Made by a program: the position numbers and the translations under genes | Notes under the pieces: generated by a model | The model's database searches: none | What the model was told of the DNA's origin: nothing | Seen by the model: only the letters and a program-made list of their open reading frames with translations | In this document: positions 1-64,000 of the stretch, piece by piece | Layout: the number at the start of each line of letters is the position of its first letter | How positions within the stretch are numbered: the first letter of the stretch is position 1 | Assembly: GCA_025454955.1 (NCBI GenBank) | Contig: JALONL010000006.1 | Coordinates: 284,198 to 348,197, forward strand | DNA from: Bacteroidia bacterium | GTDB taxonomy: Bacteria; Bacteroidota; Bacteroidia; Palsa-965 | Direction: 5' to 3' | DNA: 64,000 nt

Positions 1-400
1 CTTCGTCGCTCAATCCCTCGCGCGATTCGATGTGACCGGGATTAAGCAGTATGCGTGTTTCGCTCGTAAGCCGCAAACCCGAGGGCAGCGCGGCAATAAG
101 AATTTCGCCGCGGGTGCAGAGGTAGTAGGCCGACATCCATTCCCAGAGCTCGAGTTGTTTTTCGGTCACTACCGGCTCGGGATCGAGAATATGTTCGATG
201 TATTTGGCGGCGTATTGGGGCGCATTTTCGTGAACTTTCCACACCACAGCCGCATACAGCTTGCTTTTGCCAAACTGCACCACCACACGCATTCCCGGCA
301 CCACGCTGCCGCTCATGCTTTGCGGTATGCGATAGGTGAACAGGTTGGGCAGTGCAAGCGGTAAAACAATATCGGCAAAAAGATCGGTGCGCTCGGCCAT
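1..400 (-). CDS. priA: Primosomal protein N' (PriA), N-terminal part; the gene continues beyond the window edge
   Basis: Minus-strand translation from the ATG at 398-400 reads MAERTDLFADIVLPLALPNLFTYRIPQSMSGSVVPGMRVVVQFGKSKLYAAVVW..., which matches the conserved PriA N-terminal 3'-DNA-binding region. It is absent from the ORF track only because it has no in-window stop. Confidence 0.75.
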   Translation of the reverse strand, partial: MAERTDLFADIVLPLALPNLFTYRIPQSMSGSVVPGMRVVVQFGKSKLYAAVVWKVHENAPQYAAKYIEHILDPEPVVTEKQLELWEWMSAYYLCTRGEILIAALPSGLRLTSETRILLNPGHIESREGLSDE

Positions 401-433
401 TGCACAAAAGTACGAAGCAATCGCTGTAATAAA

Positions 434-2017
434 TTATAATTGATAATCGGGATGATCGGGGAAGGGATACACTATGGCGTTGGGAATATTATGCTGCACA
501 TTGAAGCGCTGAAAAAACAGCGGATGAAATACACAATCGTCGCGGTCGGTGAGAATGAGATTGTCTTCGTTGAAATATTCGAAATCGGCTTCAATTACGC
601 CCGATGCTTCGTTGTAACGGCGCACACGGCCAATAATGCCAAGCTCGGCACAGAGCATACGGAAATTGTAGGGCGAGTATTCTTCGTTTTCCCACTGCGA
701 ACTGGTTACACGGGCCACACGGTCGAGGTCTTTGCCTTTAAACATCATGGGCAGGCCGGTAAGTGCGTTCAGAATTTTATCGGCGTTGTGGTGAATTTTC
801 TTGTACGAGTTAATTACCTCGGTAGCCAGCAACGATTGTACCGAATCGACCGAACTGGCTGCATCGCGCGAAGGGTTATCGGAGTAATAATGGTTATCGC
901 TGATGATGTTAAAAAACTTGTTGCATATAATAACCAGTTGCCGTGGCCGAAGCTGGGTGTGGCGAAGAATGAACACAAATGAATTTTCGCGCACACCTGC
1001 ACCGTTTATCAGTTCCTTGCCGAAGTAAGGTTCCCACACTTTCTTCATTACATCGGCCGGGCGTTCAAAATCAACCGTGTCGCTTTCTTTCCAGCGTGAG
1101 GTTTCCTTGAGGTGCATGTACCAGCGCCAGCACACAAAGCGCAGCAGTTCTTTGGGGCGCCAGTGCATAACCAGCGGATCGCGCACCACTTTAAGCGGGT
1201 TTGGAATAACCGAGGAAAGAAGATGCGGAAACACTTCGGCCGACATGAATACTTTAAGGTGCAGACCGCGGAAGCAATACTCGCCGTTAAACTCCGACGC
1301 AAATTCGATGAGTGCCGAAATGGCCGCCATCATGGCCGAATTGCCGGTAGGATAATCTTCTATGGAATCTATGGCAATAACGGCTTCGTCGGCTTTCGAA
1401 TGCTTGAGCACGGCTTCCTGCGCACGGCGGAATACTTCGGAATTGAGGCGGTCTTCGATGGTGTCGAACACTGCTTCTATGCCGCCAATGCCGGTGAATT
1501 TATTGACTAAACTCTGAATGATGTTGAGTACAATGCGCGATGGTGTGTTCTTCTTTTCATCGCTCACATCCATAAACTCGGCAATGCGTATTTCATCGTC
1601 CTTGCCGGCATACTCGCGGAAAATAAGCGCCCAGATTACGTATTTCCAGATGAGCCTTGTTTTATGCGTAGTATGCAGCGCATTTTCTTCGAGCAGGCGC
1701 GCCACTTTTTCGAGCACCACCTGGTACAATTGTGGTTCGTTTACGTCGATACTGCGGTAATTCTTACCATGCAAATCGGCAAACGAAAAGTATTCGATGA
1801 GCGATGATTTTCCCGAACCTCTGCGGCCTACAATTAAATACGTATTGCGGTCGAGAAGTTTGTTTTCAAAACGACGGTTGCGGAAGTAGTACTTCTCGTA
1901 ATTATTATCCAGCAAACGTTTTTCATCTTCACAACTGTTTTCACCAAATGGCTTAATTAATATGGTCATACAATTCTGTTCGTTTCCGGTTCGGCAGTTG
2001 GGTCCTGCAAACTGCAA
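434..2017 (-). CDS. P-loop NTPase of unknown function (Walker A GRRGSGKSS, Walker-B-like VIAIDSIED); KAP/STAND-like ATP-binding protein
   Basis: A 527-aa ORF. Walker A lies about 60 aa from the N-terminus (LIVGRRGSGKSSLIEYF) with a downstream hhhhD..ED motif. The true start is probably the internal ATG at 1969 (MTILIKPF...). It is co-oriented with, and immediately downstream of, the HTH-TPR gene. Confidence 0.6.
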   Translation of the reverse strand: MQFAGPNCRTGNEQNCMTILIKPFGENSCEDEKRLLDNNYEKYYFRNRRFENKLLDRNTYLIVGRRGSGKSSLIEYFSFADLHGKNYRSIDVNEPQLYQVVLEKVARLLEENALHTTHKTRLIWKYVIWALIFREYAGKDDEIRIAEFMDVSDEKKNTPSRIVLNIIQSLVNKFTGIGGIEAVFDTIEDRLNSEVFRRAQEAVLKHSKADEAVIAIDSIEDYPTGNSAMMAAISALIEFASEFNGEYCFRGLHLKVFMSAEVFPHLLSSVIPNPLKVVRDPLVMHWRPKELLRFVCWRWYMHLKETSRWKESDTVDFERPADVMKKVWEPYFGKELINGAGVRENSFVFILRHTQLRPRQLVIICNKFFNIISDNHYYSDNPSRDAASSVDSVQSLLATEVINSYKKIHHNADKILNALTGLPMMFKGKDLDRVARVTSSQWENEEYSPYNFRMLCAELGIIGRVRRYNEASGVIEADFEYFNEDNLILTDRDDCVFHPLFFQRFNVQHNIPNAIVYPFPDHPDYQL

Positions 2018-2054
2018 TATACAACAATGAAGGGGTAAAAGTCCAGTGTGCGTG

Positions 2055-3515
2055 TTATGCGTTGCAACGCATCAGCCATTTGTCGAAACGGATGAGTTCG
2101 TAACCGGCGGGGTTCCACCAGAAATCGTCTTCGTTGCGCCGCAAAAGTTCTATGCGGTGGGCTTCCTGTATATCAAGCTGTTTGAAGCCGAGATTGGAGC
2201 GGATAAGTTTGTTGAGCAGCAGCATAATGGTGCCCAATCGTTTATCGTTTGGCGTTTTATCTGTCTCTGGCCGACGAACCGAATAACGGAATGCGTTGAG
2301 GCGGTGGGCGGCCACATCCATCATTCCGCGTTCGAGATTGAGTTGCAGGTCGATGAGGAAAAGGCCGGGCATCCAGCCGCGGTGGTCGTTTACCAGATCG
2401 CCGCAGCGGGCAATCTGGTTGGCGCTGGCTTTGTAGGCTTTCTCTTCGAGGGCAATGGCGGCAGTAAGCAGTTCGAGCCGGGCCCTGAGCAGCGGAAACT
2501 GTGCGACCTTGCGGTTGCCAAGCGCCTGCGAAATAACCTGTGTGGCGGCAAGGTGATTGCCGTTTCTGAAATGAGCCAGCGCCAGCATTCGTGCAGCCTG
2601 AAACTGCTGCTCGTACAGGCTGTCGCTCATCTCCAGGGCCTGCTGCGCATACTCGGCAGCCTGTGCATTTTCGCCCTGCGCCAGTGCTATTCCCGAAAGC
2701 TCTATGCTTACTGCCACTACGTTGCTTTCGGTATGCAAAATCGGGCTCGAACGAATGAGCGAAAGCAGGTGGTGGCCGTGTTCGCCAGCTTCGGGAAAAC
2801 TGCGCAGGGTATTGTAAAAATTCATCGCCGAGAGGTGGTAGTAAAAGCTCATGCGGTTTGATGACGACGAGGATATTTTTTTACCCATTTCGTTAAGCCG
2901 CTGCATGCCTTTCGACTGGAAATCGGCCAGGGAAACTGATTGGATAAGCTCGGGAGTTAAGAGTTCGTAGTGCAACTGTCGTGCGCGAAGCACATCGGCC
3001 TGGCAATCGTGCAGTTGCATAATTTCGCGGCTGAGCTGGCGGAACGACTCTGCGTTTTGTTGTATGGCTGGAGTGTTGCGGCGCAAATCATTCAGCAGAA
3101 GTTGTTCGGAAAACAATTCGCTCTTACGGGCCACACGCAGCGTGCGTTCGATAAGTGCATCGGCTTCGTCAAAACAGTTTCTCGACTGAAGCAGATCGGC
3201 CTGGAGCAGCGCACGACGGCAATCGAACTGAGCCTGCAAAAAAGGCATCTCCTCTTCGTTTTCCTGATCGGTAAGCAGCAAGGCTTTCAGTATATCATCC
3301 TGCAAACGCTGGCATAAGTTGATGAACGATGAAATGCGCGAATGGCTGTAACCGATTTCTTTTGCTGCTGCTTCTTCGTCCTTTCCCTCCAGAAGGAGTT
3401 CAAATAACTGATCGCGTTTCAGTCGCTCGCGATTTCCGTTTACCTGAATAATCAGACGCACGATGCGTATTTCGTATTTACTGAGTGACTGGATGAGGTT
3501 AGACAGGCCGGGCAT
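2055..3515 (-). CDS. Transcriptional-regulator-like protein with an N-terminal HTH (sigma-70 region-4/LuxR-like) and a long TPR-like alpha-helical repeat region
   Basis: A 486-aa ORF. The N-terminus (AAAKEIGYSHSRISSFINLCQRL) has an HTH pattern. The remainder consists of repeated Leu/Ala-rich ~34-aa helical-hairpin units (LALAHFRNGNHLAATQVISQAL, AAEYAQQALEMSDSLYEQ...). Confidence 0.5.
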   Translation of the reverse strand: MPGLSNLIQSLSKYEIRIVRLIIQVNGNRERLKRDQLFELLLEGKDEEAAAKEIGYSHSRISSFINLCQRLQDDILKALLLTDQENEEEMPFLQAQFDCRRALLQADLLQSRNCFDEADALIERTLRVARKSELFSEQLLLNDLRRNTPAIQQNAESFRQLSREIMQLHDCQADVLRARQLHYELLTPELIQSVSLADFQSKGMQRLNEMGKKISSSSSNRMSFYYHLSAMNFYNTLRSFPEAGEHGHHLLSLIRSSPILHTESNVVAVSIELSGIALAQGENAQAAEYAQQALEMSDSLYEQQFQAARMLALAHFRNGNHLAATQVISQALGNRKVAQFPLLRARLELLTAAIALEEKAYKASANQIARCGDLVNDHRGWMPGLFLIDLQLNLERGMMDVAAHRLNAFRYSVRRPETDKTPNDKRLGTIMLLLNKLIRSNLGFKQLDIQEAHRIELLRRNEDDFWWNPAGYELIRFDKWLMRCNA

Positions 3516-3851
3516 GAAGTATATAGACTTAGGGGATATGCACGTTTCAGATGAACCTGTATATTTTACAGATTCAAATAGTTTTCAAATAAAGCGTGAG
3601 CAGTTGCGGGGCAACAGAAAGTACGTGAATACTTCAGGGTTATGTTACTGAGGAAGAATGCAGGGAATCGAGGTTAGTTTTGAATTATTACAGAGGTTTA
3701 GGTTGTTGAATCTTTTTGTAATCTTCTGCAAAGTACAGGTATGAAGAACCAAAAGCAAACTTTTTTACATCTTTTATCATATTATTTTTTTATCAGGAAG
3801 ATTAGATTTATTTAACCGATTTAGACGGTAGTTGACACAATTTTAATTATA

Positions 3852-5429
3852 TTACCACGTTACATAAATCACTTTTTCGCTCCACGGATAGCGTATAATT
3901 GAAATCGGCCAGGGCACTTTATCAATGAGCACATCAAACGAATCGCGTTCAATGAGCAGTTCCCAGCCATCGTGCCCGGGCTGTAAACGCCCTTTATGTT
4001 GGAGAAACATTTTCCGGAATGAAGGTACGGTAGATCGTTTCAGCAATTCCCAGGTTTGAATGGCGTGTTGCACGGCTTTATCGGCTTCGGCCACAAATTC
4101 CATAAAGCGGCTATGTTCAAACTGATGCCATGCAGGCAGCGGTGTTTCGGGAGAAAGCCCTACTAAGATTTTATTAAGCAATAGCTGATGCTCGTCGAAC
4201 GGATGCGGGGCTTCTTCTTCCTGTTCGCTGAGGTTTATTTCTTCGGGGTTGCCCCAGACAAGAAGTTGCAGCAGCACGGCTGCCTCGGCCTGCGCCTGTT
4301 CACTCACAAATTTTTTATTTTCAATATGCCCGGTGCGCGCCAGAAATGTGCTGATGAATGGATAAAGCAGTACTAATCCTGCGTTTTCAATTACATAACC
4401 GTCTTCATCGGGAATGAGTGGTGTTTCGGTTTCGGGCTTTACCGGTTTATAGGGTTCATCGGTTTGCTGCGCGTCAGGCCGTTTGGCCTGTAATTCCGCA
4501 TCAGTTTGCCGGATGAGTTGAATAAGCTCCTGCCATTGTGCAGCAGATAACTGAGCCGGGGAAACACCGTTTTCTTTTGCAGCGGCTGCAGTAATTTCAT
4601 TTTCAGAAAACCCATGTGCAGCCGCAATTTCAAGAAGCCGCGCAAAGGGTTTCGAATACGAAGGCGCGGGGATGGTTTCAATTTCCCTGCGCAGTATGTA
4701 AAGCACACCTGCCGGTGAAATTTCCGGCTCACGGCTTTTTACAAAAAGCACGGTGGCTGCAAACTCTGCCGCAGCATAAGCACTGCCTTCGCTGCGGAGG
4801 TAACTGCCAAGCAGTTTCACGAAATGGCGAAGGCCGCTATCGGTAAACAGTTGCAGAAAAAACTCCTCTTTGAGTTGCAAAGCCAGCCTGAGAAATCCGT
4901 TGTATTGCTTTTGTACGGCAAGTTCACGCAGCAATTGGGTCATGGCTTCCTTACCAGCCAGTTGACTCACAAGTTCCTGCAAACTCTGTTTCACGGCCGA
5001 GCGCCAGGGCAGCAAACCGCTCACCAGCAAATGCCATATTATTTCCTGTGTGCTGTAAATCCTGCTTTTGAGATGTACGGCAATTTCAATACTGTTGCCT
5101 TGTTCATCGGTATCATAAAGAACCACTTCCCTGCCCGCCTCTTCGCGCGCCTGCTGTACAAGTCGCTCCAACTGGCTTGCAAGAACAGTTTTAAACTGTG
5201 TGGCAAAAGTTTCGCTGAAATTCGATACTGTAAAACGCCCGGCATCAATCACTAACCTGTCGATGGTAAGAAACTCATCAGGCCCCACAAATTCATCGAG
5301 TACAGCCGAAACAGACCGGATAATTTCGTCCTTTCTATCCCGCAGCACTTCATCCTGAATAGTAATTCCCTGTTGCTGGTCGGGCACCTGCAACTCGATT
5401 TCAAAACGACGAATAATGTGATTGTTCAT
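3852..5429 (-). CDS. Hypothetical protein (525 aa) with no recognisable domain and an acidic central linker
   Basis: A long ORF with coding-like composition and no convincing overlapping alternative. An AT-rich putative promoter region lies upstream at 5430-5690. Confidence 0.5.
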   Translation of the reverse strand: MNNHIIRRFEIELQVPDQQQGITIQDEVLRDRKDEIIRSVSAVLDEFVGPDEFLTIDRLVIDAGRFTVSNFSETFATQFKTVLASQLERLVQQAREEAGREVVLYDTDEQGNSIEIAVHLKSRIYSTQEIIWHLLVSGLLPWRSAVKQSLQELVSQLAGKEAMTQLLRELAVQKQYNGFLRLALQLKEEFFLQLFTDSGLRHFVKLLGSYLRSEGSAYAAAEFAATVLFVKSREPEISPAGVLYILRREIETIPAPSYSKPFARLLEIAAAHGFSENEITAAAAKENGVSPAQLSAAQWQELIQLIRQTDAELQAKRPDAQQTDEPYKPVKPETETPLIPDEDGYVIENAGLVLLYPFISTFLARTGHIENKKFVSEQAQAEAAVLLQLLVWGNPEEINLSEQEEEAPHPFDEHQLLLNKILVGLSPETPLPAWHQFEHSRFMEFVAEADKAVQHAIQTWELLKRSTVPSFRKMFLQHKGRLQPGHDGWELLIERDSFDVLIDKVPWPISIIRYPWSEKVIYVTW

Positions 5430-5629
5430 ACGGGGTTAATGTGGCATAAAGATACAACGGCCGGGAGCCGATGTCAAGCCAAAAAATGTAATAATTTAAC
5501 TTTATCATGCTGATTTTCAAATCATTTAATTTCAGAAAAATGTAACCCGAAATCACTCATTTAAAGCAATTCATTCAATGTATCAAACACCTGTTTCATC
5601 TTATAATTTCGAGGTGCCGGGAAATGGTA

Positions 5630-5675
5630 AAATAAAGAGCCGGACATTCGGCCCGGCTCTTTGTATAAAAGCAAT
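5630..5675 (-). terminator. Putative Rho-independent terminator downstream of the HIT gene
   Basis: Minus-strand read: AAAGAGCCGGGC-CGAATGT-CCGGCTCTTT followed by ATTTTA. The hairpin sits directly after the HIT stop. Confidence 0.45.
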
Positions 5676-5689
5676 CTTGTATTAAGTGT

Positions 5690-6091
5690 TTACCCGGCCA
5701 GAAAGGCTTCGCTTATTTTACGTGCGGTTTCGGCAAGTTCTTCGGGCGAAGGTTTGAGTTTTTCGCGGGTAAAATTGATGTCGTTTATTTCGTTGAGCGG
5801 CACTAAGTGAATGTGTGCGTGCGGCACTTCGAGACCGATTACGGCCATTCCCACCTTGCGGCAGGGAATTACTTTTTTCACCGCTTTTGCTACCTCGCGG
5901 GCAAAGAGATGCAGTTCGGAATACAACTCAGTGTCGAGATCAAAAATCAGGTCGGTTTCCTGTTTGGGAATAACCAGCACATGACCCTGAGCCAGCGGAA
6001 ACACATCGAGAAACGCCAGGCAGTTGGCCGTTTCGGCTACTTTGTGCGAGGGAATTTCGCCGTTTACAATGCGGGTGAAAATGGAAGCCAT
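5690..6091 (-). CDS. HIT-family (histidine triad) nucleotide hydrolase
   Basis: A 133-aa ORF containing the HIT motif HAHIHLVP and the conserved GQ.V.H.HVH.IPK-like N-terminal region (AQGHVLVIPK). Confidence 0.85.
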   Translation of the reverse strand: MASIFTRIVNGEIPSHKVAETANCLAFLDVFPLAQGHVLVIPKQETDLIFDLDTELYSELHLFAREVAKAVKKVIPCRKVGMAVIGLEVPHAHIHLVPLNEINDINFTREKLKPSPEELAETARKISEAFLAG

Positions 6092-6564
6092 CAGCGCGAA
6101 ATATCTACCACTTCAAACTGCATCATGCCCGAAGGAACTGTTACATCGCACACATCGCCCACCTTGCGGCCAAGAAGTCCTTTGGCAATGGGCGAGTTGA
6201 TGGATATTTTGCCCGATTTAAGATCGGCTTCGTTTTCGGGCACCAGCGTGTAGCTCATCCTGGCGCCATTCTTGGTGTTTTTAACCGTCACTTTACAAAG
6301 TATCAGCACTTTGGAAGTGTCGAGCTGGCTTTCATCCACAATGCGGGCATTGCTTACCAGTTCTTCCAGTTTAGAAATTTTGAGCTCCAGCATTCCCTGG
6401 GCATCCTTGGCTGCATCGTATTCGGCGTTTTCAGATAAATCGCCTTTATCGCGGGCTTCAGCAATCTGACGGGAAATGCTCGAACGCTCTTTGGTTTTCA
6501 GAAAATGCAATTCGTCTTTCAGCTTGCGCAGACCCTCTTCGGTAACATAAGTAATTTGTGACAT
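6091..6564 (-). CDS. greA: Transcription elongation factor GreA
   Basis: A 157-aa ORF. MSQITYVTEEGLRKLKDEL...GDLSENAEYDAAKD... is the canonical GreA coiled-coil plus FKBP-like C-domain. Its start overlaps the HIT stop. Confidence 0.9.
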   Translation of the reverse strand: MSQITYVTEEGLRKLKDELHFLKTKERSSISRQIAEARDKGDLSENAEYDAAKDAQGMLELKISKLEELVSNARIVDESQLDTSKVLILCKVTVKNTKNGARMSYTLVPENEADLKSGKISINSPIAKGLLGRKVGDVCDVTVPSGMMQFEVVDISR

Positions 6565-6754
6565 ACGATTTAAGTGTATGTGAGTAACTCAATGGAAAGC
6601 AGAAAGAGAATCCCGGTGTTTTTACACACCGGGACTCTCTTCTTGATTTACAAATATACACATTCAGGTAAAAAAGTCAAGTCCTTAATGTGTCAAAATT
6701 AACATCGGGGAATATTTAATCTATTGAATAACAAATACATACAAACTACCCGGA

Positions 6755-9700
6755 TTAATACGCATCCAGATCAAGCGGACGCATTACCCCAAACCATTTC
6801 AGTATCTTCTCTCCCACCCCGGGAACTTCCACATGAATAATATATAAACCGCTGGCCAACGGTATACCGGCCTGATTTTTCAAATCCCAGTCGAGCGAGG
6901 TAATCTGCGAATCGTCTTTGGTGTAGGTTCTTACCAGCGTGCCGCTTACGGTGTAAATCCTTATTCTGCACTTATCGGGCAGGTTGGTGATTTTTACGCG
7001 GTTGTCGAGCTGGTTTTTCTCGTAGCCCGAATAGGCGTAGTAAGGATTGGGCACCACGTTAATCAGGTCGAGCGCATTAACGGCGGCGTTTTGGTTTTGG
7101 GTAGCCACTTTCAGGTTTCGGGTATTGAAAGTGTACATCGGGTTGTTTCTGTTTTGAACGGGGGTGGCGGTGCCGGCGCTGTCGGTGGCCATTATCACGT
7201 TTCCGCCTGCGGGATTCATGCCGTTGTAAAAACGCTTGTAGGGCTTGGCCACACGCAGGCGCACACGGGCATCGCAGGGCAGCGGCGAACCGTTGTAATT
7301 CCAGTTGTGTGCAGCATAATCGCGGTCGAGCATCGGAATGCTTACCCACATGGCATCGGCCCAGATTTCGCGGCGGTACGTATTGGCCAGCGGCGATTGC
7401 ATGATGTCTATCATCGTTTTGCCCATGTCGTAAGCCGGAATGTCTCTCAGCCTGCCGTCGAGCGAGGGATCGATGCCGCTGAACACCGCGTTTCCGTTGT
7501 GGCCGAATACGTAGAGATAATGCATTCCGCCCCAGAGCACATTGTTAAACTGCGTCATTTCGTTGGCGCTCGGATTCCAGAGCATATCGCGGCCGTTTTC
7601 GGCAGCAAGGCCGGTGTTTTCGGAAAAGGCCATGTTGAGCCGCTCACCGGTTTCCACGTTTATGGCATAGCCCGGAAACCAGCCCATGCCCGTGCTGCTG
7701 ATGAGGTTGGCTTCTGCCGCATTGTTCTGCGTGCCCTGCTTGTCAACCGAAGGCGAATTGCGCAGCGTAAATGCTTCGCGCTGGCCCAGATTCATCTGCT
7801 TCACCGGGCCCGACTCAAACACAGGCACCCGCGTCCATTTCGATTTATCGTTCGTGAAAACGATGTCCACGCTGGCAATGTTCTCCAACTTGTTTGCCGA
7901 AAGCGATACCGCATTGTTCAGCGCAGGCCCGGCCGGATTGCAAATAGTGGTGGCCGAGGGCGAAGGATTAAGCGCACACATGCGATACGGTGCCCAGGTG
8001 CCGTCAATCAGTTTTTCAAATTCCTGCTGCTCGTCGAACCACGTTCCGCCGTACTGAAACTGCCGTTCATCGTCCCAGAAAATCCGGCAGGGATCAGTAG
8101 TATCGCCCCGCACCGTGCCCGAACGAATCCAGTTGCCAGGCTGTTGCCCGTCGCGGTCTTTCACGCCACTCAGCCAGCGTTTGGTTTCATCGCTGAATGT
8201 GATGTTGGCTTCCAGCACACCGTTTTTATCGGGGTTAAACTGCCAGCCCGGATTCTGTACCTGGCTCACGGTTATGGATAAACCAAGATCAGGAATCAAC
8301 TGCTCGTTGGCAAAAATGCTGGCCATGGAAATGGCACGGTCTGATACGGCCACCACACGGTTTACCGGAGTGGTTTGACGAAGTTCCCATCGTGCAGTAT
8401 CGGTTACAGTATATTTTGAATACGGGTTATTAATCAGTCGCAATTCAAAATCGCCCTCGGGCACGTTAAGCGGGTCAATCACTTTTATATTCACCGGCCC
8501 GCGTCCTGCCGCATAGGTAATCATATCGGCCCTGCTGGTGCCGCCATTGTTTACGGTGGCTGCATTTAAAATGGCAAGTTCCGATGCCGGGGTGAGATCA
8601 ATAACCTGATTGCCGTTTCCGCAACCTTCCACCCGCGTAATTTCAGGCCCTGAGCCATACTGCGAGCTTTGGAATGTGCCACCCAGTTCGGGCGAAGGAA
8701 TGTGCGGAATGGCAGTATATTTTACAATGTTTCCGCGACCGGCCAGATATGGCTTTTTCTGCCCGATGTTCGACGGTTTGTTCGGATTAAGCGTATCGAA
8801 CGATTCTTCGAGGTATTTTAAATATTCATTCTGTGCATAAGCGCGCACAGTGTAGTAATACGTTTTATGATTCACCAAACGCCGGTCGCCGCTGGCAAAA
8901 GCATCTTCACGAATGCTGAACGAATGTTGTATGCCTTTATCGTCGGCCTGCAAGGTCATATCCATTGGCACTTCCATTCCAAGCGACGCGTCGAGAGTGC
9001 GGTTTACCAGTTGGGCAATTCCGTTGCGCACATCGCACTGGGCCACTAAGCGGGCTTTGTCGGCATCATACACATCCGTTGGGCTTACCGTTTCGTCTTT
9101 CAGTTGAAAAATCTGATAGCCTTCAAAGTTGTAGGTGGTATCAAGTCCTGCTCCGCCGTAGCGTGTAACCAGATTGTGATAGGCCACAATATTCGCATCG
9201 GTGGTGCTGAAATTTCCGAGGTAATTATTGCTTGAAGGCGAATTCTTGAGGTAAATCACAATTTCTTTATCGAGTTCCTGAATATCCATATCAGGCGCAC
9301 GCGGGCCTTCGAGTGTGCGGAAACAGGAATTGAAAAGTGTTTGTGCCTTATCGTCGGTTACACGCAGCAGTTCAACCGATGCCAGCGGCCCGCCCGAGGC
9401 GGCACGGGCCCATACGGCACCTACGGTGATATAATTTACTTCACCCGGCTCCAATGTAAATGGGCCGGCCGAGGTGAGCATACGGCGGTCGTCGGGCGTA
9501 TTACCGGCCGTTACTTCTGTCCAGGGAGTAGTGCTGAATTGCGGATCGGTAGAACCCGGAAACATGAAATTGGCCGGTTGCGATCCACCATAGCCATTGC
9601 CTCCATACGTAATGGGTGTGCCGTCTTTCCAAAAGCCGCTCAGGTAGTTGTAATAATGCGTGGCATTTTGCGGCTCGCCAATTACCGACTCGTTATTGTT

Positions 9701-10837
9701 ATAATACACATATTTCGACATAATGATCTGCTCGCCCGTTTCGTCAGTCATTCCATCGCGGTCATTGTCCTCCCCATCAATCGCATCGGCCAGCGGCCCT
9801 TCGAAAAAGTCGAGACCAAATGCCGGAGGATTGGCGCCATAAGTGCCCAGCGAGGGTTGCGGGTTTCCTCCGTCGTTCGACACGCCGTTGTAAGTATAGC
9901 CCAAACCACGCTGTACATCGCAACCCACGTAATCGTCGAGGTAAAATCCCAGATCAGAATCCACCCATTGTCCGAAATACGTTTCTTCCAGTCTTACTGT
10001 ACTCCGGTTAATGATCTGATAGGTGTAAAAAGTCATGTTATTAATTTCATCGTTTGTGCCAAATGCAAAAGCCTGCGCACGTATTTCGAGGCCAATGGCT
10101 TCGCCGCCGGTTTGCGTGTGTATATTGCCACGATCGTTAAATACCCACCATAAATTCTGATCGCCAAACAACTGGTTTTTCGAGCAGTTGGCCTGGCCGG
10201 TTAAGTTAAATGCGGGATACTCGCATTGCTCCCACTCGTAAACGCCGTTGTTATTGTGGTCGGCAAACGGAGCCAGAAACTGCAACTGACCTAAAGCCAC
10301 ATTACCGTTGCCCGGCCAGTTGATAATATTGTTTGGCACAGTGTAGCCGATATAAAGATTTGGGTTTTCGCACCAGGCGGCAAAATCTTCCACCTCCTTT
10401 CTCGAGATTTCATAAATTTTATTGAACTGATTGCAGATGTCTGCATCTGTAGAAGCATTGTTATCGAGCGGGCCTGGAAAGAAATCGTTTCCTGCCTGAC
10501 GATACGTTTGTGCAGCCACTTTCAGTTGTCCGCCCGCATCCAATCCGCCGATCCACAGCGACGATGCAAACGAAGAGTGGGCACGGCTGCCTTTGGGAAT
10601 TTCGTAACGCGGCGAGTTGGTAAGATCCCACCACATATCACCACCATTGTAAATGGTAGTGCGCACGTTGTTTATGTCGAGATCGGTTTGTGCCGAAGCC
10701 GGTGTGCAGGACGAGGCCACTCTCAGGTCGGAAGCCGGTTGCGCCATCATACGGTTTCTTCCGGCGCCGCCCTCACGGGCGTGTGCAGCAAAACCCATCA
10801 GGGCAAAGGCAATAATTGTTGGGAAATAATTCTTCAT
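6755..10837 (-). CDS. Large secreted surface protein (1360 aa) with signal peptide and C-terminal T9SS type-A sorting domain; paralog of 12290..16393
   Basis: The N-terminal signal (MKNYFPTIIAFALMGFAAHA) and a C-terminal ~90 aa (VVPNPYYAYSGYE...IRIYTVSGTLVRTY...LASGLYIIHVEVPGVGEKILKWFGV) match the Por_Secre_tail pattern (PNP..., SGLYfv). The protein aligns along its whole length with the second giant ORF. Confidence 0.7.
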   Translation of the reverse strand: MKNYFPTIIAFALMGFAAHAREGGAGRNRMMAQPASDLRVASSCTPASAQTDLDINNVRTTIYNGGDMWWDLTNSPRYEIPKGSRAHSSFASSLWIGGLDAGGQLKVAAQTYRQAGNDFFPGPLDNNASTDADICNQFNKIYEISRKEVEDFAAWCENPNLYIGYTVPNNIINWPGNGNVALGQLQFLAPFADHNNNGVYEWEQCEYPAFNLTGQANCSKNQLFGDQNLWWVFNDRGNIHTQTGGEAIGLEIRAQAFAFGTNDEINNMTFYTYQIINRSTVRLEETYFGQWVDSDLGFYLDDYVGCDVQRGLGYTYNGVSNDGGNPQPSLGTYGANPPAFGLDFFEGPLADAIDGEDNDRDGMTDETGEQIIMSKYVYYNNNESVIGEPQNATHYYNYLSGFWKDGTPITYGGNGYGGSQPANFMFPGSTDPQFSTTPWTEVTAGNTPDDRRMLTSAGPFTLEPGEVNYITVGAVWARAASGGPLASVELLRVTDDKAQTLFNSCFRTLEGPRAPDMDIQELDKEIVIYLKNSPSSNNYLGNFSTTDANIVAYHNLVTRYGGAGLDTTYNFEGYQIFQLKDETVSPTDVYDADKARLVAQCDVRNGIAQLVNRTLDASLGMEVPMDMTLQADDKGIQHSFSIREDAFASGDRRLVNHKTYYYTVRAYAQNEYLKYLEESFDTLNPNKPSNIGQKKPYLAGRGNIVKYTAIPHIPSPELGGTFQSSQYGSGPEITRVEGCGNGNQVIDLTPASELAILNAATVNNGGTSRADMITYAAGRGPVNIKVIDPLNVPEGDFELRLINNPYSKYTVTDTARWELRQTTPVNRVVAVSDRAISMASIFANEQLIPDLGLSITVSQVQNPGWQFNPDKNGVLEANITFSDETKRWLSGVKDRDGQQPGNWIRSGTVRGDTTDPCRIFWDDERQFQYGGTWFDEQQEFEKLIDGTWAPYRMCALNPSPSATTICNPAGPALNNAVSLSANKLENIASVDIVFTNDKSKWTRVPVFESGPVKQMNLGQREAFTLRNSPSVDKQGTQNNAAEANLISSTGMGWFPGYAINVETGERLNMAFSENTGLAAENGRDMLWNPSANEMTQFNNVLWGGMHYLYVFGHNGNAVFSGIDPSLDGRLRDIPAYDMGKTMIDIMQSPLANTYRREIWADAMWVSIPMLDRDYAAHNWNYNGSPLPCDARVRLRVAKPYKRFYNGMNPAGGNVIMATDSAGTATPVQNRNNPMYTFNTRNLKVATQNQNAAVNALDLINVVPNPYYAYSGYEKNQLDNRVKITNLPDKCRIRIYTVSGTLVRTYTKDDSQITSLDWDLKNQAGIPLASGLYIIHVEVPGVGEKILKWFGVMRPLDLDAY

Positions 10838-11107
10838 ACGCTCAAAAAATTAATGAGTGATACAATAGCGTATTGATCAAATGGTCTGTTTCAAAGACAC
10901 ATTTAATGAATAAAAAGGGGGGATGAAAAACGGTTCATTAAAGAACCTGCGGGGATTAGCCGGCCGGGGATGGCCGCTGCAAAAAACAATAATAACCGGG
11001 GATACTTATTATCTTCTTAATAAACGATGATACAAATAAAACATGCCTCACTTCAACAATCAACCGCATTCACACATCCGGCAGGAAGTGCTTCACAAGT
11101 GGGTAAA

Positions 11108-11146
11108 AAAAAGGCATCCCTGAAAAATTCAGGGATGCCATTGTAC
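11108..11146 (-). terminator. Rho-independent terminator after the PorV-like gene
   Basis: Minus-strand read: GGCATCCCTGA-ATTTT-TCAGGGATGCC followed by TTTTTT. It lies immediately 3' of the stop at 11164. Confidence 0.6.
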
Positions 11147-11163
11147 TTTTTATTGTGTTGTGC

Positions 11164-12246
11164 TTACAGATTTATCCTTGCACCGAAACTATGAACCCCG
11201 TTAAACGGATTGGTAGCACGGTAAGAATAATCGATAGCGAAGGTTGAACCACGCTTGGAGAACGGAAGTTCGAGTGTAATACCGGCAGAGGGGCCGGTGA
11301 AAGCGGTGGTACGGGTTTCTTCGTCCAGAATACCTGCTTCGTAATCGTAACCGGCACGAATCATAAGCATGGAGCGCCATGCATATTCAACGCCCAAACG
11401 GTAGTTGTCTTTCTGGAAAGAGTTCGACACGAAGTTACCCGCCACAGTAATGCGGTTATTCTTCATCGAGGTGCTGTCTTTCGAGAAGTAGAAATCGTAA
11501 GAACCACCGATGTTGATGAGTGTGGGCAATTCGAAATCTGATGAACGCTGCTCAATGGTCATTGAATAGGTTCCCGACGGAGCCACACCGCGGAACGAAA
11601 GACCGTCGCCGCTGAAGCGCATACGGGGCCCTACGTTGCGAAGCGCAATACCGAATTTCAACTGCTCATACTTACCGGTTACGTACTGAATACCGGCATC
11701 AATGGCCACACCGCGTGCAGCCACATCGGCTGTTGACTGGGAAATGGCACGGAGTACGATACCACCGTAGATATTTTCGGAGAAGCCTTTGGCGTAAGAG
11801 AGGCCGATGTTGGTAAAGTTCGGACGGAAAGTACCGATACCGCCTTCGGGAAGGTCGGTGGTGGTGATCGGAATATCACCGAAATCCATCGACATTACAC
11901 CGAGACCAATAGCACCGGTTTCGCCCACACGCTGGGTAAAGCCGAATGAATTGATGTTGATTCCGGCACCTGAGAGCCAGTTGGTACGGCAAAACATAAG
12001 CTCAGTGCGCTTTGTAAATGCAGTACCGGCCACGTTAAAGTACATAGCTTCCAGGCCACGGATACCGGATGTATTGGCTCCGGCCCAACCTGATGAACGC
12101 GCCCAGGGATTTATCAGCAGTTCGCTGGCACCGGCCTGTCCGGCTCGGTCTTCGTTACCTGCCTGCAGGTTGCCGGCCGAACCGGCCAGCAACGCTGCTG
12201 CAAGAATAGAGGCAAGGACTTTATGCTGTTTCATGATCTTGTGCAA
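11164..12246 (-). CDS. porV: T9SS outer-membrane beta-barrel protein, PorV/PorQ (LptO) family, FadL-like
   Basis: A 360-aa ORF with a signal peptide. The N-terminal motif ELLINPWARSSGWAGANTSG resembles the PorV hallmark (FLLIsPDARsgGMGDaGvA). It has an alternating beta-strand pattern and is sandwiched between two T9SS-cargo genes. Confidence 0.6.
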   Translation of the reverse strand: MHKIMKQHKVLASILAAALLAGSAGNLQAGNEDRAGQAGASELLINPWARSSGWAGANTSGIRGLEAMYFNVAGTAFTKRTELMFCRTNWLSGAGININSFGFTQRVGETGAIGLGVMSMDFGDIPITTTDLPEGGIGTFRPNFTNIGLSYAKGFSENIYGGIVLRAISQSTADVAARGVAIDAGIQYVTGKYEQLKFGIALRNVGPRMRFSGDGLSFRGVAPSGTYSMTIEQRSSDFELPTLINIGGSYDFYFSKDSTSMKNNRITVAGNFVSNSFQKDNYRLGVEYAWRSMLMIRAGYDYEAGILDEETRTTAFTGPSAGITLELPFSKRGSTFAIDYSYRATNPFNGVHSFGARINL

Positions 12247-12289
12247 TAGAATGTTCTAAAATGGTCTGTCTGTTTCTGTTCCCTGCTTC

Positions 12290-15200
12290 TTAATAAGCAT
12301 CGAGGTCAAGCGGACGCATTACGCCAAACCATTTCAGGATTTTTTCACCCACACCGGGCACCTCTACGTGGATAATGTAAAGACCGCTGGCCACAGGAAT
12401 ATTGGCCTGGTTCTTCAGATCCCAGTCGAGTGATGTAATCGGTGAGTCTTTGGTGAATGTACGTATCAGTGTACCGCTTACCGTGTAAATGCGAATTGTA
12501 CACTTATCGGGCAGGTTGGTAATCTTGATACGGTTGTCGAGCTGGTTGGTCTCGTAACCCGAGTACGCATAGTACGGGTTGGGCACCACGTTAATCAGAT
12601 CAAGTGCATTCTTGGCAACCGTCTGATCTGATTTGGATGTTTTCAGATCGCGGGTGGTGAATGCATACATCGGGTTGTTAGCGTTCTGAATAGCAGGCTG
12701 TCCGGGGCCACCGGCCGTGTCGGCAGCATTAATAATGTTGCCGCTCAGGTTATTGATACCTGTGTAGAAACGACGGTAGGGCTTGGCTACACGCAGACGT
12801 ACTTTTACGTCGCAGGGCAGCGGTGAGCCGGCATAGTTAAAGGTGTAGCTTGCGTAGTCGTTATCCAGCACCGGAATGTTTACCCACATAGCATCAACGA
12901 AAATTTCGCGGCGCTCGGTGTTCACATTGGTAGAGGTGAGGATACGCTGCATGGTCACACCACGGTCGTAGGCCGGAATATCGCTGAGCTGACCATTCAG
13001 GTTCGGGTCAGAGTTACCCGAGTATCTGCGGTTGCCATTGTGGCCAAACACGTAGATATGGTGGAAACCACCCCAGAGAAGATCGCCAAAGGTTGTGCTA
13101 ACGTTTGCGGTGGGATTCCAGAGCATGTCGCGGCCGTTTTCGGCACCGAGTGCTGTGTTTTCACCAAAAGCCATATTGAGGCGCTCGCCTGTTTCTACGT
13201 TAATGGCGTAGCCGGGGAACCAGCTCATACCCGTTGCGGCTGTAAGATCGCCGGTAGCGTTGTCATAGCCCGGATCACCGGCTTTACGACCCCACTGATC
13301 TACTGAGGGAGAGTTGCGAATGGTAAACGCTTCGCGCTGACCCAGGTTAAGCTGACGAACAGGTCCAACCTCAATTACCGGCACACGGGTCCACTTCGAG
13401 CGGTCGTTGGTAAATACAACGTCCACGTTGGAAAGGAAACTCATACGTGTCTGGGTGAGGAGAGCCGCAGTAGTCGGGAATGCCGGACCGGCATCGTAGC
13501 AAATAGTTGTTTGATTGGGTGTCGGGTTGGTGGCGGCAAGGCGATAAGGAGCCCAGGTACCGTCAACCACACCTTCATATACACCATCTCTGTCTATAGG
13601 TACGTTTGCCTGTTCTTCGTCGTCAAGCTGAGCCTGACAGGGTCCCTGAGGTCCGGGGTTTGTACCCGCACGAATCCAGTTGAAAGCGTTCTGTCCGTCG
13701 GTATCCACAATACCCGAGAGCCAGCGGCGTGTTGTCTCACTGAAAGTCATGCTTGACTCAAGGTAGCCGTTGCGGTCGGGGTTGTTTTGCGAACCCGGAT
13801 CCTGCACCTGCGAAATGGTAATTGACATACCCAGATCAGGCAGAAGCTGTTCGTTGGCAAAAACACTTACCATGTTAATGGCACGCTCAGAGGTGGCAAT
13901 TACCGTGGGCGATGAAGCATTGGTTACATCAATCAGTTGCCAGTTGGCAGTGGTAGCCACAGAGAAATTACTGTACGGGTTGTTGATGAATTTCACCTGA
14001 TAATCACCTTCGGGTACGTTCAGCGGGTCGATCACTTTTACGTTAATCGGGCCACGGCCGTTTTCGTAGGTAATTTCGTTTAAGCGGCTGGTACCACCCT
14101 GATCTACTGAGGTCTGAGCCATAATGGCATCAATAGAGGCCTGGGTAAGATCAAGTACGTTGTTACCGTTACCACAACCTTCAATACGGGTAATTTTCGG
14201 ACCTGAACCATAAGATGAATTCAGACCGGTTCCGCCAAGTTCGGGTGAAGGAATGTGGGGAATTACCGAATACACACGCACGTTCTTACGACCTGCAAGG
14301 TAAGGCTTCTTCTGGCCAATGTTTGAGGGCGAAAGCGGGTTGAAAGGATCGTAGGTTACATCGTCGTAAGTAAGGTAACGGTTGTAAGAATACGACAACG
14401 CCATGAAGTAGTACGTCTTGTGGTTTACCAAACGACGGTCGCCAGCAGCAAACGCATCTTCGGTAATGCTGAACGACTTCACGATGCCACCATCTTCAGC
14501 AATCAGGGTCATGTCCTGCGGAACATCAGCGTTAAGTGCTTCGTTACGGTTCAGGTTCACAAGCTGGGTAACGCCGTTACGAATATCGCACTGGGCCACC
14601 AAACGGGCACGGTCGGGATCGTAAAGGTCGGCGGTGGTTACAGACTGATCTTTCAACTGGAAGATCTGATAACCTTCGAAGTTGAAGGTGGTATCGAGCG
14701 GTGAACCCACGAGGGCGCTGTAGGTAATTGAAGGGTCAGTAGCTTCGTAAGACTCAAGGTAGTTGTTGCTGGTGGGCTTGTTGCTCAGGTAAAGCACTAC
14801 CTGACGGTCGAGTTCCTGGAAGTCCATATCCGGAGCATCAGGGCCATCGAGTGTACGGAAGCAGGCATTGAACAGGCTCTGGGCTTTGTCGTCGGTAACG
14901 CGGAGCAGTTCTACAGAAGCTGCAGGACCACCGCTACCGGCACGGGCCCAAACCGCACCTACAGTTACATAGTTTACCGCACCGGGCTGGAGGGTGAAGG
15001 GTCCGGCCGACTGGATGAAGCGACGGTCGGCAGGAGTATTGTTCTCGGTAATTTCAGACCATACCACCGGGTTGTTGGGATCGGTATCGCCGGGGAACAT
15101 GAAGTTGTAGGGCTGCGCGCCACCATAACCGTTTCCGCCATAAGTTACAGGAGTACCGTCTTTCCAGAAACCGGTAAGGTAGTTGTAAATGTGAGTACCG

Positions 15201-16393
15201 TTTTCAGGGTTACCGGTAACCGAGAAGTCGTTGTTGTAGTAAATAAACTTAGCCATGATGATCTGCTCACCGGCTTCGTCGGTCACACCGTCACGGTCAT
15301 TGTCCACTCCGTCAAACGGATCGGCGGCAGGTCCTTCGAAGAAGTCCATACCAAACGCAGGCGGGTTGGCACCGTAAGTACCCAGGCTGGGCTGCGGGCT
15401 GCCACCGTCGTTTTGTGTACCGTTATAGGTATAACCCAAACCACGTACTACGTCGCAACCAACATAGTCATCGTTGTAAAGACCAAGGTCAGAATCCACC
15501 CACTTACCGAAATAAGTATTGTTGAGTGTAATTGACGAACGGTTAATTACCTGATAGGCGTAGAAGGTCATGTTGTTGATCTCGTCGTTGGTGGCAAAGG
15601 CAAAAGCCTGAGCGTGAATTTCGAGACCAATCGGGTTGGCACCTGTTTCAGAGTGTACGTTACCTTTATCGTTGAATACCCACCAGAGAGTCTGGTCGCC
15701 ATAAAGCTGGAATTTTGTACATCCCAGGCTGTTGGTAAGGTCGTAACCCGGATATTCACCGGCTGCCCATTCATACACACCGTTCTGGTTAATATCGGCA
15801 AACGGAGCCAGATAACGGCCCTGATTCAGCGATACATCACCGTTACCCGGCCAGTTCTGGATGGTAAGCGGCACGGTATAACCCGGAAATGCAGAAGGAT
15901 CGGCATACCATGCGGCATAGTCTTCTACTTCCTTACGGGTAATTTTCCAGTGACGATCGTAAGCCACGCACTGATCGGCTTCGATAGATGCCGTAGTGGT
16001 ATCGAGCGGACCGGGCCAGAAGTCGTTACCTGTCTGGCGATAGGTCATAGCAGCCACTTTAAGCTGGCCACCCGCATCAAGACCACCAATCCAGAGCGAT
16101 GCAGCGAATGAGGAGTGAGCACGGCCGCCTTTGGGAATTTCGTATTTGGCGTTGCTCAGATCCCACCACATATCGCCGCCACCAAGGATGGTTGTGCGTA
16201 CGTTGTTGATGTCAAGGTCTGTTTGTGAAGTAGCCGGTGTGCAGGACGACGCAAGTTGTTGCGACGAGTTGCCACGGTTTCCTGAATATCCCTGGCGGTT
16301 GCCAGAAGCACCGTTTTCACGGGCTCCGGCGGTAACCGCAAATGCCATCGCAGCTGCAACAGGGAGAATGTAGTATGGACGCTTGGTATTCAT
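12290..16393 (-). CDS. Large secreted surface protein (1367 aa) with C-terminal T9SS type-A sorting domain; paralog of 6755..10837 (PorU-like role possible but unproven)
   Basis: It has a signal peptide, the same internal motifs as the first giant (SSCTPA.SQTDLDINNVRTTI, WIGGLDAGGQLKVAA, DxDxDG-like Ca-binding stretch DGVDNDRDGVTDE) and a near-identical C-terminal sorting domain. It lies directly upstream of the PorV-like gene, as in porU-porV arrangements. Confidence 0.7.
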   Translation of the reverse strand: MNTKRPYYILPVAAAMAFAVTAGARENGASGNRQGYSGNRGNSSQQLASSCTPATSQTDLDINNVRTTILGGGDMWWDLSNAKYEIPKGGRAHSSFAASLWIGGLDAGGQLKVAAMTYRQTGNDFWPGPLDTTTASIEADQCVAYDRHWKITRKEVEDYAAWYADPSAFPGYTVPLTIQNWPGNGDVSLNQGRYLAPFADINQNGVYEWAAGEYPGYDLTNSLGCTKFQLYGDQTLWWVFNDKGNVHSETGANPIGLEIHAQAFAFATNDEINNMTFYAYQVINRSSITLNNTYFGKWVDSDLGLYNDDYVGCDVVRGLGYTYNGTQNDGGSPQPSLGTYGANPPAFGMDFFEGPAADPFDGVDNDRDGVTDEAGEQIIMAKFIYYNNDFSVTGNPENGTHIYNYLTGFWKDGTPVTYGGNGYGGAQPYNFMFPGDTDPNNPVVWSEITENNTPADRRFIQSAGPFTLQPGAVNYVTVGAVWARAGSGGPAASVELLRVTDDKAQSLFNACFRTLDGPDAPDMDFQELDRQVVLYLSNKPTSNNYLESYEATDPSITYSALVGSPLDTTFNFEGYQIFQLKDQSVTTADLYDPDRARLVAQCDIRNGVTQLVNLNRNEALNADVPQDMTLIAEDGGIVKSFSITEDAFAAGDRRLVNHKTYYFMALSYSYNRYLTYDDVTYDPFNPLSPSNIGQKKPYLAGRKNVRVYSVIPHIPSPELGGTGLNSSYGSGPKITRIEGCGNGNNVLDLTQASIDAIMAQTSVDQGGTSRLNEITYENGRGPINVKVIDPLNVPEGDYQVKFINNPYSNFSVATTANWQLIDVTNASSPTVIATSERAINMVSVFANEQLLPDLGMSITISQVQDPGSQNNPDRNGYLESSMTFSETTRRWLSGIVDTDGQNAFNWIRAGTNPGPQGPCQAQLDDEEQANVPIDRDGVYEGVVDGTWAPYRLAATNPTPNQTTICYDAGPAFPTTAALLTQTRMSFLSNVDVVFTNDRSKWTRVPVIEVGPVRQLNLGQREAFTIRNSPSVDQWGRKAGDPGYDNATGDLTAATGMSWFPGYAINVETGERLNMAFGENTALGAENGRDMLWNPTANVSTTFGDLLWGGFHHIYVFGHNGNRRYSGNSDPNLNGQLSDIPAYDRGVTMQRILTSTNVNTERREIFVDAMWVNIPVLDNDYASYTFNYAGSPLPCDVKVRLRVAKPYRRFYTGINNLSGNIINAADTAGGPGQPAIQNANNPMYAFTTRDLKTSKSDQTVAKNALDLINVVPNPYYAYSGYETNQLDNRIKITNLPDKCTIRIYTVSGTLIRTFTKDSPITSLDWDLKNQANIPVASGLYIIHVEVPGVGEKILKWFGVMRPLDLDAY

Positions 16394-16458
16394 TTTCGCT
16401 TCCTTTATTTAATTCGTTCGCTTCTTGTGTTTTGTGTATTGATCTATACAAACCGGGA

Positions 16459-19400
16459 TCAGAAGTCAAGCATGATGCCCAGACGAATACGGCGGGGGAT
16501 GCTGTAGAATGTCGGATCAGCCATTTTCACAGAATACAGATCGCGGAACGATTGGGGATCGTTTTGCGCAGCGATGAGCGCCTGAGTGCTGGCATCAGAC
16601 AGGTAGCCATCGTCGTTAGCGTTACCGGTGTAGCGGTAAACGTTAAGTACGTTTTGAGTGTTGAGGATGTTGAGCACCTGGAGGTAGATGTTCAGGGCAG
16701 CCACTTTCTGGTTGTCGCCTGAGCCCCAGGTAAGATCTACGTTCTTGTCGATACGAAGGTCGGCACGAACCTGCCAGGGCAGACGTGAACCGTTAATCAG
16801 ACCATCGAGCAGCGGACGGGCAGCCACACCGAACTGAGCTTCGGGAGTAGCGTTCGACTGGCGGGTGTAGGGTGTACCAGAACCGGCACGCAGTACCAGG
16901 TTGGCACCTACGTTGTCGAACACACGCACTTCGCGTTTGTTTTTGCCCATGGTCCACACGGGGCCACGGTAGTTGGCACCCGAACCAAAACGGTAGTCGA
17001 TGTTGGTAACGATGGCATGACGCTGGTCGAAGCTGAGCGGCAGGGTGGTGCGCAGGTTGGGCTGGCCGGCTGCTACGAGGTTCTGAGCTTCGGTGGCACC
17101 TGAACCGGTACCATCGGCAAACTGCAGGGTATAGCTGGCGGTAAGCTGTACGCCACCGGTACGACGGAGGTCATAAGCCACGGTGAAACCTTTTACTGTA
17201 CCGAAGTCGATGTTACCATAAGTAAGGTAGTTCGACGGGTAAGCAAACTGAACAGCCACTACCTGAATCATGTTTCGGAGTTCGCGGTAGAAACCAGAGA
17301 TGGTGATGGCTGAGTTCTTACGCTCGTTCAGGGTTTGTGTAAAACCAAGCTCGTAGTCGGTGGTGCGCTGCGGCTGGAGGTTCGGGTTGTTGTTAAACAA
17401 ACCTACACGGTTCTGAATGTAGAGGTACTGAATCGGGTCGAGACGGAAACCGTCGGTGGGACGCTGGGTAAGTACATCGTAGTGAGCAAAGAAGTTGGCT
17501 TCTTCCGAAATCGGGAACGCAAAAGCAATACGCGGCATAATGTTGAGCTGGGGCTCATAGTCGCGGAATGATTTGGCATTTACCACAGTCTGGCTGGGAT
17601 CAACCAGGTAAGGAGTAATACGGCCGGTTGAGGTAGCCTGGGCAATAAGAGAAACGTCAGAGATTTCGTTACCCTGAGCATTGTACCAGGTGTTCTCATC
17701 GCGGTAACCTACTACTGCGGTGGGGTTGTTCAGGTCGTTTACATATACTACGTAATCGCTGCCCATGTTGGTGGGGTGAGAGAAGTTTGTGGCTTCCGAC
17801 ACAGTTTTGGTTTCGTAGAATACATAAGGATCGCGGAGTACCTGCTGGTTGGCATCGAAACGGTCGATACGAACACCCACGTTGAACTTAATGTCTTTGA
17901 AGTCGAATTTATCCTGAATATAACCGGCCATGTAAATGGGGCGGAAAGAACCGATGGTGCGGCTCAGGTTACCATTGGCATCGGTGCCGGTGAGGAAATC
18001 ATCGAACGAAGGATTGCCTTTGATTTTTTTGCCGGTATGATCGTAACCGTAATAAGAAACGATGTTGCTGCCGTCGAGCAGAAGGTCTTCGGCGCTGAAC
18101 ATGTTCAGATTAAAGAAGGTCGGATCCATGTTGTCGATATCGATCCACTCGGTACCGGTGGCACTCAGGCCCATTGCTTCGCGCACAGAGCGGTCGAAAT
18201 AACGCTGCTGGCTGCCATCGTAAAGACGCTCGTAGAGGTAAGCGTTGTAGGTTCCGTAGTTTACTTCGAGGGGGTTGGCCAGATCAAGCTGTGTAAGGTG
18301 GAAGTTGGCCAACTGACGCATACGTGTCCAGAGGTCGATGGCGCTCAGACTGAATTCACTTTCGTCGCGCTGCTCGAACTCGAAACCAACCTGAATGGCG
18401 TGGTTCTTAATATCGGCAGAGAAGCTGGTGAATACGCGGAACTGACGACGATCCTGCTTGAGGTAACCCGGGAACTGACGGCCGGTATTCCACCAGAGCG
18501 AGTAAACGCTGGGGGCGCGTGAGCCGTTAAGCAAACCGAGAAGAGCCGGTACCTGATCGTAATTCTGAATCTGGCCGGTGAAATTATCGAATACGTAATC
18601 GGTGTAGTTGGTACCGAGCGGGTTCGAAGAGTTTGAACCGTCGAAAACAAGTGCCGAATCAGCGAAAGCCTGCTGTACAAAACCGCTTACCACATCGCCA
18701 TTGGGCAGGGTAACGGTTCCGGGCTGGAAGAAACGGGTTTTGTACTGGGTGAATTTACCCACATGTCCATAACGGAAATAATCGTCGCGGTGGGTATCAT
18801 CTTCGCGGGTAAAGGTGTAACGTGTGTAACCTACCTGCAGGGTATAGAACGCGTTCTTGATATTGGAAGCTGATTCCTGGTTGGTATTCCCGAAACGCTG
18901 CGTAAGACGGGCATATACACGCCAGGTGTTCTGGGTAACCTGCGGGTTGTTTACCGGGTTGAAAAGTGCATATTCATAGGTAAACGAGTGTTCGCGGCTG
19001 TAGTCGATAGAACCACCGAAGGTAATATTCAGGTTGGCGGTGGGTTTGAAGTCGATTTTGGCATTCAGACGCAGTGCACGTTCGGCCACGTTCTGGCGGG
19101 CCGCAATTTTTTCGAGATCATTCATACGAACGAATTCCGAGTTACGTACAAAGCCGGTGCCCAGAGGAGCCGGACGAAGCGGATTGGCTTCGAGGTTACG
19201 AAGCACATCGTCTTTTACCTTATATACACCAATAGCCGAAGGGTTGGCATCGCGCTCAGACACACCTTCACCGGAAAGAATAAAGCCAAGCACAGGCGAT
19301 TTGTTGCCTGCCGAGTCTTTACGCATCCAGATGGGGCCGCCCACGCTGAAACCTACGAAGTTGTAGCCAAAATCGTCGAGTACTTCGGAAGTGATTAATT

Positions 19401-20106
19401 CCACACCACCGAAATACTGGCTTTGCGGACCGCGTGTGGTAATGTTAATCACACCGCCGGCAGCATCGCCAAACTGGGCAGGAACACCACCGGTAATAAC
19501 GCTCACCTGTTCGATTGCCTGCTGCGGCATATTGGCAGAACCAATAACGCGCTGACCGTCGATAAAGTAAGCAGTACCGCCCGAACGTGTACCGCGCATG
19601 TTGATAGCTCTTCCTTCGTCGGCCTGATATACACCGGCTGTGGTAGAAGCTACTGAGTTAATGTTTTTGGAGGGCATGGCAAGGAACTCCTCGCGGGTTA
19701 CCGTACCACCCGATTTGGTATCGGGGTCGATAAGCGGTTCCTTATACTCCACAATTTCCACCTGCGTAAGCTGGGTGGCTGTGGCGTTCATTTCGATGGT
19801 GATATAGGTTGTTTTCAATTCTGAAACAACAATATCACGCATTTCGGTTGTCTGATAACCGGTGTACTGGGCTTTCACCGTGTACTTACCGGCATCAATC
19901 GGTTTAAGGGTAAAGTCACCGTTAATGTCGGTAACAGCCCCTGTGACATTTACACCATTGAGAGAAGCGGTAATGACAGCAAAGGGAATACCTTCCCTTG
20001 TGGCTTTGTCAATTGCTTTCCCTTTAATGGCACCGCCACTCTGGGCCCAGGAAACGCCCGTGCCTGCAATGAGCAGAACAAGTGCAACGTAGAGTTTTCG
20101 CAGCAT
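16459..20106 (-). CDS. TonB-dependent-receptor-like outer membrane protein (1215 aa) with N-terminal CarboxypepD_reg domain, plug domain and C-terminal beta-barrel
   Basis: It has a signal peptide. The stretch GAIKGKAIDKATREGIPFAVI...DINGDF..KPIDAGKYTVKAQYTGY is CarboxypepD_reg-like. A TonB plug follows (AINMRGTRSGG...IDGQRV...IEQVSVITGGVPAQFGDAAGGVINITT), and the protein ends in a C-terminal Phe (…GIMLDF). Confidence 0.8.
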   Translation of the reverse strand: MLRKLYVALVLLIAGTGVSWAQSGGAIKGKAIDKATREGIPFAVITASLNGVNVTGAVTDINGDFTLKPIDAGKYTVKAQYTGYQTTEMRDIVVSELKTTYITIEMNATATQLTQVEIVEYKEPLIDPDTKSGGTVTREEFLAMPSKNINSVASTTAGVYQADEGRAINMRGTRSGGTAYFIDGQRVIGSANMPQQAIEQVSVITGGVPAQFGDAAGGVINITTRGPQSQYFGGVELITSEVLDDFGYNFVGFSVGGPIWMRKDSAGNKSPVLGFILSGEGVSERDANPSAIGVYKVKDDVLRNLEANPLRPAPLGTGFVRNSEFVRMNDLEKIAARQNVAERALRLNAKIDFKPTANLNITFGGSIDYSREHSFTYEYALFNPVNNPQVTQNTWRVYARLTQRFGNTNQESASNIKNAFYTLQVGYTRYTFTREDDTHRDDYFRYGHVGKFTQYKTRFFQPGTVTLPNGDVVSGFVQQAFADSALVFDGSNSSNPLGTNYTDYVFDNFTGQIQNYDQVPALLGLLNGSRAPSVYSLWWNTGRQFPGYLKQDRRQFRVFTSFSADIKNHAIQVGFEFEQRDESEFSLSAIDLWTRMRQLANFHLTQLDLANPLEVNYGTYNAYLYERLYDGSQQRYFDRSVREAMGLSATGTEWIDIDNMDPTFFNLNMFSAEDLLLDGSNIVSYYGYDHTGKKIKGNPSFDDFLTGTDANGNLSRTIGSFRPIYMAGYIQDKFDFKDIKFNVGVRIDRFDANQQVLRDPYVFYETKTVSEATNFSHPTNMGSDYVVYVNDLNNPTAVVGYRDENTWYNAQGNEISDVSLIAQATSTGRITPYLVDPSQTVVNAKSFRDYEPQLNIMPRIAFAFPISEEANFFAHYDVLTQRPTDGFRLDPIQYLYIQNRVGLFNNNPNLQPQRTTDYELGFTQTLNERKNSAITISGFYRELRNMIQVVAVQFAYPSNYLTYGNIDFGTVKGFTVAYDLRRTGGVQLTASYTLQFADGTGSGATEAQNLVAAGQPNLRTTLPLSFDQRHAIVTNIDYRFGSGANYRGPVWTMGKNKREVRVFDNVGANLVLRAGSGTPYTRQSNATPEAQFGVAARPLLDGLINGSRLPWQVRADLRIDKNVDLTWGSGDNQKVAALNIYLQVLNILNTQNVLNVYRYTGNANDDGYLSDASTQALIAAQNDPQSFRDLYSVKMADPTFYSIPRRIRLGIMLDF

Positions 20107-20242
20107 AGTTTAATTCTGTTTCGTTGTACCTTTTAGATATAGGTCGTGCAAATTGAAGTCGGTAAATATAGAAAGTTTTGTTTTTGACCTGCAAAAGAAG
20201 TTTTAACAAATCTTTGCAGAATCTAAAACGAAGCACGAAAAC

Positions 20243-20704
20243 CTATTGCAGGCCTTTGGGCTTACCAAGTAACTCACTCATTATTACCGCATTCTGCCAG
20301 TCGGGAGAATCTGCTGCGGGGAGGGATGTGGAACTGTTTGCAGCAAAATTTAATCCGGCCGGGGTATTAGGGGGGGATGTATTCCGGTGTTCGAACTCGT
20401 AAAGTTCGGATTCGATGCTTAACTCGCCGTCACTTGCCATTTCATCAACCACTTCTTCCTGGCTGTATGACGCATACGTAGGATTTGGTGTTTGATAAGA
20501 AGCTTGTGGAGGCTGAGCCTGCACCTGATTTGAAAGAACGACTTGCCGCAGCCATTGATCAACCTGTTGCTGTGATGCCTGACGCTGCTGCGGCACCTGG
20601 GATGAACCCGTTGATTGTTTCTGCGCTTTAACCGCATTCCGGTACATGCGGTATATTAAAACAAAGATAATAATAGCTATGTAGAAATAATATCCCGGAG
20701 ACAT
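20243..20704 (-). CDS. Hypothetical membrane-anchored Q-rich protein (153 aa)
   Basis: An N-terminal TM helix (YYFYIAIIIFVLIY) is followed by a Gln/Pro-rich low-complexity region. Confidence 0.4.
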   Translation of the reverse strand: MSPGYYFYIAIIIFVLIYRMYRNAVKAQKQSTGSSQVPQQRQASQQQVDQWLRQVVLSNQVQAQPPQASYQTPNPTYASYSQEEVVDEMASDGELSIESELYEFEHRNTSPPNTPAGLNFAANSSTSLPAADSPDWQNAVIMSELLGKPKGLQ

Positions 20705-20774
20705 GATTCTTTTGTTTGGTTTATCTTACACCGTAATCGGACGTTTGGGCGGCATAAGTGGTATGCAGTTTAGG

Positions 20775-21131
20775 CTAATTTCTGGAAAACCAGCGAAAAA
20801 GGAAGAATTTCCGCTTGTTTTCGTTGTGTCTTTTCGATTTACGGGCGGTTTTCTTCATTTGTTTGCGGGTACGCTTGTCGTTATTGTACTTTTTGCGGTA
20901 CTCCTTGCGCGCCTTTTCGTCGATCATTTTCTTTTTGCGCTCGTCTTTCCACTTCTGCTTGGCTTTCTGGCGTTCGAGTTTGCTGCTGGGGGCTTTTTGT
21001 TCGGTTCCCGAACTGCCCGAATTTCCCGAACCTCCGCCCTCGCCGCCTGCGGTTTGGGCCGTGGCGAGAAGCGGCAATAAAAACAGGCTCAGCCACACAA
21101 CCCGTTTCAGGTATTTACGTCTGTAACTCAT
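20775..21131 (-). CDS. Hypothetical secreted lysine-rich basic protein (118 aa)
   Basis: A signal peptide (VVWLSLFLLPLLATAQ) is followed by a Gly/Ser-rich spacer, then an extremely K/R-rich tail (KQKWKDERKKKMIDEKARKEYRKKYNNDKRTRKQMKKTARKSKRHNENKRK). Confidence 0.45.
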   Translation of the reverse strand: MSYRRKYLKRVVWLSLFLLPLLATAQTAGGEGGGSGNSGSSGTEQKAPSSKLERQKAKQKWKDERKKKMIDEKARKEYRKKYNNDKRTRKQMKKTARKSKRHNENKRKFFLFRWFSRN

Positions 21132-21162
21132 TACTTACAAATTTAAGTTTTTTATCCACACC

Positions 21163-21615
21163 GTGTTTCACCGGCTTTGGCTTAACTTTATCAGCATGAA
21201 ACGTGCCTGTTTTATCTTTTGTGCAATGTCTTTGCTTTTGTTTTCCACCTGCCGCCGCGAGCAGCAGGTGGTGCCCAATGTGGCCGTTAATGTAATTATT
21301 TACCTCAACGACCCGCAAAACATCGCACTTACCACCGTGGGCGGCTGGATGTATGTAAACGGAGGAAACCGCGGCATTGTGGTACACCGCATCAGCCAGA
21401 ACGAGTTTGTGGCGTTCGACCGCACCTGCCCCTACCGGCCCGACGAAGCCGCCTCGCAGGTGAGTGTGGATTCGTCAAACGTAATACTCGAAGACCGCTC
21501 CTGCGGCTCCAAGTTCCTGCTTTCCGACGGCAGCCCCATTCAAACTCCCGCCCTTGTACCGCTCAGACAATACAACACCACGTTCGACGGGAATGCGATA
21601 CGCATTGTGAATTAG
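21163..21615 (+). CDS. Hypothetical lipoprotein/secreted protein (about 140 aa); the start is probably the ATG at 21196
   Basis: MKRACFIFCAMSLLLFSTC is a lipoprotein-type signal. The ORF is convergent with ahcY. Confidence 0.45.
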   Translation: MFHRLWLNFISMKRACFIFCAMSLLLFSTCRREQQVVPNVAVNVIIYLNDPQNIALTTVGGWMYVNGGNRGIVVHRISQNEFVAFDRTCPYRPDEAASQVSVDSSNVILEDRSCGSKFLLSDGSPIQTPALVPLRQYNTTFDGNAIRIVN

Positions 21616-21645
21616 CACTTACTCACCAATCAGTCATAAAACAGG

Positions 21646-21680
21646 AAGGGCTGCGATTTTGTCGCAGCCCTTTCTGTGAA
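21646..21680. terminator. Hairpin between convergent genes (putative bidirectional terminator)
   Basis: AAGGGCTGCGA-TTTTGT-CGCAGCCCTT lies in the 130-bp gap between the ends of 21163..21615(+) and ahcY(-). Confidence 0.4.
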
Positions 21681-21743
21681 ATAAAATGCAATCAGACTAT
21701 GTGCATTTCCGGCAAGCCGGAAGCACACGGCCCTTTTCGCGGC

Positions 21744-23060
<1,317 letters not shown>

Positions 23061-23183
23061 TGTAAAGTTTTGTTTATCCCCTTTTGGGAGTGCAAAGGTA
23101 CGGATTTATCGGCAAAAGCCAAACCGTGAAATACTGCCGGGCAGGGTGTATGAAGTAAAATTAATGTGTTCTTTTTCAGCCGT

Positions 23184-25313
23184 TTACTTCTCGCTCAGTA
23201 TTGTACTTCCGCCCACCTCGCCCGTGCGGCCCGATTCGAGTATGCCGCGGCAGCGCTGCAGGTACATTTCCACCACCTTATCGCCGGGCTTTAACGCTTC
23301 GCATTTCTCAAACTCCGCGTAAGCGTCTTTGATGCGCAAATCGAGATAAGCCTCCATTGCCTTTTCGTAAGCAGACACGAACGCTGTTTCCAGCGGAGCC
23401 AGCCTGTTTTTCCAGCCAATAATTTCCCAGATTTCGTGCGCCTCCTTTTTTCCTTTGGCCACTACCCGATCGACAAAGCGGAAAAGCAGTTCGTCTTTGC
23501 GTTCGAGGCGTTCCATGGTTTGGGAAGTGGCCAGCAGTTCCACGCCGTACATTTTGGTCATGCTCTCAATGCGCGAAGCAAGATTTACGGCATCGCCAAT
23601 GGCGGTTGAGTCCATGCGTTCGTTTCCGCCCAGTGTGCCCATAATTACAAAGCCCGAATGGATTCCGATGCCCATTTTCAGTTCGGGTGTTCCGGCTTTG
23701 GTGCGCTGGGTATTGAGTAAGGCAAGTGTTTGCTGCATTTCGAGGGCGGCGGTAACGGCGTTGGTGGCATCGGAGTGCAGGGCATTGCTTTCAAATAATG
23801 CCATAATTCCGTCGCCCATGTATTTATCTACAAATCCGTTTCCTGCGCGAATGGGCGGCTCCACAAACGAGAGGTACTGGTTGAGCATCACAAACACTTC
23901 CTCGGGAGTCATTTTCTCGGCGAGGGAAGTAAATGAGCGGATGTCGCTGAAAAGCACGCTGGCCTGCACTTTTTCGGCATTGCCGGGCTTTATCGATTCG
24001 ATGCCTTCTTTGGCAATACGATCGAGAAACTGCACCGGCACAAATTTGCGGAAAGTATCGGCATACAACTCGGTTTTGCGGAATGCACCTGCGTAGCGCG
24101 ACGAAAGCACATAAGCCTGAGCCATTGTAACCAGCAACAATCCAAAGGTGAGGTAAAGACCGGTGTAAATAAGTTCGAGCTGATTGAGTGTGTCGTTTAC
24201 AATGGTGAGCAGAAATAAAATGGAGGTGGCCAGAAAAACAATGGCGCCTTCTTTTTTCCGTCGTGCGGCTTTAATGAATACATAAATGGTGTAAAGACTG
24301 GTGAGCCAGGCATAACCTATAAACACGTAGGAAGTATTGGTATAAATAACCGAAGGTGTAAAAAGCACAAAAAGAATAAGCAGCACACCAAAGCCGGTAA
24401 TGATGCGGTACACCCATTTGTTCCATTCTTCGCGGTAAAGCATCCACACAAAAGTGACATACACCGGCGCACTGCAAAACGTGAGTATGTATTCGATTTT
24501 GCGGGCCACATACCAGTTGAGTTCGGGGAAAGCGAGGTGAATAAGATTTTCGCCGGTAAACATGCTTCGGATGCTGATTACCGCGCACATAATGCCGAAG
24601 TAAAGTGTGGAAGGATCTTTACGCCGCAGCCAGTAAAGGCTGAAATGATACAGCGCCATGATAAACAGCGAACCGAAGAGAAACATTTCGAGCAGCAAAC
24701 GTTTTTCGCGTTCCAGTTGCACCACGGGCGCATCGGCCAGTTCGATGGGCAGCCAGAAACCGCCTTTGCAATGCGCGAAATTGGATACCTGCAAAATGAT
24801 TCGCAGCTGGCGTGAATTTTCGTGAAAGAATACCACCTGCGGTTTATAGCCGGGTTCGCTTTCGCTGGCCGTGGTTCCGGTTTTTCCGCATCGGGCCACG
24901 GGCCTATCGTTTATCCAGAGGTTGAATGCGTTGCTTACGGTGAGTATGTTGAGTGCGGGCAGTGTAAGTGTATCGGCAAGTTGTATGTTGAGCACGTAGG
25001 TGGCGAAGCCGTGTGCGGGCATGGGACCGTTTGCGGTGGGCTGCGCATTCCAGATGCCGGGGACTTTTATATAGCCGTCGGGGGGCGGAGTGGTGCTGTC
25101 GAAATCGGCGGGAGTGAGGAATTTGTTGGCGTAAAAGGCCCATTCGCCATTAAGCGGCAGAGGCGCATCGGAGAAATGTGTCCATTGCCTGAGGTCTAAG
25201 TTGCCTTGCTGTGCTTTGGGTTTGGCGGCACGGGCCGTCTGGTTAAGCAGCACGTAAACAGCCACCAGCAGGGGCAGCAGCAAAAGCAGGGTGGTGCGTA
25301 TTTTATGGGTCAC
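23184..25313 (-). CDS. Class III adenylate/guanylate cyclase with 7TMR-DISM-type extracellular and 7-TM N-terminal region
   Basis: A 709-aa ORF with a signal peptide and a ~190-aa periplasmic domain, followed by 7 hydrophobic helices. The cyclase homology domain follows (FSDIRSFTSLAEKM...KYMGDGIMALF...GIGIHSGFVIMGTLG). Confidence 0.8.
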   Translation of the reverse strand: MTHKIRTTLLLLLPLLVAVYVLLNQTARAAKPKAQQGNLDLRQWTHFSDAPLPLNGEWAFYANKFLTPADFDSTTPPPDGYIKVPGIWNAQPTANGPMPAHGFATYVLNIQLADTLTLPALNILTVSNAFNLWINDRPVARCGKTGTTASESEPGYKPQVVFFHENSRQLRIILQVSNFAHCKGGFWLPIELADAPVVQLEREKRLLLEMFLFGSLFIMALYHFSLYWLRRKDPSTLYFGIMCAVISIRSMFTGENLIHLAFPELNWYVARKIEYILTFCSAPVYVTFVWMLYREEWNKWVYRIITGFGVLLILFVLFTPSVIYTNTSYVFIGYAWLTSLYTIYVFIKAARRKKEGAIVFLATSILFLLTIVNDTLNQLELIYTGLYLTFGLLLVTMAQAYVLSSRYAGAFRKTELYADTFRKFVPVQFLDRIAKEGIESIKPGNAEKVQASVLFSDIRSFTSLAEKMTPEEVFVMLNQYLSFVEPPIRAGNGFVDKYMGDGIMALFESNALHSDATNAVTAALEMQQTLALLNTQRTKAGTPELKMGIGIHSGFVIMGTLGGNERMDSTAIGDAVNLASRIESMTKMYGVELLATSQTMERLERKDELLFRFVDRVVAKGKKEAHEIWEIIGWKNRLAPLETAFVSAYEKAMEAYLDLRIKDAYAEFEKCEALKPGDKVVEMYLQRCRGILESGRTGEVGGSTILSEK

Positions 25314-25387
25314 AGTGTGCGGGTAAAATTATCCGGTAAAAACAGGCGAAGGTTTTGGCAATGGGTCACGGGAAAGCAAACGCAGAA

Positions 25388-26890
25388 TTATTGCACAAAG
25401 TACATTTCAATGCGGCCTTTGTTTTTGGCTTCAATTTTTCCGCGATACAGGCAGTTGTATTGATTACCGATAAGCTGAAAGGTATTGCCGGAAATATTGA
25501 TTTGTCCCGATTCAGAATTTTGTTCCATGCGTGCAGCCACGTTCACGGTATCGCCCCAGATATCGTACTGGAATTTATGGTTGCCCACCACGCCGGCAAT
25601 GAGCGGGCCGGTGTTTATGCCAATTCTGATATGAAATGCGGAAGGGTTTTGCTGCAGCCTTTCGTTGGCAAATTCCATCATTTCGCGGGCTGCTTTTACC
25701 ACATCGGTGGCGTGAGACTGATTGGCCACGGGCAATCCGCCCACGGCCATGTAGGCATCGCCAATGGTTTTAATTTTTTCAATGTTATTGCGGCGGATAA
25801 TCTGGTCGAATGCCTGGAAGTACACGTCGATTTCCTTTACCAGTTCTTCGGGCTTCATTTTTTCGGCCATGCCGGTAAAGTTTACGAAGTCTGAAAAAAG
25901 TACGGTGGCCGAATCGTAGTAGCGGGTGGTGGCCTTGCCCTGATTCATGAGCTCGTTGGCTGTTTCTTCGGGCAGGATGTTAAGCAGCAGGCGGCGCGAT
26001 TTGTTTCTTTCTTCTTCAATAACCTGCTTTTGTTCGAGAATTTCGTCGTAGCTTTTTTTCAGTTCAATATTGCGCAGGCGGAAAATTTCGTTGTCTCTTT
26101 CGCGAAGCGTTAGTTCGTGTTTAATTTTTTCCTGTTCGGCTTTCTGTTCGGCCAGGGCGAGTTCTTTTGTTTGCCTGGCCAGGATAATTTCGGCCCGGGT
26201 AATGGCAATATTGAGGTAATAGGCCCATATTCCGATAAAGCAGAACGAGAGAATAATATTCGACACATTAAACCAGCCCAAAGCTTCGGCACCGATGGCG
26301 TAAAGTGGAGAAATTTGCACCAGAAACAACTGTATGTAGAGGAATCCGGCCGTACAAAGCAGCAGCAGTGAGGTTTTCCAGATTACACTGCCGCCGGGCA
26401 TGAGAAACGGAAAAATGGCCACTACCGGAATGAAATACTGAAACCCTGCATCCACCCCAAGAAACATTACCGCCACAATCTGATGCAATACAATTTCGGA
26501 AAGCGAAATAGTCATGCTCACCATGTGATAGGCAAACCGGTTAAACACAATAGCCGCCACATAACAGGCCACACTGAAAAGCTGAACCCAGGCCAGCGGC
26601 TCCACATCGAGATAAAGCAGCACAAAAAACCAGCCGAGGTGTGCCATCCAGGCACCTGTTTGCGCTACGTTGGCCACCACATAAAACCTTGAGTTTTGTA
26701 TGGCCACACGACGCGGAAGAGTATCAAAATGCAGGTATAGTTTTACAAGCAGGCTCCACAGCCATCTCAAAGGTTGCATGATGAAAATTGGTTTGGCTCC
26801 GTGAAGATCGGGTTTTGTGATAATAATCATCGAATAAAAAACTCCCGGCATCAAAACATTTTTCAGATTTTTACGTTTTTGCAAGTACAT
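25388..26890 (-). CDS. Class III adenylate/guanylate cyclase with multi-TM N-terminal sensor region and coiled-coil linker
   Basis: A 500-aa ORF with ~6 TM helices and a coiled coil (LALAEQKAEQEKIKHELTLRERDNEIFRLRNIELKK). The cyclase homology domain follows (VLFSDFVNFTGMAEKM...IGDAYMAVGGLP...IGINTGPLIAGVVG..KFQYDIWGDTVNVAARME). Confidence 0.85.
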   Translation of the reverse strand: MYLQKRKNLKNVLMPGVFYSMIIITKPDLHGAKPIFIMQPLRWLWSLLVKLYLHFDTLPRRVAIQNSRFYVVANVAQTGAWMAHLGWFFVLLYLDVEPLAWVQLFSVACYVAAIVFNRFAYHMVSMTISLSEIVLHQIVAVMFLGVDAGFQYFIPVVAIFPFLMPGGSVIWKTSLLLLCTAGFLYIQLFLVQISPLYAIGAEALGWFNVSNIILSFCFIGIWAYYLNIAITRAEIILARQTKELALAEQKAEQEKIKHELTLRERDNEIFRLRNIELKKSYDEILEQKQVIEEERNKSRRLLLNILPEETANELMNQGKATTRYYDSATVLFSDFVNFTGMAEKMKPEELVKEIDVYFQAFDQIIRRNNIEKIKTIGDAYMAVGGLPVANQSHATDVVKAAREMMEFANERLQQNPSAFHIRIGINTGPLIAGVVGNHKFQYDIWGDTVNVAARMEQNSESGQINISGNTFQLIGNQYNCLYRGKIEAKNKGRIEMYFVQ

Positions 26891-26898
26891 TTCAACCC

Positions 26899-27495
26899 AT
26901 GAATCAACCCGATTACCACGCCGCAGCCTCGTATATGCTGCAAAAGCTTGATATGAGCCTGCCGGCGAATTATCATTACCACAATACCGCCCATACGGTT
27001 CAGGTACTTGATTCGGTGGAGATCATTGCACGCGGCGAAAATATTGCGGAGGATAAATTATTGCTGCTTAAAACTGCTGCGGTGTATCACGATTGCGGTT
27101 TTATGGAACAGTATCAGACTAATGAACCCGTAGCCGCCCGTATTGCAGGAGAAGTATTGCCTCAATTCAATTATTCGGCCGATGAGATTGAATTTGTGAA
27201 GCGGCTCATTCTGGTTACCGCAATTGGTGCCGAACCTGCTGATATTTTCGAAGAAATTATGAAGGATGCCGATTTCGATTATCTCGGTACCGAAAATTAT
27301 GCGCCGGTTTCGTTGCTGCTTAAAAAAGAATGGGAAACCCAGGGTATGACCTACTCCACTGCCGACTGGTTTTTGTTGCAACAAAAATTCCTTACCAATC
27401 ATCGCTATTACACAGCTACTGCGCAGCAACTACGCAACGCAGGCAAGCAAAAAAACCTCGCCGATATTGAACAGCAACTCATGGCCTTGCATTAG
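26899..27495 (+). CDS. HD-domain metal-dependent phosphohydrolase (candidate cNMP phosphodiesterase)
   Basis: A 198-aa ORF with H..H...D and the AAVYHDCGF HD motif. It is divergent from the two cyclase genes. Confidence 0.6.
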   Translation: MNQPDYHAAASYMLQKLDMSLPANYHYHNTAHTVQVLDSVEIIARGENIAEDKLLLLKTAAVYHDCGFMEQYQTNEPVAARIAGEVLPQFNYSADEIEFVKRLILVTAIGAEPADIFEEIMKDADFDYLGTENYAPVSLLLKKEWETQGMTYSTADWFLLQQKFLTNHRYYTATAQQLRNAGKQKNLADIEQQLMALH

Positions 27496-27510
27496 TTGAA
27501 TACCACTACG

Positions 27511-27551
27511 AAAAAAGAGGCTGTCTCAAAAGGTCGAGACAGCCTTTTTTT
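27511..27551 (+). terminator. Rho-independent terminator of the HD gene (the hairpin is built partly from the left IS inverted repeat)
   Basis: AGGCTGTCTC-AAAAGGTC-GAGACAGCCT followed by TTTTTTT, 16 nt after the HD stop. Confidence 0.6.
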
Positions 27552-27610
27552 GTTTGTACTCGTTTTTGCCACAGAGTTGGCAATCTTTTCTAAAAAAAGA
27601 GTTTCCCCTT

Positions 27611-29167
27611 TCAGTTTTTCGCACTTCGTGCGGCTTTTTTAGCCAGATTGTGTGCAATAGCGATTAATCCGGTCTCGATCTGTACTTTTTCCAAGCCACG
27701 TAGCATAAATCGTTTAAAACCTTTGTTGTGTTTGATCTGAGCAAACACAGGTTCAATCTCCACCGGTCGTTTCTTGCGGCGGATTATCCCTTTTTCACTG
27801 GTAAGTCGTTGTGCCGCTTGTTGCTTATATAATCGTAACTGATGATTGATCTGCACTTCCCTGTCGTGTTTACTCTGATGGCACTTTTCTCTCAAGACAC
27901 ATCCCTCACAAGATAAAGCACGATAATGCGTAATTACTTGTTCATATCCACTGTCATTCTTACACTTTCTTGTCCCCACATTATATAGTGTTTGTTGGGC
28001 CGGACAAGTGAGTGTATCAGTCTGTTCGTCGTAATGAAGCTGATTGACTGCAAACGGATTCTGCTTGTGTGGGCTGCGTTGCTCGCGGTCAAAGTGATTG
28101 TACTTTACAAAGTTCTCTACTTTTTCTTTTTCCAGATAAGCGTAATTCTGTTCCGATCCATAACCCGCATCGGCTGTTACTGCGGCAGGTGTTTGTTGAT
28201 AAAGCGTGCGATAGTGTTCAAGATGCTTGATTAATGCTTGCGTGTCGGTGGTTAACTGGTGGATGGTATAATTTACAATGTACTGGTTGTTACTGCTCAC
28301 TTGTAAATTGTAAGCGGGCTTGAGTTGCCCGTTGCGCATGTGATCTTCTTTCATGCGCATAAAGGTGGCATCGGTATCGGTTTTACTAAAGCTGCTGCGC
28401 TTTTCCCCTGCATTAATAAGACTTTCCTGATGCTGGTATTTACGAAGATTATCGGGCCAGTGTTTACGGGCGTAATTCAGTTTCTGTCGCACCTTGGGAT
28501 CCGTCGGCTTTTCGGCCAAGGTCTGATCAATGCGGGCGATGGCCTGTGCCACCTGTTCAGGATCGGCAGGATCAAATTCAAGCGGTGCCGTATCGGCCTC
28601 TTCTTCTTTAGCTACTTGTTGTGCATACGCCCAAAGACTGTCTATTTGCTCTTTAATACGTTCACGCCCCCGACTAATGTTTTTGCCCCATACAAAAGTG
28701 TAACGGTTGGCGTTGGCCTCTAACTTGGTGCCATCAGTATAAAGGTCGCGGATGTCTAACAAGCCCTCTGCACTTAATAGCTGAACAATTTGTACAAAGA
28801 TTTCTTTTAGTGGTGCTGCCAGGCGTTTTGACCGAAAGCGATTGATCGAGTTGTGATCGGGACGAGCCATGCCCGAGAGCCACATAAAATGAATGTTTTC
28901 TTTTAGCGCAGCTTCCAGTTTGCGGCTGCTGTAAATATTGCTCAGGTAACCATAAATCAGCACCTTGAGCATCATCTTCGGATGGTAGCTGGGCGCTCCG
29001 CCTCCTTGATAGGCCTCTTGTAAGGGACGGATGCTTATCGAGTCAATTACTTGATTAACAACCAATACAGGGTGGTTCGGCTCGATAAGTTCTTCCAGAC
29101 TCGGAGGAAGTAACTGCGCCTGCTGCGGAATGTAATCTTTAAAGATTACTTTTGTCGTTGATAGCAC
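27611..29167 (-). CDS. IS1182-family (IS5-like, DUF772 N-terminal domain) DDE transposase
   Basis: A 518-aa ORF with the N-terminal signature ...HPKMMLKVLIYGYLSNIYSSRKLEAALKENIHFMWLSGMARPDHNSINRFR characteristic of IS1182/ISL3-like DUF772 transposases. A C-terminal DDE region follows (LYTDGTKLEANANRYTFVW...ADAGYGSEQNY). Confidence 0.85.
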   Translation of the reverse strand: MLSTTKVIFKDYIPQQAQLLPPSLEELIEPNHPVLVVNQVIDSISIRPLQEAYQGGGAPSYHPKMMLKVLIYGYLSNIYSSRKLEAALKENIHFMWLSGMARPDHNSINRFRSKRLAAPLKEIFVQIVQLLSAEGLLDIRDLYTDGTKLEANANRYTFVWGKNISRGRERIKEQIDSLWAYAQQVAKEEEADTAPLEFDPADPEQVAQAIARIDQTLAEKPTDPKVRQKLNYARKHWPDNLRKYQHQESLINAGEKRSSFSKTDTDATFMRMKEDHMRNGQLKPAYNLQVSSNNQYIVNYTIHQLTTDTQALIKHLEHYRTLYQQTPAAVTADAGYGSEQNYAYLEKEKVENFVKYNHFDREQRSPHKQNPFAVNQLHYDEQTDTLTCPAQQTLYNVGTRKCKNDSGYEQVITHYRALSCEGCVLREKCHQSKHDREVQINHQLRLYKQQAAQRLTSEKGIIRRKKRPVEIEPVFAQIKHNKGFKRFMLRGLEKVQIETGLIAIAHNLAKKAARSAKN

Positions 29168-29291
29168 AACGCAAGACTAATCAACTTGCAAAGAATGGGA
29201 GCTTCGGCTCCTTTCTTTTTTTCAACACGTTTTAAATAAAAAGAGGCTGCCCCTTTTGAGACAGCCTCTTTTTTATGGGCGTTTCATTGGT

Positions 29292-30128
29292 TTACTGACC
29301 GGCAATGAAGTAGGCTATTTTGGAATTGGTAATGTTTAACGGGTTTACAATCATTACCGGTATTTCGGCTTCGTTGGTAATGGCTTCGCGTTCGGCGGTG
29401 CCGCTGAGCAGTTCGTGAACGCCGCGCTCCTGTGTGTTTACCACGGCAATAAGATCTGCATCTACAGAGGTGGCAAACTGAAGCATTTGTTTTACAAAGT
29501 TTCCGCTTTCGGTGGCGGCGTGTACTTCGCAGTCTATTTTATTCTTTTTGAGTTCGGCGTGTGCGTAGTTTGTATTGCGTTCGATGGCATTTTTCACAAA
29601 CTGATCGGATTCGTGCTGTGAGAAAATGTACACTTTGGAGCCGAAGTACTGGGCCATTTTGATGGTCAGGTTGAGGTTATGTTTCGACTCTTTGGTAAGG
29701 TCCATGGGGAGTACAATTTTTCCATAGCCGTTTCGCGGGGCGCGTTCCTGCACCACCACAAATGGGGTGTTGGAGTTGGTAATTACTTTCACGGCATAGC
29801 TTCCCAGTATGTGCTGCACGCCTTTTACGCCGTGTGTGCCCATGAAAATAAGTTTGGCGCCAAGCGTTTCGGCCACACCGCCGATATCGTCGAAAATATT
29901 TCCTTCGCGGGTTACCGTGGTTACGGCAATTCCGGTGCGTTCGGTTGCTTTCTTTGCCAGAATATCTAATTTCTCCTGCGCTTTTGCACGGTCTTTTTCT
30001 TTGAGAATAACATGGAGCAGCACTACCGAGCCGTTTACGGTTTTTGCCACCGAAAGGGCATGTTCAAGCGCACAGTCTGCAACGGGAGTAAAATCGGTGG
30101 GTACCAGAAAGATATTGGAAGAAGACAT
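29292..30128 (-). CDS. Universal stress protein, tandem UspA domains
   Basis: A 278-aa ORF with two USP modules (…VVLLHVI…, …GTHGVKGVQHILGSYAVKVI…, …LIAVVNTQERGVHELLSGTAEREAI…). Confidence 0.8.
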   Translation of the reverse strand: MSSSNIFLVPTDFTPVADCALEHALSVAKTVNGSVVLLHVILKEKDRAKAQEKLDILAKKATERTGIAVTTVTREGNIFDDIGGVAETLGAKLIFMGTHGVKGVQHILGSYAVKVITNSNTPFVVVQERAPRNGYGKIVLPMDLTKESKHNLNLTIKMAQYFGSKVYIFSQHESDQFVKNAIERNTNYAHAELKKNKIDCEVHAATESGNFVKQMLQFATSVDADLIAVVNTQERGVHELLSGTAEREAITNEAEIPVMIVNPLNITNSKIAYFIAGQ

Positions 30129-30217
30129 AAAGTGTGGTGTTTGGACGTGTACAAAAATAGAATTTTCGGCGAATCGGTTGCCGTTATACTATCAAATCAC
30201 TTACTGCGGCCATATTC

Positions 30218-31486
30218 CTAAATACTCCGGTTACCGGCAAGTATGGTTTCCTTGTAGGTTTTGATAAACGATTTTATGCTGCCAATATCCCACTCTGTAT
30301 TAAGATCAAACCCAACCTGATCGAGTGTATCCACATAAGTTAAAAGCGTATTACGCGGCGTGTTCATTTCATCGAAAAGTGCATCGTCTGATGCTTTTTG
30401 AAGTTTCAGAAGCGATTTTAAAGCGGTATCAAGGCATAAAGCGAGTGCTGATTTTTTGATGGTCACAAATGTTTCGGGGCGGATATTTCCCAAAATGCTG
30501 TTTTCAATTTTCCATCCGAGCAGGTGTGCATCTTTTTCTATTTCCAAACTGCGGTAAGCGGAAACAATTCCTTCCATAATTTCAAATGGCTTGTATATTT
30601 TTTTCGGATTCAGCGCATCGGTACAGGTTTTAATTGAATCATCAGCATCCTTCATGGTTTTTGATGCCCCTGCGGTAGAGTTTAATTTTGTTTTCAGATC
30701 TTTGGCAAGCGCCCGTAAGTGTTTGGAGATGGGATCGAGTGAGGCAATGAGCATCTTTTCGGCTTCGGCGGCTATCATACCTAATTTTACTACATCTTTC
30801 TGAGCCGCATCACCTTTGTGCCTGCTGTCGTACCATTTACAAGCCTGCTGATCGTTGCCCGAATCGGCTGTTACTCCGGCTTTGACTTCGAGAAATAATG
30901 CATCCGGTATTCCCAAATCATGTGTAATGCTGGCTTGTGATTTATTTTTTGCCACAGCCCACCTTACCGAACGCACCAACTGTTCGGCATGACGCAATTC
31001 GTGAAAAACAGCGCCCATAATCAGAGCCGAGTTTTCGCTGTTTACGCTTTCGGTTGGTGTAGAGGCACCTACAATAAGCTCCCAGGTACTCCAATCGAGT
31101 GCCCCGTCGCCGGCAACAATTTCGGGATCGATGGCTATTTTTGGGGGCGTTACTTTTAATTGTTGAAAAAACGTCCCCGCAAAATCTATTACTGCTTTAG
31201 TGGCAATTTCCGCATAGACGGGGCAAAGCAAAAGGTTGGCTCCAATTTTCCCGGCCATTTTTACATAAGGTGTAAACACATCTGGATTATCAAGGCTTAC
31301 CGCACGCTGCACAACTCGCTGTGCACCTGGCATTGCAGATGGCGTGAGCCGGTTTTCGGGTTGCCCGGATAGCATGATGGCACCCGACACCAGCACCGGT
31401 GCCGGAAAAGACAACGCCTGCTTACCTGATTCACCGGCGGCAGGTTGTGACTGATTTACCCTGTTGGCTTGCTCATGCATCGGCAT
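30218..31486 (-). CDS. Hypothetical protein (422 aa) with HExxH zincin-like motif (FHELRHAEQ) and a disordered N-terminus; no signal peptide
   Basis: Long ORF. A single HELRH..Q motif sits at about residue 165. The first ~60 aa are low-complexity and proline-rich (MPMHEQANRVNQSQPAAGESGKQALSFPAP...). Confidence 0.45.
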   Translation of the reverse strand: MPMHEQANRVNQSQPAAGESGKQALSFPAPVLVSGAIMLSGQPENRLTPSAMPGAQRVVQRAVSLDNPDVFTPYVKMAGKIGANLLLCPVYAEIATKAVIDFAGTFFQQLKVTPPKIAIDPEIVAGDGALDWSTWELIVGASTPTESVNSENSALIMGAVFHELRHAEQLVRSVRWAVAKNKSQASITHDLGIPDALFLEVKAGVTADSGNDQQACKWYDSRHKGDAAQKDVVKLGMIAAEAEKMLIASLDPISKHLRALAKDLKTKLNSTAGASKTMKDADDSIKTCTDALNPKKIYKPFEIMEGIVSAYRSLEIEKDAHLLGWKIENSILGNIRPETFVTIKKSALALCLDTALKSLLKLQKASDDALFDEMNTPRNTLLTYVDTLDQVGFDLNTEWDIGSIKSFIKTYKETILAGNRSI

Positions 31487-31633
31487 TCGGTTAAAACTTC
31501 GATTACTGATCTTCGGGTTATCAGGTATATCAAATATAGGAATGTATCAGTGAAACGAGTAAGACATCGTATAATCAGGTAATATTACTCACAGGCGTAT
31601 ATACGCTACACGTAAAAACCTTTTCTTTGTGCC

Positions 31634-32284
31634 ATGCCATTACTTCTGCACAAACACTTAGGCATACAACAATTAGGAATCTGGGAAACAAAAGAGCCGG
31701 AATCGGAATTGCTGGAACAATGGCCTGACATTGAAGCAGGAAAAATCATTCCCGATACCCTCACCCATCCTCATCGCCGCGCACAGTGGCTGGCTTCGCG
31801 TGTGTTGCTTCATCATATTCATCCCAACGAAAAGGTAATTTATGATGCCCACGGCAAACCCTGGCTGTCGGTGACCGGAAGGCATATTTCGTTTTCGCAT
31901 ACGGGCAATTTCATTGCCCTGCTCAGCAGCCCCGAAGCCTGCGGCGTGGATATTGAAATGATAAGTCCGAAAATAGAACGCATTGCCCGCAAGTTTCTCA
32001 AACCAGCCGAACTGGATGCCGCACTGGCCGGCGTAAACCCCGAAACGCTGTATGTGTATTGGTGCGCCAAAGAGGCGTTGTACAAAGTACACGGACAAAA
32101 AGGCGTTTCGCTGAAAGACAATATTACCGTTTCGCCTTTTACGTATCTCGAAAACGGCGGCACACTGACGGCCGTTTTGAGCCACGAAAACATTACTTTT
32201 GAAAAAACAATCCGGTATATACGTCATAATACGTATATGATGGCCTACACCATGCCCGCCGCTGAATGCGACACGAACTCCTGA
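31634..32284 (+). CDS. 4'-phosphopantetheinyl transferase (Sfp/EntD type)
   Basis: A 216-aa ORF with GKPWL...ISFSHTGNF (the 'GKP' and 'FN.SHS' motifs), GVDIE and W.AKEALYK motifs. Confidence 0.8.
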   Translation: MPLLLHKHLGIQQLGIWETKEPESELLEQWPDIEAGKIIPDTLTHPHRRAQWLASRVLLHHIHPNEKVIYDAHGKPWLSVTGRHISFSHTGNFIALLSSPEACGVDIEMISPKIERIARKFLKPAELDAALAGVNPETLYVYWCAKEALYKVHGQKGVSLKDNITVSPFTYLENGGTLTAVLSHENITFEKTIRYIRHNTYMMAYTMPAAECDTNS

Positions 32285-33012
32285 ACCTGCTTCACGCCCG
32301 CAAGGCTGCCGGAAAGAAAAGTCTGGCCGTGTTGATTGACCCCGACAAAACCCGCGCCCTGCCCGAATTGCTTGCCCAGGCCACAGAAGCTGAGGTGGAT
32401 TTGTTTCTGGTAGGCGGCAGTCTTTTGCATACTTCGGCGGTGGATGAGTGCATTGCCACCATAAAAGCGGCAAGCCATGTTCCGGTAGTGCTGTTTCCCG
32501 GCAATGCCCTTCAGCTAAGCACACGGGCCGATGCCCTGCTGCTGCTCTCGGTTATTTCGGGGCGCAATGCCGAACTGCTCATTGGCAAGCATGTGGCGGC
32601 GGCTCCGCAAATAAAAAGCAGCGGACTCGAAATACTTTCTACCGGCTACATGCTGGTAGAAACCGGCCGCCCTACCACGGTGCATTACATGAGCCAGACC
32701 ATTCCGCTGCCCGCCCACAAGCCCGACATAGCAGCCTGCACGGCACTGGCCGGCGAACAGCTTGGCCTCTCGCTGCTTTACCTCGAAGCCGGAAGCGGTG
32801 CCGATGCTCCCGTGCCTGCCGAAATGATTAAAGCCGTGCGCGCAGTTACCACAATTCCGCTGCTGGCCGGGGGCGGAATAAAAACACCCGAACAGGCCGC
32901 CACCGCCTGCGCAGCCGGTGCCGACGTAATTGTGGTGGGAAATATTCTCGAAGATTCACCATTTTTACTGCAATCCATTTCAGCATCCGTTCATGCCTCT
33001 CCCTGCACATGA
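32266..33012 (+). CDS. Geranylgeranylglyceryl/heptaprenylglyceryl phosphate synthase family (PcrB/GGGPS-like TIM barrel)
   Basis: A 248-aa ORF with ...VDLFLVGGS..., ...LLYLEAGSGA..., ...IPLLAGGGIKTPEQAA..., ...GADVIVVGN.... It overlaps the upstream gene by 19 nt. Confidence 0.7.
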   Translation: MRHELLNLLHARKAAGKKSLAVLIDPDKTRALPELLAQATEAEVDLFLVGGSLLHTSAVDECIATIKAASHVPVVLFPGNALQLSTRADALLLLSVISGRNAELLIGKHVAAAPQIKSSGLEILSTGYMLVETGRPTTVHYMSQTIPLPAHKPDIAACTALAGEQLGLSLLYLEAGSGADAPVPAEMIKAVRAVTTIPLLAGGGIKTPEQAATACAAGADVIVVGNILEDSPFLLQSISASVHASPCT

Positions 33013-33638
33013 ATCTGATTCTTATTACCAATCCTGAAAACATCAGTCAGGAACCACAGGTGGTGACTGCACTTTTCGAGCACGGGCTCGAACGGCTGCA
33101 CCTGCGCAAACCCGGCATGAGCACGGTAGAAATGCGCAAGTACTTAGATGCCATTCCAAAACATTTTCACAAGCACATAATCATTCACAGCCATCACCGG
33201 CTGGCACTTTCATACGGCGTGGGCGGCATCCATTTAACCCGCGTACACCGCCGCCGCAAACTCAGCAACTGGATACGCCTGCGCTGGATCAAATCGCGCC
33301 GGAGCCAGCTTATTGTTACGGCAAGCTATCATAAACTCAATCATATTTACACCGATAAAGGCCGCTACAATTACGTACTGCTTGGGCCGATATTTGAGCG
33401 GCAGGCCGGTAAGTTTGGCAACGGTTTCAATGCCGTGAGTTTGCAAACCGCGCTCAAAAAAAATGCCGTAAAAGTGGTTGCCCGCGGCGGAGTTTCGCCC
33501 GAAAATATGTCGCAGATATTACAGCTTGGCTTTGCGGGTATGGCTTTTCAGCATCTTATCTGGAAAGCTGCCGACCCTGTGAAAGAATTTCTGCATCTTG
33601 CAGAACTGCTTCGCCAGTGTGAAGCAGAAAACCAATGA
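33009..33638 (+). CDS. Thiamine-phosphate synthase-like (ThiE/TenI family) protein
   Basis: A 209-aa ORF with a TMP-TENI-like pattern (…LHLRKPG…, …GIHLT…, …YVLLGPIFE…, …VVARGGVSPENM…). Whether it is catalytic ThiE or a TenI-like protein cannot be decided by eye. Confidence 0.5.
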   Translation: MNLILITNPENISQEPQVVTALFEHGLERLHLRKPGMSTVEMRKYLDAIPKHFHKHIIIHSHHRLALSYGVGGIHLTRVHRRRKLSNWIRLRWIKSRRSQLIVTASYHKLNHIYTDKGRYNYVLLGPIFERQAGKFGNGFNAVSLQTALKKNAVKVVARGGVSPENMSQILQLGFAGMAFQHLIWKAADPVKEFLHLAELLRQCEAENQ

Positions 33639-34258
33639 ACAGCAGCGCCAGCGAGTTTCTTACGGAATTACTGCACGCCCTCAAAGCCACCGGCCTCATC
33701 GAATGGCTGGCGGTGATAAGCGGTACGGTGTACGTTATTCTGGCGGCGCTGCAAAATCCATTGTGCTGGCCTGCGGGCATTATCAGTTCGGCGTTGTATG
33801 TGGGTATTAATTTTCACATTGGCTTAAACCTCGATGCATTGCTGCAAGTGTATTACTGCGGCGTGGGTGTGTATGGCTGGTGGCTGTGGATGCAGAAAAG
33901 CAGCGATAAGCAGCAAACGCTACACATAAGCCGGATGCCCGGAAAATACTGGCGCCTGCTGGCCGCCTTGTGCATTCCGGCGGCGGTGCTGTTTGGGTAT
34001 TTGCAGCATCGTTTTACCTCCTCGCCTGCCCCGTATGCCGATGCCGCATTAACCGTGGTTAGTTTTGCGGCCACCTGGATGACCGCCCGTAAATTTCTCG
34101 AAAACTGGCTCATCTGGATTGCGGCCGACTGCTGTTACATTATTTTATATGCACAGCGGGGCTATCCGCTTACTTCGGTATTGTATCTGATTTTTACCTT
34201 TACGGCTGTAACCGGCTTTCTTTTATGGCGCAAACAAATCCACACATCAAACGCGTAG
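33635..34258 (+). CDS. pnuC: PnuC-family nicotinamide riboside (or thiamine, PnuT) transporter
   Basis: A 207-aa multi-TM ORF with WL.V.SG..YV.LAA..N..CWP.GII and YYCGVGVYGWWLW motifs typical of PnuC. Confidence 0.7.
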   Translation: MNSSASEFLTELLHALKATGLIEWLAVISGTVYVILAALQNPLCWPAGIISSALYVGINFHIGLNLDALLQVYYCGVGVYGWWLWMQKSSDKQQTLHISRMPGKYWRLLAALCIPAAVLFGYLQHRFTSSPAPYADAALTVVSFAATWMTARKFLENWLIWIAADCCYIILYAQRGYPLTSVLYLIFTFTAVTGFLLWRKQIHTSNA

Positions 34259-34767
34259 CCCTGCTGGGTGCCGAAAGCACGGGGAAAACCACGCTTGCGC
34301 GGGCACTTGCGCTGCGTTTTAATACGGTATGGGTGCCCGAATACGCACGCGAGTATATGTCGCTGCATCCCGGCGAATATACGGCCGACGATGTGGAAGA
34401 CATTGCCCGCGAACAGTTACGCAACGAAGATGAACTGGCTGTGAGGGCACGCGGACTGCTCATTACCGATACCGAATTTATTACCTCGGCCGTGTGGTGC
34501 GAAGATGTGTTTGGCTATTGCCCGAAATGGATTTCAGAAAAAATTACCGAACACCGCTACGACCTCTATCTGCTTACGAGCAACGACCTTGCGTGGGTGC
34601 CCGATCCGGTGCGTGTAAACTCGCAGCGCCGCGATTACTTTTACAACTGGTACAAACGCCTGCTGGAGCAAAACAATCTTCCACACGAAATAATAAAAGG
34701 CCGTTACGAGGCACGTTTGATGTGTGCCATTACCGCTATCCGCAAACATTTCGGGCCGCTTATTTAG
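34225..34767 (+). CDS. NadR-type AAA-domain ATPase (ribosylnicotinamide kinase-like)
   Basis: A 180-aa ORF with Walker A GAESTGKTTLARALA and the following VPEYAREY motif typical of the NadR C-terminal kinase domain. It overlaps the pnuC stop. Confidence 0.65.
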   Translation: MAQTNPHIKRVALLGAESTGKTTLARALALRFNTVWVPEYAREYMSLHPGEYTADDVEDIAREQLRNEDELAVRARGLLITDTEFITSAVWCEDVFGYCPKWISEKITEHRYDLYLLTSNDLAWVPDPVRVNSQRRDYFYNWYKRLLEQNNLPHEIIKGRYEARLMCAITAIRKHFGPLI

Positions 34768-35365
34768 TCAGCAGCAATTGTAAGTGACTGCGCACACGGC
34801 TGTGCCATTCCTCTTTAAGAATACTCAGCACAATACTGTCGCGCCGGGGGCCTTCGGGCATGGGAAGATTGCTTCGGAGAATGCCTTCGACTGTGCAGCC
34901 GATTTTTTTCATGGCCTCAATGCTTCGCTCGTTTCGTGCATCGGCCCTGAATTCCACACGTTCAAAACCACATTGTTCAAACGCAAATTGAAGCAGCAGA
35001 AATTTACAGTGGCGGTTTAAACCGGTTTGCTGAAAGGCTTTACCGTACCAGGTGTAACCCAACTGCAACGTAGCATACGAAAGCTGTATATCATAAAAAC
35101 GTGTGCTGCCCGCATACTGCCCGTTTCGTTTGTCGAAGACCACAAACGGATATTCCTTTTGCAGTTCGCGTGCCTGTAGGGTTTGTGAAACATACTCCTG
35201 CAAATCGTCGGCCGAGACAATGCGCATGAGCGAGTATTTCCAGATGTCGGGATCCTGTGCGGGAAAATGCCGGAGATGTGCCACATCAGTAAGTTGAAGC
35301 GGGCGAAGTAATGCTACTTCATCTTCAAGCACATAATTTTCGGTGGTCGAAAAATTCACCTGCAT
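34760..35365 (-). CDS. GNAT-family N-acetyltransferase (RimJ/RimL-like)
   Basis: A 201-aa ORF with an acetyl-CoA-binding-like segment (…ARNERSIEAMKKIGCTVEGILR…). Confidence 0.65.
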   Translation of the reverse strand: MQVNFSTTENYVLEDEVALLRPLQLTDVAHLRHFPAQDPDIWKYSLMRIVSADDLQEYVSQTLQARELQKEYPFVVFDKRNGQYAGSTRFYDIQLSYATLQLGYTWYGKAFQQTGLNRHCKFLLLQFAFEQCGFERVEFRADARNERSIEAMKKIGCTVEGILRSNLPMPEGPRRDSIVLSILKEEWHSRVRSHLQLLLTK

Positions 35366-35449
35366 AAAATTTGTATCAGAATGCGCAGCGAAGATAGAAA
35401 GAATGAGCCGCCTGAATTCTTAAACAACTTCAATGCACGTTAAGAAATG

Positions 35450-36325
35450 TTACAAATCGCTTACCCGCCTCACGGTGCTTATTTTACGGTAAATGCGCGC
35501 CGAGGCATTTACCGGTTCGAAAAGCAGTTTAAACGCTTCGGGAGTAATATCGTAGTAACCGATAATCAGGTAACCGCCATCGCGAAGCGCGCTGTGAAAT
35601 TTCTTAATCACTTTCATCTTCAGATTTTCATCAAAATAAATCATCACATTCCGGCAAAAGATGATATCACAAGGACCGATAGGTTCTTCGTGAACAAGGT
35701 TGTGACGTAAAAAAGTAATTCGCTTTTTCAATGCATCGGTAATGGTGAAATGCTTTTCTTCGCGCACAAAGAAATTGGGCATTTGCACGGCCGCCATCGG
35801 ATCGTATTTCAGAAAGTTGATCCTGTAACGCTCCCAAAGCATATTGTTGTACACTGCTTCTTTGGCTTCTACAAGTGCCTGCGACGATAAATCGGTGGCA
35901 ATAAGCGAGGTTTTATCCTGCATATTTTTCTGGCGCAGCACAATGGCCATCGAATATACTTCTTCGCCGGTAGAGCAGCCTGCGTGCCAGATTTTGAGCG
36001 ATTCTTTTTTTTCAAACACCGGCAGCACTTCATTTCTCACCGCCTGCCAGGCATCGGGATTTCTGAAAAGCTCGGTGAGGTTTACCATCAGTTCATCCAC
36101 ATACTTAATAATCACCGATCGATCCTGAAGCATTTTGGCCCACACTTCCATGAGGTTGCCAAAGCCATACCGGGTCATTAAACGACCCAGTCCGCGCCGC
36201 AGCGATTTGCGTTCGTAATCGGTAAAGTCGAGTCCGAAGCGCGCGTTTACGGCCGTTACAAAGGCATTCAGCTCTTCGTCGGTAAAATCAACCTGCCTGT
36301 CTGTGTCTCCGGAAATCAGCATCAT
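35450..36325 (-). CDS. cheR: Chemotaxis protein methyltransferase CheR
   Basis: A 291-aa ORF. TELFRNPDAW...LKIWHAGCSTGEEVYSMAIVL... is the CheR SAM-binding signature. Confidence 0.85.
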   Translation of the reverse strand: MMLISGDTDRQVDFTDEELNAFVTAVNARFGLDFTDYERKSLRRGLGRLMTRYGFGNLMEVWAKMLQDRSVIIKYVDELMVNLTELFRNPDAWQAVRNEVLPVFEKKESLKIWHAGCSTGEEVYSMAIVLRQKNMQDKTSLIATDLSSQALVEAKEAVYNNMLWERYRINFLKYDPMAAVQMPNFFVREEKHFTITDALKKRITFLRHNLVHEEPIGPCDIIFCRNVMIYFDENLKMKVIKKFHSALRDGGYLIIGYYDITPEAFKLLFEPVNASARIYRKISTVRRVSDL

Positions 36326-36927
36326 CCGGCAGTTTGAACGGTTTGATTGACATTGCGGATGAGTTCCACAAACTGCTGATCGAAGAACCAGATGAATTCG
36401 GGAGTAAAATTCATCTCCTGGGTGATGAAGCTTGATTTAAAATTAATGGCGAATGTGTCGCGGTAAATCTGATTTCGTAAAAACCCGCGCAGTGCTTCCC
36501 CGCTCATTCGCTGCAACTGAGGCACATCGCCATAAATTTTCACATTCATGCGGTTGGCAAATTCGGTAACCACCGAAGCCGAAATGATATTATCCATTTC
36601 AAGCAGAATGGCATCCTGCATTTCGGCATTTCCGGCCAGGGCTGCGGGCAGGGCGGTCTGGTACAAATGCCCGGCTTCAGAATATGAGAAAACAAGGCAG
36701 CAGGTGCCCGGCAACTCGCCTTTTACGTGCGTAATAAGCAGGCAGACATCTTCCTTGTCATTCACCGGAAAATCGTCGAGTTCGGAAGCCTGTCGTAAAC
36801 GAAAATCCGACTCATCCACACGAATTTCCTTCTTCATGATTGCACTCATCGACACGGCAGCGCGGCCAAGACCGGCACGCGCCATCTGCATGGCGAAAAG
36901 AAATTCGGGAGTAGAAAACGACATCAT
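36322..36927 (-). CDS. CheC/CheX-like chemotaxis phosphatase-domain protein (tentative)
   Basis: A 201-aa ORF inside the che operon, with a weak CheC-like E..N segment (LLEMDNIISASVVTEF). The assignment rests mainly on context. Confidence 0.4.
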   Translation of the reverse strand: MMSFSTPEFLFAMQMARAGLGRAAVSMSAIMKKEIRVDESDFRLRQASELDDFPVNDKEDVCLLITHVKGELPGTCCLVFSYSEAGHLYQTALPAALAGNAEMQDAILLEMDNIISASVVTEFANRMNVKIYGDVPQLQRMSGEALRGFLRNQIYRDTFAINFKSSFITQEMNFTPEFIWFFDQQFVELIRNVNQTVQTAG

Positions 36928-36939
36928 ATTCAGAGGCGA

Positions 36940-38652
36940 TTAATAGTGCAGTGATTCGATAAATCTTTCTTTCCACAATCCCGATAAAATTCCGGGAACA
37001 TTTAGCACAAGGCATACATCGCCCGTACCCAATATGGTGGCTCCGCTGAAAAGCGGATGATGGTTCAGCGGTTCGCTTAGCGTTTTCTCCACAATTTCTT
37101 TTTGCTGAAGCAAACGATCCACCACAAAACCCACGGTGCTGGTTGAGGAGGATACAATGATTACATCGAACTCAGTTTCTGACGAGGTTTCGAATGTATC
37201 GGCTCCCGAAGCAATTTGCCCGTTTTGTTTGCCGTAAAAAATATCCGACAAAAAGAAAAGGGCAATGGTTTTTCCGAGATAATCGGCAATGAGTCCGCTG
37301 GTAGTGCGGTGAATTTGCTGTCGGTTATATGAAATAACGGCTTCGGTATTGCTTAGTGCAATGGCAAAGGGCTGGTTGCGCACTTCAAAAATCATGGCAC
37401 CTTTTACGGCCATTGTCGAAGGCAGGATGAGTTCGAAAGTGGTGCCGCTGCCGGGCAGTGTGCGCAGGTTTATTTTTCCGCCAACCGACTCGGCAGCACG
37501 TTTTACCACGTCCATTCCCACACCGCGTCCGGCAATGGAGTTAATGGAATCGGCACTCGAAAAGCCCGGTTCGAAGATGAGGTAAATTATATCCTCGTCG
37601 CTGAGCAGTGCGGCACGTTCGGCGGTGAGCAGTCCTTTTTCAATGGCTTTGCTTCTTATTACGGGTGCGTGAATTCCTTTGCCGTCGTCGGTAACTTCAA
37701 TAATTACATTTTCTTTTTCCGAACGTGCCGCAAGTTTTACGGTTCCGGTTTCGGGTTTCAGGGCGGCCAGTCTTTCGGCGGGTGTTTCTATGCCGTGTGC
37801 GGCGGCGTTGCGGATAAGATGCACAAGCGAATCGCTGAGTATGCGCAAAATGCTGCGGTCTATTTCTATTTCGGTGCCTTCGGTAATGAGTTCGGCTTTT
37901 TTCTGTTCCACACTGGCCGCATCGCGCAGCACGCGGTGAAACTTGCTGAACAAAAATCCGATCTGCACCAGGCGCACATCCATAACTGCATACTGAAGAT
38001 CGGAAGTGATGCGCTGCAACCGTACCATTTCGCTTTGCGCATTGCCTTTGGCGGTGTTGCGGGCAATGAGCGTATCGCGCTCAATAATGAGTTCGCCGAT
38101 GATGTTGAGCAGATTATCCAGTTTGCGCACCGGCACCTGCACCATGTCTGATACCGACAACTCGTGGTTCAGCTCTTCCTCTTCACCGGCATCGGTTTGC
38201 AGCAATTCATCGGCGGTGTGTTCAGTAGCCACAGCGTTATCGTTGCCGGCTGTTTCGTTTTCGCTTTGCTGCAAGGCATTGCGCAGGGCCACTTCTAGTT
38301 TTGTTTTGATGCCTTTGTAGCGCACGGTTTCGCCTGTTCGCAGCGAAGCGATAAGCTGGCACAGTGTATCGTTGGCCCGGTACAGTGCATCAAAGAAGGC
38401 GGTATCAATGGAAATGCGTTTTTGCTTGAGCGCATTAAACACATCTTCCATTACATGGCTCAGTGCCGCAATATCGTCGAAGCCCAGCCCCATTGCATTG
38501 CCTTTGAGCGTATGCGTGATGCGGAAAATGGCATCAATGGACTGTGCATTGTTCACGTCTTTTTCGAGAAGGGTAAACAGGCGGTTCAGTTCACTGCACT
38601 GCTCTTCAGCTTCGGCCAGAAAAAGTTCGCGGTATTCGTCGTTGCGGCTCAT
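36940..38652 (-). CDS. cheA: Chemotaxis histidine kinase CheA
   Basis: A 570-aa ORF with an Hpt domain (ITHTLKGNAMGLGF), an HATPase_c domain (…HLIRNAAAHGIE…, …DDGKGI…, …GRGVGMDVV…) and a C-terminal CheW-like domain. Confidence 0.9.
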   Translation of the reverse strand: MSRNDEYRELFLAEAEEQCSELNRLFTLLEKDVNNAQSIDAIFRITHTLKGNAMGLGFDDIAALSHVMEDVFNALKQKRISIDTAFFDALYRANDTLCQLIASLRTGETVRYKGIKTKLEVALRNALQQSENETAGNDNAVATEHTADELLQTDAGEEEELNHELSVSDMVQVPVRKLDNLLNIIGELIIERDTLIARNTAKGNAQSEMVRLQRITSDLQYAVMDVRLVQIGFLFSKFHRVLRDAASVEQKKAELITEGTEIEIDRSILRILSDSLVHLIRNAAAHGIETPAERLAALKPETGTVKLAARSEKENVIIEVTDDGKGIHAPVIRSKAIEKGLLTAERAALLSDEDIIYLIFEPGFSSADSINSIAGRGVGMDVVKRAAESVGGKINLRTLPGSGTTFELILPSTMAVKGAMIFEVRNQPFAIALSNTEAVISYNRQQIHRTTSGLIADYLGKTIALFFLSDIFYGKQNGQIASGADTFETSSETEFDVIIVSSSTSTVGFVVDRLLQQKEIVEKTLSEPLNHHPLFSGATILGTGDVCLVLNVPGILSGLWKERFIESLHY

Positions 38653-38669
38653 GAAAATTTATTGACCTG

Positions 38670-39047
38670 TTAAGCCGGCAAGGCATTCATTACTTTGTTT
38701 ACGGCAGCAGTGAGGCTTTCGGAAGTAAACGGCTTCACAATGTAATCGGCCGCACCCAGCGTCATTCCTTCGCTGATTACCGACTCCTGCCCTACTGCAC
38801 TGATCATAATTATCTGCGCCCTGATATTTTCTTCCTGCTTGAGTACTTTCAGAATATCAGTACCAATCATATCGGGCAGAATATTATCGAGCGTAATCAG
38901 ATCGGGATCAAGTTCAATGGCCAGATCAATAGCCGATTCGCCATTGGCCGCCTGCCCGGTTACTGTATATCCGGCAGCGATAAGTGCTTCGCTTATCATG
39001 GTTCGCATGTACAGCGAATCGTCAACAATAAGAACAGATTTCGACAT
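38670..39047 (-). CDS. cheY: Chemotaxis response regulator CheY
   Basis: A 125-aa ORF with VLIVDDS...DLITLD...DYIVKPF receiver-domain motifs. Confidence 0.9.
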   Translation of the reverse strand: MSKSVLIVDDSLYMRTMISEALIAAGYTVTGQAANGESAIDLAIELDPDLITLDNILPDMIGTDILKVLKQEENIRAQIIMISAVGQESVISEGMTLGAADYIVKPFTSESLTAAVNKVMNALPA

Positions 39048-39058
39048 CGTGTATGGGT

Positions 39059-39619
39059 TTAATCGTTTTGCATATTGAGTTTGTCCTGTATATCGGCTTC
39101 GGTGCGTACGAGGTGATTGAGGTGAAGCAACATAATTAACCGCGTACCGTCTTTCACCACGCCCGAAATAGCAGCCATGTCGAGCGACGAGTATTGCACA
39201 AAACCTGCCGCATCTTCAATCTGTTCTTCGTACACGTTAATGGTATCGGGCACTTCGTTTACAATTATGCCGGCTTTCACCGTTTCGTGTTCGAGCACCA
39301 GGGCATAGCGTTCCTGCAATTGCGTAGTTTTTTCGATTCCGAATTTTATTTCCGGATCGATTATGGCCAATATGTTGCCGCGAATATTTACCACGCCCAG
39401 AAAATAATCGGGCATTTGCGGTACGTGTGCAATTTTGGGGGCAGGCACAATTTCTTTGATCTTGTCGATAGACAGTGCGTACTCTTCGCGGCCAATTTTA
39501 AACACTACCAGCTGAATGCGGCGGCCGTTGGTTTCTTTTTCCTGAACTTCGGCGGCGGCTTCGCGCTTCACATCGTCGAGCGTGTAATGGCCGGGAGTAA
39601 TGGAGTTCGATGTATCCAT
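39059..39619 (-). CDS. cheW: Chemotaxis coupling protein CheW
   Basis: A 186-aa ORF with CheW-like domain features (…LVVFKIGREEYALSIDKIKEIV…, …GVVNIRGNILAIID…). Confidence 0.8.
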   Translation of the reverse strand: MDTSNSITPGHYTLDDVKREAAAEVQEKETNGRRIQLVVFKIGREEYALSIDKIKEIVPAPKIAHVPQMPDYFLGVVNIRGNILAIIDPEIKFGIEKTTQLQERYALVLEHETVKAGIIVNEVPDTINVYEEQIEDAAGFVQYSSLDMAAISGVVKDGTRLIMLLHLNHLVRTEADIQDKLNMQND

Positions 39620-39626
39620 GTCCGGC

Positions 39627-41582
39627 TCAGAGTTTAAATTTGCTTACACCGTCGAGCAGTTGCGTGGCTACATCGGCCAGGTCGCGGCTTGTGGCGGTCA
39701 CTTCGTTCATGCCAAGACTGAGTTCTTTCGACGAGGAGGCAATTTGTTCGGTGCCCGAAGCGGTTTCTTCGGCCACCACCACAATTTTCTCGATGTTTTT
39801 TACGGTCGATTGTATGGCCTGTTTCTGCGAGTTGGTGGCATCCACAATGCTGCGCGAGAGTGCGAGGGTTTCGCTGCTCATTTTCTCGATTTGCTGAAAC
39901 ACGGTTTCGGCATCTTTAGAAGCAGAGTTGCCGTTTATTACCGAACGTTCCATGGCATCAATGGCTTTGGAGGCCGAAATAATGTCTTTCTGCACTTCAC
40001 GGATTACCTTTTCAATTTCCACCGCCGAGCGGCGCGAGTCTTCGGCCAGTTTGCGTATTTCGTCGGCCACCACCGAAAAGCCGCGTCCTGCCTCGCCTGC
40101 GCGGGCAGCTTCAATGGCGGCGTTGAGGGCAAGCAGGTTGGTTTGCGAAGCAATGCCGGTAATAACGGTAAGTGCGCGTGTAATTTCTTCCGAGCGTTCG
40201 GTGAGCACGTTAATGGAAGCCGAAGACGAATGGGCCGAGCTTTGAATCTGCTGCATACTTTCCACCACCTTGCGCACAGTGCCTAAGCCTTCAGACGCAT
40301 TGGTCTTGCCCGTTTCGGCGGCCGACTGAATCAGTTCGGCCTTGGTGTTTACCTCATTCGATTCGCCGAGCACGGCATCAATAAGGCGGCTCGACTCGTC
40401 GGTTTGCTGAGCCTGTTGCTGTGTGCCTTCGGCCATTTGCTGTGTGGCTGAGGCCACTTCGCGGGTGGTGTTGCGCATTTGTTCGCCCTTGGTGAGCATT
40501 TCTTCGGCCGAAGAGGCTACCAGATTGGCCATTTTGGAAATGCGGTTGAGCAGTTGTCCCACATTATCGAGCGCATTATTGAGACCATCGCCCATGCGCT
40601 GCAATTCTTCATTATCGGTAATGCGCAGCGAAAAACGTTCGCGCAAATCGCCTTCGGCCATTTTATTTATCACGCGGCGTACTTCGTCGTTGGCTTTGTT
40701 GCGTTTTTCCACTTCCTCGTCTTTGGCCTTCAAACTCTTGCGCATCAGCCCCAGCGAGTTGTTGAGTTCAAGCATTTCGCCCGAAGTTTTGATCTTTACT
40801 TCTTCATCGAGATTGCCGCGGGCCACTTCATTTACCACCCGGTTTACTTCATGAATGGGTCTGATAATGGAACGCATAAGAATAAGTCCGAACACCACCG
40901 AAATGCCGAGCACCAAAAAAATGGCAATGGCCGTAAACGTGATGGTTTGTGCAAATGCTTCGGAAGATTCATCGCGAAGTATTTCCGATTTTTTCATAAT
41001 GGTTTCGCTCAGTGCTTCCATTTCCACGGCCAGCTTGTCGTAGGTAATTTCATATTCAGGCAAACGTGCTTTTACCATAAACTCCGCCATCGAATCGCCC
41101 GAAAAGGCAATTTTTACCAGTTCGTTGCTTACATCGGTATAAGATTGAAGCGCGGGCCTTACCGTGGCTAACTTGTCTTTTATTTCGGGCCCCAGGTCAA
41201 AAGCCGAAAGCCTGTCAATGGCCGACATGAAAGAACCCGTATGCAGGTTGAGACTTTCCCTGGTGTCTTTTACCTCATCGGCATTGGTTTCATCGGCCAC
41301 CACGGCACTAAGCACATCGGCCTTAATGGCATCGTGCGCCATGTCGGCTGTCATTTGCTGATAAATGGCACCGGATACATCCACGATACCATTTTTTGTT
41401 TTTTCTATCCGGCTCAAAGAGAAATAGGCATACACGCCCAGCGCAATAAAGAACAAGGCGTTTATTGCAATGATGAGTCCGACTTTTGTAATGATTTTCA
41501 TGGGGGGGAGTCTGTTGTTATTGGTGTGAAGTGTAGCGTGTAGTGTGTATATGCTTTTATTTTCTAGAAAGAAACTATACAT
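39627..41582 (-). CDS. Methyl-accepting chemotaxis protein (N-terminal TM sensor, HAMP, MCP signalling domain)
   Basis: A 651-aa ORF with two TM helices, a HAMP domain (…[21 protein letters not shown]…) and the highly conserved MCP tip (…[40 protein letters not shown]…). Confidence 0.9.
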
Positions 41583-42859
41583 CGTACAGTTCCCACGCAG
41601 GCGTTTTTGTTGGCCGGATTGAGTCCGGGATTGATGATGTATTGAAAATCGGGTTGCACAAAAAAGTGTTCGCCGAGCGGTTCTTTCCAGGTAATTTCAA
41701 TTACACTTTCAAATGTATCGGCAGGAGCGCCGGGCATACTGCGCCAGGCATTGCTTATGCGTGAGTGTGCGTAGGCAATTCCCAACTGGTCGTTTCTTCC
41801 GTGCCATACTCCGCGGTAATTAAAACCAAAGCCCACATAAAAATCGGTCATGTTGCTTTGCGTGGGTGCGTATGCAATTTGTCCGAAAATGCCTGGGCCT
41901 TTTCCTTCGTCGCCATCAAAATGAAAAAGCTGCTGATCGAAGTGCAGGTAAAGTCCCCAGTTTCCGGCGGCAGTGTATGCACCTGTATCGGTATATCGTT
42001 CGAAATCGGCGGTGTGATAGTAGCCGCCTAATTTCCAGGTGCCGGTTACTTCATCGCCACTCACAAAATGATAGTGCAGTTCGCCAATGCCCAATGCGCC
42101 TTCTTCTTTCGACATGCGCATACTGAGTCCATAAGGATCGGTATCAAAACTTTCGGGATCGCCGTCATATACTGCAGCCCTGAAACCCCAGCGGGCATTG
42201 AAATCGGCACTCACCAGCAGGGCCAGACTGGTGCGCGGATAAATGGCCAGCGGCACATTTAACGAGCCCGACGACATTACACCGAAAGCACTGTTTACAT
42301 ACAGCAAACCATAATCGGTAACCATGAATACAGAATTAAGGTCGTGCTTACCGGCAAGTAATGATACATTTCCGAAGGTTTGCTGATACCAAAGCTGATA
42401 GAGATAAGTAGCAGGCGTACTTTCGATATTGGAAAACACCTGCACATCGCCCACATAATCGCCGGTAACGGCCGCTCCGTGCGAGTGTTCGGCGTGCAGC
42501 ATAAACTCGCCGCCTTTAAACCATCCTGCCGAATCGGTGCTGAATCGTGCCGCAAGATCAATAAGCCCCATCTGCCCGTGCCCGGTTTGGCCGCCTCCCG
42601 AAAAATTGCGCGAAAAATCGCTGATATACTGAGCCGAAAATTCTACCGGCTCAGGGCGACTTGCCTCAGCCTGCGAACTGTTTGTGGTGGAGGAAACCGT
42701 GACATACCCTGCCGAATCGCCACGAAGGGCGGCAAGTTCTGAGGGCGTAAAAAACGCTTTCAGCTTTGCGCTGTCTGCCTGTGCCTGCAAAATGCCTGGC
42801 AAAAGGCAAAGCAAAATCAGTACCCAAAGCCGTGGGCCTGGGGGCGAGGGGTAATGCAT
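41564..42859 (-). CDS. Putative outer-membrane beta-barrel porin
   Basis: A 431-aa ORF with a signal peptide ([18 protein letters not shown]), alternating amphipathic strands and a C-terminal Phe (…VSF). Confidence 0.45.
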
Positions 42860-43414
42860 TGAGGTTGAGTTTTGGGCCTTTGATTTACAATAGGTCTGAG
42901 GGTAAACTTATTGCAAACTGATGCTTATACATCTATTAATCATGAATGGTTACCGTTGCGGGATTAAAAACAATTATTTCCATCCTTTTTCCTAAAATTG
43001 AAAAAATACATCCATGTAAACCGGTACAAAAATAGCTCAGTCAACATTTATTGTTGCACCATCATTCCGTACACTACACGTTTCCCTTAGCTTGAAAGTA
43101 CTGTAAAAACAACTCATTTGCATTAGCGCATCAATAATCATTGACACTTTATTTCATTTGTAAATAAAAACCATGGGAGAAATGTGTACAGTTTTCAAAT
43201 GAAATCTTCCTTTCAAAGCCGAGCTAAAAATGCAAGAAAAAAATCATTCATAAATTGATTTAATTCTATTGTATTATTAAAATATATTTAAAAGGAAATT
43301 TCAGCCCCCGGGGTTAACACCATGCATTTCCGGCCGGAAAGAGCAGAACCTTATTTTTTTATAGAATAATACCTGCGTTTTGTAAACAGAAAAAAATATA
43401 CCTTTGTCGAAGAT

Positions 43415-43580
43415 CAAAAGGGGTGCTGAGGGGCAAATTGCCGCGAGGCTGAGATCATACCCGGTGTAATACATTTTCTCAAAAAATGTGTACACGCACC
43501 TGAACAAGGTAATTCTTGCGTAGGGACAGGATCCGGTGAAAGAAGCGTTTCCCTTTAACGAAGAATTCACCGGGTCGCAA
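43415..43580 (+). ncRNA. TPP (thiamine pyrophosphate) riboswitch with downstream expression-platform hairpin
   Basis: GGGGUGC...CUGAGA..UACCC...ACCUGAACAAGGUAAUUCUUGCGUAGGGA matches the THI-element conserved cores (CUGAGA, ACCUGA.C, GGAUAAU-like GGUAAUU, GCGUAGGGA). It is followed by the hairpin CCGGTGAA...TTCACCGG 15 nt before the ATG of the TonB-dependent transporter. Confidence 0.8.
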
Positions 43581-43591
43581 CGAATCATTAA

Positions 43592-45991
43592 ATGAAAAAC
43601 ACATTATTCAGCCTCGCGGTACTGTGGATACCGCTGTGCGCAACGGCCCAGCTCAGACTGAGTGGAACCGTATCAGACCCAAACGGGCAACCAGTAAGTT
43701 TTGCCGCCGTGCAGATTTCGGGCACGTTCAGCGGGGCAATTACCAATGCCGCCGGGCAGTATCAGCTTCTCAATTTAAGCCGCGGCACGTATTCCATAAA
43801 GGCAAGCTGCCTCGGCTACACGCCCGAAATCAAAACCATTACGCTGAACAGCGACACCGTAGTTAATTTCCAACTCACTGCCGCCGCGTATCTCCAGCAG
43901 GAAGTGGTGGTGCAATCGACCAGGGCCAATGCCAACTCGGCCATGGCAAGCACCGAAGTAAGCAAAGACGATCTGGCGCAGGTAAATTACGGGCAGGATT
44001 TGCCCATACTGCTCAACCTGCTACCCTCGGTAGTGACCACTTCCGATGCCGGTGCGGGCGTGGGTTACACGGGCATACGCATACGCGGCACCGATGCCTC
44101 GCGCATTAATGTGACCATTAACGGCATTCCGGTAAACGATGCCGAATCGCAGGGTGTGTTTTGGGTGAATATGCCCGACTTTGCCTCGTCGGTGCAAAGC
44201 ATTCAGGTGCAGCGCGGCGTGGGCACGTCAACCAACGGAGCCGGTGCGTTTGGCGGTTCGGTAAATATGCAGACTGATGATTTGCGCGACTCGGCCTATA
44301 CCGATTTGGTGGTGTCGGCAGGCTCGTTCAATACGCGGCGCGTGTCGTTTAAAACAGGCACAGGGCTAATCAAAAAACACTGGGCTTTCGACGGCCGCCT
44401 TTCGCGTATCAGCAGCGACGGGTTTATAGACCGGGCATCGTCTGAACTGCAATCGTGGTACGGCAGCGGAGGCTGGTATGGCGATCGTTTTTTTGTGAAA
44501 GCCGTGGTATTTTCGGGCAACGAAAAAACGTATCAGGCATGGTACGGTGTGCCCGAAGATTCGGTGCGTGCCGGAAATTATACCTACAATCCTGCCGGAG
44601 AAATTTACACGCCACAGGGCAATGTAATATACTACGACAACGAAACCGACAATTACCGACAAACGCATTACCAGCTCATCAGCGCCTATACCCTCTCGCC
44701 CGAGTGGACGCTCAACACTGCGCTGCACGCCACACGCGGACTGGGCTACTACGAGCAATACAGGGCTGGCGAAACTTTTGCCGAATATAATTTGCCCGAT
44801 TACATTTCGGGTAACGACACCATTTCCACCACCGATCTTGTGCGCCGTCTCTGGCTCGACAATTGGTTTTACGGCCTCACCTTTTCGCTCAACGGCCGCA
44901 TAAACAACCGCTGGCAAATTGTGGCAGGCGGTGCAGCCAATCAGTACAACGGCGATCACTACGGCACAGTGGAATGGACGCAGGCCCCGCTCGTGCAGCC
45001 GCGCGATTTTAAATACTACTTCAACAACGGTCTCAAAAACGATATTACCGTTTACCTGAAATCGAACTGGCAGGCCACCAAAACAATCAACCTTTTTGGC
45101 GATGTGCAGGCGCGTTACGTAAGCTACACGTTTGAAGGATTCGACCGCAATGCCAACAACGTGACGCAGGAAGTGAGTTACTTTTTCCTGAATCCCAAAG
45201 CCGGTGTGACTTTTACGCCCAATGATGCACACTCGTTTTACGCCTCGGTGAGTGTGGGCAACAAAGAACCCAACCGCGACGATCTCACCGAATCGTCGCC
45301 CGAAAGCCGACCGAAACACGAAACACTTTACGACGGCGAGGCAGGCTGGAAATACACCCGGCGCAAACTCCGCGCAGGAGTCAATTTGTATTACATGTAT
45401 TACATCAATCAGCTTGTGGTAACCGGCAAACTGAATGATGTGGGCGCATACACGCGGCAGAATGTAGATCGCAGCTACCGCGCCGGTGTGGAACTGGAAG
45501 CCGCCTGGCAGCCGTTTAAAAAATTGGGCGTGGCCGGAAACCTTACACTGAGCCAAAACCGCATTCTCGATTTCGAAGAGTTTGTGGATGATTTTGATAA
45601 TGGCGGACAGGTGATAAACAAATTTGCCGAAACCGATATTGCGCTTTCGCCCGCCGTGGTGGCTGCCGCGCAGCTCAACTGGATGCCTGCGAAACCGCTG
45701 CTGTTTACGCTTACTGCAAAACATGTGGGAAGACAATACTTAGACAACACCACTAATACAAACCGCAGCATTGATCCGTTTACGGTAAGTGATTTCAGGG
45801 CGCAGTGGAAATTTCCGGTAAAGGAAATGCGCGAACTTACGCTGGGCGTACAGGTAAACAACCTGCTTAATTTGCGGTACAGCAACAATGGCTACACCTT
45901 CGGCTTCATTGCCGGCGGGCCACAGCAGTTCAATTATTTTTTCCCGCAGGCGGGGCGTAATTTTATGATTATGCTTACTGCAAGATTTTAA
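43592..45991 (+). CDS. TonB-dependent outer-membrane transporter (CarboxypepD_reg + plug + barrel), riboswitch-controlled; likely thiamine/thiamine-precursor uptake
   Basis: A 799-aa ORF with a signal peptide, a CarboxypepD_reg-like N-terminus (LSGTVSDPNGQPVSFAAVQISG…GQYQL) and a plug (…GIRIRGTDASRINVTINGIPVND…). It ends in a terminal Phe. Confidence 0.85.
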   Translation: MKNTLFSLAVLWIPLCATAQLRLSGTVSDPNGQPVSFAAVQISGTFSGAITNAAGQYQLLNLSRGTYSIKASCLGYTPEIKTITLNSDTVVNFQLTAAAYLQQEVVVQSTRANANSAMASTEVSKDDLAQVNYGQDLPILLNLLPSVVTTSDAGAGVGYTGIRIRGTDASRINVTINGIPVNDAESQGVFWVNMPDFASSVQSIQVQRGVGTSTNGAGAFGGSVNMQTDDLRDSAYTDLVVSAGSFNTRRVSFKTGTGLIKKHWAFDGRLSRISSDGFIDRASSELQSWYGSGGWYGDRFFVKAVVFSGNEKTYQAWYGVPEDSVRAGNYTYNPAGEIYTPQGNVIYYDNETDNYRQTHYQLISAYTLSPEWTLNTALHATRGLGYYEQYRAGETFAEYNLPDYISGNDTISTTDLVRRLWLDNWFYGLTFSLNGRINNRWQIVAGGAANQYNGDHYGTVEWTQAPLVQPRDFKYYFNNGLKNDITVYLKSNWQATKTINLFGDVQARYVSYTFEGFDRNANNVTQEVSYFFLNPKAGVTFTPNDAHSFYASVSVGNKEPNRDDLTESSPESRPKHETLYDGEAGWKYTRRKLRAGVNLYYMYYINQLVVTGKLNDVGAYTRQNVDRSYRAGVELEAAWQPFKKLGVAGNLTLSQNRILDFEEFVDDFDNGGQVINKFAETDIALSPAVVAAAQLNWMPAKPLLFTLTAKHVGRQYLDNTTNTNRSIDPFTVSDFRAQWKFPVKEMRELTLGVQVNNLLNLRYSNNGYTFGFIAGGPQQFNYFFPQAGRNFMIMLTARF

Positions 45992-46006
45992 ACGGAATAT
46001 TTTTCT

Positions 46007-46045
46007 CTCAAAACGCCGCTCTTTTCAGGGCGGCGTTTTTATTAT
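46007..46045 (+). terminator. Rho-independent terminator after the TonB-dependent transporter
   Basis: AAAACGCCGC-TCTTTTCAGG-GCGGCGTTTT followed by TATTAT. Confidence 0.65.
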
Positions 46046-46423
46046 ATTATTTCAATGAATATAAATTGATTTCCCAAAACTGCTCCCACAGGCAGGAAAT
46101 GGCCAAAAAGCCCTTTAACCGACAACAAACGGCTGATTTTGGGGATTATTTATTTTCCATCAACAAATAACTACACCATCAACAAATTTATTGTCTGTAA
46201 ATTTTGGCCCTATTTAAAAACGTTAAAATGCAATAAATCAACTATTTATCAAGTTATCAACATGGCAATCCTATGAAAATTCCGGCGAAAATTTCTCTTG
46301 ACAAGGGCTTTTTGAGGTGTGACCTTGTAAGGGTAAGTACAATGCAATAAGGCAGGTATTGCCTGAATGCGAATTGATAGAAAGTAATTAACCCTGTTCC
46401 TCGATTATAAATTAGATCAGAAG

Positions 46424-47860
46424 ATGTACATCCACAATCATCCTTCAAACAGTCCGTTTCTGTATGAATCGGAAGGAAAATTTACCGCCGGTGCACTTGA
46501 GGCGTACAATGAATTGCTGCGAAACGAAACAGACTGGCTCGTGCGTGTAATGCTGTTGCGTTTCCCGAAATCGTCCAACGGCGGTTACGAATTTGCTTCG
46601 GAAGCAAACTGGGAACAACTGCCTCCGCCCGATTTGCGCGATGGCAAAGGTCCGTATGCCGCGCTGGTAAATGCGCTCGAACTTGGTGCCGAAGAACGTT
46701 TGCTGCTCATCCTCACGCTGGCGCGGCAAATGAGCAAGCACTCGCTCAAGGTGCTTACGGATATTCTGATGACTCAGGCAGAGTATCACGACGAAATTGG
46801 CTGTTACTTCGTTACACCCAACCGTTCGCTGGTGTTTACGCTCAATACGGTGCTTACGCTCATTGCGGGCAATCATGCAGGACGGCGCGGTATGGCGTTT
46901 ACCAAACTGGTGCAGGAAAGTAAATTGGTGCGTGAGCAGATTCTTGAATTTGAAACACCTACCAATTTCAGCATTCAGTTTGGCGAGGGCGAAAAAGCAC
47001 CGGTGCTGGCCAAAGAGTATGTCACATTTCTGCTCAGCGGAAAACCGCCACGTCCTGATTTTGGCGAGAATTTCCCGGCCAAATTGGTAAGCACCAATCT
47101 CGACTGGCATCACCTCGTGGTACAGAAAGCCACGCGCGACGAAATAAACTGGGTGGTGCAATGGATCAGCCACGGCAGGCCGTTTACCGAACGTGTGGGC
47201 AGCAGGGCAATAAGCAGTTTTCCGGTGTTGTTTTTCGGCCCTCCCGGCACGGGCAAAACACTGGCGGCAAAACTCATCGGCAAGCAGTTTGGCAAAATGG
47301 TATTTCGTATCGACCTCTCGATGATGGTGAGCAAATACATCGGCGAAACCGAAAAAAACCTCGCCCGCCTGTTTGACCGCGCACAGGGCAAAGACTGGAT
47401 TCTGTTCTTCGACGAGGCCGATTCGCTCTTCAGCAAACGCACACAGGTAAACGACTCGCACGATAAATGGGCCAACCTCGAAACCAGCTACCTCCTGCAG
47501 CGCATCGAAGAATACGACGGTCTCTGCATCCTCGCCACCAACCTGCGCGACAATATTGATGCCGCCATGCTGCGTCGTTTTCAATACACCATCCATTTCC
47601 CGCGTCCCACAGAGGAACTCCGCGAACAACTCTGGAAAAGCCTGCTGCCAAACGGCTATGAGTTCGACCAGCTCGACTTCCGCAAACTCTGCGTGCAGGA
47701 TTTAACCGGTGCCAACATATCCAACGTACTCAACCACGCCTGCCTCGCCGCCGAAGCCGAGGGGCGAACGGTGTTGAAGAACTCAGAAATTGTACAGTTC
47801 ATGGCACTGGAGCTGATGAAGGAAAGTCGTACACTGAAATCGACCGATCATATTAAGTAA
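46424..47860 (+). CDS. AAA+ ATPase of the eCIS-associated (Afp15/Pvc15-like, CDC48-type) family
   Basis: A 478-aa ORF. The C-terminal AAA domain has Walker A FFGPPGTGKTLAAKLIG, Walker B ILFFDEAD, sensor-1 ILATN and an arginine finger region. …MMVSKYIGETEKNLARLFDRA… is the hallmark stretch of this ATPase family. The N-terminal ~270 aa are of unknown function. Confidence 0.75.
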   Translation: MYIHNHPSNSPFLYESEGKFTAGALEAYNELLRNETDWLVRVMLLRFPKSSNGGYEFASEANWEQLPPPDLRDGKGPYAALVNALELGAEERLLLILTLARQMSKHSLKVLTDILMTQAEYHDEIGCYFVTPNRSLVFTLNTVLTLIAGNHAGRRGMAFTKLVQESKLVREQILEFETPTNFSIQFGEGEKAPVLAKEYVTFLLSGKPPRPDFGENFPAKLVSTNLDWHHLVVQKATRDEINWVVQWISHGRPFTERVGSRAISSFPVLFFGPPGTGKTLAAKLIGKQFGKMVFRIDLSMMVSKYIGETEKNLARLFDRAQGKDWILFFDEADSLFSKRTQVNDSHDKWANLETSYLLQRIEEYDGLCILATNLRDNIDAAMLRRFQYTIHFPRPTEELREQLWKSLLPNGYEFDQLDFRKLCVQDLTGANISNVLNHACLAAEAEGRTVLKNSEIVQFMALELMKESRTLKSTDHIK

Positions 47861-47892
47861 GAAGTTTCCGTTTACATTTTCATTGCACAGTT

Positions 47893-50800
47893 ATGTCGCA
47901 TCGCCGCAATTTATATTCCTATCACGACGACGATTATTTCAAAACCCCGCAGCAACGCGCCTCCGAAGCCGCCAACAAAGCACAGGCCGATGCCGAGATG
48001 GATTTTGAGTATAACACCTGGCCGCGTTTGCAGCAAAAAATGGACGCGGGTCTTACACTCACGAAATATGAGTTGTATGATACGCGCATGTTTGGCGGGC
48101 CGCTGCACCGGACAAAGACTTTTGCCTACGTGCGTGCGCAGCAGAATGCGGAGAAGCTGAGTGTGGCTGCGGCCGATTCGGCTGAGGAGAAACAGGCGGA
48201 TGCGGTGGCCAACGCCGTGGCCACTGGCGGCGAGGTGCAAACCACCTCTACTGCCTCAGGGAAAACCGAAAGTTCGTCGCTTACTGTTTCGCCGGAGTTT
48301 GAGGAAAAACTGCTGGCAGGTAAAGGCCAGGGCGAACCACTCAACAGTGCATTGCGTGGGGAGATGGAAAGCAAAATGAATGGCGATTTCGGTGATGTGC
48401 GTGTGCATACCGGTGCTGATGCAGCGGAGATGAGCGCGGAGATAAATGCGCGGGCGTTTACGCATGGGAAAGATGTGTACCTGGGCAGCGGGGAGAGTGT
48501 GGAGGATAAGGAGTTGATGGCGCATGAGTTGGTGCATACGATCACTCCGGGAAATATCATTAAGCGCAAAGGAATAAACGATCCGTTGAATTACGGACTG
48601 CACCCCGAAGTAAAACCTAATTTCTTAAAAGGCAAAACCCTGTTAATGGATGCCGACGGCGATGGTTATCAGGAATTAGAACTTGTATTATATCTCGATA
48701 AAGACAAGGTTTTACAATTACAGGTGCATCATCTCGATAGCGACGTGTGGACCAACCGGCAGCACTTCCAGTCAGATAAAGAAGCATTGGTGGTATTAAA
48801 CTTTCAGACTCTGGGTGCAGCACATAAAACCTCAAAATTTACGCCCAACGATACCGAACTGAATACAAATTATATCAATCAGTTCAAACTCTATGATGAA
48901 GTCGATCCGGATAAAAAATCATATCAGCTAAATTTTGGTGCCGATGTGAATTTCAGACAGAATGGACAATACCATGCTGCTTTGGGCCCACACAAAATTA
49001 CATTCACTGTTAACCCATCAAAAATAAAGAAGCGCAGTGAAGATATTTCGTTTACCGAAACACGAAAGGCCGAAGCATTATCAGGCCCAATATATACGTT
49101 TCAGGCAGGGCAGCAGGGCGATGAAATAGAACTGCAAATTCAACAGGATTTCGAAGCTGCCATTCCTCAGGAAATGATAGCACAGAACCGAACCTCGGCA
49201 TATTCCATTTATGGATATATGAAAAGGCTAAATGGAAAAATTGTCCGATGGACAGAGCCGGTAATGGTTTATGCCGTAAACAATCAAATGCCGGCTTCAT
49301 TAAATCCGGTATATCAGGATGAAAAACTCATAGAACTGGGCATATCCGGATCATTCCTGCCTGATATAACCATTCATTATTATACGCTCTCCGAAAAAAA
49401 CAAATTCTATCATAATCGAAAAATACAACTTCATTTTTCAGGCCCTGCATTGTTCGGCGGTAAAGACTTCAGATCATTTATCCTCGTTAATAATTTCCCC
49501 GTAGCCAATTCAAACTTCCGTGGGGAAGATGATTACCATTCACTTTTAGATTATGAAGCACCAGCCATGCTGAATAATCAGGGTAAACCGTTGTCGGTGG
49601 AAGAAGATATTGCAAAAACAGAGGCCATACTTCTGCAACTGATGCAGCGACTTGTTCTCGACGGGAGTATGAATGAAATGGTTTTTCTTTCCTGGAAAGA
49701 ATACCTCCTGTCAAGAACTGTTCTTGAGGTAGTAAAGAATGCTAAAGTAAATAGTGAAGAAGAAAAAGCGCAAAGAAATTCCATTATTTTCAACGCAGCC
49801 ATGAAAGCCGACGCGTTTGCGTACCAGCTCATGAGGGAAACGAAAGCTTATGGCTATGTGCTTTCAAACAGTTATCCATCAAAAACAATTATCGTCGGGA
49901 ACTGGTCTAAAGAAGAGAAAGAATTTGAAGAGTTACATGCTTTATTAGATAATTATGTATTGAATATTGCTTCACGGAATACCGGCAATACTCCACCCGA
50001 TTATATTCACGACATTACATCATCGCCATCTGCTCAGCCCTACAGTGTTCAATACCGCTTACCTACCGAAGAAGAATTTACAGCCTACGAAAAGAGCAAA
50101 AAACAAGAAACAGACAGTATAAGAACCAACCTGAGAAACGAAGCAAAGGCCGAAGGATTAAATGAAGCGCAACAGCATGATAAACTTGTGGGGTCATACT
50201 CACATTTTGCCACTTACCGCAACCAGTTAAAAGAAATTGAGAAAAAGCAGTACCTGCAAAAAATAAATGCCGTTTTCTATGGCACTACTCCCGAACATAT
50301 TAACCAGTTTAATACGTCGTCAAGTACAAATGCGGTGGCGGTGCCGCTGCCGATTTGGGTGTATGTGGAAAACAACGAATGGCATATTGTGGATTTAATT
50401 AATCCTCAACAGCCATTCAAAGCTGCAGTACCGTATTATTCAGAAAACGGGAGCAATCCGCCCGAAGCACTTTTCGAGCAGCTAAACCACGAAAAGCATT
50501 TGCCCAAAGGTTATATATACTATCAGATCGGCGACCAAAAGAAAGTGGTAATTACCCAGGGCGAACAAACACAGTGGTATGATATTTTGGGTTATATCGC
50601 ACTGGGATTGGGGTTTGTAGGATTAAGCATAGCTACTTTTGGAGCAGCACTGCCTGCCAAAATTGCCGTACTGGGCACCGTAGTAAGCTACGCCAGCATA
50701 ATTACCGGCGCACTGAGCACCGCCGGCGACATGTGGGACAGTTACAAACACGGGCAGCTTACCGATCAGACACTCATGCTCAATATGCTCGATCTGGCCG

Positions 50801-52770
50801 GAGCATTGCTGCAATTAAAAACATTGTCGATAAGCCTTCTGCTTCGTTCAGAAACTATGGCCGCAAAACTGCCCAAAGCATTGCAGGCAGCCAAATTGGT
50901 TTACATGCCGCTGAAAATTGGCGAATACGCCACCGAAGGCACAAGACTATTTATCATTACTGCCGATGCTGCCGAACAAATTACTCAGATCATAAATGCT
51001 CCGGGCGACGATGAAGCCAAAAAGCGGGCATTGGTTACACTACTCTCGCAAATGGCACTTTCGTTGAGCATGTACGTGCTCGACGTGAAAGACTATGGCG
51101 ATGAAGTAAACTTAGTGCGTAATGCCGGAAAAAAATCAGGAGCAACCACACATTCACCACATACCGAACCTGATATAAATATTAAGATAAATGAACTATC
51201 CGGCAATGAAAATGTGGGCAAATCGGTAGTGGAGGCGGCTGGCGAAACTCAGGAAGAAATTCTCGGCGGTGACTCCGAAACACCAGTCACTACGGCACAA
51301 CAACGTGTGACGTATGGAAAGGACGAAAAGGGTTTTTACCGTACCAATCTCGACCAGCCTCACATACAACAACGTATAACCGAAGCCGAGTTCTACAACG
51401 CACGGGTAAGCATTGCCAATGCGCAGGTCAAAAAAACAGGCAAAATCGAAAACCCCGCCAAGGTTTCGGTCGATGCGTTGTTGCTGCTTGTGGCCTTTGC
51501 CGATCTGCAAATACAAGCCGTGAATTATCCGGCAGGCATTCTCGCCGGTGTGTCCACCGCCACGCTGTTGCTCCGCAAAGGTATGCGGGGCATGATTGGC
51601 AAACTCAAAGCAAAGAACCCCGGCATCAGCGACAAAGAATTATTGGATGAACTTAAAAAGACGATTCACAGCGATGGGGAACTAAACCGTTCGTTGAAGG
51701 AAAAGAATTTTAACTCTATTGATGAGGTGGATTTTGAAATGCCCGATGGCTCGAAGAAAAAGTTTGACGAGATAGCGCAGGAAGAAATTGACCATTCAAA
51801 ATTGCCCGACGAGGAGCGTAAGAAGATTGAGGCCGAACAGGAGGCAGAGCTAAAACCTGAGCAAAAGGAAAAGATCACCACGGAGGACGAAACGGTAAAG
51901 CCGAAAGAGGAAACACCTGAGATAAAACCGGAAATTACGTCTAAGAAAAAGATTGAGTACTGGGCAGAGGATCAGCTAACGCATGTACCCGGCAACCCGG
52001 AGTACCTGAAAATTATGCTTAATGGCGATCCGAAGCAGATTATTACGCTCAAGCGGGAGAAGGATAAGGATTGGATTGTACAGAGAGGAACGAAAGAAGC
52101 GAACGATAATAATAAGTTGACGAATGAAGAGATTTTGGAGAGAGTGCCGGAGAAGTATCGTAAAAAAAGTGAGACAATAAATCCGAATGAGGATGTAACA
52201 CAGAATACCTCCAATGAGGTTGAGAATAAAAAATCTGAAATACAAAAAGACAATTCAGAAAAATTAACATCTAAAAAGGCTGAGACCGGTGAACCTCCTT
52301 TTGCAAAGAGGAAAACAATATTGAAAGTTGGAGAGCCAATACTTAATGGTAAAATAAACCGGGTGCGTGCTGGCGATGAGAAGAAAATTGTTATTATCGG
52401 ATTAGATATGAACGGGCATGTAATTCCAATTGCCAAAGAATTACAAAGTCAGGGATTTGACGTGGAAATTTTAGAGGATAATTTTCTAAATGGTCGTACA
52501 TTTGAAATTGATGGTAAACAATGGACAGTTACCGAGGCTTTTAATGATATGGTTGAAAATGATAAATACGATGGCATGAGAGGGTTAGATAATAAAATTT
52601 TGCCAGAGTTTTTAGATCAAATACCAATGTATAAGCTAAACGAACAATGGATAACAGAACATAAAACGTCTGGAAAAACGATTCTTGATGTTGGAGGGCC
52701 TGCTAACTCAAATAAAACAAGCACCTTCTATAATATGGAAATTAACTCAATAAATTGGAACACGCAATGA
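47893..52770 (+). CDS. Giant polymorphic-toxin-like protein (1625 aa): N-terminal DUF4157 zincin-like domain, long central region with TM helices, K/E-rich disordered linker, variable C-terminal (toxin) domain
   Basis: Residues ~150-215 (coordinates ~48340-48540) read RGEMESKMNGDFGDVRVHTGADAAEMSAEINARAFTHGKDVYLGSGESVEDKELMAHELVHTI. This matches the DUF4157 consensus (fG.DFs.VRvH.d..A...a..l.ArAfT.G.diyf........LlAHEL.Hv). Hydrophobic helices lie at ~50580-50740 (ILGYIALGLGFVGLSIATFGAALPAKIAVLGTVVSYASIITGAL). A ~147-aa charged linker, repeated twice more downstream, precedes a unique C-terminal ~190 aa. Confidence 0.8.
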   Translation: MSHRRNLYSYHDDDYFKTPQQRASEAANKAQADAEMDFEYNTWPRLQQKMDAGLTLTKYELYDTRMFGGPLHRTKTFAYVRAQQNAEKLSVAAADSAEEKQADAVANAVATGGEVQTTSTASGKTESSSLTVSPEFEEKLLAGKGQGEPLNSALRGEMESKMNGDFGDVRVHTGADAAEMSAEINARAFTHGKDVYLGSGESVEDKELMAHELVHTITPGNIIKRKGINDPLNYGLHPEVKPNFLKGKTLLMDADGDGYQELELVLYLDKDKVLQLQVHHLDSDVWTNRQHFQSDKEALVVLNFQTLGAAHKTSKFTPNDTELNTNYINQFKLYDEVDPDKKSYQLNFGADVNFRQNGQYHAALGPHKITFTVNPSKIKKRSEDISFTETRKAEALSGPIYTFQAGQQGDEIELQIQQDFEAAIPQEMIAQNRTSAYSIYGYMKRLNGKIVRWTEPVMVYAVNNQMPASLNPVYQDEKLIELGISGSFLPDITIHYYTLSEKNKFYHNRKIQLHFSGPALFGGKDFRSFILVNNFPVANSNFRGEDDYHSLLDYEAPAMLNNQGKPLSVEEDIAKTEAILLQLMQRLVLDGSMNEMVFLSWKEYLLSRTVLEVVKNAKVNSEEEKAQRNSIIFNAAMKADAFAYQLMRETKAYGYVLSNSYPSKTIIVGNWSKEEKEFEELHALLDNYVLNIASRNTGNTPPDYIHDITSSPSAQPYSVQYRLPTEEEFTAYEKSKKQETDSIRTNLRNEAKAEGLNEAQQHDKLVGSYSHFATYRNQLKEIEKKQYLQKINAVFYGTTPEHINQFNTSSSTNAVAVPLPIWVYVENNEWHIVDLINPQQPFKAAVPYYSENGSNPPEALFEQLNHEKHLPKGYIYYQIGDQKKVVITQGEQTQWYDILGYIALGLGFVGLSIATFGAALPAKIAVLGTVVSYASIITGALSTAGDMWDSYKHGQLTDQTLMLNMLDLAGALLQLKTLSISLLLRSETMAAKLPKALQAAKLVYMPLKIGEYATEGTRLFIITADAAEQITQIINAPGDDEAKKRALVTLLSQMALSLSMYVLDVKDYGDEVNLVRNAGKKSGATTHSPHTEPDINIKINELSGNENVGKSVVEAAGETQEEILGGDSETPVTTAQQRVTYGKDEKGFYRTNLDQPHIQQRITEAEFYNARVSIANAQVKKTGKIENPAKVSVDALLLLVAFADLQIQAVNYPAGILAGVSTATLLLRKGMRGMIGKLKAKNPGISDKELLDELKKTIHSDGELNRSLKEKNFNSIDEVDFEMPDGSKKKFDEIAQEEIDHSKLPDEERKKIEAEQEAELKPEQKEKITTEDETVKPKEETPEIKPEITSKKKIEYWAEDQLTHVPGNPEYLKIMLNGDPKQIITLKREKDKDWIVQRGTKEANDNNKLTNEEILERVPEKYRKKSETINPNEDVTQNTSNEVENKKSEIQKDNSEKLTSKKAETGEPPFAKRKTILKVGEPILNGKINRVRAGDEKKIVIIGLDMNGHVIPIAKELQSQGFDVEILEDNFLNGRTFEIDGKQWTVTEAFNDMVENDKYDGMRGLDNKILPEFLDQIPMYKLNEQWITEHKTSGKTILDVGGPANSNKTSTFYNMEINSINWNTQ
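51717..52157 (+). repeat. Copy 1 of a ~440-bp direct repeat (encodes the K/E-rich pre-toxin linker) inside the giant gene
   Basis: TCTATTGATGAGGTGGATTTTGAAATGCCCGATGGCTCGAAGAAAAAGTTTGACGAGATAGCGCAGGAAGAAATTGACC... is near-identical to 53377-53820 and 54648-55095. Confidence 0.85.
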
Positions 52771-53270
52771 ATTCAGAAATCGTAAATTTAGCAAATAGAA
52801 TACAGATAAAAGTATTAAATCATTTCTCGTCAGTAATTGCAAATTTTGCTATAGAGATTGATGTTAAATACAGTGAGGAAAAAAACCTTCACATAATTAA
52901 CGATTCATTTAGACAAAGTAACTTTAGAATGGATATCTTCTTTCGAAGACCAAGTGCCAATAAAGTACTTCTCTTTACTTTTTATGATGGATATAATGGG
53001 AATAAGGAATTATCATATAAAATTGATTTTAAAATCTCGTCGCCGGGCAATAAACGTAACATCTATTCAGCAAAAGTACTATTTAAGCATTTGAATATTC
53101 CATACAGTTTCAATAATTTTTTTCTCCAACAAGGGGTAGATAATTTGTTTCTTCAAACTGATATTTTCTTAAAAAATATTGACGAATTGCTTGCTCTGCC
53201 AGAAATACAAACAATACTTTACACTGATGCTTGGATAGATATTCCGATAGATATGAGTGAGTACAAATAA
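52755..53270 (+). CDS. Putative cognate immunity protein of the resident C-terminal toxin domain (171 aa)
   Basis: Its start ATG overlaps the stop of the giant gene (CGCAATGAATTC, ATGA overlap). It is AT-rich, has no signal peptide and sits in the typical position of an immunity gene. Confidence 0.5.
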   Translation: MEHAMNSEIVNLANRIQIKVLNHFSSVIANFAIEIDVKYSEEKNLHIINDSFRQSNFRMDIFFRRPSANKVLLFTFYDGYNGNKELSYKIDFKISSPGNKRNIYSAKVLFKHLNIPYSFNNFFLQQGVDNLFLQTDIFLKNIDELLALPEIQTILYTDAWIDIPIDMSEYK

Positions 53271-53337
53271 TGGATAGGAATTTACATGTGAAGTCTCCCC
53301 GGAAACAGATAAATCTGAAAAATCAATTCACGATGAT

Positions 53338-54342
53338 GTGGAGTTAACCAAATCACTGCAAGAAAAAGGATTGACTTCTATTGACGATGTAGAGTTTGAA
53401 ATGCCCGATGGCTCGAAGAAAAAGTTTGACGAGATAGCGCAGGAAGAAATTGACCATTCAAAATTGCCCGACGAGGAGCGCAGGAAGATTGAAGCAGAAC
53501 AGGAGGAAGAGCTAAAACCAGAGCAAAACGAAAAGGCCACCACGGAGGACGAAACGGTAAAGCCGAAAGAGGAAACACCTGAGATAAAACCGGAAATTAC
53601 GTCTGAGAAAAGGATTGAGTACTGGGCAGAGGATCAGCTAACGCATGAACCCGGTAACCCGGAGTACCTGAAAATTATGCTTAATGGTGATCCGAAACAG
53701 ATTATTACGCTCAAGCGGGAGAAGGATAAGGATTGGATTGTACAGAGAGGAACGAAAGAAGCGAACGATAATAATAAGTTGACGAATGAGGAGATTTTGG
53801 AAAGGGTGCCGGAGAGGTATAGGAATAAATATCAGCCTAATGAAGTTAAATATAAAGATGGATGGACAAAGGAAAGAGTTCTTTCAAAGCCCAAAGGAGA
53901 GAGAGAGGTCCCTGAAATTTATTTATCAAATGATTACATTGAGAACCACTTGAGTATTTTTGAAAAAGAAGGCATTGTTTCTAGGATTGTTCTAAAGACA
54001 GCATATGATAAATATGGAATTGGTAAGCCGGATAAAGGGAAAACAGAGTTTGTCAGCTTGAAATCAGATATAGATAAACTCATTTCGGATTCAAATGGTG
54101 ACATCGAAATCTTATCAAGTGTACTTGGTGTCAGTAAAGAACAATTATCGGGTGGATTAGTACGTGTAGATTTTTATTTAAATTCACAGAATAAAGTTCA
54201 CATGCCATCAGGCAACGAGTTTGGTACAAATAGCCAATGGATTCCCGGTGGGAAATTGCCAACTGGGCAGCTTGAAGCAATCATTAAAACTGAAGGACTG
54301 ATTGTGAACGTAGATTACATTGTAAAAGACATAACATGGTAA
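53338..54342 (+). CDS. Orphan toxin cassette 2: linker repeat copy 2 fused to a different C-terminal domain (~175 aa); lacks the DUF4157/TM N-terminal part
   Basis: Residues ~14-160 are about 95% identical to the linker of the giant protein (SIDDVEFEMPDGSKKKFDEIAQEEIDHSKLPDEER...ILERVPERYR). The sequence then diverges completely (NKYQPNEVKYKDGW...IVNVDYIVKDITW). Confidence 0.6.
   Translation: MELTKSLQEKGLTSIDDVEFEMPDGSKKKFDEIAQEEIDHSKLPDEERRKIEAEQEEELKPEQNEKATTEDETVKPKEETPEIKPEITSEKRIEYWAEDQLTHEPGNPEYLKIMLNGDPKQIITLKREKDKDWIVQRGTKEANDNNKLTNEEILERVPERYRNKYQPNEVKYKDGWTKERVLSKPKGEREVPEIYLSNDYIENHLSIFEKEGIVSRIVLKTAYDKYGIGKPDKGKTEFVSLKSDIDKLISDSNGDIEILSSVLGVSKEQLSGGLVRVDFYLNSQNKVHMPSGNEFGTNSQWIPGGKLPTGQLEAIIKTEGLIVNVDYIVKDITW
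53377..53820 (+). repeat. Copy 2 of the ~440-bp direct repeat
   Basis: Near-identical nucleotide sequence to 51717-52157. Confidence 0.85.
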
Positions 54343-54569
54343 CAGAAATTTATTGTAAACCCTGGGATTTTACCTTATACCAAGTAAATAATGACTTGGT
54401 AATTAGTGTGGTTTTTTTTGGCTTAGTGGACTATCATAGAAGTTTTAGGATTGAAACTGGTACAGTTGATACCAGTAACTATGAATCCTTAGGAATTCTA
54501 TCTGAAAAAATTCGAAGAGCACCTGATGAGTACTCTGAGTCAGAAGTTAAACCAGCTATATTTTTTTAA
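54336..54569 (+). CDS. Small putative immunity protein for cassette 2 (77 aa)
   Basis: Its start overlaps the cassette-2 stop (CATGGTAA). It has a hydrophobic segment (LVISVVFFGLV). Confidence 0.35.
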   Translation: MVTEIYCKPWDFTLYQVNNDLVISVVFFGLVDYHRSFRIETGTVDTSNYESLGILSEKIRRAPDEYSESEVKPAIFF

Positions 54570-54639
54570 TGATTTTCGATTAATTGAAAAGAAATTTGAT
54601 TAATCGGATTTTTGATTCTATTTTCCTTTAATGAAAGGG

Positions 54640-55531
54640 CTCCACTTCTATTGACGATGTAGAGTTTGAAATGCCCGATGGTTCAAAGAAAAAGTTTGAC
54701 GAGATAGCGCAGGAAGAAATTGACCATTCAAAATTGCCCGACGAGGAACGTAAGAAGATTGAGGCTGAACAGGAAGCAGCGCTAAAACCTGAGCAAAAGT
54801 AAAAGACCACCACGGAGGACGAAACGGTAAAGCCGAAAGAGGAAACACCTGAGATAAAACCGGAAATTACGTCTGAGAAAAAGATTGAGTACTGGGCAGA
54901 GGATCAGCTTACGTATGAACCCGGCAACCCGGAGTACTTGAAAATTATGCTCAATGGTGATCCGAAACAGATTATTACGCTCAAGCGGGAAAAGGATAAG
55001 GATTGGATTGTAGAGTCAGGAACGAAAGAAGCGAACGATAATAATAAGTTGAAGGATGATGAGATTTTGGAGAAGGTGCCGGAGAAGTATAAAAGTAAAA
55101 AAAATGGGAATGAGTGGAAAAGCGTCCAGAAAATCAAGAATAAATACCCAGATGAAAAAATGCCTTCTGATGGTGTACTATATGGAATAGCTGAAATTAA
55201 AGACGGGCTAATCCAGTCTATTGGAAATAAGGGTAATAATTTTAATGAAATTGATTTTGTCGTAACAACAAAAGGCGAACTCATAATTGGGAAAAAACAT
55301 CATTTCCTAGGGAATGCCTTGGAAGTAGAAGCCGCTGGAACACTAAAAATTGTAAATGGGAAAGTCAAAAAAATAACAAACGCTTCAGGACATTATTTAC
55401 CATCTGTTGAAGAAACTCTTAACTTTGAAGCTGTATTCAAAAACTTAGGAATCAATACCACTAATACAGCATTAGAGATATATTATATCGACGGAAACAA
55501 ATTAAAATCAACTACAAAATTTTTGAAGTAA
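54640..55531 (+). pseudogene. Orphan toxin cassette 3: linker repeat copy 3 with an in-frame nonsense codon (TAA at 54799-54801, GAA in copies 1/2) fused to a third distinct C-terminal domain
   Basis: In GAGCAAAAG TAA AAGACCACCACGGAGGAC the third codon is GAA in the other copies (EQKEKITTED becomes EQK*KTTTED). The distal ORF 54938..55531 encodes the remainder plus a unique C-terminal domain (…GKKHHFLGNALEVEAAGTLKIVNGKVKKITNASGHYLP…). Confidence 0.6.
54648..55095 (+). repeat. Copy 3 of the ~440-bp direct repeat (slightly more diverged)
   Basis: It shares the TCTATTGACGATGTAGAGTTTGAAATGCCCGATGG... start and aligns to copies 1 and 2 throughout. Confidence 0.8.
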
Positions 55532-56046
55532 TGGAATACACAGAGTTAATTAATACTATTCATAAAGCAGATTTCAATATCAACAAGCATAATCTTTCAG
55601 CAATTGATATTGATAAAATTTGTGCTGTGCCTGATAAATTTGACTTTATGAAATCTCTTTTTGAAAATTTCGACTCCCGATTTTGCGAAGGATTACTGTT
55701 AACCTGTCCTTGTTTATGGACAAATTTCACTCTTAAAGATTGGGAAAAAATTATAGTTTCTATATCTCCAAGGGTTAAATTAAATGACAACATTACTTTT
55801 CATATAAATAATAATTCAGGATACGCAGATGTGATATTCATAAGACGATACTTCAATATAGACATCGAAAATTTAATTGAGAAATTACCTCAAATGCTTA
55901 GCGATGATAAGAAAAAAATAAGAGACTTTATTTCATTTTATGATGAAAAAATTTGCAAAAATAAAAATGAGATTACCGAAGACCTCAATGACTTCTACAA
56001 TATTTCGTTTGAGGAGTTAAGTGACTATGTAGCTCACATGAAATAA
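55531..56046 (+). CDS. Putative immunity protein for cassette 3 (171 aa)
   Basis: Its start overlaps the cassette-3 stop (GAAGTAATGG, TAATG overlap). It is cysteine-containing and AT-rich, with no signal peptide. Confidence 0.45.
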   Translation: MEYTELINTIHKADFNINKHNLSAIDIDKICAVPDKFDFMKSLFENFDSRFCEGLLLTCPCLWTNFTLKDWEKIIVSISPRVKLNDNITFHINNNSGYADVIFIRRYFNIDIENLIEKLPQMLSDDKKKIRDFISFYDEKICKNKNEITEDLNDFYNISFEELSDYVAHMK

Positions 56047-56070
56047 GATTTTAATTTATAATTCGACTTC

Positions 56071-56307
56071 ATGAATATTTCATTTGAAATAATATCGAAA
56101 GGCAGTTTGTTAGTTCATTACCATAACAAAACTGCTCTTATCAGCGGAGAACTTGTTTTTTCCCCGCCAGTATTTTATGCCGATCTATCTTCTTTAATTT
56201 ATTGGCAGCCTCCATATGAAATGGATGCAATATCTCAAAGCGAAAAAAGCGATATAATTTCGTTTTTAATAAGTCAAAATACAGGAACAAAAATTGTGTT
56301 TGATTAA
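56071..56307 (+). CDS. Small hypothetical protein (78 aa), candidate orphan immunity gene
   Basis: ORF in the AT-rich immunity island; no recognisable domain. Confidence 0.3.
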   Translation: MNISFEIISKGSLLVHYHNKTALISGELVFSPPVFYADLSSLIYWQPPYEMDAISQSEKSDIISFLISQNTGTKIVFD

Positions 56308-56401
56308 TAGTAATTGAGAAATTTTGATCGGAAAGTCTGGGGGTGAGTTGTAAATTTTCCTATAGTATCAGTTCGGTGAAAGTTAGTAGTTTTGAGCGTA
56401 G

Positions 56402-56935
56402 TTGTTTTTTGAAAGATTTCAATCTGATGCTCAAACAAAGATAAATATGCAAAACATAGACATAAAAGTAAATGAATGTCAATCAACACTAACCTCAGTT
56501 TTTACTAAAAACGAGGATAATTTTTCACATCATTGGAACATAAAAATTGAGGCTGGTCCCCATTCATTTTACTTAGAATTTTTGCAATTAGAAAACTCGC
56601 AGTCTATTTTTGATCTTTCGAATAAGTCATTTAGAATTAGCGATACAGATTTATTACAGTTGCAGTCCTGTTTCATCAATGATTCGGGGATTAAGATTGC
56701 GAATCAAATTCAAATTTCATTTGATGAATTTGATAGTGAAATAAGAAAAATCCATTCAAAAGTAAAGCTGAATTTTAATTCATATATCGTGAGTGTAGAA
56801 ACAGATATGTTATTTGCTGGATATAATTTTTATGAGGTTCCCGAAATCAATATAGAAAGGATTATTATCGAAAAAAAATTAGGTGAAATTAGAGTTCAAG
56901 ATATTGGCATTAATAATAGGCTATATAATTACTAA
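56402..56935 (+). CDS. Hypothetical protein (about 165 aa; likely start MQNIDIK at 56447), candidate orphan immunity gene
   Basis: ORF in the AT-rich island; no recognisable domain. Confidence 0.35.
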   Translation: MFFERFQSDAQTKINMQNIDIKVNECQSTLTSVFTKNEDNFSHHWNIKIEAGPHSFYLEFLQLENSQSIFDLSNKSFRISDTDLLQLQSCFINDSGIKIANQIQISFDEFDSEIRKIHSKVKLNFNSYIVSVETDMLFAGYNFYEVPEINIERIIIEKKLGEIRVQDIGINNRLYNY

Positions 56936-57042
56936 AATCCCCAACATTTCCTCAATGCTTTTCCTCACTTAAAATATTTATAATTCGACAACTATTGAAT
57001 AGATGAAGCCCAAAACAATCATTACATTTTATACTCAATAAT

Positions 57043-57489
57043 ATGAAATGTTTAACAATACTAAACAATCAAGAATCCAAGGTACAGCCAAGTGATATTG
57101 ACTACTTTGAAGAAAGGTATAAGATCAAAATTCCCGAAAAACTGAAAGACTTTTTTTTGTTATTTGGGGGCTCTAGAATCAAAGAGATGTATTATCATAG
57201 AGGTGAATCTTTGGATCAAGTTTGTGATATACTTTTAGTTAAGTCAATACAAGGAAAACCATCATGTGAGTCGATATATCAGGGACACCTATCTTATGGA
57301 GATATTGGCTTTATTCCATTTGCAATTGACTCCGGCGGCTGGGATTACAACGTATCTATAAACCCTGACACCTACGGCCAAGTTTGGGTTGATAAATTCG
57401 ACAGCGGCGAAGAAACCCCTTTTGAGTTTGTATGTAATTCCTTTGAAGAATTTATTGATGGGCTTACTGAGCAAGAAAAGGACTTTTAA
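57043..57489 (+). CDS. SMI1/KNR4 (SUKH-1 superfamily) immunity protein
   Basis: A 148-aa ORF. IDYFEERYKIKIPEKLKDFF...GG, IPFAIDSGGWDYNV and the C-terminal FVCNSFEEFIDGL fit the SUKH fold pattern. That pattern has an N-terminal ligand-binding helix, a central GG and [ILV]PFA.D..G..[FY] strands, and a C-terminal F..FL motif. Confidence 0.7.
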   Translation: MKCLTILNNQESKVQPSDIDYFEERYKIKIPEKLKDFFLLFGGSRIKEMYYHRGESLDQVCDILLVKSIQGKPSCESIYQGHLSYGDIGFIPFAIDSGGWDYNVSINPDTYGQVWVDKFDSGEETPFEFVCNSFEEFIDGLTEQEKDF

Positions 57490-57533
57490 CTCACTCGAAT
57501 TAGCAATTGGGATTTGAATTTTGAGAAAAAAAA

Positions 57534-58028
57534 TCAATACGGAAACAACGTCATAAACGCATCCATATCCTTCTCTAACTTCGTATCCACCGTAAAATGA
57601 TACAACCCCCGCGTCCACCCGAAAAACGCACTTTGCTCGTCCACAATTTTCACATAGCTCGGGTCGCGGCCGGTTACCAGTATGCGGGGTTTTACCCGTC
57701 CGTTGCTGGTAGCACCCGACACGATGAGGCGGAAACTGGTTTGCACTTCTTCCTGCGAAAGCGAGCGGCCAAACTGCATATAAATTTTTGTGGCGCCGTT
57801 CTGATAAATCACTGATCCGTCTTCGCCGCCCTTGGGGGGCATTACCGTGCCGCGTTTAAACGGGCCAACGCTTACGGGTAAGAGTTTGTTGAAATCGACA
57901 CCGCGGGGTTTGGGGCGTTTTTCTATGCCGTAGGGAGCCGGACCGCTTTGCTGCTGGGTTGAATACATGTTCAGCCCGGCCGCAACCAGCAACATAAAAA
58001 GCGTAAAAACAAACCTGGGTCTGAGCAC
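57534..58028 (-). CDS. Hypothetical secreted protein (about 155-165 aa)
   Basis: A signal-peptide-like N-terminus (…RPRFVFTLFMLLVAAGL). The probable start is the ATG at 57995 or the GTG at 58028. The 341-aa version in the ORF track overlaps ribF by about 500 bp and is rejected. Confidence 0.4.
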   Translation of the reverse strand: MLRPRFVFTLFMLLVAAGLNMYSTQQQSGPAPYGIEKRPKPRGVDFNKLLPVSVGPFKRGTVMPPKGGEDGSVIYQNGATKIYMQFGRSLSQEEVQTSFRLIVSGATSNGRVKPRILVTGRDPSYVKIVDEQSAFFGWTRGLYHFTVDTKLEKDMDAFMTLFPY

Positions 58029-58052
58029 GGGCCGTGTATTCCTGTTGAGCAA

Positions 58053-59093
58053 ATGCGGCTGTTGGGTGCAAGGGGGGGCAACGAGCGGCACACAAAAATG
58101 GTTATTTTTGGCGAAATACAAACACTTGATCGTTATACTGTTTATTTTGTGAAGATATACTCCCAAATCGCCGATTTTGTTCCCCCTCGTTTTCCTGTAG
58201 TTACCACCGGCACTTTCGACGGGGTACACCACGGGCACCGGCAAATTATTGACCGGCTCCGGGAAACGGCCCGCAAAAACGGCGGCGAAACCGTGCTGCT
58301 TACCTTTTTTCCCCACCCCCGCATGGTACTTTTTCCCGATCAGCAGCAGCTTTTGCTCAATACGCCCGAGGAAAAAAAGCAGCTTCTCGAAAAAGCCGGT
58401 ATCGACCACCTTGTTGTTCATCCGTTTACCCGTGAGTTTTCGATGCTTTCCTCCAAAGAATTCATCGAACAAATACTGGTAAACAAATTCAATACCAAAA
58501 AGCTGGTTATCGGCTACGACCACCATTTTGGCCGCAACCGCGAGGGCAGTTTCGATCATTTGCGCGAGTTTGGCCCGGTTTATGGCTTTGAAGTGGAAGA
58601 AATACCGGCCCAGGAAGTGGACAACGAAAAAGTAAGCTCAACCCGCATACGCAACGCCCTGCAAACCGGCGATGTACGCACCGCCGCCGCCTGGCTCGGA
58701 TACCGCTACCCCCTGAGCGGCACCGTGGTAAAGGGAAGACAGCTCGGACGCACCATCGGATTCCCCACGGCCAACCTTGTGCCCGACAATACGTATAAAA
58801 TAATTCCTGCCGATGGCGTGTATGCCGTTTTTGTGCAGCGCGGAAACGATACACTGCCCGGCATGATGAATATAGGTATGCGCCCCACCATTGACCAGGG
58901 CCTGAGCCGTACCATAGAAGTACACCTGCCCGGTTTCAGCGGCGATTTGTATGGCGAAACCCTGAAAGTGCTGTTTGTGGAACGCCTGCGCGACGAACAA
59001 AAGTTCGGTTCGATTGACTTATTAAAGGAACAACTTCATACCGACCGCCTCCGGGCCACGACCCTGCTGAGTAATGAAAAAACTGATCTTTAA
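58053..59093 (+). CDS. ribF: Bifunctional riboflavin kinase / FMN adenylyltransferase
   Basis: VVTTGTFDGVHHGHRQII (nucleotidyltransferase HxGH motif) and the C-terminal riboflavin kinase region (GTVVKGRQLGRTIGFPTANL…, …MRPT…). The true start is probably ~58100-58150. Confidence 0.9.
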   Translation: MRLLGARGGNERHTKMVIFGEIQTLDRYTVYFVKIYSQIADFVPPRFPVVTTGTFDGVHHGHRQIIDRLRETARKNGGETVLLTFFPHPRMVLFPDQQQLLLNTPEEKKQLLEKAGIDHLVVHPFTREFSMLSSKEFIEQILVNKFNTKKLVIGYDHHFGRNREGSFDHLREFGPVYGFEVEEIPAQEVDNEKVSSTRIRNALQTGDVRTAAAWLGYRYPLSGTVVKGRQLGRTIGFPTANLVPDNTYKIIPADGVYAVFVQRGNDTLPGMMNIGMRPTIDQGLSRTIEVHLPGFSGDLYGETLKVLFVERLRDEQKFGSIDLLKEQLHTDRLRATTLLSNEKTDL

Positions 59094-59691
59094 CATATTG
59101 CTCGCCCTGCTGCTGCCCTTAGCCGCAGGCGCACAGCAAACCGCCCCCGCCCTGCTCGACTCGCTCACGCTCGACACCATGCCCGCGTTTACGAGTCTGG
59201 CCGAAGCCCTCAAACAGCCCGATAAAGTGGTAAAACTCGTGCTGCGCAAACAAAAGCTCGACAGCTTCCCCCAAGCCATTTTCCAGTTTAAAAACCTCCA
59301 GTACCTCGACCTGAGCCGAAACAATATCCACGAAATTCCCGACTCCATCGGTACACTCAAAAACCTGCAGGTGCTGCAGCTTTCGCGTAATAAAATAGAA
59401 TACATACCCCGCACCATTGGCGATTTAAGCCAGCTGCGCATATTAAACATCAACCAGAACGAACTTTATGTGATTCCGCCCCAGATCGGGAAACTGAAAA
59501 AGCTTGAAGTGCTCGATTTATGGAGCAACAATATCACGGTTTTCCCCGACGAGCTTAAAGACATCAGCGGAAACCTCAAAGTGCTCGACCTCCGCACCAT
59601 TCTCATCAACCGCGAAACACAGGACCGGGTAAAGGCCATGCTGCCCCATACGAAGGTATATTTTTCGCCTCCTTGCAAGTGCAATGGCTGA
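59074..59691 (+). CDS. Secreted leucine-rich-repeat (LRR) protein
   Basis: A signal peptide followed by ~6 tandem 23-aa LRRs (LQYLDLSRNNIHEIPDSIGTLKNLQVLQLSRNKIEYIPRTIGDLSQLRILNINQNEL…). Confidence 0.8.
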   Translation: MKKLIFNILLALLLPLAAGAQQTAPALLDSLTLDTMPAFTSLAEALKQPDKVVKLVLRKQKLDSFPQAIFQFKNLQYLDLSRNNIHEIPDSIGTLKNLQVLQLSRNKIEYIPRTIGDLSQLRILNINQNELYVIPPQIGKLKKLEVLDLWSNNITVFPDELKDISGNLKVLDLRTILINRETQDRVKAMLPHTKVYFSPPCKCNG

Positions 59692-59834
59692 TATTTAATT
59701 GACTATATTTCAACGAATTACCCATTACCCGGGATAATCTGACGAGAATCAGACCGAGTTATGGAGCAATTATTAACATTGCCGCTGTTTATCCGAATAA
59801 AAGTTGCTACTTTTGCGCCGAATTTCAGACATAA

Positions 59835-61346
<1,512 letters not shown>

Positions 61347-61367
61347 TAAGCATAGAAATAAATAAAG

Positions 61368-61604
61368 ATGAAACTCGACATCATTACACCCGATAAAAAG
61401 CTGTACAGCGGCGAAGTGAAATCGGTAGTACTGCCCGGCAGCGAAGGTTCGTTCGGCATTTTGAACAACCATGCCGCCATGATTTCGACGCTCATCAAAG
61501 GCCGCATCAAGGTAACGGACGCCAACCAGTCCACACAAACTTTCGAAATTAACGGAGGTGTGGTGGAAGTGTTTCGCAACACCATTACCGTGCTGGCCGA
61601 ATAA
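61368..61604 (+). CDS. atpC: F0F1 ATP synthase subunit epsilon
   Basis: A 78-aa ORF directly after atpD. MKLDIITPDKKLYSGEVKSVVLPGSEGSFGIL.NHA is typical of the epsilon N-terminal beta-sandwich. Confidence 0.85.
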   Translation: MKLDIITPDKKLYSGEVKSVVLPGSEGSFGILNNHAAMISTLIKGRIKVTDANQSTQTFEINGGVVEVFRNTITVLAE

Positions 61605-61634
61605 GCGAAGGTGATTCCTTCATTTGTTGTTGTC

Positions 61635-62345
61635 AAAACACAAACCGCTCCCTCCTTCGACAGGCTCAGGGAGCGGTTTTTGTTTTGTGATAAGCATTGA
61701 AAGTAAATACAAACCGTTCCCTTCGACAAGCTCAGGGAGCGGTTTGCATTTTACCCGCGGAGCGGTTTGTTTTAGTGTGAAAGAAGTGTACGAATATATT
61801 TTTCCGGAAATTCCAAAACCACATTTCAAACAATAATGCCAAAACCCGTTCCCTGAGCTTGTCGAAGGGCGGGTTTTGTTTTTGATTGTGATAATACAAA
61901 CCGTTCCCTTCGACAAGCTCAGGGAGCGGTTTGCATTTTACCCGCGGAGCGGTTTGTATTCTGAACAGTTTGCATTTTACTCAGGGAACAGTTTGCTTTC
62001 GTATGAATACCGTGAGTAAAATTTTTATCCCAAAAATCACAACGAGGTTACAAAACCCGGCCCCTGAGCTTGTCGAAGGGCCGGGTTGCATTTTACACAG
62101 TGAACAGTTTGCATTTATGTGAAAACAGTGAGTAAAATTTTCATCCAAGAAAAACGAGATTACAAAACCCGGCCCCTGAGCTTGTCGAAGGGCCGGGATT
62201 TGTATTCGTATAAATACAGTAAGTAAAATTTAATCCAAGAAATCACAACAAGGTTATAAAACCCGCCCCCTAAGCCTGTCGAAGGGGCCAAATAATAACA
62301 ATAATCCTTCACGAAAAAATCCCCGTCCCCCTGAGCGGAGCCGAA
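61635..62345. repeat. Array of at least 9 short hairpin/palindromic repeats (REP/BIME-like) in both orientations, with a ~100-bp higher-order unit repeated 3 times
   Basis: The core CCGTTCCCTTCGACAAGCTCAGGGAGCGG (or its complement CCGGCCCCTGAGCTTGTCGAAGGGCCGG) recurs at about 61645, 61716, 61845, 61895, 62058, 62160 and 62262, plus degenerate copies at 61753, 61935 and 62312. The unit GTGAGTAAAATTTT.ATCC.AG.AA.ACA.GGTTACAAAACCCGGCCCCTGAGCTTGTCGAAGGGCCGG recurs at about 62012, 62128 and 62218. Confidence 0.8.
61638..61690 (+). terminator. Rho-independent terminator after atpC (first element of the hairpin-repeat array)
   Basis: AAACCGCTCCCT-CCTTCGACAGGCTC-AGGGAGCGGTTT followed by TTGTTTTG. 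Confidence 0.6.
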
Positions 62346-62372
62346 GGGGGGGGGGACGTAACTACAAAAGAA

Positions 62373-64000
62373 TTATTCCACCGCAAAACGATGCGTTTCA
62401 TTAATTCCATTTCCGGAAATACTCAGCAGATATACTCCCGAAGTAATTTCGGAGGGCAACTGTATCTGTTGCAATGATTCGCCTGAAGCAAGCATGAGTT
62501 GCTGGTTAAGCACTTCGCGGCCGAGCATATCGGTAATGCGGATTTCGATCTGCTGTTCGGCGGGCGAGTTGAGTTTTAACTGCAGCACGGGCGAACTGAG
62601 CGACACCGGATTGGGATAAAGCGAGGTGTTTACCGATGTTTCGGCATCGTTGCCGGTACTGGCCTGGCGGGCGTTGCTGCCACCGAATACCGTTTGCGCA
62701 AAGCAAAGCTGTGTCATAAATGCCTGCTGCGGTGTGCTGAGTGCCAGTGAAGTACTTGATACACTTCCGATGGCCACATACGTCGGAAACTTCTGCGAAA
62801 CCTGATAACGCTGGGTAACAGGCGTATCCTTGTTTACGTTGCAGGCGGTAACTCCGTTGTAATAGGCTTTCACGAAATACTCATCGCCGAGGTCGAAACC
62901 GAAACTGTAATTGCGGTTACCAAATACGGTAAATCCATCGGCATTGGTATTGCTGAAACTCGACAACTCGGCTGAATATTCGAGATCGGATGTGCCATAC
63001 GTCCATTCGGTAAGTCCGTTGCCAAGATCATCGAGCCATGTAACCACCATATCCTGATTGCCGAAGAAACCGGCATCGGGAGTGGATGAAAGGTAGTAGG
63101 TCCAGCGTCCGCTGGTGGTTTGACGCTGAATAATGTCGGAGGCAATGCTTTCGTTGCCACCCGAATATTTATAATTGTTTGCCCAGCGAACAACCGTTCC
63201 GGTAGGATCAATTTTCATGGCAAAGGGCTGGCGCGAGCCATACGCCACGTTATGTCCGGCAAGTACAAAACCGTTTCCGCCTCCGCTGGTGCCTGTGGCC
63301 ACGGTTACGGCTACGCAGTTATCTTCCTTGCCGCTGTCGTAAAGGTTTACGGTGCCTACGGGATTGCCATTCACCGTATTCAGACGATAGCTGAACACGA
63401 AGTTATCGCCCATATCGTCGTAAAGATCACCAACTACCATTACTTCATTCACCAAAGCGGGCTGGTAGGGAGAAGCAACCACATCGGTGGGAAGGAATTT
63501 GTAGGCAGTGGAGAATACGGGAGGATTGAAATCGTAGATGCGTCCCCAGATCAGCGCATTGGTGCTTCCGTTTATGGCCATGGTAAGTGCACGCGCGCCG
63601 TTGTTGAGTGTGGTGGCATCGGAAAAGCCGCTGATGTAAATGATGTTGCTGGTAACGGGCAGCGCATTGCAGGCCGAGGTAGCCCACATCACGCTGCTTA
63701 CCGCTGGTGTTACCGTTTGCCAGCCCACCACATTGATAATGGCACCACCCGGATTGAGCACCGCCGTAAAAATACCCGAAGGCACATTGGCCACTGAGGA
63801 GTAGTAATTGCCTACCACGCAGATACGGCCGTTGGGAATCTGCAATATTTTTACCGGTACGGCATTTAGCACTACGTTGGCGGTGGTTGACAGGCGATAT
63901 ACCTGGTTAAATGAGTTGAGCCCGACAATGTTTCCATTTACATCGGTGCGGGTAAGGAGCAGATCATTGTTACCGAGCACGGTGGTGCTGCCGGCAATTA
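62373..64000 (-). CDS. Secreted protein with C-terminal T9SS type-A sorting domain (partial; probably extends beyond the window)
   Basis: The C-terminal ~80 aa (SLYPNPVSLSSPVLQLKLNSPAEQQIEIRITDMLGREVLNQQL...ITSGVYLLSISGNGINETHRFAVE) fit the Por_Secre_tail consensus (LYPNP..., G.Y.L, K). The upstream repeat-rich beta-like sequence runs to the window end. Confidence 0.7.
   Translation of the reverse strand, partial: IAGSTTVLGNNDLLLTRTDVNGNIVGLNSFNQVYRLSTTANVVLNAVPVKILQIPNGRICVVGNYYSSVANVPSGIFTAVLNPGGAIINVVGWQTVTPAVSSVMWATSACNALPVTSNIIYISGFSDATTLNNGARALTMAINGSTNALIWGRIYDFNPPVFSTAYKFLPTDVVASPYQPALVNEVMVVGDLYDDMGDNFVFSYRLNTVNGNPVGTVNLYDSGKEDNCVAVTVATGTSGGGNGFVLAGHNVAYGSRQPFAMKIDPTGTVVRWANNYKYSGGNESIASDIIQRQTTSGRWTYYLSSTPDAGFFGNQDMVVTWLDDLGNGLTEWTYGTSDLEYSAELSSFSNTNADGFTVFGNRNYSFGFDLGDEYFVKAYYNGVTACNVNKDTPVTQRYQVSQKFPTYVAIGSVSSTSLALSTPQQAFMTQLCFAQTVFGGSNARQASTGNDAETSVNTSLYPNPVSLSSPVLQLKLNSPAEQQIEIRITDMLGREVLNQQLMLASGESLQQIQLPSEITSGVYLLSISGNGINETHRFAVE

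Follow-up and report, generated by a model that had tools for sequence, protein, structure and literature searches.

A polymorphic-toxin gene with its own AAA+ ATPase, orphan cassettes and immunity-type genes in a Bacteroidia genome, probably a detached module of a contractile injection system

Introduction

How does a bacterium deliver a toxin of 1625 amino acids (aa) whose gene stands beside an AAA+ ATPase gene and is followed by a row of toxin fragments and small genes? The locus concerned occupies positions 46424-57489 of the window, i.e. the whole stretch of 64,000 nt that was analysed. A sequence-only reading had described it as stand-alone, with an unclear delivery route, and as possibly an undescribed toxin-delivery module. 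It consists of a polymorphic-toxin gene accompanied by a predicted loading ATPase, spare toxin ends and antidote genes. Very probably these arm a phage-tail-like injection machine whose genes lie elsewhere on the contig, so that the locus belongs to an already known type of system and a new delivery route is not indicated. The reading preferred here, with a probability of roughly 0.8, is that the locus forms a detached loader and cargo module. The contractile injection system (CIS) to which it belongs would have its genes scattered across one replicon, at three or more sites.

Anatomy of the locus

All genes of the locus lie on the plus strand. The first encodes an AAA+ ATPase of the CDC48 type (46424..47860, 478 aa), identified by PF00004, its motifs and its PDB relatives, the best of which are CDC48/p97 D2 domains. 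There is a single, classic AAA domain (aa 268-393; PF00004, 3e-27), with Walker A GPPGTGKT (aa 272), pore loop KYIG (aa 304) and Walker B ILFFDE (aa 326); the N-terminal domain of ~230 aa has no match in Pfam. The protein is of the Alg15/Afp15 type, a predicted cargo unfoldase/loader, the likeness to Alg15 being one of family and gene context rather than of direct sequence comparison.

The polymorphic toxin of 1625 aa is encoded 32 nt downstream (47893..52770). It was delineated by PF13699, hydropathy, composition and comparison with homologs. Its N-terminal region (aa 1-148, nt 47893-48336) is by composition rich in disorder-promoting residues and leads into a DUF4157/eCIS_core zincin-like domain (aa 149-217, nt 48337-48543; PF13699, 5e-21), where the HExxH motif takes the form HELVH. 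A variable central region separates this domain from a TM-like hairpin (aa 896-942, nt 50578-50718), and hydropathy points to further TM-like segments at aa 966-984, 1047-1065 and 1189-1211. A pre-toxin block, K/E-rich in composition (aa 1269-1428), precedes the C-terminal domain (aa 1429-1625, nt 52177-52767), whose homologs are always C-terminal. This expressed domain has 102 homolog clusters and forms the extreme C-terminus in every multi-domain match; the carrier proteins measure 161-1694 aa and include another DUF4157 giant, an RHS-repeat protein and fn3 giants. The other giants of the clade share only aa ~80-230 with the toxin. Neither a secretion signal nor a channel component was found in the locus.

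Three copies of a block of ~465 nt, with 93% pairwise identity, are present at 51697-52174, 53360-53829 and 54644-55109, and a different C-terminal coding sequence follows each. The first copy is the conserved pre-toxin segment inside the main gene. The second belongs to orphan cassette 1 (53338..54342), where it is joined to a different C-terminal domain of ~170 aa and the first 1268 aa of the toxin are missing. Orphan cassette 2 (54644..55531) consists of the third copy and a third, distinct C-terminal domain of ~145 aa; an in-frame TAA at 54800-54802 breaks its block, and the mechanically called ORF begins only at 54938. Neither cassette has a sequence match in Pfam or PDB. Over the cassettes, the GC content drops from ~0.48-0.52 to 0.34.

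Six small ORFs accompany these toxin ends. A candidate cognate immunity gene of the expressed toxin (52767..53270, 167 aa) begins at 52767, where its start codon and the toxin stop codon overlap as ATGA; JGI makes the same gene call, and no family was found in Pfam or NCBIfam. A 77-aa ORF directly 3' of orphan cassette 1 (54336..54569) and a 171-aa ORF whose start overlaps the end of orphan cassette 2 (55531..56046) are likewise candidate immunity genes by position, and a 177-aa ORF (56402..56935) is an orphan candidate on the same ground; these three gave no family match. Another orphan candidate, of 78 aa (56071..56307), is weakly Imm74-like: it matches PF15603 at 0.0021 and 18.6 bits, under the cutoff of 27.1, and has 28% identity with a gene of locus L171 that JGI annotates as Imm74. 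The last gene (57043..57489, 148 aa) encodes a SUKH/SMI1-KNR4 immunity protein (PF09346, 2.6e-11; PF14568, 7.7e-09).

Much of the sequence-only reading stands. HMM searches upheld its AAA, DUF4157 and SUKH calls, and the giant toxin with TM-like helices and a variable C-terminus, the two orphan cassettes (which have the block in common with the main gene) and the overall polymorphic-toxin architecture were all borne out. The six immunity-type genes are present, one of them SUKH; for the other five the role is assigned by position, and this counts against the preferred reading.

CIS genes in the window and on the contig

Is the module really stand-alone? As that reading had stated, Pfam families of sheath, tube, baseplate, Rhs and VgrG are absent from the window, in a search covering nearly all ORFs of at least 125 aa. 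It had missed, however, a CIS tape measure protein of 525 aa on the minus strand (3852..5429; PF19268, 2e-76, 258.6 bits), which matches the full Pfam model (1-463/463) and is named 'contractile injection system tape measure protein' by NCBI (MCU0433052.1). It lies outside the locus, 41 kb away, yet belongs to the same system. Directly downstream of it, also on the minus strand, is a gene for a TPR-like protein of 486 aa (2055..3515; weak TPR_16 match). Homologs with 23-39% identity occur near or beside the ATPase in L006, L090, L173, L105, L087 and L169, and one adjoins CIS_TMP in L171. The TPR-like protein is a conserved partner of the ATPases of this clade; that it acts as an adaptor or chaperone is a guess. 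The third gene of the tape-measure island (434..2017, minus strand) encodes a 527-aa protein with weak P-loop matches (sub-threshold, AAA/ORC-like) and had no homolog among the other loci compared; its membership in the CIS system is uncertain. The window also contains an IS transposase, at 27611-29167.

The 365-kb contig (Ga0392395_0000017), on which the ATPase gene spans record positions 33,149-34,585, holds a CIS baseplate operon ~312 kb from it. In the stretch 346,655-365,330, P0276, a homolog of c16, is preceded by GPW_gp25, a Baseplate_J protein of 1160 aa, c5 and c2 (c5, c2 and c16 are labels given here to conserved eCIS cluster proteins; c3 is Baseplate_J). The slots after c16, usual for tape measure and ATPase, are filled by other genes, so that the tape-measure and ATPase genes found in the window are plausibly those that moved. 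No sheath, tube or spike genes were seen in the contig stretches examined; their expected place is before record position 346,655. The CIS genes lie on the same replicon, not adjacent to the module, which answers in spirit to the adjacent CIS set that the sequence-only reading had named as evidence against itself. 'Stand-alone' no longer describes the module. The 312-kb gap and the unseen sheath, tube and spike genes count against the preferred reading, and chimerism is, in principle, conceivable for a contig of metagenomic origin.

Homologous ATPase loci in other genomes

Homologous ATPases elsewhere are mostly found at the 3' end of eCIS clusters, beside the tape measure and DUF4157 cargo, and CIS_TMP adjoins the ATPase homologs within such clusters. 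Of 82 distant homologs whose loci include 9 kb or more of upstream sequence, 64 have a tape measure or a recurrent baseplate-cluster protein within the same 20-kb locus, which supports the placing of the ATPase in an eCIS-associated family. The typical gene order is c3(Baseplate_J)-c5-c2-c16-CIS_TMP-[DUF4157]-ATPase. L172 has an ATPase of 44% identity set within the order c2-c16-CIS_TMP-...-ATPase-giant-small genes, and in L171 CIS_TMP is 5 kb from the ATPase-toxin module. With relatives that end complete-looking eCIS clusters, as in L172, and with CIS genes on its own contig, the readings of an unclear delivery route and of an undescribed toxin-delivery module are not supported.

In the close clade of the ATPase, eight of the ten non-redundant loci have no CIS gene within 10 kb on either side, and the detached loci sit among housekeeping genes, e.g. 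ileS/lspA, surA and a Mur ligase. In L006, another detached module, a c16 homolog is present on the same 4.5-Mb contig. Recognizable toxin/immunity pairs are found in sister loci (GIY-YIG/Imm26, WHH/SUKH_5, AHH/Imm11), and some giants, those of L003, L167 and L172, have no DUF4157.

Proposed mechanism and alternatives

From the anatomy of the locus, its family relations and the CIS genes on the same contig, we infer the following scheme. The ATPase, as a hexameric unfoldase of the Alg15/Afp15 type, would recognize the N-terminal region of the 1625-aa protein, unfold it and feed the chain into the CIS particle's inner tube. Upon contraction, the toxin would be released at or into a neighbouring bacterium, and the DUF4157 domain and TM-like helices may have a role in processing and/or membrane translocation. 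The C-terminal domain of ~195 aa would be the toxic part, with self-immunity probably provided by the gene overlapping the downstream end of the toxin gene. The two promoterless, 5'-truncated cassettes could replace the expressed C-terminus and immunity gene by homologous recombination via the ~465-nt block, and the extra immunity genes may protect against toxins of relatives.

Could the ATPase and the TM-containing DUF4157 protein instead form a self-sufficient export or insertion module, with no contractile particle? The CIS-free surroundings of eight of the ten close-clade loci, the giants that lack DUF4157 and the internal TM helices, which are unusual in a tube-lumen cargo, are in its favour. 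A 180-kDa toxin with TM helices is indeed a demanding lumen cargo, the largest natural one that we found documented being of 1228 aa (Cgo2), and this counts against CIS loading. We nevertheless consider such a module very unlikely: the contig also holds CIS tape-measure and baseplate genes, L171 and L172, as the closest embedded relatives, tie the module to CIS genes, the TPR-like partner of the ATPase adjoins the tape measure and the locus lacks a secretion signal or channel component. Furthermore, CIS tube cargo loading is the sole experimentally supported role found for the ATPase family (bioRxiv 10.64898/2026.05.27.728243).

Alternatively, ATPase, tape measure and toxin might be leftovers of a fragmented, non-functional eCIS operon, as the scatter of CIS genes over at least three loci, the premature stop in one orphan cassette and the IS transposase (27611-29167) would allow. 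This is unlikely, as the key ORFs are all intact and of full length, the tape measure spans its whole Pfam model, the ATPase retains Walker A, Walker B and pore loop, and a stop codon within a silent cassette is nothing unusual in orphan modules. The detached arrangement recurs in many divergent genomes (ATPase identity 41-66%) with its partners intact, which argues for selection and against decay. That another Bacteroidota machine, a T6SS-iii or T9SS, delivers the toxin is extremely improbable. DUF4157 is 'sometimes present in T6SS effectors' (PMC11297309) and several T9SS-tail proteins are encoded nearby, but no T6SS gene was seen within 84 kb, the toxin has no Por_Secre_tail domain, its variable toxic C-terminus is incompatible with a T9SS C-terminal signal, and the adjacent ATPase is of CIS type, not ClpV.

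Relation to known systems

The detached loader and cargo reading has a close parallel in AlgoCIS of Algoriphagus machipongonensis, also of the Bacteroidota. There, loading of the tube with Cgo1 and Cgo2, DUF4157 cargos of up to 1228 aa, requires Alg15 and its Walker B glutamate; Alg15 is dispensable for particle assembly and absent from the particle, and the loading signal is the disordered N-terminal domain (NTD) of the cargo (bioRxiv 10.64898/2026.05.27.728243; PMC8894135). The two systems have in common the cargo order NTD, DUF4157 and variable C-terminal domain, very large cargo (Cgo2, 1228 aa) and a single-AAA-domain ATPase that is genetically linked to the cargo as a loader, not a structural part of the particle. 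AlgoCIS is encoded in one cluster, whereas here 312 kb separate the baseplate genes, and 41 kb the tape measure, from the ATPase and cargo genes; immunity genes, orphan cassettes and TM-like cargo helices also set the present locus apart.

In the archaeon Halogeometricum borinquense, the CIS ('archaeal T6SS') shows sheath-dependent secretion of DUF4157 toxin-immunity pairs, with the immunity partner downstream and some pairs distant from the CIS cluster, judging by locus tags; the role is antagonism between related cells, and the portions of the account consulted mention neither a dedicated ATPase beside the distant effectors nor orphan cassette arrays (PMC11566945). PVC-type polymorphic toxins with an N-terminal PVC-metallopeptidase (Zhang et al., 2012, PMC3482391) and eCIS-associated toxins (EATs; Geller, 2021, PMC8213781; Danov, 2024, PMC11297309) have a constant N-terminal DUF4157, hypervariable C-terminal toxins, linkers that may pass 1000 aa and an accompanying CDC48-like ATPase. 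Most have no adjacent immunity genes, and 88% of EATs are encoded no more than ten genes from the operon (same sources). The immunity array, silent cassettes and distant position distinguish the locus described here.

In CDI (cdiA-CT/cdiI) and Rhs orphan arrays, a homology block common to cassettes and main gene permits toxin switching. In these arrays, 5'-truncated C-terminal/immunity cassettes come after the main gene (reviewed in PMC4436062). The present locus has such truncated cassettes and a homology block, and its expressed C-terminal domain is also found on an RHS protein. The scaffold, however, is a CIS cargo instead of a T5SS or T6SS/Rhs protein, no VENN or PxxxxDPxGL demarcation motif is present, and the shared block is a K/E-rich pre-toxin segment of ~155 aa. 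Auxiliary (orphan) T6SS clusters of vgrG, adaptor, effector and immunity genes lie away from the main structural cluster and are used in trans. They, too, are effector modules with their own loading accessory, apart from the structural genes; by analogy with AlgoCIS, the accessory here would be an unfoldase driven by ATP, in place of a passive adaptor or chaperone, and the cargo would enter the tube lumen instead of being mounted on the spike.

The main elements have been published, namely long-linker DUF4157 cargo, loading that depends on an AAA+ protein (Alg15) and toxin-immunity pairs with DUF4157 that a CIS secretes and whose genes lie far from its cluster. The locus evolves as polymorphic toxin systems do. 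Three features are modestly new: in this clade of ATPases the module is often detached (8/10 loci), the orphan cassettes form an array, and three putative toxin domains carry no annotation.

The ATPase and its relatives

The AAA+ ATPase gene (46424-47860, plus strand) encodes a 478-aa protein with the PF00004 AAA domain at aa 268-393 (3e-27), and a Walker A motif (GPPGTGKT), a Walker B motif (ILFFDE) and an aromatic pore loop (KYIG) can be read from its sequence. No Pfam family was found for the N-terminal domain of ~230 aa. The best NCBIfam match, the IteA anti-phage ATPase (NF042959), was rejected: it scores 117 bits vs a cutoff of 510, with the AAA part alone matching. The closest solved structures in a PDB sequence search are the D2 domains of CDC48/p97/VAT (3e-35). 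This agrees with the placement of the ATPase of PVC-type systems in a CDC48-related clade, as against the ClpV/ClpB clade of T6SS (Zhang et al., PMC3482391). The window protein has one AAA domain, whereas the available text on Pvc15 describes D1 and D2 as separate domains (bioRxiv 10.1101/2023.08.15.553202).

In which gene contexts do related ATPases occur? At least 160 homolog loci were fetched from GTDB species genomes and metagenomes (numbered with L here), their ORFs were clustered and the recurrent clusters annotated; the resulting proportions are drawn from the matches listed and are indicative only. The commonest neighbours are the PF19268 tape measure (CIS_TMP), DUF4157 proteins and four large baseplate-cluster proteins labelled c3, c5, c2 and c16, with one c3 member matching Baseplate_J. 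The usual gene order is c3-c5-c2-(c16)-CIS_TMP-[DUF4157 cargo]-ATPase, or CIS_TMP-ATPase-DUF4157. By family, and by these recurrent contractile injection system (CIS) neighbours of its homologs, the window ATPase is assigned to the CIS-cluster ATPases of the Afp15/Alg15 type.

Linkage to CIS genes was counted over loci that are non-redundant and have 9 kb or more of upstream flank. Among the matches listed, 64 of 82 distant homologs (<41% identity to the window ATPase) have CIS_TMP or a baseplate-cluster gene in the locus. In the close clade (at least 41% identity), eight of ten loci lack any CIS gene within 10 kb (Fisher p = 5e-4 vs the distant set). These eight lie in housekeeping surroundings, in the order ATPase, giant downstream protein, small genes. 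The idea, held over eight loci, that every close-clade module stands alone was overturned by the other two, where CIS_TMP or baseplate-cluster genes do lie within 10 kb: in L171 CIS_TMP is 5 kb away from the ATPase, and L172 has the order c2-c16-CIS_TMP-510aa-...-ATPase-1026aa-small genes.

Polymorphic-toxin content is recognisable in several close-clade loci. L169 (GCA_016194975.1, JACQAM010000023.1) encodes DUF4157, PT-HINT and GIY-YIG in a single protein (11417-15520) with Imm26, an orphan WHH with SUKH_5, and AHH with Imm11. SUKH and Imm74 are present in L167, and L006 and L090 each carry several tandem ATPases and DUF4157 genes.

The putative toxin and its C-terminal domain

The predicted polymorphic toxin gene (47893-52770, plus strand) begins 32 nt 3' of the ATPase gene and encodes 1625 aa. 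Residues 149-217 match PF13699 (DUF4157, now eCIS_core; 5e-21, 75 bits vs a cutoff of 22), with the HExxH motif present as HELVH. By composition count, 53-60% of aa 1-200 are disorder-promoting residues. Hydropathy marks TM-like segments at aa 896-942, 966-984, 1047-1065 and 1189-1211, and aa 1300-1500 are K/E-rich in composition. The NCBI version of the toxin (MCU0433085.1) has 1468 aa on a 354,668-bp contig, vs 1625 aa here and at JGI; the two differ in start call or in assembly.

With the expressed C-terminal domain (aa 1467-1625) as query, exhaustive HMMER searching gave 102 homolog clusters; a word-indexed homolog search gave zero matches and missed even the source protein. The domain stands at the extreme C-terminus in every multi-domain HMMER match, in proteins of 161-1694 aa. 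Among its carriers are another DUF4157 giant (P0121), a protein with RHS repeats (P0134) and giants containing fn3. A distribution of this kind marks a mobile polymorphic-toxin tip, and the homologs suggest that the domain is one, found on differing delivery scaffolds. Of the C-terminal domains, whose structure prediction the sequence-only reading proposed, the expressed one gave a confident AlphaFold2 model (26 homologs; pLDDT 92, pTM 0.85) with a three-layer alpha/beta fold, but a structural search with it gave no significant relative. For the locus's three C-terminal domains and five of its small ORFs, nothing meaningful came from Pfam at E up to 10 or from sequence and profile searches of PDB.

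Cassette array and candidate immunity genes

A block of ~465 nt (456-470 nt) is present in three copies with 93% pairwise identity and no internal indels, at 51697-52174 (toxin aa 1269-1428), 53360-53829 and 54644-55109. The three coding sequences share register to aa ~1428 and are unrelated beyond each block copy; this makes the two downstream copies C-terminal cassettes truncated at the 5' end. In orphan cassette 2 an in-frame TAA (54800-54802) lies within the block. Six small ORFs accompany the array, one after each of the three toxin ends and three farther downstream. The first starts over the toxin stop codon (ATGA at 52767), while those after orphans 1 and 2 overlap the preceding ends by 7 nt and 1 nt, respectively. 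GC content falls from 0.52 in the ATPase gene through 0.44 over the 5' portion of the toxin gene to 0.34 in the cassettes, against a window average of 0.48; no tRNA genes were found flanking the low-GC cassette region.

The ATPase, the toxin and the small ORFs are as the sequence-only reading described them, and HMM searches confirmed AAA, DUF4157 and SUKH. The three-copy block bears out its view of a 1625-aa toxin with a variable C-terminal domain and two orphan cassettes. Its immunity array holds as to the six small ORFs and the clear SUKH member, but the SUKH protein (2.6e-11) is the sole array member in a recognised immunity family and adjoins no toxin end. One other small ORF is weakly Imm74-like, under the Pfam cutoff. 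Judged from sequence, the array has the architecture of a polymorphic toxin system: constant N-terminal part, conserved junction, variable C-terminal domain and 5'-truncated downstream cassettes. By analogy with the orphan arrays of CDI and Rhs systems, the C-terminus would be switched through the ~465-nt block, and the downstream small genes would give self-protection.

A small LRR protein gene (59074-59691, plus strand) lies 1.6 kb 3' of the cassette array. In L173, a close-clade locus, LRR protein genes (5539-7182, 7756-8274 and 17435-18337) are directly 3' of DUF4157 cargo genes. LRR proteins and DUF4157 cargo are possibly linked.

Dispersed CIS genes on the contig

Where are the genes of the injection system itself? 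The sequence-only reading took the module to be stand-alone. That description fails, as a CIS tape measure gene that it missed lies in the window (3852-5429, minus strand; PF19268, 2e-76, whole model covered, same name at NCBI) and a baseplate operon lies on the same contig. The tape measure gene is 41 kb from the ATPase gene and heads an island between greA/HIT and priA, together with genes for a 486-aa TPR-like protein (2055-3515, minus strand; no firm Pfam family) and a 527-aa weak P-loop protein. Homologs of the TPR-like protein (~490-540 aa, 23-39% identity) are beside or near close-clade ATPases in L006 (8358-9971), L090 (8078-9688), L173 (8276-9796), L105 (3592-5118), L169 (2615-4078) and L087, and in L171 (14754-16277) one adjoins CIS_TMP. 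A protein found beside both ATPases and tape measures links the two islands, and it could be an accessory part of this CIS subtype that has so far gone unrecognised.

The baseplate operon came to light in a search with the c16 protein of L172 as query, which matched P0276 (37% identity, 1.6e-194) on the window's own contig (Ga0392395_0000017, 346,655-365,330). The stretch examined begins at GPW_gp25 and continues with c3 (1160 aa; Baseplate_J, 5e-9), c5, c2, c16, a 1342-aa protein, two small genes and the contig end; the CIS genes read there are gp25, Baseplate_J/c3, c5, c2 and c16. The window corresponds to record positions 81,008-17,009, reversed, and the operon therefore lies ~312 kb from the ATPase gene (roughly 265 proteins by NCBI accession spacing) and ~270 kb from the tape measure gene. 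No further CIS genes were found in the 10 kb outside either window edge. The slots after c16, usual home of tape measure and ATPase, hold neither gene in this operon, which fits a relocation of both into the window. For L171 and for the detached module L006, whose contig is 4.5 Mb long, a c16 homolog is likewise placed on the same contig.

The 1342-aa protein (13548-17576 of L176, the window-contig locus; record ~360-364 kb) sits after c16, in the usual tape-measure slot, and is followed by the two small genes. Its N-terminus is repetitive and S/Q-rich, a strong TM hairpin lies at aa ~912-970, and it shares 23% identity with the giant 3' of the L172 ATPase; it is probably a further cargo without DUF4157.

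Several other features of the window were recorded. A chemotaxis cluster (35450-41582, minus strand) comprises CheR, CheA, CheW, a receiver protein and an MCP, then an OprB porin, in a MAG labelled Bacteroidia by NCBI; chemotaxis gene clusters are uncommon in Bacteroidia. Two neighbouring proteins of ~1360 aa (6755-10837 and 12290-16393, both minus strand) are 73% identical in their last ~310 residues and have no Pfam family except one sub-threshold FlgD_ig match. An IS-type DDE transposase gene (27611-29167, minus strand; DDE_Tnp_1_6 and DUF772) is also present, and three tandem T9SS-tail proteins are encoded just past the window end (L174).

Cargo N-termini and a probable second module

Close-clade giants have in common just aa ~80-230, i.e. 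the NTD end and DUF4157. The one exception is the cargo of L005, encoded with a 61%-identical ATPase, which aligns with the window toxin from residue 1. DUF4157 is absent from the cargos of L003, L167 and L172. Nearly all close-clade cargos have a short acidic/aromatic N-terminus, e.g. MSHRRNLYSYHDDD, MSHNLFAHEEDD, MRRYQFAHDEDD and MSHRDYQYERED, which occurs with or without DUF4157. It was read in the first ~15 residues of the window toxin and of the products of genes 3' of the ATPase in L003, L005, L006, L088, L090, L167, L169, L172 and L173. A loose pattern, set after seeing the sequences, is present in 8/10 cargos vs ~8 unrelated proteins among 1906 ORFs. The shared signature is a candidate loading signal.

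L003 (10001-17019 of Ga0392395_0000061, from the same metagenome) encodes a 66%-identical ATPase and then an 1852-aa protein without DUF4157 or HExxH. It is probably from the same MAG as the window, because the sample of origin is the same and its NCBI accession, MCU0435828, falls within the accession block of the window proteins. The MAG thus probably holds at least two loader-cargo modules.

A probable detached loader-cargo module

In AlgoCIS, the cargos Cgo1 and Cgo2 (NTD-DUF4157-CTD; Cgo2 1228 aa) occupy the tube lumen (PMC8894135). Their loading requires the disordered NTD, the AAA+ protein Alg15 and the Alg15 Walker B glutamate; DUF4157 is dispensable in loading, and Alg15 is outside the particle and unneeded for assembly (bioRxiv 10.64898/2026.05.27.728243). 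If a loader works for the cargo rather than for the machine, its gene can sit beside the cargo gene, as it does at this locus. In Halogeometricum borinquense, according to the available text of PMC11566945, DUF4157 proteins are secreted sheath-dependently with immunity partners downstream, and some, judged by locus tags, are far from the CIS cluster. On these precedents the locus reads as a detached loader-cargo module of a CIS, with a probability of about 0.8; we infer loading, toxicity, immunity and recombination. Among EATs, 88% are within ten genes of a CIS operon (PMC11297309), whereas the window cargo is ~312 kb off, but proximity is typical and not defining.

Is a CIS needed at all? The housekeeping surroundings of eight close-clade modules could suggest delivery of the toxin without any CIS, but with a tape measure and a baseplate operon on the same contig we regard this as very improbable. 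A bolder form of the detached-module reading is that the ATPase and its downstream gene form a portable, self-contained cassette of loader, cargo and immunity, each paralog reading the N-terminal signature of its own cargo (with or without DUF4157), so that several scattered loci could arm one resident CIS in trans. This is a speculative extension, and we think it rather unlikely.

Several parts of this picture are known: N-terminal DUF4157, linkers of >1000 aa and variable toxins (PMC3482391, PMC8213781), toxin-immunity pairs at eCIS loci (PMC8213781), AAA+-dependent cargo loading (bioRxiv 10.64898/2026.05.27.728243; PMC11495950) and, in the available text of PMC11566945, distant DUF4157 effector-immunity pairs. 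The searchable literature yielded no report of frequent ATPase-cargo detachment within one Bacteroidia clade, of CIS genes dispersed with the tape measure in an island of its own, or of CIS cargo with a complete array of orphan cassettes and immunity genes. The novelty is in genome organisation within a known mechanism, and current understanding is not overturned.

The locus supplies three uncharacterised putative toxin domains with candidate immunity partners, and the candidate N-terminal loading signature might find use in engineering cargo loading. If the reading is true, the loader travels with the cargo and not with the machine, which fits the need for Alg15 in loading but not in assembly. 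Dispersed CIS gene sets would mean that operon-detection surveys miss both cargo and systems. The locus would be a clear case in nature of CIS cargo that evolves like polymorphic toxins of the classical kind, its silent cassettes and immunity array included, and this bears on the puzzle that immunity genes are missing for most antibacterial eCIS toxins (PMC8213781).

Follow-up and report, generated by a model that had tools for sequence, protein, structure and literature searches.

The ATPase gene and its surroundings

The gene at the centre of this analysis lies at positions 46424-47860 (+) of the window, the 64-kb stretch of Bacteroidia DNA that was analyzed as a whole. It starts with ATG and encodes a 478-residue AAA+ ATPase, already deposited at NCBI as MCU0433083.1, which ORF calling, Pfam, HMMs, a phylogenetic tree and a structure model identify as a short-form member of the contractile injection (CIS) family. 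The original prediction had placed the reading frame at exactly these coordinates, and the motifs it quoted are all present: GPPGTGKT (residues 272-279), SKYIGETEKNLARLF, and ILFFDEAD, which contains the Walker B residues D330 and E331. PF00004 (AAA) covers residues 268-393 (E=3e-27) of what is a single classical AAA module, extending over residues ~266-470 (47219-47833, +). Walker A (K278), pore loop 1 (Y305-I306-G307), Walker B, sensor 1 (N373) and the arginine fingers (R384 and R385) are all intact, as in AAA+ proteins of the classical clade. K278, D330, E331, G307, R384 and R385 are unchanged in 135 of the 135 homologues listed, every one of which also has an aromatic residue at the position of Y305. 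Given these intact motifs, and as one part of the interpretation favored below, the ORF probably encodes an active hexameric AAA+ unfoldase. The AAA module is preceded by an ordered N-terminal domain (residues ~1-230; 46424-47113, +), which evolves much faster (21% identity, versus 50% for the AAA module). These ~230 residues gave nothing credible in Pfam, even at E<=1; in the structure model they are mostly helical and form two winged-helix-like units. The same short form is common to the 135 listed homologues, from Bacteroidota and other groups, most of which are encoded in CIS clusters.

Upstream of the ATPase gene lie genes for a TonB-dependent receptor and a porin and a che operon; the position is not the 3' end of an eCIS operon. 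The receptor gene (43592-45991) had been correctly recognized beforehand, and the terminator proposed to follow it corresponds to a strong terminator-like hairpin at 46010-46039 (+), in which a 13-bp stem precedes a T-run. This hairpin closes the receptor unit, and the ATPase gene opens a new transcription unit. The TPP riboswitch proposed to control the receptor gene is less secure: there is a match to RF00059 at 43419-43543 (E=0.0026), but its 28.2 bits fall below the gathering score of 54.3.

The ATPase belongs to the CIS family

Full-length alignment to ATPases encoded within CIS clusters, phylogeny and the contexts of homologues agree in assigning the protein to the eCIS/CIS family, as had been proposed. 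The ATPase of Aureibacter pAT3, whose gene is flanked by tape measure and DUF5908/VgrG/PAAR/gp25/.../sheath/tube genes, is 38% identical to it over 420 residues, N-terminal domain included (E=5e-86). A 728-residue ATPase from Serratia (pELP1.10), whose gene belongs to a canonical Afp/PVC-type cluster and is flanked there by those for the tape measure and Pvc16, is 44% identical over the AAA module (E=1e-46). Scored with an AAA-module HMM, the window ATPase reaches 351 bits, the Afp15-like ATPase 221, and CDC48, VAT, p97 and FtsH 74-97. In a neighbor-joining tree (200 bootstraps, with a small outgroup of 5 sequences), the CIS ATPases, including the Afp15/Pvc15 equivalent and the window ATPase, are split from CDC48/p97/VAT/FtsH in 200/200 bootstraps, so that the phylogeny suggested as a check groups the protein with CIS ATPases and not with FtsH-type AAA proteins. 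By HMM scores, alignment and bootstrap split alike, it is nearer to the ATPases of CIS clusters than to other AAA families. Furthermore, among the matches listed, a tape measure or structural CIS gene lies no more than 10 kb from 66 of the 80 other short-form homologues with adequate flanks. ClpV of the T6SS, also suggested for comparison, proved not to be relevant, because the window protein is a classical-clade, CDC48-like AAA ATPase and not of the ClpB type; it matches ClpA only at E=0.006, and the fold neighbors of its model belong to the classical clade, ClpA and ClpB appearing far lower in the list. Two apparent close relatives encoded within clusters (L072 and L092; 49% and 61% identity over the best segment) were excluded, being frameshifted and only 26-30% identical in the N-terminal domain.

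Afp15 and Pvc15 have been implicated in payload selection and loading via N-terminal signals (PMC11495950). They fall in the same AAA clade as the window ATPase, but they are longer (~700-730 residues), with a more extensive N-terminal part (D1 plus D2), and form a separate long-form clade (159/200 bootstraps); their tandem D1 and D2 are absent from the window protein, which has one AAA module only. Moreover, their genes always lie between those for the tape measure (Afp14) and the terminator (Afp16), unlike the window gene, the nearest CIS gene to which is 41 kb away. Alg15 of the AlgoCIS system of Algoriphagus machipongonensis is required for loading, as is its Walker B glutamate, and is not part of the particle (10.64898/2026.05.27.728243). 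Compared by published residue positions and not by sequence, Alg15 apparently has the same short architecture as the window ATPase: because its Walker B glutamate is E292, corresponding to E331 here, it would consist of an N-terminal domain of ~200 residues and one AAA module. Both systems are from Bacteroidota, but the genes for Alg15 and its cargos form part of the AlgoCIS cluster, whereas the pair in the window is detached, with the ATPase gene first and the cargo gene second.

The downstream gene encodes a giant polymorphic toxin

The second gene of the pair (47893-52770, +) starts 32 nt past the ATPase stop codon and encodes a giant cargo and polymorphic toxin of 1625 residues. The DUF4157 domain reported for this protein is present (PF13699, now called eCIS_core; E=5e-21) at residues 149-217 (48337-48543, +). 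It is zincin-like, with HELVH at residues 211-215, and the HExxHxxQ signature (Zhang et al. 2012) reads HELVHTIT, the Q not being conserved. Residues 1-148 (47893-48336, +) form an N-terminal region that is rich in disorder-promoting residues (a fraction of 0.61-0.65, judged by composition only). Two stretches of the protein are transmembrane-like (residues 896-943 and 1189-1211; 50578-50721 and 51457-51525, +), and a constant pre-toxin region (residues 1263-1432) leads into a variable C-terminal toxin domain (residues 1433-1625; 52189-52767, +), for which a single-sequence AlphaFold model was unusable (pLDDT 35). An exhaustive HMMER search with residues 1-148 returned 4 relatives only, which is too few to establish a family of loading tags, and a protein search with residues 1-240 returned generic DUF4157 domains only.

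The toxin gene is followed by a low-GC field of cassettes on the same strand. The pre-toxin region of the main ORF contains the reference copy of a 300-nt direct repeat (51646-51945). Overlapping the toxin stop codon is a gene for a 167-residue protein (52767-53270), whose position makes it a candidate for immunity to the main toxin tip and which has no family match. Orphan toxin cassette 1 (53308-54342) opens with a second copy of the repeat (53308-53607, 86% identity); its ORF (53338-54342, 334 residues) repeats cargo residues 1263-1432 in its first 168 residues and then continues into a different C-terminal domain of ~166 residues. A small ORF of 77 residues after it (54336-54569) is again a candidate immunity gene by position. 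Orphan toxin cassette 2 (54578-55531) carries a third copy (54578-54877, 80% identity) and an ORF of 197 residues (54938-55531), of which the first 56 correspond to cargo residues 1372-1427 and the remaining ~140 form yet another C-terminal domain. A 171-residue candidate immunity gene, assigned by position, overlaps its stop codon (55531-56046). The toxin tips and these candidate immunity genes gave no credible Pfam match at E<=1. At the end of the field, a gene for a 148-residue protein (57043-57489) belongs by Pfam to the SUKH/SMI1_KNR4 family, a classical immunity family of polymorphic toxins. The 300-nt repeat is likely a recombination substrate for the exchange of toxin tips.

A constant N-terminal part, variable tips, stand-alone cassettes marked by three copies of the repeat, and immunity genes that are putative by position are thus found together, and by its architecture the 1625-residue protein is a DUF4157 polymorphic toxin, with a putative toxin activity. 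It resembles the PVC-metallopeptidase toxins (Zhang et al. 2012) in having an N-terminal DUF4157 domain with HExxH, a linker of more than 1000 residues and a variable C-terminal toxin, and it shares with these and other eCIS-associated toxins a cassette-type diversification. Such eCIS-associated DUF4157 toxins have been described from the 3' ends of eCIS operons, many of them without immunity genes (Zhang et al. 2012; Geller et al. 2021). The window toxin differs in being unlinked from an operon and led by its own ATPase and, like Rhs and CdiA loci, in being followed by orphan cassettes and candidate immunity genes. The AlgoCIS cargos Cgo1 and Cgo2 consist of a disordered N-terminal region, DUF4157 and a variable C-terminal domain, in up to 1228 residues, and their DUF4157 domain is dispensable for loading (10.64898/2026.05.27.728243). 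The window cargo resembles them in the succession of an N-terminal region (rich in disorder-promoting residues by composition), DUF4157 and a long C-terminal part, but it is larger than these proteins and comes with candidate immunity genes and orphan cassettes. PVC payloads are without DUF4157 (10.64898/2026.05.27.728243).

A CIS tape measure module in the same window

The original prediction held that the window contains no eCIS structural genes. This is not the case: the gene at 3852-5429 (-) encodes a 525-residue CIS tape measure protein, matching PF19268 over its full length (E=2e-76) and named accordingly at NCBI. The window has no other core CIS gene, and this one lies on the strand opposite to the ATPase gene, at a distance of 41 kb. 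A DDE transposase gene (27611-29167) lies between the two. The tape measure gene is followed directly by genes for a 486-residue TPR-like protein (2055-3515, -) and, third in what is a conserved module, a 511-residue P-loop NTPase (434-1969, -) with weak STAND-, ORC- and GajA-type matches and a match to phrog_13260. The idea that the P-loop protein is a second, diverged Afp15-type ATPase was rejected, there being no similarity. PHROGs returned nothing for the tape measure protein, the TPR-like protein or three large syntenic proteins upstream of GreA. Synteny of the module extends over 5 genomes, with identities as low as 44%. Homologues of the 486-residue protein occur in or beside ATPase/DUF4157 cargo islands (loci L006, L096, L097, L101 and L104), which links the tape measure module to the ATPase-toxin pair. 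In one relative, furthermore, the module and an ATPase-DUF4157 pair lie 17 kb apart on one strand.

An unfiltered six-frame scan of the 64-kb window with our own HMMs found no sheath, tube, VgrG, PAAR, gp25, baseplate or terminator gene. Similarly, no sheath, tube, spike or baseplate gene lies within 10 kb of the 5 tape measure loci, and no CIS gene lies within 10 kb either side on Logan contig L003, where PriA, NYN, hydroxylase, patatin, thioredoxin, lactamase and TetR genes were found. A scan of IMG/VR with a Bacteroidota sheath alignment gave 0 of 80 contigs from samples holding the lineage of the window.

A branch of detached ATPase-toxin pairs

Our searches of genome and metagenome contigs with the ATPase retrieved at least 160 ATPase loci, a sample that does not include the window's own contig, and these were annotated with our own ORF calls and HMMs. 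The window ATPase sits in a sub-clade with a bootstrap value of 193/200. Among the matches listed, no CIS gene is present within 10 kb in 7 of the 8 sub-clade loci with good flanks, compared with 14 of 80 elsewhere (Fisher p=1.2e-4, for loci that are not phylogenetically independent). Sheath, tube, spike and baseplate genes were absent within 10 kb of the 8 sub-clade ATPase loci, with the exception of one baseplate-like match (L097). In 8/11 sub-clade loci the ATPase gene is immediately followed by a large or DUF4157 gene, and in 0/11 it is immediately preceded by a tape measure or DUF4157 gene, again among the matches listed, so that the order of genes is inverted relative to that in canonical CIS clusters. 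A start motif at the cargo N-termini, seen in 5-6 sequences, is common to the cargos of the sub-clade. Relatives carry PT-HINT, GIY-YIG, WHH and AHH toxin domains and Imm26, Imm11, Imm74 and SUKH immunity genes; at four loci (L004, L007, L010 and L011) the giant partner has no detectable DUF4157 domain. The complete genome of Aureibacter tunicatorum (NBRC 107587, a cultivable strain) has both a full CIS cluster, on pAT3, and detached pairs of ATPase and giant toxin genes on other replicons, pAT2 and pAT6, the giant proteins being 1460 and 1443 residues long. A detached ATPase gene with a giant toxin gene is typical of a distinct branch of loader ATPases. The literature searched contained no description of this branch and its detached toxin arrangement.

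A satellite module feeding a CIS in trans?

We think it probable that the ATPase and the 1625-residue toxin constitute a satellite module, a loader with its cargo, supplying a CIS whose genes lie elsewhere in the genome. The original prediction offered two alternatives, a trans-acting cargo island with its eCIS genes elsewhere and an ATPase that works with the DUF4157 protein independently of any contractile particle. The first fits better, in view of the tape measure gene in the window, the link made by the 486-residue protein and the detached pairs of Aureibacter. There is a likeness of logic to the orphan effector modules of the T6SS, in which VgrG or PAAR, chaperone, effector and immunity genes form remote adaptor-effector islands that feed the machine in trans. 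The proteins are unrelated, however, and where the T6SS adaptor is a spike or a chaperone, the adaptor proposed here for loading in trans would be an ATP-driven unfoldase.

In the mechanism that we propose, the two genes would be co-transcribed, as suggested by the 32-nt gap between them and the terminator upstream. The fast-evolving N-terminal domain of the ATPase may recognize the N-terminal region of the toxin that is rich in disorder-promoting residues, and the Y-I-G pore loop, by analogy with Alg15 and Pvc15, would use ATP to unfold the toxin and thread it into a CIS particle's inner tube. For this particle, the tape measure protein would be the one encoded 41 kb away, and the sheath, tube and baseplate genes presumably lie elsewhere in the genome. 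Since no sheath, tube, spike or baseplate gene of the lineage was found in the window or the flanks, the particle is an assumption of the model. After injection, the variable C-terminal domain would act as the toxin, siblings being protected by the product of the downstream immunity gene, as the architecture of the locus suggests; the two orphan cassettes, which share the 300-nt block with the main ORF, would allow toxin tips to be exchanged by recombination.

The second alternative, in which ATPase, tape-measure-like protein and giant DUF4157 toxin form a toxin system that works without a contractile tail, is rather unlikely. The ATPase could, for example, hold the toxin in an unfolded state, or else extract it or move it across a membrane, so that the toxin is exported by another route such as the T9SS, lysis or membrane insertion through its transmembrane-like segments. 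The presence of those segments in the cargo, the inverted gene order and the lack of structural CIS genes at the ~15 loci of the lineage that were examined would all be in keeping with such a system, as would the surroundings of the tape measure module, which are housekeeping genes in a deeply conserved order and not a tail cluster, and the pairs of an ATPase gene followed by a giant protein gene at loci of Firmicutes and Myxococcota that have no visible tail genes (L074, L079, L084 and L085). Each locus was viewed over +/-10 kb, however, which is a small part of each genome, and in Aureibacter the detached pairs coexist with a full cluster. Furthermore, the rest of the ATPase family is overwhelmingly linked to CIS, tape measure proteins are without a known role beyond tail-tube assembly, and DUF4157 is highly specific to eCIS, with an odds ratio of 2614 (Geller 2021). 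The last point has its limit: because DUF4157 is dispensable in AlgoCIS and absent from some of the partner giants, the domain is no proof of CIS delivery. A stronger form of this alternative seems to us doubtful: that a Bacteroidia lineage lacking a contractile tail retains, besides giant polymorphic toxins, an Afp15-like unfoldase together with a tape-measure-like protein, a P-loop NTPase and a TPR protein, and that the loader ATPase and tape measure have been co-opted into a pathway, independent of any tail, by which giant toxins are exported or inserted into membranes. In a milder version, private, co-evolving pairs of loader and cargo may be mobile plug-ins that set the toxin load of a shared CIS particle.

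That ATPase, cargo and tape measure genes are nonfunctional leftovers of a rearranged and decaying CIS cluster is improbable. The core genes are indeed spread over 41 kb and both strands, with the transposase gene between them, and the low-GC cassette field is of foreign origin; nevertheless, every ORF is intact, all catalytic residues of the ATPase are conserved, and the synteny of the tape measure module extends across its 5 genomes. The detached arrangement, moreover, recurs in a well-supported sub-clade and in many metagenomes with proteins that are 43-66% identical, which implies long-term purifying selection. A role in anti-phage defense, with an IetA/IteA-type or other defense AAA ATPase and the giant protein as effector, is very improbable and for the Iet system effectively refuted by the family cut-off, the tree and the missing partner: the classical AAA module does resemble IetA/IteA (best NCBIfam match IteA_antiphage, 117 bits; PADLOC IetA, 125 bits), and the P-loop protein has its weak GajA-type match, but 117 bits is far under the NCBIfam cut-off of 510, the N-terminal domain is unmatched whereas CIS ATPases match over the full length (259-491 bits), no IetS-type protease gene is adjacent in what is a different gene context, and the protein with which the ATPase is paired is a polymorphic toxin of the DUF4157 kind that has immunity cassettes.

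Conclusions

For the engineering of eCIS particles into tools for protein delivery, the central question still to be answered is how payloads are selected and loaded. Natural loader ATPases that travel with one specific giant cargo, away from the structural operon, suggest that loading specificity resides in cognate pairs of ATPase N-terminal domain and cargo N-terminus, that such pairs are able to act in trans, and that a particle has a larger payload repertoire than operon-based surveys report, because these consider no genes other than those at a cluster's 3' end. The pairs offer ready material for swap experiments, and they hint that environmental Bacteroidota have a reservoir of giant polymorphic toxins still to be annotated.

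The window ATPase belongs to the contractile injection system family

The open reading frame (ORF) at 46424-47860 (+) has an ATG start, encodes 478 aa and contains the motifs quoted in the original prediction. Its product is identical to MCU0433083.1, deposited from a "Bacteroidia bacterium" metagenome-assembled genome (MAG), and the window is a 64-kb piece of a 365-kb JGI metagenome contig. Generic libraries recognized the protein only as "AAA" (Pfam match at residues 268-393, E=3e-27), and its closest solved structures are CDC48/p97 D2 domains (125 bits). The top full-length plasmid match, an ATPase of Aureibacter tunicatorum that is 38% identical over 420 residues, N-terminal domain included (E=5e-86), is encoded between a tape measure gene and the series DUF5908-VgrG-PAAR-gp25-...-DUF4255-sheath-tube-tube. 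A Serratia plasmid carries a canonical Afp/PVC-type cluster in which a 728-aa ATPase, encoded between the tape measure and Pvc16 genes, is 44% identical to the window AAA module (E=1e-46). A hidden Markov model (HMM) of the AAA module gave 351 bits for the window ATPase and 221 for the Afp15/Pvc15 equivalent but only 74-97 bits for CDC48 D1/D2, VAT, p97 and FtsH. When the same proteins served as outgroups in a neighbor-joining tree of 93 AAA modules, the context-defined contractile injection system (CIS) ATPases and the window copy split from them in 200/200 bootstraps. Because this split is complete and the context comparisons are much stronger than those with generic libraries, the assignment stands: the window ATPase is a CIS-family ATPase, grouping, as had been proposed, with the ATPases of extracellular CIS (eCIS) and not with FtsH or CbbX.

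The protein is a short form with a single AAA module; forms of ~600-1150 aa, including the Afp15/Pvc15 equivalent, make up a separate clade (159/200). In 135 nonidentical short-form homologues, K278 (Walker A), D330/E331 (Walker B), G307 (pore loop) and R384/R385 (arginine fingers) are invariant, and position 305 of the pore loop is aromatic in every one. An AlphaFold model from a 41-sequence alignment (mean pLDDT, 87) predicts that residues 1-230, which had no Pfam match, are ordered and mainly helical, with two winged-helix-like units. Identity to family members is 21% for this N-terminal domain versus 50% for the AAA module, and inside the sub-clade of short forms that holds the window ATPase the values are 31% and 66%. 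The N-terminal domain is thus evolving much faster, as expected of a substrate specificity domain.

A sub-clade of ATPases detached from structural genes

Using the ATPase as query, we collected loci from GTDB genomes and JGI metagenomes (160 among the matches listed, with exact look-up loci added; L numbers below) and annotated them with our own ORF calls and with iterative HMMs for which the annotated Aureibacter cluster was the seed. The usual order in the family is baseplate, tape measure, and then at least one DUF4157 cargo gene and the ATPase, in either order. Outside the sub-clade, among the matches listed, a tape measure or structural gene lies within 10 kb in 66 of the 80 short-form homologues with adequate flanks, and a tape measure or DUF4157 gene is directly upstream in 55/124. 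Within the sub-clade (193/200 bootstraps; members 43-66% identical to the window ATPase), seven of the eight well-flanked members lack any CIS gene within 10 kb (Fisher p=1.2e-4 versus the rest, the loci not being independent), and a tape measure or DUF4157 gene is directly upstream in none of the 11 with known context. Eight of these 11 have a large protein encoded directly downstream (1625, 1852, 1775, 1723, 1367, 1037, 824 and 542 aa), with DUF4157 detectable in six, and the flanks are ordinary housekeeping genes (glycosyltransferases, Ile-tRNA synthetase, Mur ligase).

Two cargo islands, L006 and L104, contain two or three ATPase paralogues, which fall into two types: a "terminal" type that comes after several pairs of a small (460-610 aa) DUF4157 gene and a small ORF, and a "leader" type that belongs to the sub-clade and comes before a larger DUF4157 protein. 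Between the two types, on the opposite strand, lies a gene of the 486-aa family that also accompanies the window tape measure (L006, 1-15200; L104, whole locus). Detached pairs in which an ATPase precedes a giant toxin arose outside the sub-clade too: the complete Aureibacter genome has them on pAT2 (1460-aa LysM protein) and pAT6 (1443-aa endonuclease toxin), and its pAT3 carries a full CIS cluster with its own ATPase. The tape measure of the pAT3 cluster (L009, 8452-19983) is annotated as 3,843 aa, versus the usual 450-600 aa, a size that would mean either a very long tube or fusion to another function.

A giant polymorphic toxin beside the ATPase

The predicted DUF4157 neighbor was confirmed: the ORF at 47893-52770 (+), 32 nt past the ATPase stop codon, encodes a 1625-aa protein matching PF13699 (DUF4157; current Pfam name "eCIS_core") at residues 149-217. 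The upstream TonB-dependent receptor gene (43592-45991) was likewise confirmed and ends with a strong terminator-like hairpin (46010-46039). The TPP riboswitch proposed for it did not hold up; the RF00059 match just 5' of the receptor gene (43419-43543 [+]) covers the full model at a sub-threshold 28.2 bits (E=0.0026), versus a gathering score of 54.3, the alternatives being a divergent THI element and a chance match.

Likeness of the cargo to other DUF4157 proteins is confined to residues ~85-235, and its HELVH motif is at residues 211-215. Disorder-promoting residues are abundant at positions 1-148, transmembrane-like stretches lie at 896-943 and 1189-1211, and a constant "pre-toxin" stretch (1263-1432) precedes a 193-aa C-terminal tip. 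Downstream are two further copies of a 300-nt pre-toxin block (86% and 80% identity), each with an ORF (53338-54342 and 54938-55531, both [+]) in which part of the pre-toxin region is followed by a different C-terminal domain, and with a small ORF behind it; a SUKH/SMI1 immunity-family gene ends the cassette field. This field of orphan tips and small candidate immunity genes (52700-57500 [+]) is low in GC, which falls from ~0.49 to 0.34-0.36 across 52-58 kb of the window. Such an architecture, its toxin/immunity cassettes displaced, is that of a polymorphic toxin locus. One related ATPase has a DUF4157-PT-HINT-GIY-YIG partner with Imm26 behind it, and next come WHH with SUKH and AHH with Imm11; SUKH and Imm74 genes come after the partners of further relatives. 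No Pfam family matched any of the three toxin tips in the window, which may therefore be new toxin domains; the orphan 2 tip contains KKHHFLG...SGHYLP motifs.

PVC-type polymorphic toxins were described as marked by an N-terminal DUF4157, there called "PVC-metallopeptidase" (Zhang 2012, PMC3482391), and DUF4157 was later described as a core marker of eCIS, with long linkers (Geller 2021, PMC8213781). The AlgoCIS cargos Cgo1 and Cgo2, which share the domain layout of DUF4157 toxins, are located in the tube lumen (PMC8894135); their loading signal is a disordered N-terminal region, and loading depends on Alg15, an AAA+ protein, and on the glutamate of its Walker B motif (preprint 10.64898/2026.05.27.728243). 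The sub-clade cargo N termini have a common start motif (MSHRRNLYSYHDDD, MSH-NLFAHEEDDE, M-RRYQFAHDEDD, MSHRDYQYEREDKK, M-RQYDNADKDD), and the three cargos of the closest ATPases share a ~85-aa element, even where DUF4157 is lacking. The N-terminal region of the window cargo is lineage restricted, with four relatives among 1.8 billion representatives, all carrying it at their own N terminus and two being giants.

A tape measure module in housekeeping synteny

The original prediction that the window holds no eCIS structural gene was wrong. The gene at 3852-5429 (-) encodes a full-length match to PF19268 (E=2e-76), and NCBI likewise names the product a CIS tape measure. It is followed by genes for a 486-aa TPR-like protein (2055-3515 [-]) and a 511-aa P-loop NTPase (434-1969 [-]; phrog_13260, with weak STAND/ORC/GajA matches), which could be regulators or assembly factors, and the three-gene module (434-5429 [-]) is flanked by GreA-HIT and PriA. 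An unfiltered six-frame scan of the window with HMMs built from annotated CIS clusters revealed no sheath, tube, spike, PAAR, gp25, baseplate or terminator gene.

The 486-aa family adjoins sub-clade ATPases in L006 (E=7e-44, full length), L096, L097, L101 and L104. L097 has an isolated tape measure gene and a 486-aa homologue 5 kb from the ATPase, and on contig Ga0654411_0000027 of a relative one strand carries both the tape measure module and, 17 kb away, the ATPase-DUF4157 pair, with PriA and roughly twelve housekeeping genes in between. The order 1367 aa, 356 aa, 1360 aa, GreA, HIT, tape measure, 486 aa, 511 aa, PriA, NYN is kept in five genomes (L003, L098, L099, L100 and L181), down to 44% tape measure identity, which argues that the dispersal of modules is old and stable and not a recent accident. 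The three genes upstream of GreA-HIT-tape measure in the window (1367 aa, 12290-16393; 360 aa, 11164-12246; 1360 aa, 6755-10837; all [-]), syntenic in all five related genomes, matched no Pfam or PHROG family save for a weak FlgD_ig match at one C terminus; they may encode cell surface proteins or very divergent tail components. A second module pairs an ATPase 66% identical to the window's with a 1852-aa partner in which DUF4157 was not detectable, and NCBI accession numbers suggest that it comes from the same MAG.

Between the tape measure and ATPase modules, an intact DDE transposase gene (27611-29167 [-]; DDE_Tnp_1_6/DUF772) is a possible agent of local rearrangement. Two adjoining adenylate/guanylate cyclase genes (23184-26890 [-]), one fused to a 7TMR-DISM sensor domain, lie next to an HD-domain gene on the opposite strand (26899-27495). 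A chemotaxis-type operon (36322-41582 [-]; MCP with HAMP domains, CheW, CheY-like receiver, CheA), uncommon in the phylum of Bacteroidia, is found beside an OprB-type porin gene.

Conclusions

Prior knowledge covers the ATPase family and its role in loading, as well as DUF4157 cargos and polymorphic toxins of the PVC type. The literature that we searched described neither a CIS ATPase clade systematically uncoupled from the structural operon and leading a giant toxin gene nor a tape measure gene with a TPR protein and an NTPase in housekeeping synteny. The detached arrangement is recurrent and phylogenetically coherent, with genomic links to tape measure modules.

The pair might act independently of any tail, since the ~10 kb inspected around each locus showed no sheath, tube or baseplate gene in this lineage, but we regard such a role as rather unlikely. 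Judged from its residues, the window ATPase is an intact motor with all catalytic positions kept, and it is improbable that the pair is a decaying remnant. An Iet-type defense system is scarcely credible, the anti-phage IteA model, top among NCBIfam models for the window ATPase, scoring 117 bits against a cut-off of 510.

The most economical reading, which we hold to be reasonably probable, is that the pair is a satellite "loader plus cargo" module for a CIS encoded elsewhere. The unfoldase would be cotranscribed with one giant polymorphic toxin, recognize the toxin N terminus through its own N-terminal domain and thread the toxin in trans into the tube of a particle whose remaining genes would lie elsewhere in this genome. 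The CIS might be extracellular or, as in Aureispira, where there are DUF4157 candidates too, a cell-anchored T6SS-iv-like system, and the logic of such a module resembles that of T6SS auxiliary effector islands. In Firmicutes and Myxococcota (L074, L079, L084, L085 and L088), longer CIS-type ATPases (500-780 aa) likewise have giant proteins (1527-3291 aa) encoded directly downstream, with no tail genes visible in the fetched flanks, suggesting that the pairing of an ATPase with a giant behind it may be widespread beyond Bacteroidota.

Follow-up and report, generated by a model that had tools for sequence, protein, structure and literature searches.

Proteins of the PVC-metallopeptidase type have been classed as polymorphic toxins that are thought to be recombination-derived, many of them without immunity genes (Zhang et al. 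2012, PMC3482391). [quoted passage not shown] 2021, PMC8213781; for eCIS-associated toxins, EATs, see also Danov et al. 2024, PMC11297309). Orphan toxin-immunity modules are known from other systems, as cdiA-CT/cdiI and rhs-CT/rhsI (Poole et al. 2011; Koskiniemi et al. 2014, PMC3967940; PMC4927057), and models for orphan recombination in cdi and rhs loci have been set out (PMC4927057).

The locus described here lies in a 64-kb stretch of a metagenome-assembled contig (the window, by which we mean the whole stretch analysed; all features given below are on its plus strand). Very likely it belongs to the DUF4157 (eCIS-core/PVC-metallopeptidase) class of polymorphic toxin loci, with a direct repeat that would act as the handle for homologous recombination. 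The main toxin gene, ending in the C-terminal region CT1, is followed by a small ORF and then by two 5'-truncated units, each consisting of the repeat and a different C-terminal region (CT2 or CT3) with a small ORF behind it. This layout, which a sequence-only reading of the same DNA had proposed as a substrate for swapping toxin tips, held up on analysis, and the CT domains behave as mobile tips of putative toxins. Several genomic features by which polymorphic toxins are recognised (Zhang et al. 2012) are present, namely a body shared among proteins P0004, P0005 and P0006, CTs that recur on unrelated proteins, and two orphans with a 447-nt module 93–95% identical to the main copy.

[quoted passage not shown] Since these repeats and motifs are absent, the locus would work like the rhs/cdiA systems without being a member of them, and the analogy drawn by the sequence-only reading stands for mechanism only. 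In the MafB loci of Neisseria, as here, a polymorphic toxin reportedly has an array of alternative C-terminal cassettes with immunity genes behind it, and the TANFOR polymorphic toxins of Bacteroidetes, likewise the host group of this locus, are said to form arrays of the same type. Both reportedly have N-terminal trafficking domains and secretion routes unlike those of the window locus. Spare toxin-plus-antidote cassettes are a familiar route to tip swapping, and the toxin class in which it would be at work here has been studied less. The literature searched contained no account of orphan arrays in the DUF4157 class.

The 1,625-aa product of the full-length gene (47893..52770) opens with a DUF4157/eCIS_core zincin domain and continues through an extended body that contains hydrophobic helices to the pre-toxin repeat, with CT1 at its end. 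The zincin domain (48337..48543, aa 149–217) gave the protein's only Pfam match (PF13699, E 5e-21), and its HExxH motif is intact (HELVH at aa 211). Kyte-Doolittle scanning placed a cluster of transmembrane-like hydrophobic segments at aa 896–942, 966–984 and 1047–1065 (50578..51087) and a further one at aa 1189–1225, immediately ahead of the repeat; by inspection there is no Sec signal. Homologues of the main protein include P0005 (69% identity, 97% coverage) and P0006 (71%). By inspection, P0007, the body of which is otherwise unrelated, has a comparable glycine-rich hydrophobic region. Directly 5' of the toxin gene lies a gene for a 478-aa AAA+ ATPase of the CDC48 clade (46424..47860) with a single AAA domain (PF00004 at aa 268–393, E 3e-27), whose best matches among solved structures are CDC48, p97 and VAT, and this pairing is kept in relatives L003, L004 and L005. 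Between the ATPase gene and an upstream TonB-dependent receptor gene is a strong terminator-like hairpin (46010–46039); no plus-strand terminator-like sites were found inside the array.

The locus stands close to the EATs, which it resembles in its N-terminal DUF4157 zincin with HExxH, linker of >1,000 aa and variable C-terminal toxin, and in the tips of its relatives, which include WHH, HNH, AHH and deaminase domains, among others; the CDC48-clade ATPase next door may be a further likeness. It differs in having a clear candidate immunity gene and an orphan cassette array, and in its surroundings: a contractile-injection structural operon is found no more than ten genes away from 88% of the known EATs, whereas in the 64-kb window no eCIS operon lies within that distance. 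The only CIS-related gene in the window, of the CIS_TMP family (3852–5429), is 42 kb away and its neighbours are not structural genes. Since the ORFs scanned in the window gave no sheath, tube, baseplate or spike Pfam domains, we can only infer that a contractile injection system delivers the protein and that the CDC48-type ATPase beside it serves as loader.

Repeat search and MAFFT alignment delimited three direct repeats of ~445 bp, given here in codon register. Copy 1 (51715..52161) lies inside the 1,625-aa gene and corresponds to aa 1275–1423 of its product; copies 2 (53377..53823) and 3 (54647..55093) head orphan cassettes 2 and 3, and copy 3 contains an in-frame TAA at 54800–54802. Over the core block (51721–52153, 53383–53815 and 54653–55085; 433 columns, no indels), pairwise identity was 94.9% for copies 1 and 2 and 93.3% for each of the other two pairs, with 22–29 differing positions, about half of the differences non-synonymous, and a longest identical run of 92 nt. 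Identity falls to background (~35–45%) within ~30 nt on both flanks, except upstream of copy 2, where a further ~54–70 nt show weak (57%) homology. The sequence-only reading had therefore placed the three segments correctly to within a few bases, and the K/E-rich peptide it quoted, SIDEVDFEMPDGSKKKFDEIAQEEIDH...ILERVPEKYR, was confirmed in the translation; copies 1 and 2, which it had called almost identical, are highly alike, though at 94.9% rather than ~100%, and none of the pairs (93–95%) is strongly diverged. The encoded pre-toxin module of ~149 aa has a conserved start, SID[DE]V.FEMPDGSKKKFDE, followed by a K/E/P-rich linker, and its 3' part encodes a small conserved pre-toxin domain with the terminal motif VPE[KR]Y[KR], the last ~70 residues being well conserved across lineages. 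Inspection also revealed a motif resembling that of the module ahead of the C-terminal region of P0007.

Repeats in a metagenome-assembled contig could arise where strain variants have been joined at shared sequence, in duplicate or as a chimera, an artefact that the sequence-only reading had itself named as able to undo it, and the contig of relative L004 stops at the expected module start, so the repeat can break assemblies. Such an origin of the array is nevertheless highly improbable. The copies differ at 22–29 sites, are identical over no more than 92 nt at a stretch and have unique flanks around each; the orphan proteins P0003 and P0096 are recorded from an NCBI MAG too; and the identical arrangement occurs, with other cassettes, in three independently assembled relatives (L002, L003 and L006). 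A chimeric order of the cassettes, drawn from co-existing strains, is a possible reading.

All compared data are metagenome assemblies. Relatives L003 and L006 carry the main gene with CT1 and its immunity gene, then a module fused to a WHH nuclease followed by a SUKH gene; the WHH orphan is an intact 403-aa ORF in these two and truncated in L002, and P0002 is a module-CT3-like orphan that begins mid-module. The sequence-only reading had looked to related genomes for different resident C-termini. Their orphan cassettes do differ, but every complete main gene of the subfamily ends in CT1, and no fusion of CT2, CT3 or WHH to the main gene was found among the relatives recovered.

Several comparisons point to recombination at the module. 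First, its copies group by genome, with 93–95% or 90–93% identity within a lineage vs 72–75% between lineages, and an 18-nt indel state is common to all module copies of one lineage, which speaks for homogenisation among copies of the same genome. Second, by sequence comparison, the 54 nt ahead of copy 2 (53323..53376) are a diverged main-gene remnant that matches the orphan in lineage L003 at 94% identity but the main gene of the window itself at only 57%, yet inside the repeat the signal reverses, to 93–95% among the window copies vs 70–84% to the other lineage. Third, at the 3' module edge identity between the window and L003 rises from ~70% to 87–98% for ~360 bp, then declines to 57–70% over what remains of CT1 and is at background level in the immunity gene. 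Lastly, the L006 module is mosaic, some of its tracts being main-like, others orphan-like or window-like. These shifts show recombination breakpoints at both module edges. The recent or ongoing gene conversion put forward by the sequence-only reading is thus supported as homogenisation within a genome; it is not the sole reading, because exchange between closely related strains could also account for the 5–7% divergence of the copies.

The same comparisons bear on whether the orphans could be independent small toxins, with the ~149-aa module a delivery or adaptor domain maintained by protein-level selection and not by recombination. Orphan 2 (a 334-aa ORF called from GTG 53338) is intact, as is the WHH orphan that L003 and L006 share, and both were predicted by gene callers; the end of the module is conserved across lineages, and P0007 has a similar motif. 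Yet within-genome identity reaches synonymous sites, the poorly conserved K/E-rich linker and the indel state, so that protein-level selection cannot account for the pattern; moreover, the available starts are all GTG or TTG codons situated where homology ends, an internal stop interrupts copy 3, and P0002 starts mid-module. We therefore regard this explanation as unlikely.

A more serious contender, though still the less probable account, holds that the orphans are fossils displaced by newly integrated module-CT-immunity segments, the repeats being insertion scars and not an active switch; the orphans would persist because their immunity genes protect against neighbours. This is one of two standard models for cdi orphans (PMC4927057). 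The stop in copy 3 and the share of non-synonymous differences fit it and suggest that the orphans may be decaying. The truncated WHH orphan of L002 fits it as well, and so do three immunity-like genes at the array end that have lost their toxins. G+C content is 30–38% over 52–57 kb vs ~50% in the flanks, a drop of 12–20 points across the cassettes, which points to an outside origin. Against it, the module copies carry lineage-specific sequence and indel state, and the change of signal coincides exactly with the edge of the module although the upstream junction is common to another lineage; together these require recombination after the array had formed, among resident copies or very close strains. 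The two models are also compatible, since scars this long and identical would still be recombination substrates.

Under the preferred reading of a cassette-switching locus, the 1,625-aa gene would provide the constant part (DUF4157 zincin domain, hydrophobic-helix body and ~149-aa pre-toxin module), with CT1 as the resident toxin behind the module and its own immunity gene next. Downstream would stand two promoter-less, 5'-truncated orphans, each with the module, a distinct toxin and an immunity gene, and the array would close with the three toxin-less immunity-like genes. The repeats would mark the junction of constant and variable parts and give RecA-type recombination ~445 bp of homology to act on, with three possible outcomes. 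If copy 1 crossed over with copy 2 or 3, CT2 or CT3 would be joined in frame to the main gene, either by deletion or, as demonstrated for rhs in Salmonella, by way of a transient duplication, and an intact CT3 fusion would need a crossover 3' of the TAA at 54800. Gene conversion would maintain the likeness of copies inside one genome. Finally, two crossovers could bring in external module-CT-immunity-module DNA, so that cassettes are gained or exchanged. As CT2 and CT3 were seen on the main gene of no relative, switching of the resident tip in this strain is something that we infer and have not observed.

The C-terminal regions behind the copies comprise 202 aa for CT1 (a 46-aa linker and a 156-aa fold), 172 aa for CT2 and 145 aa for CT3, with no BLASTP similarity among them, in agreement with the earlier description of an unrelated domain behind each copy. 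A small ORF overlaps or abuts every CT, which is the genomic order of toxin and immunity genes, and on this basis the CTs are taken as putative toxins and the downstream ORFs as candidate immunity genes. CT1 (52162..52770), the resident candidate toxin domain, has a flavodoxin-like alpha/beta fold, and its 102 relatives all lie at the extreme C-terminus of proteins of 160–1694 aa, one of them with RHS repeats. Candidate immunity gene 1 (52767..53270; 167 aa) overlaps the stop codon of the toxin gene and had no match in Pfam or NCBIfam; an equal-length homologue (34% identity over 105 aa) stands behind CT1 in L002, L003 and L006.

CT2 (53824..54342), assigned as a candidate toxin from its predicted structure (AlphaFold2 model, pLDDT 88), found its best Foldseek PDB matches in S. 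pyogenes SPN (4kt6 and 3pnt; probability 0.99, TM 0.5, E 8e-3), with pertussis toxin S1 ranking next, and is a probable NAD+ glycohydrolase or ADP-ribosyltransferase-fold toxin according to this model. It also forms the C-terminus of ~20 other Bacteroidota proteins. Homologues of candidate immunity gene 2 (54336..54569; 77 aa) adjoin CT2-bearing genes, lying immediately behind them in Winogradskyella and Chryseobacterium (46% and 33% identity). CT3 (55094..55531), with the invariant motif SGHY.P, recurs at the C-termini of P0104, P0117, the orphan P0002 and P0033, a 1,482-aa DUF4157 protein. No family or PDB match was found for CT3, and neither CT1 nor CT3 yielded an assignable activity. The start codon of candidate immunity gene 3 (55531..56046; 171 aa) overlaps the CT3 stop, and P0002 likewise has a 164-aa gene next downstream. 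The array tail (56071..57489) holds three immunity-like genes that stand alone. The first, of 78 aa, matches Imm74 weakly in Pfam, the second is an ORF of 177 aa, and the third, at 57043–57489, encodes a 148-aa protein of the SMI1/KNR4 (SUKH) immunity family by Pfam, which is 57% identical to the product of the SUKH gene behind the WHH-nuclease orphan in L003 and L006.

A repeat search of the window returned one family of direct repeats in three copies, with start positions 51646, 53308 and 54578, which bears out the three near-identical direct repeats that the sequence-only reading had proposed as a site of C-terminal switching. The high-identity core was placed by MAFFT alignment and a script at 51721-52153, 53383-53815 and 54653-55085, and in codon register the copies span 51715-52161, 53377-53823 and 54647-55093. 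Pairwise identities over 433 columns were 94.9%, 93.3% and 93.3% with zero indels; the copies had been called almost identical, and their high similarity holds at an actual value of 93-95%. The peptide quoted for the repeat is the one actually encoded. Outside the copies, background identity is reached within ~30 nt on either side, the single exception to these sharp edges being a weak homology ~54-70 nt 5' of copy 2. Copy 3 contains an in-frame TAA (54800-54802). The regions downstream of the copies encode 202, 172 and 145 aa and showed no similarity to one another by BLASTP, confirming that an unrelated C-terminal domain follows every copy. Inverted repeats in 46-58 kb were at chance level with none significant, and no recombinase or reverse transcriptase is present among the array ORFs, which rules out an inversion-type shufflon or a DGR as the mechanism.

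The array lies on the plus strand behind a strong terminator-like hairpin (46010-46039) that closes the preceding TonB-dependent receptor gene. It opens with a 478-aa AAA ATPase (46424-47860), whose best solved-structure matches are CDC48, p97 and VAT, followed by the main ORF of 1,625 aa (47893-52770), in which repeat copy 1 occupies aa 1275-1423 and leads into the resident C-terminal domain, CT1. A 167-aa ORF (52767-53270), candidate immunity gene 1, overlaps the main ORF stop codon. Two orphan modules follow: copy 2 with its tip CT2 (from 53824) and a 77-aa ORF (54336-54569), and copy 3 with its tip CT3 (from 55094) and a 171-aa ORF (55531-56046). Three further small ORFs end the array, one with a sub-threshold Imm74 match, and the last ORF (57043-57489) clearly matches SMI1/KNR4 (SUKH), a family of polymorphic-toxin immunity proteins. 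G+C content is 30-38% over 52-57 kb compared to about 50% in the flanks. No plus-strand terminator-like sites were found inside the array. Since the promoter and terminator scan gave counts at the level of shuffled sequence, it is uninformative on orphan expression.

The C-terminal domains recur in other proteins. About 20 further Bacteroidota proteins (Winogradskyella, Chryseobacterium, Aquimarina) end in CT2, at 48-59% identity. The structural model of CT2 (pLDDT 88) has as top match the Streptococcus pyogenes NAD+ glycohydrolase SPN (probability 0.99, TM 0.5), followed by ADP-ribosyltransferase toxins, and on this modelled fold CT2 is probably an NADase. Residues R54 and E151 (alignment numbering) are invariant in the CT2 alignment. 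Homologues of the 77-aa ORF (46% and 33% identity) lie directly 3' of CT2-bearing genes in Winogradskyella and Chryseobacterium, the co-inheritance that would be expected of a cognate immunity gene. CT3 is also C-terminal in two other proteins (P0104 and P0117) and in a module-headed orphan encoded elsewhere (P0002), and a diverged CT3 ends a DUF4157 protein of 1,482 aa (P0033); family and fold searches with CT3 gave no assignment. Judged by this distribution, the C-terminal domains behave as mobile, predicted toxin tips.

To compare the array with relatives, we used five loci from the protein index (L002-L006) together with P0002. No further relatives were obtained by full-length protein in genome contigs, by module alignment in metagenome and genome contigs, or by a degenerate DNA pattern in metagenome contigs, collections that evidently lack the JGI samples carrying the family. 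The window is itself part of JGI metagenome contig Ga0392395_0000017, and an NCBI 'Bacteroidia bacterium' MAG (locus tags MUC87_) likewise contains its orphan proteins. The JGI metagenomes concerned are 3300037462 and the sister samples 3300078830, 3300078831 and 3300079104. The main protein has few close homologues, namely P0005 (69% identity), P0006 (71%, ending at a contig end) and P0007. The locus encoding P0005, L003, carries in order an AAA gene, a main gene that contains the module and CT1, an ORF of 167 aa, a module joined to a WHH nuclease domain (403-aa ORF) and a SUKH gene. L002, from a sister sample, has the same layout, but its WHH orphan is truncated and it lacks the SUKH gene. 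In a third sister sample, L006 has its module, CT1 and immunity gene behind the tail of an unrelated small ORF and not behind a main-gene body, so that CT1 there is in an orphan-like position. The contig of L005, which encodes P0007, the syntenic main gene in the sample of L006, stops just past the stop codon, and L005 and L006 are plausibly contiguous. The L004 contig stops at the expected module start, as expected if the repeat breaks assembly. The window SUKH protein is 57% identical to the one 3' of the WHH orphan (90.6% over 159 nt of DNA), suggesting that the window lineage lost a WHH toxin and retained its immunity gene.

Two side observations concern these loci. P0005 (L003 1682-6475) and P0007 (L005 10001-14356) derive from sister samples, both with the same AAA ATPase context upstream; only their first ~215 aa, including DUF4157, are common to both and almost identical, and the remaining ~1,200-aa bodies are completely different, which amounts to replacement of the entire body behind the DUF4157 domain. 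The L003 contig also ends in an extra fragment of main-gene sequence: a 145-223-bp copy (99% identical) of the sequence immediately 5' of the module sits past SUKH at the array end (L003 8754-8898, L006 3635-3857) and in L006 directly abuts the downstream flank. A further orphan or an unequal crossover may have left it behind.

Nine module copies were aligned to trace recombination at the repeat. They were 93-95% identical within the window, 90-93% within the L003 lineage and 72-75% between lineages, and an 18-nt indel state is common to all copies of one lineage. Both lineages have in common the junction that links immunity gene 1 to the first orphan. Here, the 54 nt 5' of copy 2 match the L003 orphan at 94.4% identity compared to 57.4% for the window main gene, and inside the module the relation flips, with 93-95.5% identity to the window main gene and 70-84% to L003. 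The L006 module is a mosaic in which main-like, orphan-like and window-like tracts alternate. The lineage grouping, the flip at the 5' edge, this mosaic and a jump in identity at the 3' edge, described below, indicate that both module edges are recombination junctions and that module copies within one genome do not evolve independently. The near-identity of the copies had earlier been taken as a sign of recent or ongoing gene conversion; their non-independent evolution stands, and it may stem from gene conversion within the genome or from exchange among very close strains, two causes that these data do not tell apart. Comparison of the CT1 cassette (52155-53270) with L003 revealed the jump at the 3' edge: identity is ~70% in the module, rises to 87-98% for ~360 bp at the cassette start, drops to 57-70% over the final third of CT1, reaches background level within the immunity gene, whose 167-aa proteins are 34% identical over 105 aa, and returns to 73-95% at the immunity gene end and the next junction. 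This pattern suggests sub-domain recombination and diverged immunity specificity.

We consider it likely that this is a polymorphic toxin locus whose ~445-bp pre-toxin module serves as a homology handle for cassette exchange. The breaks in identity at both module edges make the earlier proposal, that the repeat is a recombination substrate for swapping C-termini, the most likely reading. Crossing over between copy 1 and either orphan copy would fuse the main gene to the orphan tip, and because the copies are colinear any such crossover would be in frame; an intact CT3 fusion would arise only from crossovers in the ~290 nt 3' of the TAA. A simple deletion would cost the resident immunity gene; duplication followed by recombination, a route shown for Salmonella rhs according to the account of Koskiniemi 2014 in PMC4927057, would spare it. 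As the cassettes are flanked by modules, foreign cassettes could also enter by double crossover, which fits the different cassettes found at the same junction in two lineages, the low cassette G+C and the lone immunity-like tail. That the orphans are merely displaced remnants, retained for their immunity genes, is partly true, given the stop codon in copy 3 and the apparent loss of some toxins, but on its own this leaves the homogenised modules unexplained.

The sole Pfam match in the main ORF is PF13699 (eCIS_core, formerly DUF4157) at aa 149-217, with HELVH at aa 211. DUF4157 is a marker of PVC/eCIS cargo, and an N-terminal DUF4157 followed by a very long linker and a C-terminal toxin is a described architecture (PMC3482391, PMC8213781, PMC11297309); a CDC48-related ATPase is characteristic of PVC/eCIS-type systems (PMC3482391). 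A Pfam scan of the window ORFs detected no sheath, tube, baseplate or spike genes, nor does an eCIS operon, proximity to which is an EAT criterion, lie nearby within the available sequence. With no structural CIS genes in the window, we infer delivery of the main toxin by a contractile injection system only from its domain marker. The only CIS-related gene in the window, on the minus strand, encodes a PF19268 contractile injection system tape measure protein (CIS_TMP; 3852-5429, E 2e-76) and is followed by a 486-aa TPR-like gene (2055-3515) and a ~520-aa AAA-like gene (434-2017). A CIS operon at the left window end, suggested by the PF19268 gene, was excluded, as the next gene is PriA and the 10 kb further out carry PriA and housekeeping genes. 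The three genes form an isolated satellite that lacks sheath, tube and baseplate genes and lies ~42 kb away from the DUF4157 toxin.

The main protein also contains hydrophobic, transmembrane-like segments at aa 896-1065 (50578-51087) and aa 1189-1225 (51457-51567), which may have a role in membrane insertion or translocation. These helices are glycine- and alanine-rich, in a protein presumed to be injected cargo, and by inspection the unrelated body of P0007 shows a similar hydrophobic region. An unlikely reading is that the AAA ATPase and DUF4157 protein form a self-contained weapon between close Bacteroidota relatives, distant from or independent of a classical eCIS operon, with recombination of both body and tip. 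It draws on the transmembrane-like helices, the putative cognate immunity genes, the orphan-cassette array and the apparent swapping of the ~1,200-aa body between co-occurring strains. If true, DUF4157 toxins would serve strain-level warfare with immunity and not only distant or eukaryotic targets, and modules would be swapped by recombination at two nested levels.

Among the predicted cargo of extracellular contractile injection systems, DUF4157-marked toxins form the largest class; their biology is not well understood, and immunity genes are often said to be absent. The locus described here is a DUF4157 toxin with the behavior of a classical interbacterial polymorphic toxin, combining candidate cognate immunity genes, a silent store of alternative tips and a defined pre-toxin module with sequence signs of recombination. 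Functionally, the locus matches cdiA and rhs orphan arrays, as the sequence-only reading had it; however, it lacks Rhs or haemagglutinin repeats and the VENN or DPxGL motif and is therefore not a member of those families. Its class is instead that of the DUF4157/PVC-metallopeptidase polymorphic toxins; these were proposed by Zhang et al. to evolve by recombination, and many of them lack immunity genes (PMC3482391). Literature searches turned up neither orphan cassette arrays nor this pre-toxin module for the DUF4157 class. The locus extends a known principle without adding a new one and would not surprise a specialist, but it is a clean, well-bounded case with comparative evidence of recombination. 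The bounded module, ending VPE[KR]Y[KR], can be used as a query for further cassettes, and the locus yields three candidate toxin-immunity pairs and a natural design for payload swapping on a DUF4157 scaffold.

Several other features of the window were observed. The only mobile-element gene seen, a DDE transposase (DDE_Tnp_1_6 / DUF772; 27611-29167, minus strand), is far from the toxin array. Two ~1,360-aa ORFs (6755-10837 and 12290-16393, both minus strand) adjoin a TonB-dependent receptor gene and are essentially without Pfam match, apart from one weak FlgD_ig. A chemotaxis cluster encoding CheR, CheA, a CheY-like receiver, CheW and a methyl-accepting protein occupies 35450-41582 (minus strand); such clusters are uncommon in Bacteroidia. 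Lastly, several families of 45-68-nt direct repeats with G+C-rich palindromes, e.g. AAAACCCGGCCCCTGAGCTTGTCGAAGGGCCGGG, lie in the intergenic stretch (61706-62291) that separates the ATP synthase genes from a Por_Secre_tail protein gene; these repeats look like REP or MITE-type elements.

Follow-up and report, generated by a model that had tools for sequence, protein, structure and literature searches.

A probable polymorphic-toxin locus with spare toxin cassettes and orphan immunity genes in an uncultured member of the Bacteroidia

Positions 52755–57489 of the window (the whole 64,000-nt stretch of DNA analysed) represent, with a probability of roughly 0.85, the 3' part of a single polymorphic-toxin locus, in which an eCIS-type toxin is accompanied by spare cassettes and orphan immunity genes. 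The array runs on the plus strand in the order AAA+ ATPase, main toxin ending in the tip CT1, immunity gene I1, CT2-I2, CT3-I3, I4, I5, and I6. This is a known polymorphic-toxin arrangement, found here in an uncultured member of the Bacteroidia and built from toxin and immunity families that are mostly unnamed. The six small proteins I1–I6 are unrelated when compared with one another, and all of them are annotated as genes in the source MAG (NCBI or JGI). GC content falls from approximately 52% in the flanks to 42–44% in the blocks shared by the toxin genes, 32–36% in the tips, and 28–36% in the immunity genes. Neither an integrase nor a tRNA was found at the array borders.

A homology (recombination) block is common to the main gene and both cassettes, which then split into three unrelated tips. 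The main-gene copy of the block, located by blastn and repeat search, lies at 51697–52167 (approximately residues 1269–1425 of the protein). It is 93.2% identical to the copy in cassette 2 over 471 nt and 92.4% identical to that in cassette 3 over 463 nt (blastn). Taken together, the three copies are 92–93% identical over 456–471 nt and diverge right after the block, which is lineage-specific and closes with EILERVPE(K/R)Y(R/K). In the main gene, its GC content is 43.5%, versus 34% in CT1 downstream. The cassettes that the preliminary description had proposed are therefore real, having about 465 nt of recombination block in common with the giant gene.

Cassette 2 (53338–54342, TAA stop at 54340–54342) consists of the block (53359–53829) followed by CT2 (53830–54342), and cassette 3 (54640–55531, TAA stop at 55529–55531) consists of the block (54647–55109) followed by an intact CT3 (55110–55531). 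Both of these stand-alone orphan cassettes are promoter-less and homologous to the main gene, and in the block of cassette 3 a TAA nonsense codon stands at 54800–54802, where cassette 2 reads GAA. An immunity gene stands immediately 3' of each of CT1, CT2, and CT3. CT2 and CT3 also occur on differing carriers, and CT1 was seen only on the shared block. In the sibling locus L001, a CT1-type tip occupies the orphan position, so that a tip can be in the main slot of one strain and in an orphan slot of another; the L001 array ends in a truncated block fragment. Four collection scans revealed no further locus with the shared block, which leaves a tiny sample at the population level.

The unit opens with the ATPase gene (46424–47860, plus strand), which is preceded by a terminator-like hairpin at 46010–46039 and is separated by 33 nt from the toxin gene that follows. 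Its 478-residue product is of the CDC48/p97-D2 type (Pfam AAA, E 3e-27), and the top sequence matches in the PDB are D2 domains of CDC48/VCP (E 3e-35). Judged by these best PDB relatives, the toxin gene adjoins a CDC48-type ATPase of the kind expected beside eCIS/PVC effectors. The main toxin gene (47893–52770, plus strand, TGA stop at 52768–52770) encodes 1625 residues, in which an N-terminal zincin-like domain (DUF4157/eCIS-core) is followed by a long linker, then by the shared pre-toxin block, and finally by CT1. The DUF4157/eCIS-core domain (residues 149–217, nt 48337–48543) contains the motif HELVH and matches PF13699, eCIS_core, with 75.1 bits against a cutoff of 22 (E 5e-21), as an eCIS/PVC effector should; the protein has no further Pfam or NCBIfam match. 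On the other hand, the zincin motif reads HELVH-TIT, in which HExxH is present and the Q of the published HExxHxxQ is absent, and this counts against our preferred explanation.

CT1 (52168–52770), the variable C-terminal putative toxin domain of the main gene, diverges in sequence from both cassettes directly after the block. It has no Pfam match and no sequence match in the PDB, and its sole homologue is the orphan cassette in L001 (P0016, 76% identity). Neither CT1 nor CT3 has a recognisable fold or family. The fold of CT2 identifies it as an SPN-like NAD+ glycohydrolase domain of the ART superfamily, with putative activity. SPN of Streptococcus pyogenes is the closest structural relative of CT2 at a sequence identity of only 16%, and CT2 has no sequence-level match in the PDB or Pfam. 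The invariant residues R25, N129-E130, and E149 are candidate catalytic residues. In contrast to SPN, CT2 is a modular tip on many carriers: its homologues ride on Rhs, PAAR, DUF4150, PT-TG, PT-VENN, and DUF6861 proteins. CT3 homologues likewise occur on proteins with unrelated N-termini.

The preliminary description had read three start/stop overlaps as a sign of toxin-immunity coupling, and all three, ATGA, ATGGTAA, and TAATG, are in place in the sequence. I1 (52767–53270, plus strand, 167 aa) overlaps the toxin stop at ATGA; a start at 52755 gives a TTG-extended ORF, and both public annotations use the 167-residue ATG version. I2 (54336–54569, plus strand, 77 aa) overlaps the stop of cassette 2 at ATGGTAA, and I3 (55531–56046, plus strand, 171 aa) overlaps the stop of cassette 3 at TAATG.

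Whether a gene confers cognate immunity is, as a standard, tested comparatively by its adjacency to a matching toxin in independent loci. An I2 homologue stands directly downstream of a CT2 homologue in L006 (40% identity, tblastn E 9e-15) and in L004/L005 (31%, 1e-8). CT3 homologues are immediately followed by I3 homologues in L013 (35% identity over 169 aa, E 7e-27), in L011 (25%, E 4e-11), and on the truncated contig of L002 (phmmer 3e-10). In these loci, the toxin homologues sit on unrelated carrier proteins. Behind more distant toxin homologues the match is lost: the small ORF after the CT2 homologue in Luteimonas (L008) is not similar to I2, and the small ORF after the CT3 homologue in L003 is not similar to I3. 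From this synteny, we conclude that I2 and I3 are the cognate immunity genes of CT2 and CT3, with neutralisation as their predicted function.

I1 is the putative immunity gene of CT1, a role to which its position points. After the CT1 homologue in L001 there is an ORF of the same size, of which only the last 22 residues are clearly conserved with I1; the N-terminal 143 residues cannot be aligned (z = 1.9), although the toxins are 76% identical. The earlier reading of these ORFs as immunity genes is thus supported for I2, I3, I5, and I6 by homologues that directly follow matching toxin domains in independent loci, and for I1 it comes down to position. The outcome of a family search was similarly divided: I6 falls in SUKH and I4, transitively, in Imm74, whereas I1, I2, I3, and I5 match no Pfam or NCBIfam family, so that synteny is the backing for I2, I3, and I5.

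Three more small genes follow with no toxin before them. Their coordinates had been given correctly, and a tblastn search ahead of each one detects no remains of a toxin, the gaps before I4, I5, and I6 being 24, 139, and 107 nt. I4 (56071–56307, plus strand, 78 aa) is a divergent Imm74 protein. Its own match to Pfam Imm74 (PF15603) spans profile positions 4–65 of 80 and scores 18.6 bits (E 0.0021), below the gathering cutoff of 27.1. However, I4 has 56 representative homologues, and 27 of the 34 that were aligned hit the Imm74 profile with E ≤ 0.01 (best E 2.6e-14), so that I4 belongs to this family by transitive homology. G26-E27 is invariant among the homologues and fits the published G[DE] signature of Imm74, a family that occurs in heterogeneous polyimmunity loci and whose published partner is Tox-ARC (PMC3482391). 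Pfam detected no Tox-ARC domain anywhere in the window.

I5 (56447–56935, plus strand, 162 aa) starts at the ATG at 56447, within a TTG-extended ORF from 56402. Its homologues P0092 and P0093 (57–59% identity) begin 1–3 nt after the upstream gene, which in L009/L010 is a cassette on the same block with a CT3-related toxin domain. I6 (57043–57489, plus strand, 148 aa) is an orphan SUKH-1 (SMI1/KNR4) immunity gene, as had been proposed. It matches PF09346 over profile positions 2–124 of 125 with E 2.6e-11 and 44.7 bits, above the gathering threshold of 25.4, and also matches SUKH_6 (E 7.7e-9, 36.5 bits versus 27). In L001, an I6 homologue (57% identical) starts 2 nt after a same-block cassette with a WHH nuclease domain at its end (PF14414, E 3.4e-12). 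The linkage of SUKH-1 to a polymorphic toxin is therefore seen in L001, and the window itself holds no cognate toxin of I6.

Most likely, the orphans guard against toxins of related strains, or they are recent leftovers of lost cassettes. A role in non-kin defence, suggested in the preliminary description, seems plausible from sequence comparison, since sibling loci carry matching toxins on the same block. This array resembles polyimmunity and acquired interbacterial defence clusters (Zhang et al., 2012; for orphan immunity genes of Bacteroidales, PMC12247911) in its unrelated immunity genes without cognate toxins. It differs from them in having only three such genes, which are contiguous with their own toxin array rather than placed on a mobile recombinase-associated island.

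The strongest competing explanation, which we consider unlikely though a serious contender, holds that I4–I6, and perhaps the cassettes too, are non-functional debris of cassette turnover and not a selected defence. The nonsense mutation already present in the cassette 3 block speaks for it, as does the truncated block fragment of L001, which shows that decay occurs in this toxin family. The lack of toxin remnants beside I4–I6 implies clean deletions, and the island shows no enrichment of promoter-like sites. However, I4, I5, and I6 are free of frameshifts and have full length against their homologues (78 versus 78–81, 162 versus 163–164, and 148 versus 142 aa). For I5 and I6 compared with relatives, pN is well below pS, with a dN/dS of about 0.15–0.19 at saturated dS. 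The matching toxins in sibling loci also make a selective benefit plausible.

In our preferred explanation, the CDC48-like ATPase, the 1625-residue toxin, and I1 would form the expressed unit. The ATGA overlap would couple the translation of I1 to that of the toxin, and the I1 protein would protect the producer and its kin by binding and neutralising CT1. The spare cassettes would store different tips, each with its own overlapped immunity gene, and homologous recombination between blocks could exchange the tip that the main gene presents. A bolder reading, which we consider less likely than not, is a DUF4157/eCIS-type effector that a free-living member of the Bacteroidia uses in kin-discriminating warfare among close relatives, with recombinational switching of its tip and an immunity repertoire that tracks sibling toxins. 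In Rhs and CdiA systems of enterobacteria, promoter-less CT-immunity modules come after a main gene and retain a conserved upstream coding stretch, enabling recombinational switching. The present array likewise has a main gene, promoter-less CT-immunity modules, and immunity genes tightly tied to the tips. Unlike those arrays, its carrier is neither an Rhs/YD-repeat protein nor a filamentous haemagglutinin, a lineage-specific block replaces the demarcating PxxxxDPxGL or VENN motif, and the presumed delivery route is a different one.

Delivery may proceed through an extracellular contractile injection system, as DUF4157 and the ATPase suggest. Because the window contains no injection structural genes, this route is one that we infer. 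Sheath, tube, and baseplate genes are all absent from the 64 kb, and with them the structural linkage typical of eCIS. The sole CIS-like gene, CIS_TMP at 3855–5429 on the minus strand, lies 42 kb away among GreA, HIT, and PriA and is not in an injection-system cluster.

PVC/eCIS toxins (PMC3482391; Geller et al., 2021, PMC8213781) share with the main toxin an N-terminal DUF4157, a very long linker, and a variable C-terminal toxin, and they share with the locus an adjoining CDC48-related AAA+ ATPase. PVC-metallopeptidase toxins are polymorphic and include WHH/Imm-SUKH pairs (Zhang et al., 2012, PMC3482391), a pairing that recurs here in the sibling locus L001. In contrast to these systems, our locus adds orphan cassettes and orphan immunity genes, has no eCIS structural genes near it in the window, and has a zincin motif without the conserved Q. 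Most PVC/eCIS toxins have been described without adjacent immunity genes, whereas this locus has a full set. If the reading of kin-discriminating warfare is true, it would offer a natural answer to the "missing immunity genes" puzzle of antibacterial eCIS toxins. It would also add families that Pfam does not yet have: CT1/I1, the CT3 family together with I3 and I5, and an SPN-like NADase paired with an inhibitor of 77 residues.

It is improbable, somewhat more so than the turnover explanation, that the immunity genes shield only the producer's own cytoplasm before export, with the toxins aimed at eukaryotes or distant organisms rather than at kin or competing bacteria. SPN does have an inhibitor, IFS, in exactly such a role (PDB 3pnt, the SPN-IFS complex); for I2, at 77 residues, no relationship to IFS was detected. 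Eukaryotic cells are the main targets of known eCIS, and many PVC toxins come without an immunity gene (PMC3482391, PMC8213781). However, pure self-protection leaves unexplained both the immunity genes without a cognate toxin (I4–I6) and the retention of immunity genes by silent cassettes. The CT2, WHH, and Imm74/Tox-ARC modules, moreover, ride on interbacterial carriers (T6SS, Rhs, and PAAR).

Stop codons are frequent in this region owing to its GC content of 28–36%: we estimate approximately 0.08 stops per codon, at which an open 167-codon frame would arise about 1e-6 times per position. Chance frames are thus unlikely, and the short ORFs of 77 and 78 residues, which alone could be chance, are validated by their homologues. 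It is very improbable that the small ORFs are other accessory factors (loading chaperones or adaptors, or type II antitoxins) or, at 77–78 residues, accidental frames: four of them do lack a named family and antisense ORFs of 60–126 residues also occur in the AT-rich stretch, but I6 and I4 belong to immunity families that have a name, the two short ORFs are conserved, open frames of 160–170 codons at 28% GC are hardly to be expected, and I2, I3, I5, and I6 change together with the toxin tip and not with the carrier or secretion route, which is the behaviour of immunity proteins rather than loading adaptors.

The main toxin gene (47893..52770, + strand) encodes a giant protein of 1625 aa, whose sole recognisable domain is DUF4157/eCIS_core (aa 149-217, E 5e-21); in its zincin motif, the Q that is conserved in the published HExxHxxQ signature is missing. 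A block of ~465 nt occurs three times in the array, once in the main gene (51697-52167, aa ~1269-1425), once in cassette 2 (53338..54342, + strand; block at 53359/53360-53829) and once in cassette 3 (block at 54647-55109), and the copies are 92-93% identical. Each copy ends with ...EILERVPE(K/R)Y(R/K), and directly after it the three sequences are unrelated, forming the C-terminal toxin tips CT1 of the main gene, CT2 of cassette 2 and CT3 of cassette 3. The upstream ~1270 codons of the main gene are absent from both cassettes. The block of cassette 3 carries a nonsense codon (GAA to TAA, 54800-54802); about 300 nt of block homology is left 3' of it, so that the tip could still recombine into the main gene. 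Four scans of metagenome and genome contig collections, with single-sequence and alignment queries, yielded no block relatives, and the block family is so far known from the window and the sibling loci L001 and L009/L010 only.

The sibling array L001 ends, after its SUKH gene, with a fragment (3637-3858) that shares 84% identity with the main toxin over aa 1191-1264, a segment that immediately precedes the block. Unrelated lipoprotein-like genes follow. The fragment resembles a third cassette that has been truncated, and its presence shows that homology is not confined to the 465-nt block but can reach further 5'.

Six small ORFs, whose products are mutually unrelated, accompany the three tips. 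The preliminary description had reported a start/stop overlap after each toxin gene, and all three overlaps can be read from the sequence. The TGA of the giant gene (52768-70) overlaps the ATG at 52767 (ATGA), the TAA of cassette 2 overlaps the ATG at 54336 (ATGGTAA), and the TAA of cassette 3 (55529-31) overlaps the ATG at 55531 (TAATG). It had placed the first start at 52755; the frame is real, but this position is a TTG extension only, and both public annotations use the ATG. The putative immunity genes of CT1, CT2 and CT3 are I1 (52767..53270), I2 (54336..54569) and I3 (55531..56046). Three further small ORFs were located as described, at 56071, 56402/56447 and 57043 with spacings of 24, 139 and 107 nt, and toxin remnants are indeed absent between them. 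We refer to these orphan immunity genes as I4 (56071..56307), I5 (56447..56935) and I6 (57043..57489).

An HMM search had been proposed for each small ORF. I6 scores 44.7 bits with the SUKH-1 model, above the cutoff of 25.4, as predicted, but I4 stays under the cutoff of its model, and I1, I2, I3 and I5 match no family. Pfam and NCBIfam gave nothing for CT1, CT2, CT3, I1, I2, I3 and I5, nor for their partners in other loci. Considering all lines of evidence, we regard the assignment as strong for I6 (SUKH-1 model and synteny with a WHH nuclease), good for I4 (transitive homology to Imm74) and for I2, I3 and I5 (synteny), and weak for I1 (position).

Comparison with other loci revealed that several of the small genes follow the tip. 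Directly 3' of CT2 homologues in two independent loci, we observed ORFs that resemble I2, one of 79 aa with 40% identity (tblastn E 9e-15) and one of 73 aa with 31% (E 1e-8). CT2 is a putative member of a widespread group of NADase tips resembling SPN, the Streptococcus pyogenes NAD+ glycohydrolase, and I2 is its putative small cognate inhibitor. The Luteimonas locus holds a more distant CT2 homologue, and its 87-aa partner is not demonstrably related to I2. A "GLVDY" patch in common with I2 had made this ORF look by eye like a relative, and we did not count it among the I2 homologues because its profile score is only 1.8 bits.

For CT3, six homologues were identified; their N-termini are unrelated, and the motif K-H...AAG...SGHY.P is invariant. 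In three loci, the ORF directly 3' of the CT3 homologue is homologous to I3 (E 7e-27 at 35% identity over 169 aa; E 4e-11; and one truncated match). The partner ORF of the most distant CT3 homologue, in locus L003, is unrelated to I3. The predicted model of CT3 (pLDDT 77) has no convincing structural match, and PDB sequence searches with CT1 and with the CT2 and CT3 profiles gave no meaningful matches. In L003 (ENA k141_457546, 1547-6144), we notice 11 small ORFs (52-136 aa) after the CT3 homologue, one of them a 93-aa fragment that matches Toxin-deaminase (PF14424). This run is another array of the cassette or polyimmunity type, and its carrier is a different one.

The orphan genes I5 and I6 have counterparts beside toxins of the sibling arrays. 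In L001, a SUKH gene 57% identical to I6 lies 2 nt after a cassette with the same block and a WHH nuclease (PF14414, E 3.4e-12) at its end. The combination of WHH and Imm-SUKH on PVC-metallopeptidase toxins has been published (PMC3482391). I5 has two homologues (57-59% identity). One of them, in L009/L010, comes right after a gene fragment with the same block and a distant CT3-like tip, which is 46% identical to CT3 over 71 aa and contains the motif AAG...SGHYLPS. At a third locus, an I5 homologue is located 3 nt after a 267-aa gene. For both I5 and I6, pN is well below pS relative to these relatives, and dN/dS is about 0.15-0.19 with dS saturated, which is consistent with a maintained coding function, in a comparison that does not isolate the orphan state. 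The tracking of tips rather than carriers by the partners I2, I3, I5 and I6 is the comparative signature expected of cognate immunity.

Two local features of these genes deserve mention. The 3' third of I6 (57312-57470) is 90.6% identical in DNA to L001 3429-3587 while the 5' part has diverged far more, which suggests that the SUKH gene, at 57% protein identity overall, may be a recombination mosaic. Just 5' of I5, a 34-nt segment (56376-56409) has an inverted match of 85% identity in L009 (1366-1399) and L010 (1255-1288), where it lies downstream of the I5 homologue.

I4 scores 18.6 bits against the Imm74 threshold of 27.1. An exhaustive search gave 56 representative homologues, mostly of 76-85 aa, and Imm74 was matched at E <= 0.01 by 27 of the 34 that were aligned (best E 2.6e-14). 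The invariant G26-E27 fits the published G[DE] signature. Imm74 has been described as the principal immunity protein for Tox-ARC toxins and as part of heterogeneous polyimmunity loci (PMC3482391). Two of the best-scoring hits to I4, P0094 and P0098, were rejected as spurious. They are fn3-repeat T9SS cargo proteins of 3750 and 1791 aa, matched to I4 in 4-12 short stretches, and we judged the match to be the sum of a W.PP-type motif recurring across the repeats rather than Imm74 homology.

The case of I1 is the weakest. CT1 has no family match, no PDB sequence match, and has one homologue, a 76% identical tip in an orphan cassette of L001, followed by a 167-aa ORF of the same length as I1. This ORF (L001 1356-1859) appeared to be an I1 homologue (E 1e-13), and was downgraded when the score proved to come almost wholly from the last 22 residues. 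The significant similarity is this tail (…QTILYTD.W.DIPIDMSEYK, 20/22 identical); the remainder is unalignable, with z = 1.9 relative to shuffled sequences for the N-terminal 143 residues. The conserved tail lies within DNA common to both loci, upstream of the next cassette. Since the similarity is confined to it, only position and coupling mark I1 as an immunity gene. The divergence could be very rapid immunity divergence, or the gene body could have been replaced with the tail kept in inter-cassette homology.

We propose that the AAA+ ATPase gene (46424-47860, 33 nt upstream of the toxin gene), the toxin gene and I1 would form an expressed unit, in which I1, translated by coupling, would neutralise CT1 in the producer and its kin. 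Block-to-block recombination could swap CT1-I1 for CT2-I2 or CT3-I3. The idea of switching is supported by the CT1-type tip in an orphan slot of L001 and by the presence, in other strains, of same-block toxins that match I5 and I6. Less probably, the immunity genes would be self-protection of the producer alone against a host-directed toxin, for which SPN and its immunity factor IFS are a precedent, with an immunity gene serving purely that purpose. The orphan immunity genes argue against self-protection as the whole story. Under the proposed switching array, the cassette immunity genes and the three orphans would widen the protection of the strain to the toxins of its relatives.

The polymorphic toxin arrays of Rhs, CDI and T6SS systems are well known for their orphan cassettes and surplus immunity genes. 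PVC-metallopeptidase (PVC/eCIS-type) toxins were catalogued as polymorphic in 2012 (PMC3482391), and for both reasons the array architecture is not new. In its architecture, this locus is a polymorphic toxin system that has orphan cassettes and closes with a small set of polyimmunity genes. That many eCIS-associated toxins are without immunity genes was stressed by Zhang et al., 2012 and again by Geller et al., 2021 (PMC3482391, PMC8213781), and the latter called this "one intriguing mystery" (PMC8213781). In contrast to these toxins, the present locus is among the minority with immunity genes and is unusually complete. It provides a clean example of a DUF4157 effector with the whole toxin-immunity-orphan organisation, and as this organisation is often missing for eCIS toxins, we argue for interbacterial use of the DUF4157 delivery class in Bacteroidia. 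The locus adds four putative toxin-immunity pairings that are supported by synteny and have no Pfam model, including the SPN-like NADase tip and its inhibitor; Pfam does not yet cover several of its apparent toxin and immunity families. The locus also gives direct comparative evidence that orphan immunity genes match same-scaffold toxins of sibling strains. The locus is mainly a tidy test case.

The closest solved relatives of the ATPase are CDC48/p97 D2 domains, and Zhang et al. linked this ATPase clade to PVC-type secretion (PMC3482391). Its best NCBIfam model is "anti-phage ATPase IteA" (E 9e-34); at 117 bits against a cutoff of 510, we take this as general AAA similarity, not membership. 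Sheath, tube and baseplate genes are absent from the 64-kb window, and eCIS delivery is suggested by DUF4157 and the ATPase. The one CIS-like gene there, a CIS_TMP-like gene (3855-5429, - strand), has a strong full-length match to the tape-measure family of contractile injection systems (PF19268, E 1.9e-76) and lies outside any CIS cluster. GreA and HIT are upstream, and a 486-aa TPR-like protein and a 511-aa Sll1717-family P-loop ATPase (NCBIfam E 1.2e-44) are downstream (2058-3515 and 437-1969, both - strand), followed by PriA. Given these neighbours, an eCIS operon at the left end of the window was rejected.

By exact-sequence look-up, the window lies in a metagenome-assembled Bacteroidia bacterium, on a contig of about 355-365 kb, and the NCBI proteins are MCU0433083-93 (locus tags MUC87_065xx). 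The island genes are annotated as "hypothetical" save for the giant gene (DUF4157) and the last one (SMI1/KNR4). GC content is 28-36% in the tips and the small ORFs, against about 51-52% in the flanks. No tRNA or integrase was found at the island borders, and scans for sigma-70-type promoters and terminators, in any case unsuited to Bacteroidota, did not exceed shuffle expectation. An IS element with a DDE transposase (DDE_Tnp_1_6 and DUF772; 27611-29167, - strand) does not border the toxin locus, being ~20 kb away. The first item right of the island is a 341-aa ORF (57534-58559, - strand) of no family, antisense to the start of ribF (58053-59093, + strand), and it is probably not a gene.

The flanking genes are ordinary chromosomal ones, among them TonB-dependent receptors, a che operon, ribF and the ATP synthase beta subunit. 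The chemotaxis set is complete at 35450-41582 (- strand), with an MCP with HAMP, CheW, a CheY-like receiver, CheA and CheR; flagellar chemotaxis is usually absent from the lineage of this Bacteroidia MAG. Two ORFs of 1360 and 1367 aa (6755-10837 and 12290-16393, both - strand), essentially without Pfam match, are adjoined by a TonB-dependent receptor of 1215 aa.
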